IMG/VR virus record: IMGVR_UViG_2534682170_000012 | DNA: 28,108 nucleotides | Reading direction: 5' to 3' (one strand) | Origin: a virus | Taxonomy: Duplodnaviria > Heunggongvirae > Uroviricota > Caudoviricetes | The notes under the pieces: model-generated | Databases searched by the model: none | Told to the model about the DNA's origin: nothing | The model's input: the letters and a program-made list of their open reading frames with translations, nothing else | Shown here: piece by piece, positions 1 through 28,108 of the stretch | How the letters are laid out: the number at the start of each line of letters is the position of its first letter | Position numbering within the stretch: the first letter of the stretch is position 1 | Program-made: the position numbers and the translations under genes

Positions 1-1002
1 TTACCCTCTATTGTCAAAAGGGTTTAATTCAACAGCAGCCTCTAAATGACCCGGAGCAAAATGCGCATAACGCATAGTCATTTTTATATCGCTATGCCCC
101 AGTATTTTTTGCAACACAAGAATATTTCCGCCCCGCATCATAAAATGACTAGCAAACGTGTGACGTAGCACATGAGTTAATTGCCCATCAGGGAGCTCTA
201 TCTTCGCTCTCTTAATTGCAGCGTCAAAAGCCTCATAACATGGTGAAAATAGCGCTCCTCGTTTTTTAGGAAGCATAGCCTGCAATTGAGGTGAAATCGG
301 TACAGTGCGGTTCTTCTTTCCTTTAGTTTTAACAAATGTGATTCGACCGGGCAGTACTTGAGATTGCTTTAATCCTTCTGCTTCACTCCACCGAGCACCA
401 GTCGCAAGCCCAATACGGACAACAACCCCCAAATCTTTATTCCGTGACTCATCACACGCAATCAAAAGGCGTTCAATCTCATCTACATACAGAAACGCCA
501 GCTCCTTTTCTTCCTCACGAAACTTGCGAATTCCAGTCAGGGGGTTTTCACCAGACCACTCCCCAAGGCGCTTCAGTTCGGCAAAAACAGCATGTAGATA
601 TGACTGCTCGCGATTAACGGTTGCTTCACTAAGTTTTTTCTTCCCCTTGGGATTCCATTCTCCTGATAGCCTTCTTTCCCGATAAGTAGCAAACATATTT
701 TTGTCAAACTGAGAAGCAAATGGATCTCCCAGCCTAGAACAAATCGCCTCAAGTTTGACTTTGCGCTCTGCACCAGAGGACAAGGTTTTGCCGTACATCT
801 CAAACCAACGAGCAATCAACTCAGAAAGACGAGGACCAGAACCATCTTGAAACTCGTCTCCAACTCTACTATTCATTAAACGGCGCTCATAAGAGAGCGC
901 CTCACTTTTTGTCGCAAACTGTTTACGAATGCGTTTTCCCGATGCTCCGTAGGGATAACATTCGCAAAGCCATTTACCTGATGGAATCTTACGAACCGAC
1001 AT
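1..1002 (-). CDS. int: Tyrosine site-specific integrase, P2/186 family
   Basis: 333 aa ORF with stop codon at positions 1-3. C-terminal catalytic region HVLRHTFASHFMMRGGNILVLQKILGHSDIKMTMRYAHF is typical of tyrosine recombinases (R..H..R..Y). N-terminus resembles P2-type integrases. Confidence 0.9.
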   Translation of the reverse strand: MSVRKIPSGKWLCECYPYGASGKRIRKQFATKSEALSYERRLMNSRVGDEFQDGSGPRLSELIARWFEMYGKTLSSGAERKVKLEAICSRLGDPFASQFDKNMFATYRERRLSGEWNPKGKKKLSEATVNREQSYLHAVFAELKRLGEWSGENPLTGIRKFREEEKELAFLYVDEIERLLIACDESRNKDLGVVVRIGLATGARWSEAEGLKQSQVLPGRITFVKTKGKKNRTVPISPQLQAMLPKKRGALFSPCYEAFDAAIKRAKIELPDGQLTHVLRHTFASHFMMRGGNILVLQKILGHSDIKMTMRYAHFAPGHLEAAVELNPFDNRG

Positions 1003-1007
1003 TTTTG

Positions 1008-1355
1008 TTACTTATCACATAAATCAAATGCAGCCTTAGTGACGTCCCCCAGATTCTTTTTTAACCCAGGGGCGGCATCATTATCTAGCCAAAATGGATT
1101 ATTGTTATCTAACGGTAACGCACCAAATGTTTTACCTTTTATTCGAGCCAAACCTGTAAGCGCATATAACTTATTATCGTCAAAATTCATCACATAAGGA
1201 TTACCATCAAGACACTGCAATTGAACCTCATCTGTATTAAATGGCCATACTCCATTGAAACTCTCACGTTCAATAGTTTTAAAAGGCATTGCGACGGCGG
1301 AAAAAGAAAACATAGATAAAAAAGCAACTAATAGTTGAACCTTTTTTACTTTCAT
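1008..1355 (-). CDS. Small secreted protein of unknown function (signal peptide, two Cys), lysogeny-operon cargo
   Basis: 115 aa; N-terminal MKVKKVQLLVAFLSMFSFSAVA looks like a Sec signal peptide. Sits between the repressor-side genes and int, 5 nt from the int start. Function unknown. Confidence 0.5.
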   Translation of the reverse strand: MKVKKVQLLVAFLSMFSFSAVAMPFKTIERESFNGVWPFNTDEVQLQCLDGNPYVMNFDDNKLYALTGLARIKGKTFGALPLDNNNPFWLDNDAAPGLKKNLGDVTKAAFDLCDK

Positions 1356-1384
1356 GTCATTGCCTCAATTTAGCTCAAGTAAGA

Positions 1385-2035
1385 TTACAAATTAAAAAAC
1401 ATCCTAGAAATGGCTCCGCCTACCAAAACCCCTACGCAGATAAAGAATATTATTTCTTTTGGATAAAATCGGATTAATTCTGAAGCACGAAGGCGGACTT
1501 CTGGTAAGGTCGAATTCTCTGTGTGGCTTGATACCGATTGTTGCTCTAACCACGACAATGCAGACTGTAACTGAGAACGAGTAAGATCGTTTAAACGTCC
1601 TGTACCGAAATTGATATGGCAATACCGCAGAAGTTTTTGTCGAAGTCCACAGTCTTCACTGTTACGTAATAATAAACTTACAAGAGTCTTACAGGCATCA
1701 TGATCTTTACATCGCTCAAGCATTGCATGCAGAAAACTCTCCGCTGTTTTATATTGATTTATTGTCATATCATCAATACCAGCTACACCAATCTCCGCAT
1801 GTACTTTTTGCCAAATAATAAACGCTTCAGTATTGCTAGCTTCTGCAATAGCAGCAACCAAGCTATTTAGCTCCTTACGCTGTGCCTTAAGCAAAGGGCG
1901 AGCGTCATCATCATTATTCGAAGGGATTGCGATATTGACGGTATGAGAACCATCATATCGCTCTATCTGAATATTCTTTTCGTGAAAATCACGCCCAGCA
2001 ACGCGATTGTTTGAACCGTTTGAGTTGACGGCCAT
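1385..2035 (-). CDS. C-terminally membrane-anchored protein of unknown function, lysogeny-operon cargo
   Basis: 216 aa; the only hydrophobic stretch is at the extreme C-terminus (IIFFICVGVLVGGAI). GGAGGGG RBS upstream of the ATG. N-terminal NNRVAGRDFHE motif repeats the repressor C-terminus. Confidence 0.5.
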   Translation of the reverse strand: MAVNSNGSNNRVAGRDFHEKNIQIERYDGSHTVNIAIPSNNDDDARPLLKAQRKELNSLVAAIAEASNTEAFIIWQKVHAEIGVAGIDDMTINQYKTAESFLHAMLERCKDHDACKTLVSLLLRNSEDCGLRQKLLRYCHINFGTGRLNDLTRSQLQSALSWLEQQSVSSHTENSTLPEVRLRASELIRFYPKEIIFFICVGVLVGGAISRMFFNL

Positions 2036-2050
2036 GTCCCCTCCCTACTA

Positions 2051-2455
2051 TCACCTACCCTTAGTTTCGTTATAGTCACGACCAGCGATACGGTTATTAC
2101 CACCAGAAATATTTAACTCACGCCCTGATGGCTGAGTTTCCTTTTCACTGCCCGCACTTTTTAAAGCCCCGATCACCGCGTTTTTTACATCTAACGAAGC
2201 TGCTCGAAAGCGAGTAATCAACTCCTGCTCATCATCGTTATAAGTTTCAGGTGAGTGAATTCCCAACACAACATACTGAACATCAAGGCCAAAACGAGAC
2301 AGCGCTGCCAAATACGCAGCATCAGGAAAGCTATCTCCTTTCTCATATCTAAGCTGAGTTAGCTTTTTGACTCCACCAATTTCGCTCATAGCAACTTGAC
2401 TAAGCCCCAATCTTTCCCTTTCCTCACGCAACCGCTGACCAATATCATTTTTCAT
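2051..2455 (-). CDS. HTH (XRE-type) transcriptional repressor, candidate immunity repressor (P2 C / 186 CI functional analogue)
   Basis: 134 aa; N-terminal IGQRLREERERLGLSQVAMSEIGGVKKLTQLRYEKG fits an XRE helix-turn-helix. First gene of the leftward operon that ends with int, divergent from the early operon. Confidence 0.7.
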   Translation of the reverse strand: MKNDIGQRLREERERLGLSQVAMSEIGGVKKLTQLRYEKGDSFPDAAYLAALSRFGLDVQYVVLGIHSPETYNDDEQELITRFRAASLDVKNAVIGALKSAGSEKETQPSGRELNISGGNNRIAGRDYNETKGR

Positions 2456-2464
2456 ACAAAAACC

Positions 2465-2493
2465 TTGACAGGTATCTTTTTTGATACCAAAAT
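2465..2493 (+). promoter_or_regulatory. Candidate rightward early promoter with operator palindrome (lysis-lysogeny switch region)
   Basis: TTGACA at 2465-2470, a 17-bp spacer, then CAAAAT at 2488-2493. A perfect inverted repeat GGTATC-N6-GATACC at 2471-2488 fills the spacer. Lies in the 75-bp divergent intergenic region. Confidence 0.35.
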
Positions 2494-2530
2494 GATTTCA
2501 CGAGCTATTAGATGATCACAATATACCACT

Positions 2531-2737
2531 ATGAAACAAGTTCTTCACGATACCAGATCCCGCATTCCGCGTAACACCGCCACAGGTCCAAGACTGGCAC
2601 TTCGGCTGTCCCTCGAAGAGCGAGCCGTCATTGATGAAATGGCAGCTAAAGAACAACGCTCATCCTCTAACATGGCGCGCATGATCTTCCTTCGCGGCCT
2701 AGAGCTAACCCAGAAAGAACAAAACAAATCTTCCTGA
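2531..2737 (+). CDS. Small ribbon-helix-helix-like early regulator (possible Cox/Apl analogue)
   Basis: 68 aa; LALRLSLEERAVIDEMAAKEQRSSSNMARMIFLRGL has a beta-strand then two helices, as in Arc/MetJ/CopG proteins. First gene of the rightward operon. Confidence 0.4.
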   Translation: MKQVLHDTRSRIPRNTATGPRLALRLSLEERAVIDEMAAKEQRSSSNMARMIFLRGLELTQKEQNKSS

Positions 2738-2753
2738 TCAGGAGGCTAGTGGG

Positions 2754-2957
2754 ATGTCAGGTATAACCATCAATATCAATGTGAATGCCCCCTATGTATC
2801 CCTGCAGAAATATGCAGAGATAACAGGTATCCCTCTTAATACATGCAAAAAGATGTTGGCTGACGGTCGAATTATTATCCGCCCCAAACGTGCCAAAATG
2901 GAAAAGCCTGAAGTAAACCTTGTGGCGATGTTAAAAGACGCTTTGGCTAACAGCTAA
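2754..2957 (+). CDS. Small putative DNA-binding protein (excisionase/HTH-like)
   Basis: 67 aa; VSLQKYAEITGIPLNTCKKMLADGRI resembles excisionase/AlpA-type HTH; GGAGG RBS upstream. Confidence 0.35.
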   Translation: MSGITININVNAPYVSLQKYAEITGIPLNTCKKMLADGRIIIRPKRAKMEKPEVNLVAMLKDALANS

Positions 2958-2978
2958 AACAATGAACAGAGCATCATC

Positions 2979-3329
2979 ATGAAAAAACACGCTAATAATC
3001 CATACTCCAAATTTCGTAATGGCGTAGAACGCCATATACACCACGTCGCTACCAGTGCATCACGTAGTAACAATCGCTATAACCTGAACGAGACGCACGC
3101 AACACCAGATGGGCACGCTGTAAAACAAATCGGCGAACACACCTGGCTGATTGAGAAAGCTGGAATAGTGGTTCACAGATGCTCACGCAATCCGTTTACC
3201 GGAAACCGCATTTTTGCATTAAGCAACGGCGATAATCAGTTCGGGCAGGATTTTACATTGTACGAAGCACTGCGCACAGTCGATCGTTTGCTTCGCGGGC
3301 AAAGTTTTATTAAACAGGCTGATTTATAA
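2979..3329 (+). CDS. Hypothetical early protein
   Basis: 116 aa ORF in the early operon, tightly spaced with neighbours; no motif recognised. Confidence 0.4.
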   Translation: MKKHANNPYSKFRNGVERHIHHVATSASRSNNRYNLNETHATPDGHAVKQIGEHTWLIEKAGIVVHRCSRNPFTGNRIFALSNGDNQFGQDFTLYEALRTVDRLLRGQSFIKQADL

Positions 3330-3339
3330 CAGGTGCTTT

Positions 3340-3618
3340 ATGACTAAAGACCATGCACAAGGTGTATTTATCCGCTTTATTGATTTTCGCGGTGAACTGT
3401 TATTACGCGCATCAGCTATTGACGGAGTAGTTCCATCTGAAAAAAATGCAGCTACCTACGTTTATCTGAACGGTACGCGCCTGACAGTAGAACTTCCGTA
3501 CCAGACCGTTCGCGAAATAATTAACGAAGCTGAAAAAGCTCGTCAGGTTAATGGCGATGAACCCTATATCGAAATTATCTGCATGGATTCAGAAGCTGAA
3601 ATTCAGAAAGCAGATTAA
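3340..3618 (+). CDS. Hypothetical early protein
   Basis: 92 aa ORF in the early operon; no motif recognised. Confidence 0.4.
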   Translation: MTKDHAQGVFIRFIDFRGELLLRASAIDGVVPSEKNAATYVYLNGTRLTVELPYQTVREIINEAEKARQVNGDEPYIEIICMDSEAEIQKAD

Positions 3619-3629
3619 AGGGCGTTGCG

Positions 3630-3872
3630 ATGGGCAAAGAATATAAGACTCTCATAAACAAAGCACTTGAGCGTTTTTATTTTCGCTTAAGTGCATCAGG
3701 TACTCATGCTGAACGTGCAGCCCGTGACTCATTAACCAGGGCAATCCGGAGTCTGTATGACGTGGCTTTTTACGCTGATGATCTGGATGCACTTAACGAA
3801 CTTTCCGAGCTGATCTGTGCCGCAGAATGCGGGGAGCATATTGAACCGTATAAGCTGGGGAATATTGCATGA
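3630..3872 (+). CDS. Hypothetical early protein
   Basis: 80 aa ORF in the early operon. Confidence 0.4.
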   Translation: MGKEYKTLINKALERFYFRLSASGTHAERAARDSLTRAIRSLYDVAFYADDLDALNELSELICAAECGEHIEPYKLGNIA

Positions 3873-3982
3873 GTATATTTATCTCATGGCTTGTTCTGAT
3901 TATTTCGGTGGTCTGCGCCATTGGGATTATGCGAATTATTCGTTCAGTAAAAAAGATTGACCGCTTTTTCACTGGCGAATAA
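3869..3982 (+). CDS. Unannotated 37-codon small hydrophobic peptide (putative single-pass membrane peptide)
   Basis: Read by hand: ATG at 3869 overlaps the upstream stop (ATGA); translation MSIFISWLVLIISVVCAIGIMRIIRSVKKIDRFFTGE, stop at 3980-3982. Too short for the ORF track. Confidence 0.35.
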   Translation: MSIFISWLVLIISVVCAIGIMRIIRSVKKIDRFFTGE

Positions 3983-4069
3983 CAGCGCAAATAAAAACCC
4001 TAGGTTAAATAAGAAAATGTAAAAACAATCCGCATTCGCGGAGGTATTCGCACACGCCCAGGAGGTGTA

Positions 4070-4273
4070 ATGGCAATTAAGCATTTTCCTGTCGTTCGTT
4101 TCACTTCCAGAGGACGTGAATACGAAGTCGACGAACGCCTGATTACCACAATCGACAAACACCGCTCAGAAAAGGATGCACACCACATCTATCTCACTGA
4201 CGGTACTTACTTCTGCGCCACTAATGTGGTGCGGGTGAATCTTATCCGACAGGTACAGGATCCACGCAAATGA
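4070..4273 (+). CDS. Hypothetical early protein
   Basis: 67 aa ORF; AGGAGG RBS upstream; stop overlaps the next start. Confidence 0.4.
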   Translation: MAIKHFPVVRFTSRGREYEVDERLITTIDKHRSEKDAHHIYLTDGTYFCATNVVRVNLIRQVQDPRK

Positions 4274-4488
4274 GCAGGAGAAGAATCACTCGCAAACATC
4301 ACCGCACACACCTGAATTCCTCAGCAACGCTAAAGGCACTTATTAAAAGCGAGATCGGTGATTTCTTCGCGGGAGTTGGCTCGCCAGGTGAACCAGAAAC
4401 ACCAGAAGCGATACAGCGTGAGCTCATGATACGCATAGATAGCACTTTTGATTTCTTCTACAGCATGCACGGAATTAAACAGAAATGA
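4270..4488 (+). CDS. Hypothetical early protein
   Basis: 72 aa ORF, translationally coupled to the upstream gene by an ATGA overlap. Confidence 0.4.
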   Translation: MSRRRITRKHHRTHLNSSATLKALIKSEIGDFFAGVGSPGEPETPEAIQRELMIRIDSTFDFFYSMHGIKQK

Positions 4489-4596
4489 ACCTCAAGCCAG
4501 CAATAACTACTCGTAGAACGCCAATTCCTGTAACCGACCGCTTCTGAGTTTTTTGGCAGGAAGCCTTCGCACATCCTTAGTAGAGAGAATTGCAGC

Positions 4597-4986
4597 ATGA
4601 TTGACGCTCATGACTTCACAAGATGGGTGCGCACACAGGACACCCGTCTGGCTCCCGTTCTTCAGGGATTATTTGATCTCTACATCCGTAGTCGTGACAA
4701 CAGAGCACGCACTACAAAACCGGAGAATGCAGACACCCTTTATTTCACAGTAGACGACTGCTACCGCGTGGACTTAACACCACACGGGCTGGCGTTGCGC
4801 TGCCTGACACCGCATGGCGAATCACTGCTGGCGTATTACGACTCCCCGACCTCCGTATTTGCGGCAATGCTGGCGCATCACACTGCTGGCGGGTGTGCCT
4901 CGCTGAGTGAATACACCGCTGAATTTAACCGCCTTTCCACCCTCTTCTCGCAGGAGTGGCAGCGCGTGACGGGATACCAGCCATGA
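4597..4986 (+). CDS. Hypothetical early protein immediately upstream of, and coupled to, the replication gene
   Basis: 129 aa ORF; its stop overlaps the gpA start (ATGA at 4983-4986). Confidence 0.45.
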   Translation: MIDAHDFTRWVRTQDTRLAPVLQGLFDLYIRSRDNRARTTKPENADTLYFTVDDCYRVDLTPHGLALRCLTPHGESLLAYYDSPTSVFAAMLAHHTAGGCASLSEYTAEFNRLSTLFSQEWQRVTGYQP

Positions 4987-7748
4987 GTGAGTTTGCATGG
5001 AGCTGGAATGAACCACGGCCAGCCATTGATCCGGACAGATTTACGGAGCGCAGGCAGGAAACTGAAACCGAGCTGCAACGCGCCATCCGTTACTACCTTG
5101 AGGCGGACAAAAAGGCCCGTAAAGAACAGGAAGCGAAGGAGGAAGCCTTTTTCGCACAATCCACCGTGGGTAAAAAACTCATGGCATCCCTTGAGGAAGC
5201 CGGACAGCGTGAAAAGCTGGCACAAAGCATCATCAGCAAGCGTCAGGCAACAGAACAAGACCCGGTGGCCCGTGCTTTTGCCACACTGAAGGTGCTTCCC
5301 GTTTATCTGCGTGAACCTCTGAGCCGCCACCTCTCTTTCCTGCGCAAAAAACAGGAATCCGATCGTCAGAAAGGCAAAAAGAGCTGGCAGGCTGAACGCT
5401 ACGCGCGCGGAACCCTGCGCAAAATATTCGTACGTCTGGACCGCACCGACAGCCGTTGGCTGACACCGGGTTATCGGTCCCTTGCCGGACGTGAACGCCT
5501 GGACGATTTGCTTTCCCTGCCGCAACTCAACAAACACCAGATACAGACGCTGGCCACCATGACGGCGGCGATGTTCAGCAGCACCTTCGAAAAACTCTGC
5601 GATGGTTTTGGCGCGACCGATGGCGAGCTGACCATGGATGTAACGCTGAAGGCGTATCAGATGCTGGCCCGCATGGCGTTACACTTGCACGCCATGCCTC
5701 CGCATTATGACGCACTGACAACAGACAAAGACCGGAGGAACGAACCGGACACAGAACTGCTGCCGGGCGCAATCCTTCGCCTGACCTGTGCGGAATGGTG
5801 GAAACGCAAACTGTGGCTGTTACGTTGCGAGTGGAGAGAAGAACAACTCCGCGCCGCCTGTCTGGTTTCCAGAAAAACATCGCCCTATTTGAGCCAGGAC
5901 GCGTTAAGCGAGTTTCGCGCACAGCGCGAGAAAACACGCGATTTCCTGAAAAGTTTCATGCTGGAAAACGAAGACGGGTTCACGATTGATCTCGAGACGG
6001 TGTATTACGCGGGAGTAAGTAACCCGGTTCACCGTAAGGCAGAAATGATGGCCACCATGAAGGGGCTGGAACTTCTGGCCGAAGCCCGTGGCGACAAAGC
6101 GGTGTTTCTGACTGTCACCTGCCCGTCAAAATACCACGCCACAACAGAGAACGGTCATCCGAATCCCAAATGGAACGGGGCCACCATGCGCGACTCCAGC
6201 GATTACCTGGTTAACACGTTTTTTGCGGCGGTCCGCAAAAAACTGAACCGCGACGGTCTTCGCTGGTATGGCATCCGCACGGTGGAGCCTCACCATGACG
6301 GCACCGTGCACTGGCATATGATGGTCTTTGCTCATCCGGAAGAAATCGACAGCATCGTGGCCATCACCCGCGATATTGCCATTCAGGAAGACCGCCACGA
6401 GCTGGGCAATGATATTACTCCGCGCTTTAAGGCGGAGTATGTCGACGGCTCAAAAGGCACACCAACCAGCTATATCGCGACCTACATCGGAAAGAACCTG
6501 GACAGCCGCGCCGTGGATGGCATCGACCCGAAAACGGGCAAGCCACGCGTTGACCACGAAACCGGAAAATCAATGGCCGAGAGTGTGGAGCGCGCCATCG
6601 GCTGGGCGCGCCTTCATCGGGTCCGCCAGTTCCAGTTCTTTGGCATCCCCTCCCGTCAGGTGTGGCGTGAACTGCGCCGCCTTGCCAGCCAGATGGCACG
6701 CAACCCGGAAGGCCCGCAACGACTGAAAGATGACGCAATGGATGCGGTACTCGCTGCCGCCGATGCCGGGTGTTTTGCCACCTACATTGAAAAACAGGGC
6801 GGCGTACTTGTTCCACGCAAAGACTACCTGATTCGCACCGCCTACGACCTCGCAGATGAGCTGAATGATTACGGCGAACAGAGCGTACAGATTTACGGGA
6901 TCTGGTCACCACTCATCGGGGAATCCTCCCGTGTGTGCACGCATCCGGATAACTGGAAACTGGTAAGACGTAAACCGGAAACGGAAGACAGCGCCCGCGA
7001 AAATGGTTTTGACCTTCAGGGCGGCCCTGCCGCCCCTTGGACTCGTGGCAATAACTGTCCCCGTGTACAGGAAACGGACAACAACGGGACAGAACAGCCG
7101 GAAGAACGGCCAGCACCGTGGCCGCGGCTTCCTGAAGGCGTTGACGTGAATGAATGGATGCGCTCACTGAAACGGCACGAACGCCGGGCACTGATGCGTT
7201 CGCTGCGTGACAAACAGGCAAAAAACAGCAGTGATGAAATGCAGAACTGGACACAGAGCCGCAAACAGCCACAGCCTTTGCCTGATAACCACGAGTTACT
7301 CGCTAAAGAATGGCGGGAGTCTGCTGAATCTCTCGGCCTGCATATCGGTGAACAGCAGATGCAGCACCTGTTACGAGGCGGCAGTCTGTACGTTGGCGGC
7401 AGCATCATTGCACCGCAGGGATTTGAAATTGTACGCAAACAGGATACCCGCCCGGACAGCCGAATCACGCAGCTCTGGCAACGCCTGAGTCGTAATCACG
7501 GCGTAAGCAGCACGGAGATCCGCCATAACCCGGTCGCCAGCTATCTGGAACAACTAGAGGCATCAGACCCTGAAGCCGCCGCACGCCTGGCATCCACACT
7601 TCAGCAAGACCAGAACACCATGAAAACACCCGTTACCGTACTTTCTGACATGCTGCGCGCCATCCGCGACGCAGAGCACGCACAGAGAATCAGTGAAACC
7701 ACTAAACATGCTCGCAAAAAAATCAGTTTATTGCATCGAACACGATAG
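4983..7748 (+). CDS. A: Rolling-circle replication initiation endonuclease, P2 gpA family
   Basis: VEPHHDGTVHWHMMVF (HUH-type motif) and paired tyrosines YIATYIGKN (Tyr codons at 6471-6473 and 6483-6485) match the remembered P2 gpA active region. Start taken as the ATG at 4983 rather than the ORF-track start at 4956. Confidence 0.88.
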   Translation: MSEFAWSWNEPRPAIDPDRFTERRQETETELQRAIRYYLEADKKARKEQEAKEEAFFAQSTVGKKLMASLEEAGQREKLAQSIISKRQATEQDPVARAFATLKVLPVYLREPLSRHLSFLRKKQESDRQKGKKSWQAERYARGTLRKIFVRLDRTDSRWLTPGYRSLAGRERLDDLLSLPQLNKHQIQTLATMTAAMFSSTFEKLCDGFGATDGELTMDVTLKAYQMLARMALHLHAMPPHYDALTTDKDRRNEPDTELLPGAILRLTCAEWWKRKLWLLRCEWREEQLRAACLVSRKTSPYLSQDALSEFRAQREKTRDFLKSFMLENEDGFTIDLETVYYAGVSNPVHRKAEMMATMKGLELLAEARGDKAVFLTVTCPSKYHATTENGHPNPKWNGATMRDSSDYLVNTFFAAVRKKLNRDGLRWYGIRTVEPHHDGTVHWHMMVFAHPEEIDSIVAITRDIAIQEDRHELGNDITPRFKAEYVDGSKGTPTSYIATYIGKNLDSRAVDGIDPKTGKPRVDHETGKSMAESVERAIGWARLHRVRQFQFFGIPSRQVWRELRRLASQMARNPEGPQRLKDDAMDAVLAAADAGCFATYIEKQGGVLVPRKDYLIRTAYDLADELNDYGEQSVQIYGIWSPLIGESSRVCTHPDNWKLVRRKPETEDSARENGFDLQGGPAAPWTRGNNCPRVQETDNNGTEQPEERPAPWPRLPEGVDVNEWMRSLKRHERRALMRSLRDKQAKNSSDEMQNWTQSRKQPQPLPDNHELLAKEWRESAESLGLHIGEQQMQHLLRGGSLYVGGSIIAPQGFEIVRKQDTRPDSRITQLWQRLSRNHGVSSTEIRHNPVASYLEQLEASDPEAAARLASTLQQDQNTMKTPVTVLSDMLRAIRDAEHAQRISETTKHARKKISLLHRTR

Positions 7749-7793
7749 AAATATAGAGCTAAGGCCGCCCTAGGAATAAGGAGGCCTTGAAAA

Positions 7794-8603
7794 TCAACCT
7801 ATCTTCTTATGAAGTAAAATTAATTTCTGTATTAATTTGGAATGAAACATTGATATATCAGAAATTCTTATTTCATTAGGCGAGTCTATATGATTGGAAA
7901 CTTCTTCCTCCAAGGAGTCACAAATACTTTCTAGATTTTCAATATCTGCATTTAATTCTGGAAAACTATTAAACAAATATAATGAATCCCGTAACTCTCC
8001 TAGTTTTGGTAAAAGAGTATTACTGAATACACTAAGAAACTCCTCTTCTGATAATGCCATGGAGTTTTTAAAACTTTGCACAACATCGAATGCCAACCCA
8101 TTAATTTTAGGCATAATTACTTCTCTTACCCAATACCCTTCATTAATAGCTTCTTTACGTTCTTTTCTATGTTGAACACAAGGAATAACAAAGGATGAAA
8201 CTAAAGCAAATAAAGAGATGCCAATAGAAATCCACTCTGGACCATTTTCCGGAACCTTTACAATATTATATATATCATAGGAATTTGGAACATCTTTGAA
8301 ATAATTAGCAAATAAATCTTTTTTGTTATCCCTTGCCAGAGATAACTTATGAAAGGTGTCGTTTGCCTTTTCACAAAACATCAAGCCATCATTCGGGTTT
8401 CCGGATAACAAAAACGGTGATGATATACCACTAAGTCCTGAATCGGAAATATAAAAAGGCGTGTTTGGATAAAGTGATTCATTACATTCAATGTTTTCTT
8501 TATTGGAAAAATCTGTCACAGAGCAAGCTGCGGGGAATATAAAAAAAATGACAGACAGCGCTGTCATTTTGATTTGAAAAATATTTTTAAAAGAAGGGAA
8601 CAT
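7794..8603 (-). CDS. Cargo gene 3: membrane protein with signal-peptide/lipobox-like N-terminus and one internal TM helix
   Basis: 269 aa, AT-rich. N-terminal hydrophobic segment ends in PAAC; internal hydrophobic helix WISIGISLFALVSSFVIPCV. Start 8603 overlaps gene 2; an alternative ATG is at 8565-8567. Confidence 0.5.
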   Translation of the reverse strand: MFPSFKNIFQIKMTALSVIFFIFPAACSVTDFSNKENIECNESLYPNTPFYISDSGLSGISSPFLLSGNPNDGLMFCEKANDTFHKLSLARDNKKDLFANYFKDVPNSYDIYNIVKVPENGPEWISIGISLFALVSSFVIPCVQHRKERKEAINEGYWVREVIMPKINGLAFDVVQSFKNSMALSEEEFLSVFSNTLLPKLGELRDSLYLFNSFPELNADIENLESICDSLEEEVSNHIDSPNEIRISDISMFHSKLIQKLILLHKKIG

Positions 8604-8931
8604 TTTTATGTAAGCCTCTCCTTACAGCTCTATCTAATTCAGAAAGCATACCTTCTTTATATTCACGACCATCAAGTACAGTGCGACTATAAAATTCGCT
8701 AGGCGAAGAAAATTTCGGCAAAACCGTTTCAAGCATACCTAGAAAGTATGAGCTTGATACAACAATTCCCTTGGGGATCAATAGATATAATCTATCATTA
8801 CTGGTTGTGCAAAATTTCCCTATATTAAAGTAATCATAGGCCTGGCGCCCATTAGAACGTCCAGCAAAAAGTTTCTTGTTACTATCTTTTACTAACTTAT
8901 TGAAATCTATGGTGATGTCAGCCATTTTCAT
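8587..8931 (-). CDS. Cargo gene 2: small STAS-like protein (anti-sigma-factor-antagonist-like)
   Basis: 114 aa; Ser-rich VVSSSYFLG (8737-8763) resembles the phospho-acceptor motif of SpoIIAA/RsbV-type STAS domains, and the size matches. GAGGA RBS; starts 10 nt after the gene 1 stop. Confidence 0.45.
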   Translation of the reverse strand: MKMADITIDFNKLVKDSNKKLFAGRSNGRQAYDYFNIGKFCTTSNDRLYLLIPKGIVVSSSYFLGMLETVLPKFSSPSEFYSRTVLDGREYKEGMLSELDRAVRRGLHKNVPFF

Positions 8932-8941
8932 GTACCTGTCC

Positions 8942-10321
8942 TCAAGTTCGCTGGGTGGCGTTTTCTGGTAGAGGAAAACGAATATTGATCATAACTCCAG
9001 GAAATCGAGCATCCTTCATACGCTTAAGATAGTTGCGATCCGGTTCAGATTCAAGCCCTACATCATTAAAAGGGTAAGTAAAAATGTCACTTTCCTCGTC
9101 ATTAACCAACCTTTGCTTTAATTTATATGATCCATCAAAGTTAATATGAGTACTACCAGATATTAAAGTCATTTTTATCCCACCTTTAATATCTCTTCCC
9201 ATTTTTTTAAGATTATCATGCATATCTTGAAATAACTTCAATAATTCAATTGTTCCGGTGCCAGAACTGTCAGTTTCTTTCTCGTTTTTACAACTCACCC
9301 GCCCTTGCAAGGCCGCTACTGTTGTTAATCCTTCCTTAAACATACCCTTTTTCTTAATATGCTTATTTATGTATGGATTAACTTGTTGACTTAATGAAAA
9401 ATGATCCTCAGGTAAATTATCAAAAGTTTCGCTGATAGTTTTCCCAAAATTGAAAACAGCCAACTCACATATGGGGTTTCGTACGTTATTATTAACAAAA
9501 CCTCTCAAATACCAGCGTGGGCGTTGCTCTAACCCACAATGCCGCTCCGCATTATCAAGGAGTTCCCCCATGCAGGAAGTTAAATGCTTTTCTGCCTCAT
9601 GTACAAGTTTTAAATTATGATCATTTAAGCATTCGTTTATGTATGCGGTAAATTTTTCAGCAGTGACATTTTTTCTGTCATGGGCAAAGGCAGAAGCATT
9701 CTCCTTTCCGATACTATCAGCAGAGAAGATTCGTTTCTTCGGATTCGCTTTTTTCGATGCTTCAGTAGAGTCCAGAACTTTACCTGGTGCAGCATTACTA
9801 ATCTCTTTTACAAGCCCGACATCCCTGATAATTTCAAGATACTGTTCATCTTTAGGGTAGATACCATTAATCTGAATCATCGTATCTTTGAAATTTATAT
9901 TACTTTGCCTTGCTGCTGTAAGAGCAACACCTAATAGACACTCAAGACCAAGACAGTGTTTTTTGTTTTTCTTGTAATCAAAAATATATGATTTCCATTT
10001 ACCTCTTGCAATTAATTTTGTGGCTGCACTAATAAATAGCAGAGATTTCTCTGGATTGTCATATAAGTCAAAATATTTAGGTATTAATATCTTCTCTGCG
10101 TCACGACGAAGAATTGATGAGTCATACTCTTTTATAATCGATATATTTTCAATGAACGTAGCGACTTGGTTTTGGACAGGAGTTGTTTCATCGGAAAAAC
10201 GAAGACTACCATTTTTCTCTTGCGCAGGCTTTTTTTTCTTAGCTCTCTCAACGCTACGAAGAAATCGCAACCATCCACGTAAAAAGGTTCTTTTAGAATC
10301 TTCTTTATTGATTTTTTTCAT
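8942..10321 (-). CDS. Cargo gene 1: large protein with GHKL/anti-sigma-kinase-like ATPase motifs
   Basis: ORF-track frame 8942-10417 begins at a TTG; the first ATG is at 10319-10321 (MKKINKED...). ELLDNAERHCG (9539-9565) resembles the N-box of SpoIIAB/RsbW-type Bergerat ATPases; Gly-rich DSSGTGT (9239-9271) lies downstream. Strongly AT-rich. Confidence 0.5.
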   Translation of the reverse strand: MKKINKEDSKRTFLRGWLRFLRSVERAKKKKPAQEKNGSLRFSDETTPVQNQVATFIENISIIKEYDSSILRRDAEKILIPKYFDLYDNPEKSLLFISAATKLIARGKWKSYIFDYKKNKKHCLGLECLLGVALTAARQSNINFKDTMIQINGIYPKDEQYLEIIRDVGLVKEISNAAPGKVLDSTEASKKANPKKRIFSADSIGKENASAFAHDRKNVTAEKFTAYINECLNDHNLKLVHEAEKHLTSCMGELLDNAERHCGLEQRPRWYLRGFVNNNVRNPICELAVFNFGKTISETFDNLPEDHFSLSQQVNPYINKHIKKKGMFKEGLTTVAALQGRVSCKNEKETDSSGTGTIELLKLFQDMHDNLKKMGRDIKGGIKMTLISGSTHINFDGSYKLKQRLVNDEESDIFTYPFNDVGLESEPDRNYLKRMKDARFPGVMINIRFPLPENATQRT

Positions 10322-10400
10322 TTCCAAATGTTCCTGCAAAGTTAACGTAGCCCACAAGGCGCTAAGTATACTTTCTGCTATATTTTTTTCACTATACAAA

Positions 10401-10428
10401 TGCACAATAGTGCACAAATTTGCACAAT
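10401..10428. repeat. Three direct TGCACAA repeats at 10-bp phasing upstream of the cargo operon; a fourth copy at 10493-10499
   Basis: TGCACAA at 10401, 10411 and 10421, read directly. Possible operator or packaging-recognition element. Confidence 0.3.
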
Positions 10429-10800
10429 TTTTTTGAACGACTTTTTGCCCTTCCGGCCCGCATGGTGGCTGGATCCGTCAAGGATCCGTGCGTGCACAAA
10501 AAAACGCATTTTTTCTGCGCGCAGGTGACGGGGGAACAGCCCGCGTTTCAGGGGGTAAATAGCATCCCCTGAACGATGTCGCAGCGACACAACAGAATGG
10601 CTGTATTTCTCACGCTGAGCGTGAAAAAGACGTGAGGGCTTTTGATTTGATGGGGTGAAAGGTAAGGCCGTCAAAATCGCACTGAGACGGCGAGAACATG
10701 CAGTCAACGCGGTGGGATTGCGTAAGAGTCTGACTGTCGATGATGGCAATCAGCAGGAAAGCGTCGTGAAATTATCTGACTGATACAGGAGCTGGAGAGT

Positions 10801-10825
10801 CGGGGCATAAATTTTTTATGCCCCG
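10801..10825. repeat. Perfect 11-bp-arm palindrome (CGGGGCATAAA ttt TTTATGCCCCG) between the cargo operon and the portal gene
   Basis: Read directly; not followed by a clear U-tract on either strand. Confidence 0.4.
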
Positions 10826-10851
10826 GCGAAGCAGCAGACAAGCGAAGCGCG

Positions 10852-11898
10852 TCAGGATGTGGGCTGGGTGTCTAACAGTGCGTAAGGGTTAAAGCGGATC
10901 ACCTCTTCGCCAAGCCAGTCATTGATGTGCTTCATGGCCTCCATGACGGGCATCAGCTCGTTAATTGCGTAAACCCGCGCGGCCTTCTCCACATCACCAA
11001 ACGCACTTTTTTCGCCCGGCATCGCCCCCATCAGTTGCGGCGGAACGCGGTGCGCAGCCAGCACATCATCACGGGATGCCGCCTTAACATTCATGAACTC
11101 ATCTTTTGCGGTGATCTGCTGGAACGGCAAAATTTGCACCCCTTCTTTGCCCCCGTTGGGCGCATGAATGAGCACGTTTTTAAATGCACCACCACCACGC
11201 GCACCCTGTAACGTTTCTTTCAGGGAGTCCATGCTTTCGCGGTTTACCTGCGCTGCACCGATGTAGATGATGCACCCGGCGTGGGATCCGTTGTCGTAGT
11301 ACAGTTTTCTGAACATGTCCGCCGAATGAGAAAGGCTGGCCGAGAGTAATGCGCCAAGATATTCCGGCATGCCGTAGATTTCCTGGTTAATATCCGGATT
11401 CATCAGGTGGCACACTTTGCCAGGGCGAAACTGGAACGCGTCCTTGCCATCCTGCACATACCACCATGATTCAAGATCGCTTCCGCGTCGCATGTATTTC
11501 GCCAGGGCGTGCCGTAATTTAAGCGGTTCGCCGAGCATATTGCTCCGAAGCTCAAGGAATGCGTTACCGAACACAAACCAGTCCAGCGCCAGCGCCGAGA
11601 AATCCTGCCGGGAAAGCAGCGGGTGCGGGATGTAGCAACCGAGTAATACATTGCGCTTAAAGTAAAGCGCAGACTGATGCCAGGACGTTTGCCGGGCGGC
11701 TCTTGCCAGACCGTACCAGTCCACCGGGGTTTCATACCACCGCCCGTTATCAGCACAGTACATATTGTCCAGCAGGTCATGCCCGGTCAGGCGATAAGGA
11801 CCATCAAATGTGAATGCACTGAGCGATGATTCTTTCCTGAGCGCATCAGCGAGATCAATGCGTGAACTCATGCGCACTTTTTTATTTTTTCTGCTCAT
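10852..11898 (-). CDS. Q: Portal protein, P2 gpQ family
   Basis: 348 aa; size, position and orientation (convergent with the cargo operon, upstream partner of the terminase) as in P2. Confidence 0.85.
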   Translation of the reverse strand: MSRKNKKVRMSSRIDLADALRKESSLSAFTFDGPYRLTGHDLLDNMYCADNGRWYETPVDWYGLARAARQTSWHQSALYFKRNVLLGCYIPHPLLSRQDFSALALDWFVFGNAFLELRSNMLGEPLKLRHALAKYMRRGSDLESWWYVQDGKDAFQFRPGKVCHLMNPDINQEIYGMPEYLGALLSASLSHSADMFRKLYYDNGSHAGCIIYIGAAQVNRESMDSLKETLQGARGGGAFKNVLIHAPNGGKEGVQILPFQQITAKDEFMNVKAASRDDVLAAHRVPPQLMGAMPGEKSAFGDVEKAARVYAINELMPVMEAMKHINDWLGEEVIRFNPYALLDTQPTS

Positions 11899-13649
11899 CA
11901 GAACTCCATAACCGTGAAACGCTCGTTTTCTCCTTCGCCGCCAATTGGTTCGTTAATGACAGCAAGCATGGTTGCCCACGCAAGGTCGCCGTGGCTGATC
12001 CCCCTCGCGCGGTCCGTTTCGTAAGTGATAAAGCCGCCCGGTGTTTTCACCTTACGCACGGCGTTAAAGGCCGCGACCAGCTCGCGTTCGGCGCGATCGT
12101 ATTCCCACCGCCCTGCACGCATTATTTGCAGCATTTTCAGTACCAGCGACCGTTTTGATGACAGCGTGAAGGTGTACGGAATAGCGGCAGGGAAAAACCG
12201 TTTCACTATCTGATAAACAGCCTCCCCGTTCCCGCCCGTCACATCAATGCCGATGTGTTCCACGTTGTAGTGACACGTGAACTCTTCAATGACTCTGGCC
12301 TGTTCTTCAAACTCCAGCCCCTGAACGCGTCGCGTCTCCACCGTTCGAAAACGGCCACCAGGAACAGCCGGAGGAACCACCACGGACACAGCGCCGCTGT
12401 CGCCGTTGCCACTGCTGCCGTTTGCGTCATACCCAATCCATACCGGGCGATTCCCCATCGGGCGGGGAGCAAAAGGTTTCCAGTCTTTCCAGTCGTCGTA
12501 TCCGTCAACACCACAGCCAATCAGGATATTCAGGTTAAATGCCGATTCCCCTTCGCGGACAAACTCACACATATAGAGATTGAGGAACTCGTCTTCGGTG
12601 TTTTCATCACGAATTTCATCAATATCGGTGTGTTTCCAGCCGTGATTAACCACATCTTCCAGCGTGACAATTTGCCGCCACGTCCGGTCAGGGCAGATAA
12701 GCCCGTTATGCAGCGTTTTCCAGTCCACAGAAAAACGCTGGCGTTTATGCGTGGCCTTTTTCTCGTTCCAGCGGTCGCCGTTCCAGTAGGCGTATGCCTC
12801 GTGCGTTTCGGTGGATGGCGTGGAGAAGTAGGTGCGCCGCAGTCCGCTGAGGGTTGCCATAGCGCCAGCCACCTTGCGCAGTTCAGCAAAGCGACTGACC
12901 CAGAAGAATTCATCAAAATAAAAATTGCCCGTATAGGACTGTGCCGACGCAGCAGAAGTGCCGAGAAAATGCAGCTCTGCGCCGTTGGAGAGGATGATTT
13001 TATCGCCCCCTTTCAGCTCCACATCAACTTCAGCCGCGGCCTTCTGAATAATGCTTTTAAACTGGAACGCCTGACGACGCGACGCAGACAAAAAAATCTG
13101 GTTACGCTGATAAGGTTGCACCACATCGTCACGCAGCGCCATCAGCAGTGCTTCCTGTGCAAAATACCAGGTCGCCCCAATCTGTCGGGATTTCAGGATC
13201 ATCCTGTTACGTATCCCGGCTTCCCTGCAAAGGGTCAGGGAGTCAAACCAGCCCCGCTGATGCCACTCCAGCCTGCTGATGATTTTTTCCCGCAGTGCGG
13301 CAATCTGTTCCGGCGTGAAATGATTTTTGAGTTTTTTCGCCCGGCCTTTCTTTCCTGCGGCCATCACATCCGGCTGGCCATCATGCAGCTTTTTAAGCTG
13401 CCGTGTCAGCAGGTCTATTTCCTTGAAGTCACCGCCTGTTTTATTCTGTTTTTCAGTAAGCTGGATGAGGCGCGCATCAATGGATTGCGTGACACGCTGC
13501 ACGGGTGGCGTTTCATCCCACTGGTCGCGTTTTTTCCACGCATAAATCGTGTTCGGGTTTATTCCCATCAGACGTGATATTTCTGCGGGCGGATAACCCT
13601 GCCAGTAAAGTTGTCGCGCACGCTGGCGCACAAAAGCGTCCTGAATCAT
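11898..13649 (-). CDS. P: Terminase large (ATPase) subunit, P2 gpP family
   Basis: 583 aa; N-terminus MIQDAFVRQRARQLYWQGYPPAEISRLMGINPNTIYAWKKRDQWDE is gpP-like. Divergent from the O-N-M-L operon as in P2. Confidence 0.88.
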   Translation of the reverse strand: MIQDAFVRQRARQLYWQGYPPAEISRLMGINPNTIYAWKKRDQWDETPPVQRVTQSIDARLIQLTEKQNKTGGDFKEIDLLTRQLKKLHDGQPDVMAAGKKGRAKKLKNHFTPEQIAALREKIISRLEWHQRGWFDSLTLCREAGIRNRMILKSRQIGATWYFAQEALLMALRDDVVQPYQRNQIFLSASRRQAFQFKSIIQKAAAEVDVELKGGDKIILSNGAELHFLGTSAASAQSYTGNFYFDEFFWVSRFAELRKVAGAMATLSGLRRTYFSTPSTETHEAYAYWNGDRWNEKKATHKRQRFSVDWKTLHNGLICPDRTWRQIVTLEDVVNHGWKHTDIDEIRDENTEDEFLNLYMCEFVREGESAFNLNILIGCGVDGYDDWKDWKPFAPRPMGNRPVWIGYDANGSSGNGDSGAVSVVVPPAVPGGRFRTVETRRVQGLEFEEQARVIEEFTCHYNVEHIGIDVTGGNGEAVYQIVKRFFPAAIPYTFTLSSKRSLVLKMLQIMRAGRWEYDRAERELVAAFNAVRKVKTPGGFITYETDRARGISHGDLAWATMLAVINEPIGGEGENERFTVMEF

Positions 13650-13803
13650 TGCTCCCCCTGAGTAATTACAGGAAGATTACCCGCGCGCGAAACCGTTCTC
13701 CTTAACCCCCTGTTCTGACTGTTTTCTTACAACAAAAGCCCTTTGTATCAGCCTGTTACGCTTTGCCATCATGACTGAAGAACCAGTCAGAGGGGCAAAA
13801 ACT

Positions 13804-14640
13804 ATGGCTAATGAAAAAAAGACATCCCGCAAAAAGTTTCGCGTGGCTGTCTCCGGTGTAACGGCAGACGGGCGCGAAATCAACGGCGACATGCTGAAAG
13901 CTGCCGCCACCAGTTATAACCCGTCCGTTTATGGTGCACGTGTGAATATTGAGCACATCTTGTCACCACTCCCCGGTAGCGAGTTTTCCGCTATGGGCGA
14001 TGTTGTGGGGTTGAGCACCGAAGACATAACCGATGGCCCGCTGGCAGGTCGCACGGCACTGTATGCCGAAATTGAGCCGACCGCTCGCATGATGTCCCTG
14101 CTTAACGATGGTAAAAAAATATACTCCAGTATTGAGCTGGAACCACAGTCAACCATCACGGGAGGCCCTTACCTGCGCGGGCTGGCAATGACCGACACCC
14201 CCGCCAGCCTGGGCACGGAACGTCTGGCCTTTGCGGCACAACAACGTATGCAACTGATGACATTCAACTGTCAGCAGGGAGACGTGGCGATGTTTACCGC
14301 CGCTATGGAGTCAGAACTTATCGAACTCACCGAACAACGTCAGGAAGAAGGCACCCAGTGGTTTAACCGCGTTATGGGGATTATTGGCCGTGGCCGCAAA
14401 GCGGATGACGCCAGTTTCTCCCGTATTCAGGAAGCGGTGGAAGGTGTCGCAACGTCACAGGCCGACATTATCGACCGTTTTAATGCGCTGGAAACCCGCC
14501 ATCAGCAGGACAGCCAGAAAATCACTTTACTGACCACAGAGCTGACAGCACTGAAGGAAAAACTGCGCACGCAGGACGGCGATCCGCAGAACCGGTTCAC
14601 CGCAACGGGCGCAGCCTCCGATCAACTGGCTGACTTCTGA
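13804..14640 (+). CDS. O: Capsid scaffolding protein, P2 gpO family
   Basis: Start taken at MANEKKTSRKKFRVAVSG (GAGGGG RBS) rather than the ORF-track start at 13771. The VYG.R.N.EH and GLA.TD.PASLGTE segments match remembered gpO. Confidence 0.85.
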   Translation: MANEKKTSRKKFRVAVSGVTADGREINGDMLKAAATSYNPSVYGARVNIEHILSPLPGSEFSAMGDVVGLSTEDITDGPLAGRTALYAEIEPTARMMSLLNDGKKIYSSIELEPQSTITGGPYLRGLAMTDTPASLGTERLAFAAQQRMQLMTFNCQQGDVAMFTAAMESELIELTEQRQEEGTQWFNRVMGIIGRGRKADDASFSRIQEAVEGVATSQADIIDRFNALETRHQQDSQKITLLTTELTALKEKLRTQDGDPQNRFTATGAASDQLADF

Positions 14641-14663
14641 TAAGACAAAGGAGCAATTTTTTT

Positions 14664-15716
14664 ATGAATCTGGTGATGTCAGATATTACCCGCAACAAGC
14701 TGGGTTGCTATATGGCGCAGCAGGCGTCGCTTAACAACATCCCGGTATCTGCACTGGTATCGCGATTTACCGTGGAACCCTCGGTGCAGCAGCGTTTTGA
14801 AAACGCAGTAAAGGAGAGCACTGAATTTACAAAAAAAATTAACGTGTTCGGTGTGACCGACCAGAAAGGCGAAAAAATCCTCCTGGACACCACCGGGCCG
14901 ATTGCGCGCACGAATACCAGTTATGACGGCACAAAACGCCGTAACCCGAATAACGTGGTTGATCTGAAAAACCGCAAATATCAGTGCGAACAGGTGAACT
15001 ACGACACGTTTATTTCGTATCCGCAGCTTGATGCCTGGGCGGCACACCCTGATTTTCAGTCACGCGTCAGCACACAGATTGCCCGGCAGGTGGCGCTTGA
15101 CCGCATCATGATCGGTTTCAACGGCACGTCTCACGCAGATGAGTCCAACTTCAGCACCAACAAGCTGCTTCAGGACGTTAACGTGGGATGGCTGGAGCAC
15201 ATCAGAACCGACGCCAGCGAGCGCGTAATGAATGACGTGACGCTGACCTCCCGCAACATGGACAACACCGTGGCGCACGCGGGTAAGTATGCGAACGCTG
15301 ATGCACTGGTACAGGACGCGCGCTCATCCCTGCTGGATGAATGGCACAAGGAAGCTGACGACCTCGTGGTGATTATGGGGCGCAACCTGTTTAACTCGCT
15401 GCGTCTGCCCGTGCTGAACAGCATCAGCGGCCAGAATCCCAATGCGGAATTACTTGCCGGACAGCTCATCCTGTCATCGCGCGCCATTGGCGGGCTGGAT
15501 GTATTCCTTGCGCCGTTCTTCCCGGATTCAACGATGCTGATCACCTCGTTCAATAACCTGTCGATTTACTGGCAGAAAGGAACAATGCGTCGCCTGATGA
15601 AAGACGAGCCGGAATACAACCGCATCGCCACCTACCAGTCCATCAATGACGCTTATGTCGTTGAAGACTATGGCAAGTGCGCGATGGTCACTGGCCTGAA
15701 GTTCGCCGACAGCTAA
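14664..15716 (+). CDS. N: Major capsid protein, P2 gpN family
   Basis: 350 aa; FTVEPSV, GEKI, IMIGFNG and LQDVNVGWL segments match remembered gpN; AAGGAG RBS. Confidence 0.88.
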   Translation: MNLVMSDITRNKLGCYMAQQASLNNIPVSALVSRFTVEPSVQQRFENAVKESTEFTKKINVFGVTDQKGEKILLDTTGPIARTNTSYDGTKRRNPNNVVDLKNRKYQCEQVNYDTFISYPQLDAWAAHPDFQSRVSTQIARQVALDRIMIGFNGTSHADESNFSTNKLLQDVNVGWLEHIRTDASERVMNDVTLTSRNMDNTVAHAGKYANADALVQDARSSLLDEWHKEADDLVVIMGRNLFNSLRLPVLNSISGQNPNAELLAGQLILSSRAIGGLDVFLAPFFPDSTMLITSFNNLSIYWQKGTMRRLMKDEPEYNRIATYQSINDAYVVEDYGKCAMVTGLKFADS

Positions 15717-15761
15717 TCAACTCACGGCGGGCATCATGCCCGCCTGTAACGGAGAGAAAAA

Positions 15762-16562
15762 ATGATTACTCCTGCACAGCAACACTGGCAGAACGTGATG
15801 GCACAGCGCGCAGGCCGGGCGAATGAAGGCGTGGACCACGCCGCGCGTACCGCGCATGAAGAGGTGCTGTATCGTCTGCGTCTGGCACAGGCCCGACTTA
15901 AGGGGGTACAGGCCAGAAGCGCGAAAGCCGCCATCAAAAAAGAGTTGTTGCCGGACTTTTCCGGCTGGATTGAGGGAACGCTGGAGGCTGACGGCGGGCA
16001 GCAGGATGAAGTGATTGCCACGCTGATGGTGTGGGCAATTGACTGCGGCGATCTTCCGCTTGCGCTGCGTATTGGTGCGTATGTGGTCCGTCACAACCTC
16101 ATCATGCCGGATAACTTTGGCCGTACTGCTGCCACGGTACTGACCGAAGAAATCTGCAACCCGGTACTGACGCAGGCCGGGACGGATGCCGACGCGGATT
16201 TGTCCGCCTTTATCGAACCACTGGACACACTTTGGGAAATTGTCGCCAACCAGGATATGCCGGACGAAGTGCGAGCCAAATTATGCAAGGCGTGCGCCTT
16301 TGCCCGCCGTAGCCTGAGCGATGCGGACAGCATGGCCTCATCACTGAAGCTGCTGCGCGAAGCGATGCACCTGAACCCGAACGCAGGTGTGAAACGCGAG
16401 ATTGCAACCCTTTCCCGCGCTCTGAAAAAAGCCGATTCCGCAGCCGCACCAGAAGATGCCAGCACACCACAGGCGCAGAACGAAAGCAGCAAAAGTAAAA
16501 AGACAACGCGGAAGCCTGCAACACGAAAAACCACCGCGACGCAGAAGGCGAAGCGCGGTTAA
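15762..16562 (+). CDS. M: Terminase small (endonuclease) subunit, P2 gpM family
   Basis: 266 aa; ELLPDF, MPDEVRAKL and AGVKREI segments and the basic K/R-rich C-terminus match gpM. Confidence 0.85.
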   Translation: MITPAQQHWQNVMAQRAGRANEGVDHAARTAHEEVLYRLRLAQARLKGVQARSAKAAIKKELLPDFSGWIEGTLEADGGQQDEVIATLMVWAIDCGDLPLALRIGAYVVRHNLIMPDNFGRTAATVLTEEICNPVLTQAGTDADADLSAFIEPLDTLWEIVANQDMPDEVRAKLCKACAFARRSLSDADSMASSLKLLREAMHLNPNAGVKREIATLSRALKKADSAAAPEDASTPQAQNESSKSKKTTRKPATRKTTATQKAKRG

Positions 16563-16663
16563 CGACTGACCCCGTCAGCGGGCGGCGTGCGCGGTGTTCC
16601 GGTTTGACTCCGTGACCGTTTACACCGCGCACCCACCGCCCGATTTTTTCAGGAGTGAACCCC

Positions 16664-17158
16664 ATGAGTATGGTTGCCAGAACCAACCCCGGACCCGCAG
16701 AGGACGACATCACCGATACCGATGATGGTGATACCCGTATTTCAGCGGGTGCATTCTGGCCGGATATTGTGCTGCGTGAGCTGCGTCTGGCGGTACGACT
16801 GCCGGGGCGCGTGACCACCTCCCGCCTGCTGCATACCGCCACCGGGGCGGTGGCTCACGTTACCCGCGAGCTGGAAGCATGGCAGCAGGAACAGCAGGCG
16901 GCTGGCCATCAGACGCTGGCCGATGTTCCGGCACCCGTAATTAACGGAGAAAGCGTCAATCTCTGGCACTGGCGCAATGCCGTTTATACCGCCACACGCG
17001 CCCTGATTCTGGAGCGTTACCGCGATGCGGACACAACGGATAAGGGCGACCGCCGGGCGGACGCACTGGATATACAGACATCGGATTTGTGGCGCGATGT
17101 GAGCTGGGCCATCTCTGACATTCTGCGCCGCCCGCGAATTTTTGCGGAGTTGTGCTGA
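16664..17158 (+). CDS. L: Head completion/stabilisation protein, P2 gpL family
   Basis: AFWPDI, LAEVPAP.INGESVN and ERYRD segments match gpL. Start taken at the ATG at 16664 (AGGAG RBS at 16651-16655). Confidence 0.85.
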   Translation: MSMVARTNPGPAEDDITDTDDGDTRISAGAFWPDIVLRELRLAVRLPGRVTTSRLLHTATGAVAHVTRELEAWQQEQQAAGHQTLADVPAPVINGESVNLWHWRNAVYTATRALILERYRDADTTDKGDRRADALDIQTSDLWRDVSWAISDILRRPRIFAELC

Positions 17159-17358
17159 TGAAAGTGAAGGCACTGGAAGGCGACACCGTGGATTCGCTCT
17201 GTTTCCGGTACTACGGCACGACGCAGGGCGTCACCGAAAAGGTGCTGGATGCCAACCCCGGACTCTGTCAGCAGGTATTTCTGGACGCCGGGCAGGACGT
17301 GGAGATGCCGGAGCCGGAGAAGAAGAAACGAGAAATGATTCAGTTGTGGGGGGAGTAG
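17158..17358 (+). CDS. X: Tail protein, P2 gpX family
   Basis: ALEGDTVDSLCFRYYG...ANPGL matches gpX; ATG overlaps the gpL stop. Confidence 0.8.
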   Translation: MKVKALEGDTVDSLCFRYYGTTQGVTEKVLDANPGLCQQVFLDAGQDVEMPEPEKKKREMIQLWGE

Positions 17359-17360
17359 CA

Positions 17361-17684
17361 GTGAGCACCATTCAAACAGGGATCACAGAGCAGGTTATTG
17401 CGTGGCTCTTTGACCACCTGCCAACGGTGTATGCAGTAGGCGCGGCAGTCAGCATTTCCGCGCTGATGAGTCTTTATGACGGACGAACACTGGTTCAGAC
17501 CGTAACGGGATCGCTGGCGTGCGGCGTTCTTGCCATGGCCGTGGCCGGGTCGTTGCGCTTCTTCGGGTTTCCTGAAGATGCCGTGACGTTTATCGGCGCA
17601 TCAATCGGTTTTATGGGCGCAGAGAAAGCACGCGACAAGGTTATTGCGGCCTTTAATCGCAGGGGGAAGGAGAAGGACGAATGA
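17361..17684 (+). CDS. Putative holin
   Basis: GTG start directly after the gpX stop; about 107 aa with hydrophobic helices (AVGAAVSISALMSLY, LACGVLAMAVAGSL) and a charged C-terminus. Immediately upstream of the endolysin. Confidence 0.6.
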   Translation: MSTIQTGITEQVIAWLFDHLPTVYAVGAAVSISALMSLYDGRTLVQTVTGSLACGVLAMAVAGSLRFFGFPEDAVTFIGASIGFMGAEKARDKVIAAFNRRGKEKDE

Positions 17685-18073
17685 GCAACACATTTAAATT
17701 CAGCAGCCGGAGCGAAAAGAATTTGCAGGGCGTAAATCCTGATCTGGTGAAAGTGACCCGACGGGCACTGGAAATTTCGGAAGTGGATTTTGGTATCACC
17801 GAAGGGTTGCGCAGCCGTTACCGCCAGAAGCAACTTGTGGCCACAGGTAAGAGCCAGACCATGAACAGCCGCCACCTTACGGGACATGCCGTGGATGTTG
17901 TGGCTTATATCGGCAGCCAGGTGTCATGGGAATGGCCGCTGTACGAAAAAATCGCAGCAGCATTCAGACAGGCCAGCCGGGAGCTGAATATTCCGGTGGA
18001 ATGGGGCGGCGACTGGAAGACCCTGAAAGACGGACCGCATTTTCAGTTACCACACGGAGTCTATCCGGCATGA
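17681..18073 (+). CDS. Endolysin, peptidase M15-like (L-alanyl-D-glutamate peptidase type)
   Basis: 130 aa; SRHLTGHAVDV and WGGDW motifs are typical of zinc peptidase M15 phage endolysins. Lysis-cassette position. Confidence 0.75.
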   Translation: MSNTFKFSSRSEKNLQGVNPDLVKVTRRALEISEVDFGITEGLRSRYRQKQLVATGKSQTMNSRHLTGHAVDVVAYIGSQVSWEWPLYEKIAAAFRQASRELNIPVEWGGDWKTLKDGPHFQLPHGVYPA

Positions 18074-18477
18074 AGCTCTGGCCCACGCTGGGTGTCGCTT
18101 TCCTTCTGATTGCCGCATGGGGAACATCCATGCGTCTGTCATGGTCGCTGGGCCGGGAGAACGCCAGAAACGAAGCGCAGGCCAGCACCCTGAAACGTAC
18201 CGCCGACACCCTGAATATCATTAGCGCCGGGGTACAGGATATGCAGCAGGTGCTGGCGCAACTCCGCGTGGAAAATCAGCAACGCAATCAGGACGGAGAG
18301 GCAAGACGTGAACAGCTACGCAACGATATTGCAAAAGATGAATGCGCCCACGCTTTGCCTGACGCTCGTTTTACTGACAGGCTGCGCAGGCACGCAGAAC
18401 GCGCCACGGCCAGCGCCGTCAGTCCGGCTTATACCGCAGACGCTGACCATACCGGTAACGCCTCCCCCCTTCCCTGA
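18070..18477 (+). CDS. Spanin inner-membrane subunit (LysB/Rz-like)
   Basis: ATG overlaps the endolysin stop; N-terminal TM LWPTLGVAFLLIAAWG followed by a charged coiled-coil-like region. The ORF-track start at 17926 is rejected. Confidence 0.6.
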   Translation: MKLWPTLGVAFLLIAAWGTSMRLSWSLGRENARNEAQASTLKRTADTLNIISAGVQDMQQVLAQLRVENQQRNQDGEARREQLRNDIAKDECAHALPDARFTDRLRRHAERATASAVSPAYTADADHTGNASPLP

Positions 18478-18628
18478 CACTCCCACATGGGGAAATCTCG
18501 GTATATGGGGCGACCGCCTTCTGGATGCACTGGAAACCTGTAACGCGGATAAACGGGCCATTGAATTACTGGAACAGCGCAGGCTGCAACGACTGAACAA
18601 CGAGGACAACAACCATGCTGAAAACTGA
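18338..18628 (+). CDS. Spanin outer-membrane lipoprotein subunit (LysC/Rz1-like), overlapping the i-spanin in another frame
   Basis: Internal Met followed by lipobox LLTGCAG; Pro-rich mature part; overlapping arrangement as for P2 lysB/lysC. Confidence 0.55.
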   Translation: MNAPTLCLTLVLLTGCAGTQNAPRPAPSVRLIPQTLTIPVTPPPFPDTPTWGNLGIWGDRLLDALETCNADKRAIELLEQRRLQRLNNEDNNHAEN

Positions 18629-19082
18629 TTCCCTGCGTGAAGCCATGACCCGTTCATGCCGATGGTGTCAGGCCAACCCGGAAAAATTCACCATTTTCGT
18701 GGAGAGCGGCAACATTGAAACGACCGGAGAAACGCCCTCGTTTGTTTACCGCTATCAGATGGTGATGTTTGTCATGGATTACGCCGGGGAGCTGGACGAC
18801 CTCACGCTGCCGCTACTGGCGTGGTTATCCGAAAATCAGCCACAGTTGTTGCTCAATCCGGAGCGTAATCAGGACATCAAATTTTCCGCCGTTATCAATG
18901 ACGATGACAGCGCCGATCTCCTGTTTACGCTCCCCCTGCGGGAACGCGTTCGCATTACGCGCAGCAGTCAGGGTACACCGCAGGCAGAACACCTGCCAGA
19001 GCCAAAACCCCGTCTGCCCTCTTCCGAAGGCGACTGGTCGCATGTATTCCAGGATGTGACGTGGGGTGAAAGCGATGGATAA
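18615..19082 (+). CDS. R: Tail completion protein, P2 gpR family
   Basis: MLKTDSLR...VPVLAWL-like segment (LPLLAWLSENQP) matches gpR. Confidence 0.8.
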   Translation: MLKTDSLREAMTRSCRWCQANPEKFTIFVESGNIETTGETPSFVYRYQMVMFVMDYAGELDDLTLPLLAWLSENQPQLLLNPERNQDIKFSAVINDDDSADLLFTLPLRERVRITRSSQGTPQAEHLPEPKPRLPSSEGDWSHVFQDVTWGESDG

Positions 19083-19710
19083 GGCATTCACCCGTGTGGA
19101 TGAAACCTTTGAGGCCATCCGCGACAGCCTGAATCAGCAGGTCATCAATAACATCGCCAGAAAGCTGGCACAGGATTTACGCCGCGCCCAGCAGGCACGT
19201 ATCCGGTCACAGAAAGCGCCGGACGGGACCGCGTGGACACCTCGCAGACGCCGCGTAACCCGGATACAGGAGCGCATTCGCTTTATCTGGAATAACGAAG
19301 CACGCACGCTGAAAAACTGGCATCACGACACGGGGAAATACGGGCGAACCATTACCGGGTGGGATGAGGATAAAAACAATATCCGCACGTTTTACCGGGA
19401 TGACATCGACCGTTTTCTGGAAATACGCACCCGGCGCATCAACCAGGACAGCACAAAGCGCGTCCCCATGTTCGTAAAACTGCGCACCGCCCGCTACCTG
19501 AAAGCCCGTGCAGATGCTTCCGGTGTGACGGTGGGTTACAGCGGCGTGGCCGCACGTATTGCACGCGTTCATCAGTTCGGTGAGCGCGATCAGGTTGCGC
19601 CGGGCATTTTCACCGATTACCCGGTACGTGAGCTGCTGGGTATCAGCCAGGCAGATGAGCGCCTGATTTATAACACGGTGCTGGGTCGGATTGCGGAGGC
19701 TGTACGGTGA
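19066..19710 (+). CDS. S: Tail completion / virion morphogenesis protein, P2 gpS position
   Basis: 214 aa ORF between R and V; assigned by position and size. Start could be the ATG at 19075. Confidence 0.65.
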   Translation: MKAMDKAFTRVDETFEAIRDSLNQQVINNIARKLAQDLRRAQQARIRSQKAPDGTAWTPRRRRVTRIQERIRFIWNNEARTLKNWHHDTGKYGRTITGWDEDKNNIRTFYRDDIDRFLEIRTRRINQDSTKRVPMFVKLRTARYLKARADASGVTVGYSGVAARIARVHQFGERDQVAPGIFTDYPVRELLGISQADERLIYNTVLGRIAEAVR

Positions 19711-20288
19711 GCGCAGAACTCATGCGACTGCTGAGCAATATCATCCGTACCGGGATCATCTCTGAAGTTGATGAGAAGTCCTGGCGCGTGCGCGTTCGCA
19801 GCGGCGGACTGGAAACAGGCTGGCTGCGCTGGAACACCACGCGCGCGGGAGCCTTCAATGTGTGGCTGCCGCCATCACCCGGCGAACAGGTGGTAATTGC
19901 CTGCATTGGCGGCAACCCGGAAACCGCCATGATAATTGGCAGCCTGTGGAGTGATGCCAGTCCGCCCCCCGGCAAAAGCCTGAAAGAAATCGTGGTCAGC
20001 GCGCCGGACGGCGCGGTGTTCCGCTACGACGCGGACGCAGGCGCGCTGAGCGCCAGCGGCATGAAAACAGCCACCCTGCAGGCATCCGTCAGCGTGACAC
20101 TGGACGCGCCCGTCGTGGAATGCACAGACCTTCTGAGAACAGCGACGCTTGACGTCACAAAAGGGGGAAAGATGAGCGGCAATATCACGCACAGCGGCGG
20201 CGATTTCACCTCAAACGGCATCACAGTGCATACGCATAAACACGGTGGCGTGAAAGGCGGCAGCGATTCGACAGGAGGCCCGCAGTGA
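19707..20288 (+). CDS. V: Baseplate spike/assembly protein, P2 gpV family
   Basis: IRTGII, GEQV, PDGAV and HTHKH segments match gpV; GTG start overlaps the S stop. Confidence 0.88.
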   Translation: MSAELMRLLSNIIRTGIISEVDEKSWRVRVRSGGLETGWLRWNTTRAGAFNVWLPPSPGEQVVIACIGGNPETAMIIGSLWSDASPPPGKSLKEIVVSAPDGAVFRYDADAGALSASGMKTATLQASVSVTLDAPVVECTDLLRTATLDVTKGGKMSGNITHSGGDFTSNGITVHTHKHGGVKGGSDSTGGPQ

Positions 20289-20635
20289 CAACCCGCTACA
20301 CAGGAATGAATCCGGACGGGACGGGAAACCTGAACGATATGGAGCACCTGAAACAGTCAGTCAGGGACATCCTGACCACCCCGCTGGCAAGCCGGGTTAT
20401 GCGACGGGAATATGGCAGCCTTGTGCCTGATTTGATTGACGAACCCATGAATAACACCACGCGTCTGCAATGCATGAGTGCTGCCGTGATTGCGCTGACA
20501 CGATGGGAACCCCGCATTGCCCTGGATGCCATCGACGTTGTCTGGAAGGCAGGAGGCCGCGCCGGGGTGACGCTGTCGGGCACTGTCATGCAGACCATGC
20601 AGAATGTTGAATTAACCATCACGCTAAGGGAGTAA
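20285..20635 (+). CDS. W: Baseplate protein, P2 gpW family
   Basis: MTTRYTGMN...SRVMRREYGSL matches gpW (MTARYLGMN...SRVMRRDYGSL). Confidence 0.88.
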   Translation: MTTRYTGMNPDGTGNLNDMEHLKQSVRDILTTPLASRVMRREYGSLVPDLIDEPMNNTTRLQCMSAAVIALTRWEPRIALDAIDVVWKAGGRAGVTLSGTVMQTMQNVELTITLRE

Positions 20636-20638
20636 ATC

Positions 20639-21535
20639 ATGCCCGCCGTTGACCTTTCACAGTTACCGGACCCCGCCATCATCGCGGAGCCTGACTTTGA
20701 GGCAATTCTGGCTGACACAAAGGCCATGATGATTGCGGCTTATCCCGCCGAACAGCGTGAAGCCGTCTCCGCCGCGCTGGAGCTGGAATCGGAACCCCTG
20801 AACGTTATCGCCCAGACAACAGCGTTTCGTGAAATGCTGTTACGCCAGCGGGTCAATGAGGGTGCACGCGCCTGCATGTTAAGCCACAGCGCCGGGACAG
20901 ACCTGGACAACCTCGCGGGCAATATGAACACAAAGCGCCTGGTTATCACTCCGGCAACGAATACCACCGACGCGGTGATGGAAAGCGACACCTCGCTGAG
21001 ACTGCGGGCGCAACGGGCGTACGACGGCCTGAGTGTTGCTGGCCCGTCAGGTGCATACGAGTATTTTGCCCGCAGCGCCAGCGGTCTGGTGCGTGATGCG
21101 CGGGCTATCAGTCCGTCTCCGGCAAATGTGACGGTTTCCATCCTGTCCACTGAAGGCGACGGCACAGCAACGGAGGCGTTGCTTAATACCGTTCGCGCCG
21201 TTCTGAATGCAGAGGATACCCGCCCGGTGGCCGACCGCCTGACCGTACAGAGTGCCAGAATCGTGACATGGCGGCTGAATGCAAAACTGTACTTTTACCC
21301 CGGCCCGGAATCCGAACCTATTCTGGCCGCGGCGGAATCGTCGTTCAGCAAGTGGCTGGCTGAGCAGGGGCTTATCGGTCAGGACGTGGCGTTATCCGCC
21401 ATTGCTGCCGCACTGCATGTGCACGGTGTGCAACGCGTGGAGATAATCGAACCCACACAGAATATGGCCATCAGCGACATACAGGCGGCGCGCTGTGAGT
21501 CGTTCACCATCAGCGAAGGTGGGCGCAATGAGTAA
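20639..21535 (+). CDS. J: Baseplate protein, P2 gpJ family
   Basis: 298 aa; LESEPL, RPVADR(L)TVQSA, YPGPESEPI and GVQRVE segments match gpJ. Confidence 0.88.
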   Translation: MPAVDLSQLPDPAIIAEPDFEAILADTKAMMIAAYPAEQREAVSAALELESEPLNVIAQTTAFREMLLRQRVNEGARACMLSHSAGTDLDNLAGNMNTKRLVITPATNTTDAVMESDTSLRLRAQRAYDGLSVAGPSGAYEYFARSASGLVRDARAISPSPANVTVSILSTEGDGTATEALLNTVRAVLNAEDTRPVADRLTVQSARIVTWRLNAKLYFYPGPESEPILAAAESSFSKWLAEQGLIGQDVALSAIAAALHVHGVQRVEIIEPTQNMAISDIQAARCESFTISEGGRNE

Positions 21536-22058
21536 TTCGCTGTTACCACCATCAGCCAGCAATTTCATGCGTTGCGCCGAAGCTGTCGGAGCGCGCATTA
21601 CAAACATCCCGGTAGACCTCAACACGCTGTGGTCACCGGATACCTGCCCGGTGCATCTGCTGCCTTATCTCGCCTGGGCATTTTCCGTTGACCGCTGGGA
21701 TCGCAACTGGCCGGAAGAGACAAAGCGACAGGTTATTCGTGATGCATGGCTGATACACCGACACAAAGGGACCATCAGCGCACTGCGCCGGGCCATTGAG
21801 CCGCTGGGATACCTCATTCGCGTGTCTGAGTGGTGGGAGTTCGGCGGAGAACCGGGAACATTTACCGTTGAAGTCGGCACGCTGGACAGTGGCGTGACGG
21901 AGGAAATGTATCTGGAAATGGAGCGGTTGATTGCTGATGCCCGCCCGGTCAGCCGCCACATGACAGGGCTGAATATCATTCAGGAAATTCCGGGGGATAT
22001 TTTCGCAGCGGCGGCAACTTATGACGGTGAAGTTATTACCATTTATCCAGGCGATTAA
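21528..22058 (+). CDS. I: Baseplate/tail protein, P2 gpI family
   Basis: Start taken at MSNSLLPP, overlapping the J stop; PDTCP..LLP.LAWAFSVDRWD and HKGTI segments match gpI. Confidence 0.85.
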   Translation: MSNSLLPPSASNFMRCAEAVGARITNIPVDLNTLWSPDTCPVHLLPYLAWAFSVDRWDRNWPEETKRQVIRDAWLIHRHKGTISALRRAIEPLGYLIRVSEWWEFGGEPGTFTVEVGTLDSGVTEEMYLEMERLIADARPVSRHMTGLNIIQEIPGDIFAAAATYDGEVITIYPGD

Positions 22059-22060
22059 GC

Positions 22061-24226
22061 ATGAGTACCACAACACGAAAATTTAAAACCGTTATCACCG
22101 ATACGGGTGCAAAAAAATTAGCTCAGGCAGCCGCGCCAGATGGTAAGCCTGTCCGCCTGACTCATATGGCCGTGGGCGACGGTGGCGGCGCGTTGCCCAC
22201 ACCAGACAGTAAGCAGACCCGTCTGGTGCATGAGGTGTGGCGACACACTGTTAATCGCGTCATCCTGGACGCAACACATCAGAACCGCATTATTGCGGAG
22301 CTGGTTATTCCTCCTGAAACGGGCGGATTCTGGATCCGGGAAATTGGTGTATTTGATGAGCACGGCGATTTAATCGCGGTGGGCAATACTGCCGAAAGTT
22401 ACAAACCAACCGTTGCCGAAGGGTCCGGACGTGCACAAACATTTCGCACTATTCTGACCGTATCCAGCACTGCCACCGTGGCGCTTACCGTGGATAACAC
22501 CATGGTGATGGCCACAGTGGATTACGTGGATGACAAACTGAAAGAGCATGAACAGTCACGACGTCACCCGGACGCCTCGCTGACCGCAAAAGGCTTTGTT
22601 CAACTCAGTAGCGCCACTAACAGCGATTCTGAAACGCTGGCTGCAACGCCGAAAGCGGTTAAGGCCGCGTATGACCTGGCTAACGGAAAATATACCGCTC
22701 AGGACGCCACGACGGCACGAAAAGGGATAGTCCAGCTCAGCAGTGCAACCAACAGCACGTCTGAAACGCTGGCAGCGACACCAAAAGCGGTTAAGGCGGT
22801 AATGGATGAAACGAACAAGAAAGCCCCATTAAACAGCCCGGCACTGACCGGAACGCCAACAACACCAACTGCACAACAGGGAACGAATAATACCCAAATC
22901 GCAAGCACGGCTTTTGTTATGGCCGCGATTGCCGCACTTGTAGACTCTTCACCTGACGCACTGAACACGCTGAACGAGCTGGCGGCGGCGCTGGGCAACG
23001 ACCCGAATTTTGCGACCACCATGACTAACGCGCTTGCGGGTAAGCAACCGAAAGATGCCACCCTGACGGCGCTGGCCGGGCTTGCTACTGCGGCAGACAG
23101 GTTTCCGTATTTTACGGGGAATGATGTTGCCAGTCTGGCAACCCTGACAGAAGTCGGGCGGGATATTCTTGCGAAATCGACCGTTGCCGCTGTTATCGAA
23201 TACCTCGGTTTACAGGAAACGGTAAACAGGGCTGGTAACGCCGTGCAAAAAAATGGCGATACCTTGTCCGGTGGGCTTACTTTTGAAAATGACTCAATCC
23301 TTGCCTGGATTCGAAATACTGACTGGGCGAAGATTGGATTTAAAAATGATGCCGATGGTGACACTGATTCATACATGTGGTTTGAAACAGGCGACAACGG
23401 CAATGAATATTTCAAATGGAGAAGCAAACAAAGCACCACAACAAAAGACCTGATGAATCTTAAATGGGATGCTTTGTCTGTCCTTGTTAAAGCCCTTTTC
23501 AGCAGTGAAGTAAAAATATCGACAGTCAATGCACTAAGGATATTTAATTCATCTTTTGGTGCTATTTTTCGCCGTTCTGAAGAATGTCTTCATATCATCC
23601 CTACCCGAGAAAATGAGGGGGAAAATGGCGATATAGGGCCACTACGCCCCTTTACGCTTAATCTCAGAACTGGTCGCATAACTATGGGGCATGGTCTGGA
23701 TGTTACAGGAGATATATTTGCAAACCGTTTTGCAATTAACAGTAGTACCGGCATGTGGATTCATATGCGTGACCAGAATGTTATTTTGGGACGCAATGCG
23801 GTATCCACCGATGGTGCACAGGCATTACTTCGTCAGGACCATGCTGATCGCAAATTTATGATTGGTGGGCTGGGAAATAAGCAATTTGGCATCTACATGA
23901 TTAATAACTCAAGGACAGCTAATGGCACCGATGGTCAGGCGTACATGGATAATAACGGGAACTGGCTTTGCGGCTCGCAAGTTATTCCCGGCAACTATGG
24001 CAATTTTGATTCCAGATATGTGAAAGATGTTCGACTTGGTTCACAGAAATATTATGGAGTGAACAACTGGCAAACATGGAATTTCCAGTGCCCGTCAGGT
24101 CATGTATTGTCTGGTATTAATGTTCAGGATACAGGGTCCAACTCTGCCGATAATATAGCGGGCGTTTATTGCAGACCCGTTCAAAAGTATATAAATGGCA
24201 CCTGGTATAATATAGCGAGCGTTTAA
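22061..24226 (+). CDS. H: Tail fibre protein, P2 gpH family, with variable C-terminal receptor-binding segment
   Basis: The N-terminal two-thirds is near-identical in long stretches to remembered P2 gpH ([23 protein letters not shown] repeats, [30 protein letters not shown]). The C-terminal third diverges and ends [11 protein letters not shown]. Confidence 0.9.
23193..23218. repeat. gix/hix-like recombination site, left, inside the tail-fibre gene at the constant/variable junction
   Basis: TTATCGAATACCTCGGTTTACAGGAA matches the reverse complement of the right site at 24 of 26 positions. Confidence 0.7.
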
Positions 24227-24227
24227 T

Positions 24228-24755
24228 ATGATGCACTTAAAGAACATAAAAGCGGGTAATGCTAAAACACTGGAACAGTATGAGTTAACAAAGAAGCACG
24301 GAGTCATCTGGCTTTACTCTGAGGACGAAAAAAACTGGTATGAGGAAGTGAAAAACTTTCAGCCAGACACCATAAAGATTGTTTACGATAAAAATCAGAT
24401 TATAGTCGCTATCACCAGAGATGCTTCAACGCTTAATCCTGAAGGTTTTAGCGTTGTTGAGGTTCCTGATATTACCTCCAACCGACGTGCTGACGACTCA
24501 GGTAAATGGATGTTTAAGGATGGTGCTGTGGTTAAACGGATTTATACGACAGATGAGCAGCAACAACAGGCAGAATCACAAAAGGCCGCGTTACTTTCCG
24601 AAGCAGAAAGCGTTATTCAGCCACTGGAACGCGCCGTCAGGCTGAATATGGCGACGGATGAGGAACGCGCACGACTGGAGTCATGGGAACGCTACAGTGT
24701 TCTGGTCAGCCGTGTGGATACGGCAAATCCTGAATGGCCACAAAAGCCTGAATAA
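24228..24755 (+). CDS. G: Tail fibre assembly chaperone (P2 gpG / Tfa family)
   Basis: 175 aa directly after H; N-terminal region matches the inverted paralogue at 24784-25284. Confidence 0.85.
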
Positions 24756-24760
24756 AAATT

Positions 24761-24780
24761 AAGGCCCGCTATCGGGCCTT
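24761..24780. terminator. Bidirectional hairpin terminator between the convergent fibre-chaperone genes
   Basis: Perfect inverted repeat AAGGCCCG-ctat-CGGGCCTT flanked by A/T-rich runs. Confidence 0.5.
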
Positions 24781-24783
24781 GTC

Positions 24784-25284
24784 TCATTCAGGTTGTTCGG
24801 GAAACGTTACTGGCAGGCTGGAAGTGTCTGTAGATTCGACTTTCTGCGCAAAGAGCATCCACTCTGTTAATTTTTGTTTATTCTCGTCGGAAATGATGCC
24901 CAGCCGTAGCTGTGAGTCCCATAGCTGGGTTTTATCCCTGACGAGCTGTAGCAGGCTTTGCTTTTCATTTTCCGCCTGCTGCCTCTGCTCTTCCTCGGTA
25001 TAAGTTCGCTTTACCACTACGCCATCTTTGAACATCCATTTACCCGAAATGTCAGCACGGCGATTTGCTGTAATATCAGGTAATTCAACGACGCTTGCGC
25101 CTTCCGGATTAATTGCTGAAACATCCTTTTCAATACAAATAATAACGCCGTTATGGCCATAGACCATTTTCAAAGTGTCTGGCTGGAAATTCTTTTGTTC
25201 CTCATACCAGTTTTTTCCATCATCTGAATAAAGCCATTTGATGTTAAATTGCTTTGTTAGCTGGTATTGCTCTTTCGTTCTCAA
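24784..25284 (-). CDS. Alternative tail fibre assembly chaperone (Tfa'), inverted orientation
   Basis: 166 aa; clearly paralogous to G ([31 protein letters not shown]). Confidence 0.8.
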
Positions 25285-25339
25285 AATCGGTGGAGCTGCA
25301 TGACAAAGTCATCGGGCATTATCTGAACATAAAACACTA

Positions 25340-26311
25340 TCAATAAGTTGGAGTCATTACCCCCGCGTTATACCACGTCCCATTAATGCAATACTGAATT
25401 GGCCTTGCCTGAGTTGTATCAATTAATTCATCACGGTTTCCGTTAACTGAACCCGTAACGACATAACCTGACCTGTCAGACCAGCCGGGGCCTTTCCATG
25501 TCTGAACAGATGACAGACCGCCAAGGCGAATACCTGTAATAAACCTTGAGTTACATTCTGCCTGCGTATATGCACCAACATCCCCCGCAGAGGGTTTGCG
25601 TGTTGTGGTGTAAAACTCTGACCAGTTAGCTTCAAAGCCATAACCATCACGCGCTGAACGATAAAAAATACCGCCGTTCCTGTAATTCACGCGGAACTGT
25701 ACAGCAGGGCAACTCCCCGCATTCATATTGAAGTGGAGGATTAATGTCGATGCACCACTGATATCTGCATCATAAACACCGCTATTCCAGTTCCAGCCAA
25801 CAGCTTTATCATTTGCGACCCTGCGTCCTGTTTGCCCTAAAGCAAATGCAGGCTGCTGGTTTTTCGTGTTGTAGTCTCGTCGCCAGCCAGGAGCGTAAGC
25901 ATCACCATGATTAATATAAGTGAATTGAGCGTTAGTAATTCCGCCACCGCTGGACGTGCTCGGCGTAGTAACGCGTATGGTCATTGCGCCGCGAGTGCCA
26001 ATAACTTCCACCACAGCACCTGCAAGACAAATATTTCCGCAACCTGTATCTGTAATAACCTTATTATTTGCATAAGCCCATGAGCCTTTGCACATCCAGT
26101 AAGGATGGTTAAATGCCCCCTGACTCTCCAGCCACGAAATAAATTGCGCAGTTGTCCAGACCTGACTATCGCCACCAATATTCAGCCATGCGCTATATGC
26201 GCGGCAGGCACCAATGTTTTTGGTGAAGGTATCTTTTCCCGGAATATCTGCGCCGTTCTGGTTTTTCTGTAATGCGCCAGAAGCCTGATTTACCGTTTCC
26301 TGTAAACCGAG
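25340..26311 (-). CDS. Alternative tail-fibre C-terminal segment, start-less; would be fused in frame to H after inversion
   Basis: Hand translation of the minus strand from the right gix site gives LGLQETVN, then a novel segment ending [15 protein letters not shown]. The codon just upstream is a stop, so it has no own start. The ORF-track ATG at 26095 is internal. Confidence 0.7.
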
Positions 26312-26322
26312 GTTTTAGATAA
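26297..26322. repeat. gix/hix-like recombination site, right
   Basis: TTCCTGTAAACCGAGGTTTTAGATAA; one mismatch to the Mu gix sequence as I remember it; inverted relative to the left site. Confidence 0.7.
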
Positions 26323-26376
26323 TGGCGGTTTCTGGCCTGCATGGCATGATTTGTGCTTTTGGACGGGAGATTCAGC

Positions 26377-26703
26377 GTGCTGATTGGCTATGTAAGGGTA
26401 TCAACAAATGACCAGAATACAGACCTGCAACGAAACGCTCTTGTTTGTGCAGGATGTGAACAAATATTTGAAGATAAATTAAGCGGAATAAGGACAGGCC
26501 GACCTGGATTAAAACGTGCTTTAAAGCGCCTTCAAAAAGGTGACGCACTGGTTGTCTGGAAACTGGACTGACTGGGTCACTGTATGCGGCATCTTGTCGT
26601 GCTGGTGGTGGAAGCCTGGAAGAAGTATCGGGTGTTGCTGAACCGTGTTAATACAACAACTGCACCGGATATTGAATGGCCAACAGGACCCATTATCGAA
26701 TAG
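26377..26703 (+). pseudogene. Serine DNA invertase (Gin/Hin/Pin/Cin family) pseudogene: premature stop after about 65 codons, decayed downstream part, C-terminal DNA-binding region missing
   Basis: GTG start with GGGAGA RBS; N-terminus LIGYVRVSTNDQNTDLQRNAL...LVVWKLD matches the invertase catalytic domain (Ser in VRVSTNDQ). In-frame TGA at 26569-26571 where the family has Arg. The same frame then reads [14 protein letters not shown], a degenerate version of LGRSMKHLISLVGE, and ends at TAG 26701-26703. Confidence 0.7.
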
Positions 26704-26714
26704 TGCATTACGAA

Positions 26715-26747
26715 CTGCAGGATATTATATGGGATAATATTCTGCAG
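26715..26747. terminator. Near-perfect 14-bp-arm hairpin (CTGCAGGATATTAT-atggg-ATAATATTCTGCAG) followed by a T-rich run
   Basis: Read directly; lies between the invertase remnant and the 3' end of the diguanylate cyclase gene. Confidence 0.4.
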
Positions 26748-26776
26748 TTTATTGGGGCTGTATTTTAAAAAGGTGT

Positions 26777-28108
26777 TTATTTTGAGTGAGTTATCACCTT
26801 GTTTTTTCCGGTTCTTTTGGCTTGATATAACGCTTTATCGGCATTGACTAACATTTCAGATGGACTGAGATTATTCTCTTTTGAAGTAAAGCAACCAATA
26901 CTGACAGTTATTTTCTCAGGTCCATGCGATAATAATTTTTCCGAGCATTGCTCTTCAATGTTTTTTCTGATTCGCTCTGCAATTGATAGCAAGAGCTTTT
27001 GAGTATTACCTTTAATGATAATACCGAACTCCTCACCGCCTAAGCGCCCTAATATATCCTCTTTCCTGATGGATTTTTTTATTATTCTGGTAACCATTAC
27101 TATGACTTGATCACCCATATGATGCCCCCATTTGTCATTGATGCTTTTGAAATTGTCAATATCTAACATTATTACTGAGAAATCATGGTGTTTTGATATA
27201 TTCTTCAATGAGTCAATAAAGTATCTTCTATTGTATGTATTCGTTAGTGGATCATGAATTGCCATATGATTAGCATGATTTAATTTCCTGAAAACATAAT
27301 ACATGAGTGTTGAAATGATATAAATCATTGATATCAATTCAAGAAATTTTGTCATGTACCATGCAGGATGGGATTTATCAATAAAATACAATAAAATTAG
27401 ATTATTGCATACTGACACTATACTAATAAGTATTATACACAACCATATTTTTGAGTAATTACGTATGCTGATGCATGAGCTGATAAGTAATACAAGCCAA
27501 AATACTGATATTATTTTGGTGTACACGATATTCCACGTCGGCAAATGACGATTCAGCGAGTATTGTATAATATTAAGACTATATTTTATATTGTCACTGC
27601 TTAGATTTTTTGCTACAAACGGAGTAATAAAAAGAATTAATATTGACAAAACAACAATTATTATGTTTCTTTTATCTTCTAAAACACTTTTGTTTTTAAC
27701 ATTGGTGGAATAAACAGCCAGAAAGATTATAGATATAAAGCTGAACTGACGGAATAGATAATATATTGCGATATCATTTGATTTCTGATAGATTGTAGAT
27801 AAATCGTTACCTAACGGAGATAAAGAAATAATAGCCACTTCTAATAAATAATACGTGTTGCTCAAAAACGCGAATGAAAGAATTAAGAGATAACTTTGTC
27901 TCTGATTAGAAACATAGTAAAGCAATAGAAAAATAAAAATCATCAGGTTTATGAAAAAAAGCCCAATAATGAAAACACTATAACTTATTTGTGTTGTTTG
28001 TGTTATGTATATTCCATTATTTGCATGCAGTAACAAAAATATAATAGAGATGCATGAAAATAAAAAGATGAAGATTTTTATTTTTATAGGTACCTGGTTG
28101 ATAATCAT
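26777..28108 (-). CDS. Membrane-bound diguanylate cyclase: multi-pass N-terminal membrane domain plus GGDEF domain (YcdT/DgcT-like architecture)
   Basis: C-terminal GGDEF domain with HDPLTNTYNRRYF, RLGGEEFGIII (GGEEF active-site motif) and DKALYQAKRTGKNKV. N-terminal half is highly hydrophobic and AT-rich. The ORF start codon is the last 3 nt of the window, so the true start may lie beyond it. Confidence 0.8.
   Translation of the reverse strand: MIINQVPIKIKIFIFLFSCISIIFLLLHANNGIYITQTTQISYSVFIIGLFFINLMIFIFLLLYYVSNQRQSYLLILSFAFLSNTYYLLEVAIISLSPLGNDLSTIYQKSNDIAIYYLFRQFSFISIIFLAVYSTNVKNKSVLEDKRNIIIVVLSILILFITPFVAKNLSSDNIKYSLNIIQYSLNRHLPTWNIVYTKIISVFWLVLLISSCISIRNYSKIWLCIILISIVSVCNNLILLYFIDKSHPAWYMTKFLELISMIYIISTLMYYVFRKLNHANHMAIHDPLTNTYNRRYFIDSLKNISKHHDFSVIMLDIDNFKSINDKWGHHMGDQVIVMVTRIIKKSIRKEDILGRLGGEEFGIIIKGNTQKLLLSIAERIRKNIEEQCSEKLLSHGPEKITVSIGCFTSKENNLSPSEMLVNADKALYQAKRTGKNKVITHSK

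What the first reader, a model, noticed from the sequence alone, without database searches (positions are those of the whole stretch)
23193..26322. Mu/P1-type invertible tail-fibre cassette inside a P2-like fibre gene
Inverted gix-like sites at 23193-23218 (inside H, at codons encoding LGLQE) and 26297-26322 bracket a segment with two alternative fibre C-termini and two Tfa chaperones in opposite orientation. Hand translation shows the minus-strand alternative segment is in frame with the site and is preceded by a stop, so it can only be expressed after inversion, which would then read ...[21 protein letters not shown].... P2 itself, as I recall it, lacks an invertase and invertible segment, so this is a mosaic host-range switch.
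Basis: partly seen in the sequence, partly recalled or inferred. Interest (0 to 1): 0.6.

Follow-up and report, generated by a model that had tools for sequence, protein, structure and literature searches.

The report
Mu-type tail-fibre switch, invertase truncated
This is the well-known Mu/P1-type flip-flop DNA segment that lets a phage alternate between two tail-fibre tips, here in a P88-like (P2-family) E. coli prophage; in this window its recombinase gene is only a 64-codon stump, because the right-hand part of the window belongs to a different, degraded prophage locus.

Summary
Two canonical 26-bp gix sites (23193-23218, 26297-26322; 0 expected by chance) bracket Sv-U and U'-Sv' modules.

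The architecture is already known. The segment is 86-92% identical in DNA to the Mu G, D108 and P1/P7 C segments. The whole layout matches phage P88 (Xuanwuvirus). Closed E. coli genomes carry it in both orientations: 41 as Sc-Sv and 69 as Sc-Sv'.

- The invertase ORF is a 64-codon stump fused to a tfa fragment, followed by a DgcX-like cyclase.
- A 90-bp IS1 end at 25272-25361 removes the U' start and changes the Sv' C-terminus.
- Window 25275-28108 is 100% identical to a lambdoid remnant at lambda attB, about 1.2 Mb (K-12 map, from memory) from the prophage's yecA site.

Sister draft assemblies disagree at this join. One has an intact invertase and one shows the segment flipped. I judge the join more likely an assembly artefact (about 55-60%) than a real rearrangement. 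As assembled, the switch cannot flip by itself. Interest is low.

The parts
22061..24226 (+). Tail-fibre gene H in its current state (721 aa). It consists of the P2-type constant part Sc (22061-23192) and the Mu S-type variable part Sv (23219-24226).
   Evidence: ORF. Pfam Phage_tail_fib, Phage_fiber_2 and Gp34_trimer. Residues 378-720 match Mu tail fibre S, PDB 5YVQ, E 2.5e-156, at 69.5% identity. 86% identical to P88 H.
23193..23218 (-). gixL, a 26-bp recombination site inside H. Its reverse complement reads TTCCTGTAAACC GA GGTATTCGATAA.
   Evidence: 2 mismatches to Mu gix, identical to gixL of P88, H1, L007 and MSI001.
24228..24755 (+). U, the tail-fibre assembly chaperone for Sv (175 aa, intact).
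   Evidence: 89.7% identical to Mu U. Identical to U of E. coli O111:H8 8E. Pfam Caudo_TAP.
24784..25284 (-). U', the chaperone for Sv'. It is 5'-truncated: the native start MMHLKNITAGNPKT is lost, and the longest ORF is 166 aa starting at a TTG inside the IS1 fragment.
   Evidence: 95.2% identical to Mu U' over 165 aa. Pfam Caudo_TAP.
25272..25361 (.). Terminal ~90 bp of IS1 (one end only). It replaces ~58 bp across the Sv' stop and U' start. It is also the point where the window changes from the P88-like lineage to the attB-lambda remnant lineage.
   Evidence: 98.9% identical to an annotated IS1. Alignments. SNP map. Window 25275-28108 is 100% identical to remnant loci whose IS1 is full length.
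25340..26296 (-). Sv', the alternative fibre C-terminus. It has no start of its own and is preceded by an in-frame TAA. Its C-terminus is altered to ...NAGVMTPTY instead of ...NAGSI.
   Evidence: 95.9% identical to Mu S'. Matches PDB 8JU3, E 1.5e-211.
26297..26322 (+). gixR, reading TTCCTGTAAACC GA GGTTTTAGATAA.
   Evidence: 1 mismatch to Mu gix.
26377..26571 (+). Invertase stump of 64 codons (VLIGYVRVSTNDQ...VVWKLD*). It keeps the catalytic Ser9 but lacks the rest of the catalytic domain, the E-helix and the HTH domain. Frameshifted homology continues to ~26616. Its first 110 nt are 100% identical to Mu gin, the region where the cis-acting Fis enhancer is expected.
   Evidence: Pfam Resolvase positions 2-73 of 145 only. 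Relatives are 193-195 aa.
26604..26703 (+). 3' fragment of an unrelated tail-fibre assembly gene (...[28 protein letters not shown]), fused to the invertase stump.
   Evidence: RefSeq annotates it as 'tail fiber assembly protein, missing N-terminus' in identical genomes. The coordinates are carried over from that annotation.

Best explanation
What it is: the segment 23193-26322 is a canonical Gin/Cin/Pin-type (Mu G / P1 C) invertible host-range cassette. It belongs to a P88-like (Xuanwuvirus, P2-family) prophage.

How this family works (established, from Mu Gin):
- Invertase dimers bind the two inverted 26-bp gix sites.
- A Fis-bound enhancer in the 5' end of the invertase gene activates a synaptic tetramer.
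- Strands are cut and exchanged at the central GA dinucleotide.
- The 3.1-kb segment flips.

Because gixL lies inside the fibre gene, the constant N-terminal 385 residues are fused either to Sv (co-expressed with chaperone U) or to Sv' (with U'). This changes the receptor-binding tip. Sv resembles the Mu G(+) tip and Sv' the Mu G(-) tip.

State in this window: the cassette is not autonomous.
- The neighbouring invertase is a 64-codon stump.
- The Sv'/U' junction is disrupted by an IS1 end.
- Everything from 25275 rightwards is the sequence of a lambdoid prophage remnant at lambda attB.

Flipping here would therefore need a Din-family invertase supplied in trans. The flipped state would also lack a normally initiated U' chaperone.

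Basis: the sites, frames, homologies, truncation and composite origin are shown. The catalytic mechanism and the enhancer function are inferred from the family.
For: - gix pair with 0 expected by chance, identical to the sites of P88 and closed-genome relatives.
- In-frame fusion in both states.
- 86-92% DNA identity to Mu, D108 and P1/P7 invertible segments, and the same layout as P88.
- Tips match the solved Mu S and S' structures.
- Both orientations of the same cassette occur in closed genomes, 41 versus 69, and in sister assemblies L007 versus L039.
- Invertase stump.
- IS1 fragment.
- Lineage switch at the IS1 fragment, and 100% identity of 25275-28108 to remnant loci.
- First 110 nt of the stump are identical to Mu gin.
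- Gin needs S9 and the E-helix (PMC3575834).
- Inversion in P2-like E. coli prophages has been demonstrated (PMC4272514).
Against: - No direct evidence of inversion for this exact molecule: all three contigs carrying the identical 721-aa fibre are in the same orientation.
- The enhancer position is from memory (Kahmann 1985, Johnson and Simon 1985) and could not be checked in the held literature.
- A trans-acting invertase cannot be seen in the window.
- The window may be a mis-join, so its 'non-autonomous' state may not describe the real chromosome.
Confidence: 0.88

Rival explanations
1. The join in the window is an assembly artefact. In the real genome the P88-like prophage at yecA is complete (Sv'-gixR-intact invertase-tail genes) and flips autonomously. 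The IS1-Sv'-gix-invertase stump-tfa'-dgcX piece is a separate locus at lambda attB. The assembler linked the two through near-identical Sv'/gix/invertase-5' repeats and a contig end that ran into IS1.
For: - The lineage switch falls exactly at a fragment of a multicopy IS.
- The fragment has one end only, and its length differs between sister assemblies: 90 nt, ~53 nt, and 90 nt plus an extra 24-nt deletion. This behaves like contig ends reaching into a repeat. Logan contigs likewise stop 28-29 nt into this IS1.
- In unrelated assemblies the same Sv' abuts a full-length IS1.
- Sister contigs give incompatible arrangements and mosaic P/R SNP patterns.
- Other sister contigs end inside the cassette, at about 23391, 23755 and 26175 (derived coordinates).
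- No closed E. coli genome has the scar or the join.
Against: - The same 90-nt junction occurs in two assemblies, AQBN and AQBO.
- A 213-kb contig (L005) runs through the join into ybhB-bioABFCD.
- Assemblers do not normally invent junction sequence that no read supports.
Confidence: 0.55
2. The join is real. Recombination between the P88-like prophage at yecA and the attB-lambda remnant (IS1-associated, or homologous within the ~97% identical Sv'/gix/invertase-5' repeats) inverted ~1.2 Mb (K-12 map distance, from memory) of chromosome spanning the terminus. This split the prophage and left the cassette next to a dead invertase. The intact invertase, now at the other breakpoint, could still flip the cassette in trans.
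For: - The integrase's attachment site is yecA-tyrP in every place examined, including six sister contigs, while the right arm is the bio locus.
- L033 looks like a reciprocal-type junction: tail genes-invertase-gix-Sv'(R-type)-IS1.
- The remnant with the same truncation occurs in both orientations, 56 versus 97 closed genomes. This implies inversion in trans, or cassette exchange, after the truncation.
Against: - The sister isolates would each need a different recombinant.
- L033 is not the exact reciprocal of the window, because its crossover lies at 26517-26545.
- A 90-nt one-ended IS1 remnant needs an extra deletion event.
- No such arrangement occurs in 5,426 closed genomes.
Confidence: 0.33
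3. The inverted repeats are incidental, and the minus-strand fibre and chaperone genes are decayed duplicates with no switching role.
For: U' and the invertase are damaged in the window.
Against: - The sites are exact gix sites, with 0 expected by chance.
- The frame is preserved.
- Sv' is 95.9% identical to Mu S' with an intact ORF.
- Both orientations are common in relatives.
Confidence: 0.01

Closest known systems
Escherichia phage P88 (KP063541 / NC_026014; Peduoviridae, Xuanwuvirus) and P88-like prophages of E. coli (e.g. O111:H8 strain 8E, WS1933D)
   Same: - Same gene order: V-W-J-I-H(Sc)-gixL-Sv-U-U'-Sv'-gixR-invertase.
- Identical gix sites.
- 97% DNA identity in the baseplate genes and 90% in the cassette for P88; 98.4% for strain 8E.
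   Different: - Relatives have a 195-aa invertase followed by tail genes U, T and E. The window has a 64-codon stump, a tfa fragment and dgcX.
- Relatives have no IS1 fragment at U'/Sv'.
- The P88 paper does not discuss the inversion (PMC5285337).
Phage Mu G segment with Gin (also D108; P1/P7 C segment with Cin; e14 P segment with Pin)
   Same: - 26-bp gix sites with a GA core (1-2 mismatches).
- Sv/U and Sv'/U' modules: Sv' 95.9%, U' 95.2%, U 89.7% and Sv 69.5% amino-acid identity.
- The first 110 nt of the invertase gene are identical.
   Different: - The constant part of the fibre is P2 H-type, not Mu S-type. Homology to Mu starts 7 nt before gixL.
- The invertase is truncated here.
attB-lambda lambdoid prophage remnant carrying dgcX (Richter et al. 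2014, PMC4287979)
   Same: - Window 25275-28108 is 100% identical to this locus in unrelated assemblies.
- 766 closed genomes share the invertase stump-tfa'-cyclase junction.
- The cyclase has MASE4+GGDEF domains and lies next to ybhB-bioA.
   Different: In those genomes the cassette hangs on a lambdoid side-tail-fibre gene or is cut by a full-length IS1, not on a P2-type H gene.

Membership tests
Din-family (Gin/Cin/Pin/Hin) invertible tail-fibre segment | Two 26-bp gix-type sites in inverted orientation with the same asymmetric central dinucleotide | tested here: met
   Sites at 23193-23218(-) and 26297-26322(+), GA core, 2 and 1 mismatches to Mu gix, 0 expected by chance.
Din-family (Gin/Cin/Pin/Hin) invertible tail-fibre segment | One site lies inside the fibre ORF, so a constant N-terminal part is fused in frame to either of two variable C-terminal parts. 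The silent part has no start of its own. | tested here: met
   721-aa and 704-aa products in the two states. In-frame TAA before the silent Sv'.
Din-family (Gin/Cin/Pin/Hin) invertible tail-fibre segment | Two oppositely oriented variable-tip and chaperone gene pairs homologous to Mu S/U and S'/U' | tested here: met
   PDB 5YVQ and 8JU3 matches; identities. Caveat: U' lacks its native start and Sv' has an altered C-terminus.
Din-family (Gin/Cin/Pin/Hin) invertible tail-fibre segment | Adjacent full-length serine invertase (catalytic domain with Ser9, E-helix, C-terminal HTH) | tested here: not met
   Only 64 codons, covering Pfam Resolvase positions 2-73 of 145, with no HTH_7. The feature is met in sister assembly L007 and in P88, H1 and Mu.
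Din-family (Gin/Cin/Pin/Hin) invertible tail-fibre segment | Fis-dependent recombinational enhancer in cis, within the 5' end of the invertase gene | tested here: inconclusive
   The first 110 nt of the stump are 100% identical to Mu gin. Candidate Fis-like sites 48 bp apart are shared with Mu and P88. The enhancer coordinates are from memory only, and no binding test is possible.
Din-family (Gin/Cin/Pin/Hin) invertible tail-fibre segment | Both orientations occur | tested here: met
   Family level: 41 closed genomes Sc-Sv and 69 Sc-Sv'. Same lineage: L007 versus L039. Not shown for the window's own molecule.
P2-family (Peduoviridae, P88-like) prophage | Integrase, gpA replication protein, Q/P/O/N/M/L head genes, lysis genes, R/S, and V/W/J/I/H baseplate and fibre genes in P2 order | tested here: met
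   Pfam annotation of identical contigs. 97% DNA identity to P88 over 19061-22797.
P2-family (Peduoviridae, P88-like) prophage | Tail sheath, tube, E, T, U and D genes completing the virion module | tested here: not met
   Absent from the window: after the invertase stump come a tfa fragment and dgcX. They are present after the invertase in P88, H1, L007, L033 and L039.

The most novel reading that the evidence does not exclude
The join is real. A G-type host-range cassette has been split between two prophages by a ~1.2-Mb chromosomal rearrangement between the yecA P88-like prophage and the attB-lambda remnant. That would leave an 'orphan' switch flipped in trans by an invertase at the distant breakpoint, with sister isolates from one source differing in arrangement. 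This would make G-type cassettes natural substrates for megabase-scale genome flip-flops. The 56-versus-97 orientation split of the remnant that shares one invertase truncation would then be population-level evidence that orphan cassettes keep being inverted in trans.
Probability: 0.3. Interest if true: 0.45.

Novelty: already known. Interest (0 to 1): 0.2.

Why it matters
As a host-range switch it adds nothing new. The same cassette is annotated in phage P88 and in over a hundred closed E. coli genomes, and its mechanism is textbook Gin/Fis recombination.

Its practical value is cautionary. Near-identical invertible cassettes in two prophages of one genome, together with IS1, produce contigs that join loci about 1.2 Mb apart (K-12 map, from memory). 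An apparently 'mosaic' or 'orphan' switch in a draft assembly therefore needs read-level confirmation.

The one point of biological interest comes from the attB-lambda remnant. It carries a single shared invertase truncation yet is found in both orientations. If confirmed, this would indicate that orphan cassettes are still inverted in trans by other invertases in the cell.

Tried and rejected
- Crossover at gixR (site-specific exchange between the two prophages). The five-way alignment suggested this. The finer SNP map rejected it: the window is remnant-type from ~25500 onward, and the switch lies at the IS1 fragment.
- A real, shared IS1 'scar'. This is doubted because its inner boundary differs in three sister assemblies and no closed genome has it.
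- Look-up of the flipped-state 704-aa fibre in public assemblies. I replaced it with DNA searches using flipped-state queries.
- Literature on the Gin enhancer position and on cross-complementation among invertases. The Johnson review is not held and the searches were uninformative, so these points rest on my own knowledge.
- The reciprocal junction in the window's own assembly could not be retrieved, because look-ups are limited to window-encoded proteins.
- Pfam and PADLOC scans of the three AT-rich cargo genes gave no hits.
Full report
**1. Observation**

The repeat finder reports a 67-nt inverted repeat at 78% complementarity, at 23187-23253 / 26262-26328. Its exact 25-nt core lies at 23202-23226 and 26289-26313. 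None is expected in 100 shuffles.

Both sites have the form TTCCTGTAAACC-GA-GGT(T/A)TT(A/C)GATAA. They are identical to the left and right sites of phage P88, of E. coli O111:H8 strain 8E, and of sister assembly L007. Mu has TTCCTGTAAACCGAGGTTTTGGATAA at both ends.

gixL lies in the 721-aa fibre ORF 22061..24226. The minus strand upstream of Sv' reads [24 protein letters not shown]. Inverting the sequence in silico between the cores gives a 704-aa ORF reading ...[21 protein letters not shown]....

**2. What the cassette is**

*Similarity to known segments.* Megablast against phage records shows the 3.1-kb segment is about 89-94% identical to the invertible segments of Mu, D108, SfMu, P1, P7 and D6. 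Over its whole length it is 85.6% identical to Mu.

*Layout.* The whole arrangement is baseplate V, W, J, I; fibre H; chaperone; inverted chaperone; inverted fibre tip; DNA invertase. This is the arrangement of phage P88 (Peduoviridae, Xuanwuvirus), of Xuanwuvirus P884B11 and of Citrobacter phage phiSM.

*Mosaic boundary.* Homology to Mu starts 7 nt before gixL.

*Fibre tips and chaperones.*

| Part | Closest known | Identity | Structure match |
|---|---|---|---|
| Sv | Mu S | 69.5% | PDB 5YVQ, E 2.5e-156 |
| Sv' | Mu S' | 95.9% | PDB 8JU3, E 1.5e-211 |
| U | Mu U | 89.7% | - |
| U' | Mu U' | 95.2% (retained part) | - |

*Natural flipping.* Forty-one closed E. coli genomes contain the cassette as in the window. 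Sixty-nine contain the fibre gene as a contiguous Sc-Sv' ORF. In strain WS1933D, for example, this ORF is followed by U', inverted U, inverted Sv, the recombinase and the tail genes. Inversion of tail-fibre segments in P2-like prophages of E. coli E2348/69 has been demonstrated by sequencing and PCR (PMC4272514). The architecture is therefore already known, although the P88 paper itself never mentions the invertase.

**3.

(a) *The invertase is a stump.* The ORF at 26377..26571 encodes 64 residues (VLIGYVRVSTNDQ...VVWKLD*). Mu Gin has 193 residues, and P88, H1 and L007 have 195. Pfam matches only positions 2-73 of the 145-position Resolvase model. Alignment shows a frameshift at 26567, a few more recognisable codons, and then fusion to the 3' end of an unrelated tail-fibre-assembly gene. 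A MASE4+GGDEF diguanylate cyclase follows on the minus strand. Gin catalysis needs Ser9 and also the E-helix (PMC3575834). The DNA-binding HTH is absent too. The stump cannot be an active recombinase (inference).

(b) *An IS1 fragment sits at the Sv'/U' junction.* Window 25272-25361 is the terminal ~90 bp of IS1 (98.9% identity). It replaces ~58 bp across the Sv' stop and the U' start. As a result Sv' ends ...NAGVMTPTY instead of ...NAGSI. U' loses its first ~13 codons and its initiation region.

(c) *No tail genes follow the cassette.* Sheath, tube and tape-measure genes are absent here, unlike in P88 and its relatives.

**4. The window is a composite of two loci**

*The two loci.* The prophage integrase (1..1002) lies next to yecA-tyrP-ftnA in every place examined, including six sister contigs. 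The right end of the window continues into ybhB-bioABFCD, the lambda attB region. By my recollection of the K-12 map these loci are about 1.2 Mb apart.

*Where the lineage changes.* SNP mapping gives these results:
- The window is identical to the sister assembly's intact prophage (L007) from 21750 to ~25250.
- The window is identical to the attB-lambda remnant lineage (YSP8-1, MSI001, Z0117) from ~25500 to the end.
- The change of lineage therefore falls at the IS1 fragment.

*Identity to the remnant.* Window 25275-28108, including 87 nt of IS1, is 100% identical to remnant loci of unrelated assemblies (L028, L031, L034). There a full-length IS1 abuts this very Sv'.

*Nature of the remnant.* It is a degraded lambdoid prophage whose side tail fibre carried its own G-type segment. 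The invertase stump-tfa'-cyclase junction is present in 766 of 5,426 closed genomes. The cyclase fits DgcX, described at attB next to lambdoid prophage DNA (PMC4287979).

**5. Is the join real or an artefact?**

The window equals contig AQBN01000036 (L006) at 100% over 12061-28108. The sister assemblies of the same series disagree with one another:

| Assembly (locus) | Arrangement | Calls |
|---|---|---|
| AQBH (L005) | Same join as the window, plus an extra 24-nt deletion | 27, 35 |
| AQBM (L007) | Intact invertase and gpU; only ~53 nt of IS1 | 27, 35 |
| AQBO (L039) | Sc-gixL-Sv'...Sv-gixR-intact invertase-tail genes (flipped state), with the 90-nt IS1 piece | 63, 64 |
| AQBP (L033) | Tail genes-invertase-gix-Sv'-IS1; the invertase switches from remnant-type to prophage-type alleles between 26517 and 26545 | 62, 65 |
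| AQBL, AQBR, AQBI | Contigs end inside the cassette, at about 23391, 23755 and 26175 | derived from 61 |

The SNP patterns are mosaics of the two copies. No closed genome has the IS1 scar or the join.

I read this as the behaviour of an assembler faced with two ~97% identical cassettes, an active inversion and a multicopy IS. I put the probability that the join is artefactual at about 55-60%. The alternative, at about a third, is a real IS1-associated or homology-driven rearrangement between the two prophages. Two facts keep that alternative open. The same 90-nt junction recurs in two assemblies. A 213-kb contig spans the join.

**6. Mechanism**

The Gin-type mechanism is established for this family. 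Invertase dimers bind gixL and gixR. A Fis-bound enhancer in the 5' part of the invertase gene activates the tetramer. Double-strand cleavage and subunit rotation occur at the central dinucleotide. Inversion swaps Sv-U for Sv'-U' behind the constant fibre part.

Shown here:
- competent-looking sites with matching GA cores
- preserved reading frames
- a stump whose first 110 nt are identical to Mu gin
- both orientations in relatives and in sister assemblies L007 and L039

Inferred: catalysis, enhancer function and the receptor specificities.

As assembled, inversion would need an invertase in trans. The attB-lambda remnant, which has one and the same truncation, is found with Sv' next to the stump in 56 closed genomes and with Sv next to it in 97. 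This suggests inversion in trans, or cassette exchange, after the truncation. If the join is an artefact, the real prophage has its own invertase and is an ordinary working switch.

**7. Verdict**

The element is already known. The only unusual aspects are the composite, truncated state and its uncertain reality. Interest 0.2.

Noticed in passing
window 26777-28108 (-): A 443-aa MASE4+GGDEF diguanylate cyclase in 29% GC DNA, next to the prophage remnant and ybhB-bioA. By location and architecture it fits DgcX (PMC4287979). The invertase stump-tfa'-cyclase junction is present in 766 of 5,426 closed E. coli genomes.
   Followed up: partly
window 7794-10417 (-): Three AT-rich genes (about 35% GC; ORFs of 269, 114 and 491 aa as listed) lie between the gpA replication gene and the portal gene of the P2-like prophage. 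That position is a known cargo hotspot of P2-like phages (my own knowledge). None has a Pfam or PADLOC hit. The 269-aa protein recurs at the same position in P2-like prophages with different integrases.
   Followed up: partly
attB-lambda remnant in closed genomes (e.g. L004, L014-L016): The remnant cassette, with one shared invertase truncation, occurs in both orientations: Sv' next to the stump in 56 genomes and Sv in 97. This implies inversion in trans or cassette exchange after the invertase was lost.
   Followed up: partly
L033 5132-5719 (AQBP01000042): A 195-aa invertase gene whose first ~170 nt carry remnant-type alleles and whose remainder carries prophage-type alleles, with the switch between window-equivalent positions 26517 and 26545. 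This is either gene conversion between the two cassettes or a consensus of collapsed repeats.
   Followed up: no
L040 9281-9867 (E. coli WS1933D, closed genome): In this closed genome the P88-type cassette is in the flipped state and its recombinase gene is annotated as a frameshifted pseudogene. This is another case of a cassette apparently frozen after loss of its invertase.
   Followed up: no
window 22570-22665 and 22702-22797: A 96-nt direct repeat at 76% identity inside the constant part of the fibre gene. It encodes the repeated motif ...[25 protein letters not shown] (Pfam Phage_fiber_2 repeats).
   Followed up: no

Follow-up and report, generated by a model that had tools for sequence, protein, structure and literature searches.

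A pin'::'tfa fossil beside an invertible tail-fibre segment that appears to keep flipping in Escherichia coli prophages

The switches Mu G/Gin, P1 C/Cin, e14 P/Pin and Hin share a common design, in which 26-bp crossover sites in inverted orientation, with a TC/GA centre, are placed at the boundary between the constant and the variable part of the fibre. In the switches of the Mu, P1 and e14 type, two fibre C-termini lie head to head with their own chaperones, and the invertase gene is found just outside the right site. The invertases of the Din family are able to complement each other. Moreover, truncated pin genes are textbook material in cryptic prophages, pinH of K-12 being an example of an invertase remnant in a cryptic E. 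coli prophage; PGAP labels such remnants as "recombinase family protein", either partial or with an internal stop. A fibre inversion module is also carried by P88-like (Xuanwuvirus) and P2-like prophages inserted at yecA-leuZ, and in the P88-like prophages a 195-aa invertase is followed by U, T, E, tube, sheath, D and ogr. Regarding the chromosomal site that will be of interest here, the diguanylate cyclase gene dgcX has been described at the lambda attB, flanked by lambdoid prophage DNA (Richter et al. 2014, PMC4287979); the word "invertase" is absent from the main text of that paper. The enhancer of Mu is located within gin, and the hin enhancer is about 100 bp from a hix site (PMC3798978).

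The stretch of DNA analysed here, called the window, is 28,108 nucleotides long (IMG/VR record IMGVR_UViG_2534682170_000012). It has the fibre inversion module in common with the P88-like and P2-like prophages at yecA-leuZ, and its sites, its two sets of fibre ends and chaperones and the position of its invertase gene are those of the Mu, P1 and e14 switches. Unlike the Gin, Cin, Pin and Hin systems, however, the invertase of the window is a 64-codon stub that would be unable to act in cis, and where the P88-like prophages continue with the rest of the invertase and the genes from U to ogr, the window has the end of a tfa gene ('tfa) and a cyclase gene instead. Like the invertase remnants of other cryptic prophages, the stub is a truncated pin in a decayed lambdoid prophage and has been annotated either as a pseudogene or as a 64-aa CDS. 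It differs from them in being a specific pin'::'tfa fusion, linked to a dgcX-type cyclase and flanked by a flipping switch. As in the published dgcX locus, this GGDEF cyclase stands directly beside lambdoid remnants, adjoining ybhB-bioA.

Taken as a whole, we consider it highly probable that the open reading frame at 26377-26703 is a non-functional pin'::'tfa fossil belonging to a remnant at the lambda attachment site, and that it lies beside an orphan switch flipped in trans; that the contig bringing them together is chimeric is somewhat more likely than not. The fossil retains codons 1-77 of a serine invertase of the Din family, with a nonsense mutation at the catalytic Arg65 and the change R68H, joined at 26608/26609 by illegitimate recombination to the last 31 codons of a lambdoid tfa. 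Both 26-bp sites are intact, and a Fis enhancer in the 5' part of the stub would survive as well. The fibre segment would then be an orphan switch that any Din-family invertase present in the cell could flip, and the path that placed the stub behind the prophage switch would be a repeat of about 1.05 kb present at both loci, exact but for two SNPs.

The two crossover sites of the window are inverted, have identical inner half-sites and a TC centre, and bracket the alternative fibre C-termini with their chaperones. The features of this region are:

23193..23218, plus strand: left 26-bp crossover site, TTATCGAATACC-TC-GGTTTACAGGAA, centre at 23205-23206, inside the fibre gene H
26297..26322, minus strand: right 26-bp crossover site, TTATCTAAAACC-TC-GGTTTACAGGAA on the minus strand, centre at 26309-26310
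23219..26296: invertible segment of about 3.06-3.08 kb, flipped in the sibling assembly L014 with 2 differences across the segment
22061..24755, plus strand: H (721 aa) and chaperone tfa (175 aa), both intact, the currently expressed fibre orientation
24784..25274, minus strand: tfa', chaperone gene of the alternative fibre, without its first 11 codons and start
25275..25362: IS1 terminal fragment (scar) of 88 bp, between the alternative fibre gene and tfa'
25340..26296, minus strand: alternative fibre C-terminal cassette, intact save for the last residues, where SI* has become VMTPTY* from the IS1 end
26395..26470: putative Fis-dependent recombinational enhancer, in the 5' part of pin', placed by homology

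The segment thus contains the variable C-terminus of H and tfa on the plus strand, and tfa' and the alternative fibre C-terminus on the minus strand. The IS1 scar is 100% continuous with the full IS1 present in L011, L016, L017, L018 and L044, and it is joined to codon 12 of tfa' through a few bases of microhomology. Since the C-terminus of the alternative fibre is altered and its chaperone is truncated, flipping probably gives a defective state, which would be confined to this lineage. Only two contigs of the whole public collection contain the 166-aa product of the truncated tfa' in exactly this form. As for the enhancer, it would be kept in the stub, considering that the first 191 nt are 97.4% identical to Mu gin and that the Mu and Hin enhancers are placed in this portion of the gene (PMC3798978, citing Kahmann 1985). 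Its span follows the position of the hin enhancer.

The initial annotation had regarded the fibre switch as probably frozen because of the dead invertase gene next to it. This is not supported by the orientations found in sequenced genomes, which point to a segment that flips in nature. L014 has the segment of the window in the opposite orientation, with breakpoints falling precisely on the TC centre of the 26-bp sites. Furthermore, genomes that share one dead allele differ in orientation. Strains 2018-02-2CC and PSS-16 (L007 and L031) have the same lambda-site prophage and the same doubly mutated stub, with the segment inverted and flanks 99.9% identical. A second pair, strain C2 (CP010117.1) and BPVW01000001.1 (L047 and L048), has a stub identical to the 327 nt of the window and again differs by the inversion. 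The flanks of these same-allele pairs are 99.6-99.9% identical. Counted over all fusion alleles in 5,426 genomes, 128 have the alternative-fibre end next to the stub and 210 the other end. Both orientations therefore exist, with breakpoints at the site centres, and since the same dead allele occurs in both, the inversions would postdate the inactivation of the invertase.

The accompanying expectation, that without an invertase acting in trans there would be no inversion, fits these data: it evidently happens, because genomes with the same stub are found in both orientations. The simplest cause of the flips would be trans-acting Din-family invertases from other prophages. RecA-mediated inversion across the identical core of about 30 bp is a conceivable other cause. 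A separate observation concerns the trp-proximal copy of L006 (ST131 strain 5506), where the right site, at 4768-4793, has two substitutions in the inner half-site (GGTTTACGAGAA) and the alternative fibre is different; the switch of L006 may really be locked.

The frame of the stub is opened by a GTG at 26377 (VLIGYVRVSTNDQNTDLQRNALVCAGCEQIFEDKLSGIRTGRPGLKRALKRLQKGDALVVWKLD). Its product begins VLIGYVRVSTNDQ and ends LVVWKLD before a TGA at 26569-26571, and past this stop the same frame continues up to a TAG at 26701-26703. The start is 55 bp past the right crossover site, where P2/P88-like prophages have their invertase. A base-level alignment to pinE of e14, to a full-length P2-like pin and to a tfa fragment of strain 042 divided the reading frame into three pieces, a to c, which are given here with the invertase stub and the neighbouring gene:

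26377..26571, plus strand: pin', invertase codons 1-64, Gin-like, plus the in-frame TGA at codon 65
26377-26567: piece a, Gin-like, identical at 181/191 nt to P2-like pin, 97.4% to Mu gin and at 137/191 nt to pinE
26568-26608: piece b, pinE-like
26572..26608, plus strand: residual invertase codons 66-77, like pinE of e14, with R68H and S69C
26609..26703, plus strand: piece c, 'tfa, the last 31 codons and TAG of a lambdoid tail-fibre assembly gene
26777..28108, minus strand: MASE4-GGDEF diguanylate cyclase of 443 aa, probably dgcX, neighbour of the pin'::'tfa fossil

The 64 residues before the TGA are those of a Gin-like invertase. They are identical to residues 1-64 of Gin (PDB 4m6f) at 61 of 64 positions, with the changes T38I, D41G and T57A, they also match residues 1-64 of the Gin structure 3uj3, and in Pfam they correspond to positions 2-73 of the 145 of the Resolvase domain (PF00239, E 3.5e-18). 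The N-terminal catalytic part of a serine recombinase is therefore present, including the YVRVST motif with Ser9 (Gin numbering), as the first half of the domain only. A complete catalytic domain, for which we looked for Arg65 and Arg68 (R68 and R71 of gamma-delta resolvase) and the oligomerisation helix E, is lacking: codon 65 is TGA in the stub and CGA (Arg65) in pinE, codon 68 encodes His, and the invertase sequence stops at codon 77. In addition, the ORF of the window gave no match to HTH_7 (PF02796), which the Pfam scan placed at residues 138-181 of a full-length relative, and no other invertase is encoded anywhere in the window. A functional invertase in cis is found, on the other hand, in L014 and in the O111:H8 strain 8E.

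These results agree with the initial annotation in its description of a dead invertase gene with a well-conserved serine-recombinase N-terminus, a TGA after LVVWKLD and no C-terminal HTH region. The alignment to Gin and Pin, which it had proposed as a check, showed a Gin-like N-terminal part and a short following part that is pinE-like. Since the stub has only half a catalytic domain and neither helix E nor an HTH domain, it is predicted to be incapable of DNA recombination. Automatic annotation has treated the span in two ways. PGAP gives a 64-aa CDS (WP_001378636.1) in strain YSP8-1 and, in strain 2018-02-2CC, a 327-nt pseudogene described as "recombinase family protein, internal stop".

The stop codon itself was also considered as a possible artefact. 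That the TGA is a sequencing error was rejected, since the window's exact 327 nt, TGA included, recur in several independent complete genomes. More broadly, it is hardly conceivable that the TGA is erroneous or read through so that a functional invertase is made: nothing speaks for this but the intact-looking N-terminus, and readthrough could not restore function because beyond codon 77 the frame encodes the C-terminus of tfa and no invertase.

Turning to the part from the stop onwards, piece b (26568-26608) is identical to pinE at 37 of 41 nt versus 21 of 41 for P2-like pin. The four differences from pinE are CGA to TGA (the stop at Arg65), a silent GGG to GGT, CGC to CAC (R68H) and AGT to TGT (S69C). 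Piece c belongs to another gene. It matches positions 104-130 of the 131 of Pfam Caudo_TAP (E 5.8e-11, 43 bits against a cutoff of 22) and is identical at 94 of 95 nt to the tfa fragment of strain 042, whose upstream sequence is unrelated to the window; it is a 3' fragment without its own start and not a full-length Caudo_TAP protein. Between pieces b and c, where ..GCTGGTGG at 26608 is joined to TGGAAGCC.. at 26609, there is no usable homology, which argues for an illegitimate join. That pin' and 'tfa share one frame would be by chance.

A second change of closest relative, from Gin-like to pinE-like, is located at 26567/26568, beside the stop. It falls at the end of GTTGTCTGGAAACTGGA, which is nearly identical among the aligned invertase genes (one mismatch in pinE). 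An intact parent with a Gin-like N-terminal and a pinE-like C-terminal part was not found in 5,426 complete genomes, where the best full-coverage match of an in-silico 306-nt query was 81%; hence this change may be a second, older junction.

The asymmetry between an almost unmutated N-terminal part and a diverged downstream part had been attributed to a recent recombination junction near the stop and not to uniform decay. A junction does exist, but the fusion junction lies 37 nt beyond the stop codon and it is not recent. Likewise, the apparent decay after LVVLVVE is, from 26609 on, the 3' end of tfa, as given by the Caudo_TAP match and the strain 042 fragment. The tail of the ORF being a different gene, arguments about decay that are based on its alignment mislead.

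The age of the fusion can be considered from its distribution. Of 5,426 complete E. coli genomes, 538 contain the 83 bp that span both breakpoints (26530-26612), with a coverage of 80% or more and an identity of 95-100%. The fusion occupies at least two chromosomal loci, one beside the MASE4-GGDEF cyclase adjoining ybhB-bioA, on the bio side of the lambda attachment site, and the other in a trp-proximal lambdoid prophage, ST131 included. Its copies have also acquired different additional lesions, namely W61* in FDAARGOS_1264, and Q29* together with TGG at codon 65 in 2018-02-2CC and PSS-16. Fusion copies were also seen on small records labelled as plasmids in the search of the phage and plasmid collections, where the invertases matched by the query 26556-26612 were only pinE-like (91%) or others (84% or less). 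The number of genomes, the loci and the differing lesions, taken together, indicate an old and drifting fossil, so that the pin'::'tfa fusion is best described, from sequence comparison, as an old and common E. coli prophage fossil; the idea of a recent junction does not hold.

The next question is to which prophage the stub belongs. The P2/P88-like prophage that O111:H8 strain 8E carries in the yecA-leuZ interval is colinear with positions 1-26567 of the window, beginning with the integrase and extending to H and the chaperone G (tfa), at 96.6-99.6% identity, and only the cargo at 7708-10400 differs. The P2-like matches end at window position 26567 in all 31 complete genomes with a query coverage of at least 80%, 8E among them. 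Beyond this position, 8E continues with the invertase up to 195 aa and then U, T (tape measure), E, tube, sheath, D and ogr. The right end of the window, in turn, has its closest relatives at the lambda attachment site. Positions 25363-28108 differ by one base from the remnant at this site in YSP8-1, and positions 25275-28108 are 100% identical to the remnants L011, L016, L017 and L018, in which the alternative fibre gene borders on a complete IS1, with lambdoid head genes beyond it. The complete genome L044 has the same arrangement by gene order, with an identical stub. The cyclase probably corresponds to dgcX, since it fits the published description of a prophage-linked cargo gene at the lambda attachment site. 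Its exact protein occurs in 2,770 index blocks, amid very diverse states of prophage decay. On this comparison, the stub is assigned to the lambdoid remnant with the cyclase beside ybhB-bioA, and not to the P2/P88-like prophage of 1-26567.

This assignment bears on the model in which the prophage's own invertase recently gained the stop and lost its 3' half in place, leaving the switch locked. The ORF is indeed at the position of the invertase in P2/P88-like prophages and there is no other invertase in the window, as that model would expect. The relatives, however, have a full-length 195-aa invertase at the equivalent position (that of phage P88 matches nt 1-191 of the stub at 95.8%). At least from 26327 rightwards, and plausibly from 25275, the sequence is of the lambda-attachment-site remnant type, and those remnants, 100% identical, have no P2-like prophage. 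Moreover, the fusion is common to the 538 genomes, same-allele genomes occur in both orientations, and in the related assembly L014 a full-length invertase, the very finding that had been named as refuting the idea, lies next to the same segment in its flipped state. Decay in place is therefore very unlikely, and the reading of the stub as a fossil of the lambda-site remnant is followed below.

Some further features of these prophages were observed. To the right of the invertase in 8E (L004/L005) and in L014, a block of sheath, tube, E, T and U is transcribed towards the invertase, that is, inverted with respect to the canonical P2 order (H G FI FII E T U D), and gpD keeps the orientation of H. 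The cargo region of the window (7708-10400) lies between a P2 gpA-like replication gene and the portal gene, and replaces the parM/stbB cargo of O111:H8 8E. It contains a three-gene operon on the minus strand, encoding 269, 114 and 459 aa (7794-8603, 8587-8931 and 8942-10321). The same trio was found in P2-like prophages with four different integrases, and the operon at 7794-10321 gave no PADLOC or Pfam match. Its position is the known P2 hotspot for anti-phage cargo, which makes the trio a candidate for an uncharacterised defence system.

How a fossil of the lambda-site remnant came to stand behind the switch of a P2-like prophage depends on the nature of the joint. Sibling assemblies that bear on it were located by exact-protein look-ups:

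AQBN01000036.1 (GCA_000358045.2): 100% identical to window 18000-28108
AQBH01000034.1 (GCA_000357925.2): arrangement as in the window, continuing to uvrB
AQBO01000040.1 (L014; GCA_000358065.2): segment with the IS1 scar inverted, followed by the 195-aa invertase and tail genes
AQBP01000042.1 (L015; GCA_000358085.2): ogr...U-pin195-site-alternative fibre-IS1

The two loci have about 1.05 kb in common (25275-26326), comprising the IS1 end, the alternative fibre cassette and the site, and across this repeat 25276 and 25583 are the only positions at which L014 departs from the window. The prophage would be located at yecA, given that the identical integrase is beside yecA in 10/10 contexts among the matches listed. 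This integrase occurs in 23,594 index blocks. The K-12 order is ascending in both halves of the window, tyrP-yecA(-)-[int...H] and [pin'...]-ybhB(-)-bioA(-)-bioB(+), and the joint links about 1.99 Mb to about 0.81 Mb of the K-12 map, 1.2 Mb apart, in direct orientation. A chromosomal inversion was thus rejected as the origin of the joint, as both halves run in the same K-12 direction, and a 1.2-Mb duplication, a translocation or a split chromosome would be needed to produce it.

Considering these data, we lean, with moderate confidence, towards a chimeric join in a draft assembly in which the repeat was collapsed. The siblings present a swapped pair of paths, tfa'-repeat-pin' in L012 and L013 and IS1-repeat-pin195 in L015, as expected from mis-resolving a two-copy repeat. 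The consensus of L015 is a mosaic whose markers are of the remnant type as far as 26517 and of the P2 type from 26545 on. At the IS1 joint, the only differences are 24 nt deleted from L012 and a SNP within the microhomology, where the window has the IS1-type C and L014 the tfa'-type T. Should the contig be chimeric, the prophage would keep its own full-length invertase in cis, and the question of a frozen switch would be moot for the source strain. Against a chimera, AQBN and AQBH are independent assemblies that give the same join, and AQBH extends far on both sides, which one would seldom expect of a misjoin arising at random.

A real joint is possible and we put it forward only tentatively. 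The P2-like prophage and the lambda-site remnant would have recombined within the repeat of about 1 kb, either by homologous recombination or through Pin at the 26-bp site. The prophage would thereby be left without its own invertase and without U, T, E, tube, sheath, D and ogr, and flipping would rely on another prophage or on the full-length invertase, which would now be at the reciprocal joint. That two assemblies have the same join, in one case on a 213-kb contig reaching uvrB, is consistent with this, and so are a candidate for the reciprocal product in L015 (IS1-alternative fibre-site-pin195-U...ogr) and the exchange interval 25584-26326, which contains the crossover site. However, the direct orientation implies one of the large rearrangements named above, the arrangement of the window is present in 0 of 5,426 complete genomes, and the oddities of the consensus at the IS1 joint fit a collapsed repeat. 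The crossover in L015, at 26518-26544, also lies in another interval than that of the window, so the two are not simple reciprocal products. Campbell-type integration of a phage into the remnant via the repeat was rejected, since L015 (51 kb) runs about 40 kb beyond ogr, which is more than a permuted prophage would reach before the next repeat.

Under the chimeric reading that we favour, the contig probably joins two loci, and a prophage devoid of tail genes or of an invertase is not to be inferred from the source contig without its reads. A broader possibility, which we consider improbable at present, is that orphan switches are kept in play by the invertases of co-resident prophages and that the joint of the window is maybe a real Pin-driven rearrangement. 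If this were true, one prophage would control the tail-fibre (or tailocin-like) specificity of another, and the orphan site with its enhancer at the lambda attachment site would be a target of Pin exchange with a P2-like prophage 1.2 Mb away. The fusion itself is real but ordinary and known in kind, the stub being already flagged as a pseudogene or fragment in RefSeq, and it carries little weight for wider biology. What it does indicate for tail-fibre switches is that a pseudogene adjoining a switch does not mean a locked switch, as the population data show flipping.

Follow-up and report, generated by a model that had tools for sequence, protein, structure and literature searches.

Among the bacterial c-di-GMP synthases described to date, the closest system to the gene analysed here is DgcX of Escherichia coli, a protein of medical interest. 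Richter et al. 2014 (PMC4287979) reported dgcX as an extra GGDEF gene in O104:H4, 55989, HUSEC041 and the ETEC strains E24377A and H10407, encoding a protein with an intact A-site and an intact I-site (PMC4287979) behind an N-terminal hydrophobic domain of about 270 residues that is common to YcdT and YeaI (PMC4287979). The gene is situated between ybhC and ybhB beside lambdoid prophages (PMC4287979, PMC10459773), i.e. at the lambda attB, and lambdoid prophage DNA always adjoins it (Richter et al. 2014, PMC4287979). Fusions of dgcX to lacZ gave the highest expression of any E. coli diguanylate cyclase (DGC) gene, dependent on both RpoD and RpoS (PMC4287979). Overexpression has been published to cause csgD-independent cellulose production, which is lost in GGEAF and GGAAF mutants, and the published cellulose and rdar phenotypes require the GGEEF motif; the catalytic mutants E359A and E360A were described by Cimdins-Ahne et al. 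2023 (PMC10459773). Deletion of dgcX in strain Fec101 has been published to have a minor effect only.

The window studied here is a stretch of 28,108 nt from a tailed-phage record (IMGVR_UViG_2534682170_000012), most of which is a P2-like prophage. Its right end is occupied by an open reading frame of 443 codons on the minus strand (26777-28108), recognised as dgcX from the reading frame itself, Pfam, 100% DNA identity and primer matches. Based on the analyses below we propose that this gene is, very probably, dgcX, an accessory gene of lambda-type prophages located last before attR, and not cargo of the P2-like phage.

The reading frame is intact, with intact catalytic and I-site motifs. Its ATG forms the final three bases of the window, so that the promoter lies outside. 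An earlier note, made from the sequence alone, had described a gene much more AT-rich than the prophage that encodes a multi-pass membrane domain fused to an intact GGDEF domain with a GGEEF active site, and both points stand. The GC content of dgcX is 29.8%, against 55.2% in the P2-like structural genes (10500-24000) and 49.3% in the whole window. Residues 40-274 form a MASE4 integral-membrane sensor domain (27287-27991, minus strand; Pfam PF17158, E 7.4e-36), with a score of 124 bits against a Pfam gathering cut-off of 28.4, and Kyte-Doolittle peaks mark approximately 7-8 hydrophobic segments N-terminal to residue 275. The GGDEF catalytic domain follows at residues 283-437 (26798-27262, minus strand; Pfam PF00990, E 9.6e-45) and is complete, covering profile positions 1-161 of 161. 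In NCBIfam, the generic GGDEF model TIGR00254 matches with E 2.6e-48, and no DgcX-specific model was found, all matches being to generic GGDEF models or below the cut-off. Read against the sequence, the A-site GGEEF occupies residues 357-361 (27026-27040, minus strand) and the I-site RKED, of the RxxD type, residues 348-351 (27056-27067, minus strand); the order RKED, ILGRL, GGEEF places the I-site five residues before the A-site. A 1.3-kb reading frame in DNA of 30% GC with Pfam E-values of this kind is not a product of chance.

The flanks of the gene hold two candidate control elements. An inverted repeat at 26715-26747 lies between the convergent tfa remnant and dgcX, and RNA folding of 26690-26790 (minus strand) yields -16.8 kcal/mol with z = -4.0. 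The hairpin is a candidate two-way terminator only, with no clean U-run on the dgcX strand. Upstream, in the source contig, a sigma-70-like pair (TTGACA, 17 nt, TAGTAT; 10 of 12 matches; L006 463-491) is found 73-101 nt 5' of the ATG; sigma-70-like sites upstream of dgcX are not enriched relative to shuffled sequence, and this site is likewise a candidate only.

The gene appears to be the published dgcX, since the primers of the dgcX::lacZ fusions, the E359/E360 numbering, the length of 443 residues and the ybhC|ybhB locus all agree. As the primers, taken from Table S3 of Richter 2014, carry engineered restriction sites in their 5' parts, their 3' ends were matched. The 3' 23 nt of dgcX-u-18 are identical to the last 14 bases of the window and the next 9 of the source contig, and the 3' 17 nt of dgcX-d-412 match exactly 393 nt upstream of the ATG in that contig. 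The GGEEF motif at 357-361 puts its glutamates at E359 and E360, the residues mutated in published DgcX, and CAU96679.1, the DgcX of strain 55989, is listed with the same length as the window protein. The assignment is based on primer 3' ends, length, residue numbering and locus. Many E. coli genomes contain a gene of 100% DNA identity that bears a diguanylate cyclase annotation.

dgcX occurs in 771 of 5,426 complete E. coli genomes and is absent from 86%; coverage of the gene reaches 80% or more in 767 genomes, and identity 99% or more in 665. The joint dgcX-attR-ybhB is present in 585 of the 767 full-length carriers; where the context of the identical protein was read, its gene lies 746 bp from ybhB (10 of 10), and in H9Ecoli, MSI001, PSJ-14 and LF3-1 it is the last gene ahead of ybhB-bioA. 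The order at the occupied site is tfa, dgcX, the P arm of sib/attP, the att core and ybhB. In H9Ecoli, the lambda att core GCTTTTTTATACTAA occurs at both ends of the insertion, on the ybhC side by a lambda-type integrase (L001 3166-3180) and between dgcX and ybhB (L001 22178-22192). Roughly 400 bp from the upstream region of dgcX to the core match attP/sib of HK106, HK97 and their relatives at 94-97%. On the other side, in L008, an intact lambda-type stf (1077 residues) and tfa (194 residues) converge on dgcX, leaving a gap of 73 bp. The empty attB of K-12 (ybhC|ybhB) has a single core, with both flanks aligning and neither an insert nor dgcX. Since K-12 lacks the gene at the empty site and the gene lies between two att cores at the occupied one, dgcX is part of the lambda-type prophage itself, placed between tfa and sib/attP, and is thus a prophage-borne gene and not host flank. 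Its position, at the right end of the b-region, is that of an accessory gene ('moron') of lambda-type prophages. Many carriers hold prophage remnants only, and the dgcX of the most complete prophage seen, in MSI001, has an internal stop. None of 50,697 phage records searched by megablast and tblastn contains dgcX, the best protein match being below 40% identity, and carriage in phage particles is for this reason putative only.

The remainder of the window has a different origin. Positions 1-23192 comprise the left part of a P2-like prophage, from the integrase to the constant part of the fibre gene H, with 96-99.8% identity to P2-like prophages, which in complete genomes sit between yecA and leuZ. 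The true P2 cargo slot of the window is at 7794-10417; PADLOC returned no match for DgcX or for three AT-rich P2 cargo ORFs. The invertible fibre segment is bounded by a pair of inverted repeats, the Gin-type crossover sites: the left one (23193-23218) lies within H, and the right one (TTCCTGTAAACCGAGGTTTTAGATAA, 26297-26322) resembles the gix site of Mu. The segment 23193-26322 is flipped in the sister contig L007 (AQBO01000040.1). Within the segment, a tfa' without about 12 N-terminal codons adjoins an 87-nt IS1 end fragment (25275-25361; 100% identical to the IS1 ends in L001), which separates it from the alternative fibre tip. This fragment is the left end of a stretch of roughly 1 kb that is common to att-lambda remnants, and, starting at 25272, identity of the window to the att-lambda remnant of PSJ-14, whose IS1 is complete, reaches 99.97%. 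Next to the right crossover site lies a serine invertase pseudogene of the Gin/Pin/Hin type (26377-26604, plus strand), identified from the N-terminal part of the Pfam Resolvase domain and by alignment to the 195-residue invertase of L007. It carries a premature TGA (26569-26571), is fused to a tfa remnant at about codon 75, and is 94.7% identical to the P2-type invertase versus about 100% to the att-lambda copy. The tfa remnant (26605-26703, plus strand) retains only the final 32 codons of its gene, a lambda-type tail-fibre assembly gene, and these correspond to the 3' end of the intact 194-residue tfa of L008. The remnant bounds the conserved dgcX block on the left and is annotated as a partial tfa in RefSeq genomes. 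Hence, the statement in the earlier note that the gene abuts a fibre/invertase module is borne out by the crossover sites, the invertase pseudogene and the tfa remnant.

The earlier proposal that dgcX occupies the cargo hotspot of P2-like phages after gene G, ahead of the tail sheath gene, does not fit these flanks. The stretch 26284-28108 agrees at 99.9-100% identity with that end of lambdoid prophages at att-lambda which lies next to attR; against L001 the blast alignment breaks at 26284, and the sequence is of the att-lambda type from there rightwards, which places the start of the dgcX block in the window at about 26284, possibly at 25275. The match to P2-like prophages spans 1-26567, and in 13 of 13 complete genomes with at least 80% query coverage it stops at 26567. 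Past H, the prophage of EC21Z-147 and the sister contig L007 have the invertible segment (tfa, tfa' and the alternative tip), then the full 195-residue invertase, followed by the tail genes U, T, E, FII and FI and then D and ogr, an order read in this one complete relative and the sister contig. The source contig, AQBN01000036.1 of the draft assembly GCA_000358045.2, is 100% identical to the window, which is its end. Sheath and tube genes, which the note had proposed to look for past the window, do not follow; the contig instead runs into lambda sib/attP-arm DNA and ends there, 563 bp past dgcX and 78 bp short of the att core. These 563 bp belong to the ybhB-side locus, ybhB itself being beyond the contig end. 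Given the lambda-type flanks and the invertase and tail genes that P2-like relatives have at the same place, dgcX is not cargo of a P2-like phage in a G-to-FI slot, whether or not the join in the contig is real.

Relatives of DgcX fall into identity clusters at 100% (6087 members), 80-85%, 67%, 51-52% and 41-43% (Citrobacter), followed by proteins at about 37%, as distant from DgcX as is K-12 DgcT; the close family is limited to Escherichia and Citrobacter, and all alleles measured have 30-32% GC. The 85% allele belongs to a prophage inserted at torT|torS, which encodes a contractile-tail baseplate and a lambda-type integrase; the allele follows the tfa of this prophage, and its nucleotide identity of 89% extends over the 563-bp upstream region, the gene and the 3' end of tfa. 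A 51% allele is found at the end of Rac, adjoining uspF, and a 52% allele of E. albertii lies in a prophage, after tfa and a gene of the metallo-beta-lactamase fold. The 67% allele is positioned between ybcH-nfrA-nfrB and folD, with homology confined to the coding region.

These comparisons bear on two readings that would give the gene another identity or another home, each of which we consider to have next to no probability. One is that the gene is an orthologue of DgcT (YcdT), or else an inactive GGDEF protein of the receptor type such as CdgI (YeaI). The earlier note had pointed to a resemblance of the motif NDIAIYYLFRQ to YcdT, and the motif is indeed identical in DgcX and K-12 DgcT; together with the MASE4-GGDEF architecture that they have in common, this is what the reading draws on. 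However, identity between the two proteins is only 37% over 408 residues and the gene does not lie beside pgaA, so DgcT is a paralogue only and not the same gene. The remark that ycdT lies by a tRNA-linked prophage remnant is roughly correct for K-12, where dgcT adjoins pgaA and IS3 with serX about 3 kb away, and has no bearing on a gene that is not ycdT. As for CdgI, the GGEEF of DgcX is intact, whereas the site of YeaI is reported to be degenerate (PMC4287979), and an inactive receptor is at odds with published phenotypes that need the catalytic motif. The other reading, left open in the earlier note, takes dgcX as host flank, a core or ancestral gene of E. coli that happens to have prophages as neighbours. 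The very constant position beside ybhB is compatible with it, as is the 67% allele, which is chromosomal (ybcH-nfrA-nfrB|folD) and free of phage flanks. For the window allele it is refuted: the gene is missing from the empty attB of K-12 and from most complete genomes, and at occupied sites it lies between two att cores, at 30% GC, with P-arm/sib DNA on one side and the tfa remnant on the other. The comparison with a prophage-free site, which the note had recommended, thus identifies the junction as an att-lambda insertion rather than host flank.

A further question is whether the P2/lambda join exists in the source strain. Both elements carry nearly identical invertible fibre cassettes of the Gin type, and in our assessment the join is most likely an assembly product formed through this repeat, because it is known from a single draft contig, falls in a repeat that short reads cannot resolve and is joined otherwise in the sister assembly. 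Alternatively, recombination in the cassette common to both may have brought the lambda-type dgcX block into the P2-like prophage, which we regard as unlikely; in the source strain, dgcX would in that case have a physical link to a P2-like element, which might also carry it. In favour of such an event, the source contig is continuous and fully identical to the window, matching crossover sites are present at all three loci, and the P2-like elements of L007 and of EC21Z-147 encode a full invertase that acts in trans. In addition, the rare att-lambda-type joint of tfa', IS1 fragment and Sv' is also located inside the P2-like prophage of a second, independent draft assembly (L007). The occurrence of the tfa'/IS1-fragment joint in two independent draft assemblies shows that a real exchange between P2-like and att-lambda fibre cassettes happened in the source lineage, which makes a real join less unlikely. 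Against it, the joint occurs in no complete genome and is unique to one draft contig, it lies within the near-identical repeat of roughly 1 kb (25275-26287), the contig breaks off within lambda attP-arm DNA 563 bp beyond dgcX, and in the sister assembly the invertible segment continues into the P2 invertase and tail genes. Moreover, in the K-12 frame the P2 locus at yecA|leuZ (1.99 Mb) has the same orientation as the att-lambda block (0.81 Mb): H to invertase of P2 runs clockwise, as does the order invertase remnant, dgcX, ybhB at att-lambda. Recombination between the two copies of the shared stretch, about 1 kb long, would for this reason give a junction of the duplication or excision type and not an inversion, an argument that assumes both loci to be at their usual places in the source strain. 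A single-step inversion by the invertase between P2 and att-lambda sites was rejected, as in its products the segment would have the invertase on its left in place of the constant part of H. The window and the sister contig differ by two SNPs, at 25276 and 25583, too few to place a switch point; we note that both lie where copies of the repeat could mix in a consensus. LF3-1 and YSP8-1, which match 24700-25900 with 100% coverage, were also discarded, their matches arising from a nearby IS1 merged into the same place and not from the joint of the window.

Taking dgcX as an accessory gene of the lambda-type prophage, we propose the following mode of action. DgcX would combine a MASE4 sensor in the inner membrane with an active GGDEF domain, and it is predicted to be a c-di-GMP synthase from its motifs and the published mutant phenotypes. 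By analogy with the GGDEF family, two such domains presumably dimerise to condense two GTP into c-di-GMP, and binding of c-di-GMP at the RxxD I-site would provide product feedback inhibition, while MASE4 probably gates the activity on a membrane or envelope signal. According to the published work, a strong promoter of its own resides in the approximately 400 bp upstream of the gene, just past the window end. With this promoter, dgcX would be expressed from the resident prophage regardless of the lytic genes of the phage. DgcX would then raise c-di-GMP and, in turn, matrix production, via CsgD and curli in O104:H4 and as cellulose in Fec10.

The earlier note had called a c-di-GMP synthase notable if phage-borne; the gene is prophage-borne, and this is not a new observation, DgcX having been published in 2014 (PMC4287979). 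The gene is already known and the window adds no new biology about it. What is added here is a map based on att core and attP arm, by which dgcX belongs to the lambda-type prophage and has tfa on one side and sib/attP on the other, unlike some of the literature, which treats it as outside mobile elements; its frequency in complete E. coli genomes (771 of 5,426, 585 with the ybhB joint); and evidence of diverged alleles at equivalent positions of other prophages, which extends the published picture modestly. The work also calls for caution, as the P2-like neighbourhood of dgcX in this draft contig is probably a repeat-mediated join. A bolder interpretation, to which we assign a small chance, is that DgcX-type MASE4 cyclases constitute a long-standing cargo family of Escherichia prophages rather than a one-off, and that the P2/lambda joint might be real. 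The idea of a cargo family draws on the tfa-dgcX-P-arm block at torT|torS and on the distant alleles at the end of Rac and after the tfa of E. albertii. If true, prophages would have a role in reshaping the cell surface, hence in susceptibility to other phages, and, if the joint were real, shared invertible fibre cassettes could move cargo between unrelated phage families. The genes ybcH-nfrA-nfrB form a c-di-GMP-dependent glycan system, which is the receptor pathway of phage N4, and the position of the 67% allele right after them would be consistent with the family having begun as a regulator of a neighbouring exopolysaccharide system.

In comparison with described systems, DgcX has in common with DgcT (YcdT) of K-12 the MASE4 domain, an active GGDEF domain, the NDIAIYYLFRQ motif and AT-rich DNA (dgcT 38.6% GC). 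It differs in the 37% identity and in that dgcT is chromosomal and divergent from pgaABCD; dgcT is also reported to be very weakly expressed, whereas dgcX is reported to be the most strongly expressed DGC gene. The cargo hotspots of P2, i.e. the old/tin slot and the Z/fun slot, resemble the arrangement in the draft contig, where dgcX comes after fibre and fibre-assembly genes; however, the flanks of dgcX are lambda-type, and P2-like relatives have the invertase and tail genes there. The similarity to morons of the lambda b-region such as lom is closer in kind, comprising the slot between tfa and the sib/attP P arm, the deviating GC content, a promoter of its own (according to the literature), a hairpin after the gene and expression in the lysogen, although the product of dgcX is a second-messenger synthase and no free phage genome with dgcX is on record. 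Finally, the gene shares with published DgcX of O104:H4, 55989 and ETEC its 443 residues, the MASE4-GGDEF architecture, GGEEF with E359 and E360, the RxxD I-site and the primer sites, along with the flanking DNA of ybhC|ybhB, the lambda attB, beside lambdoid prophage genes. At the level of the gene, no difference between the two was found; what sets the draft contig apart is its left neighbour, a P2-like prophage.

The P2 cargo slot at window 7794-10417, which separates replication gene A from the portal gene, is the true variable-cargo site of this P2-like prophage. It holds three AT-rich ORFs (34.9% GC) on the minus strand, of 269, 114 and 491 aa, for which Pfam has no families on record and PADLOC returned no match. 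In relatives the equivalent slot carries ParM/StbA together with StbB, an S8 peptidase together with an AAA ATPase, or DUF3800. We suggest that the three ORFs may encode an undescribed defence system.

The P2-like lineage also differs from P2 in the strand of its tail genes. In canonical P2, G is followed by FI through U, all on one strand. In two P2-like loci, L004 (35767-41342) and L007 on the sister assembly contig AQBO01000040.1 (3937-9512), the invertase directly precedes U, T, E, FII and FI, which are opposite in strand to the fibre gene H. In the window, a Gin-type invertible fibre segment of 3.1 kb spans 23193-26322; its two crossover sites (23193-23218 and 26297-26322) are each 26 bp long, and the segment is inverted in the sister assembly. 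Both orientations of the fibre segment are likewise seen among the prophages at the lambda attachment site, where the prophages' own invertase is a pseudogene, so that inversion there would require an invertase acting in trans.

An 87-nt end fragment of IS1 (window 25275-25361) has replaced the junction at which the alternative fibre tip would meet its assembly gene; the tip ORF terminates within the IS1 sequence, and tfa' is shortened by approximately 12 N-terminal codons. The IS1/tip joint also occurs in prophage remnants at the lambda attachment site (PSJ-14), in which IS1 is complete, while the tfa'/IS1 joint is found in two draft assemblies only.

Among the lambdoid prophages seen at this attachment site, that of MSI001 is the most complete, with head, tail, J, lom, stf and an invertible segment; here, dgcX is interrupted by an internal stop (L002 21378-22709). 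Intact dgcX is retained in many strains that have prophage remnants only. In one genome, GCA_019584445.1 (L015, 11405 onward), the dgcX block stops 73 bp past the stop codon, and the genes beyond it are not of phage type (an AraC-type regulator, FaeA-like and a group II intron maturase). The neighbour of dgcX on the left is thus highly variable, in contrast to the constant ybhB side.

Diverged DgcX-like genes are found elsewhere. In E. albertii (L040 8001-10336), a 52% identical gene follows a prophage tfa and is accompanied by a metallo-beta-lactamase-fold gene with a faint match to the anti-Pycsar Apyc1 family, so that the accessory region of this prophage would contain two adjacent nucleotide-signalling genes. 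A 67% identical gene is chromosomal (CP057162.1, L030 9001-10335), directly preceded by nfrB-nfrA-ybcH and followed by folD; the equivalent position in K-12 is occupied by sfm, argU and the DLP12 prophage. Phage N4 infection requires NfrB, a glycan synthase activated by c-di-GMP (PMC8669469, PMC8669472). The arrangement resembles that of dgcT beside pgaABCD, again a MASE4 cyclase paired with a c-di-GMP-dependent polysaccharide system.
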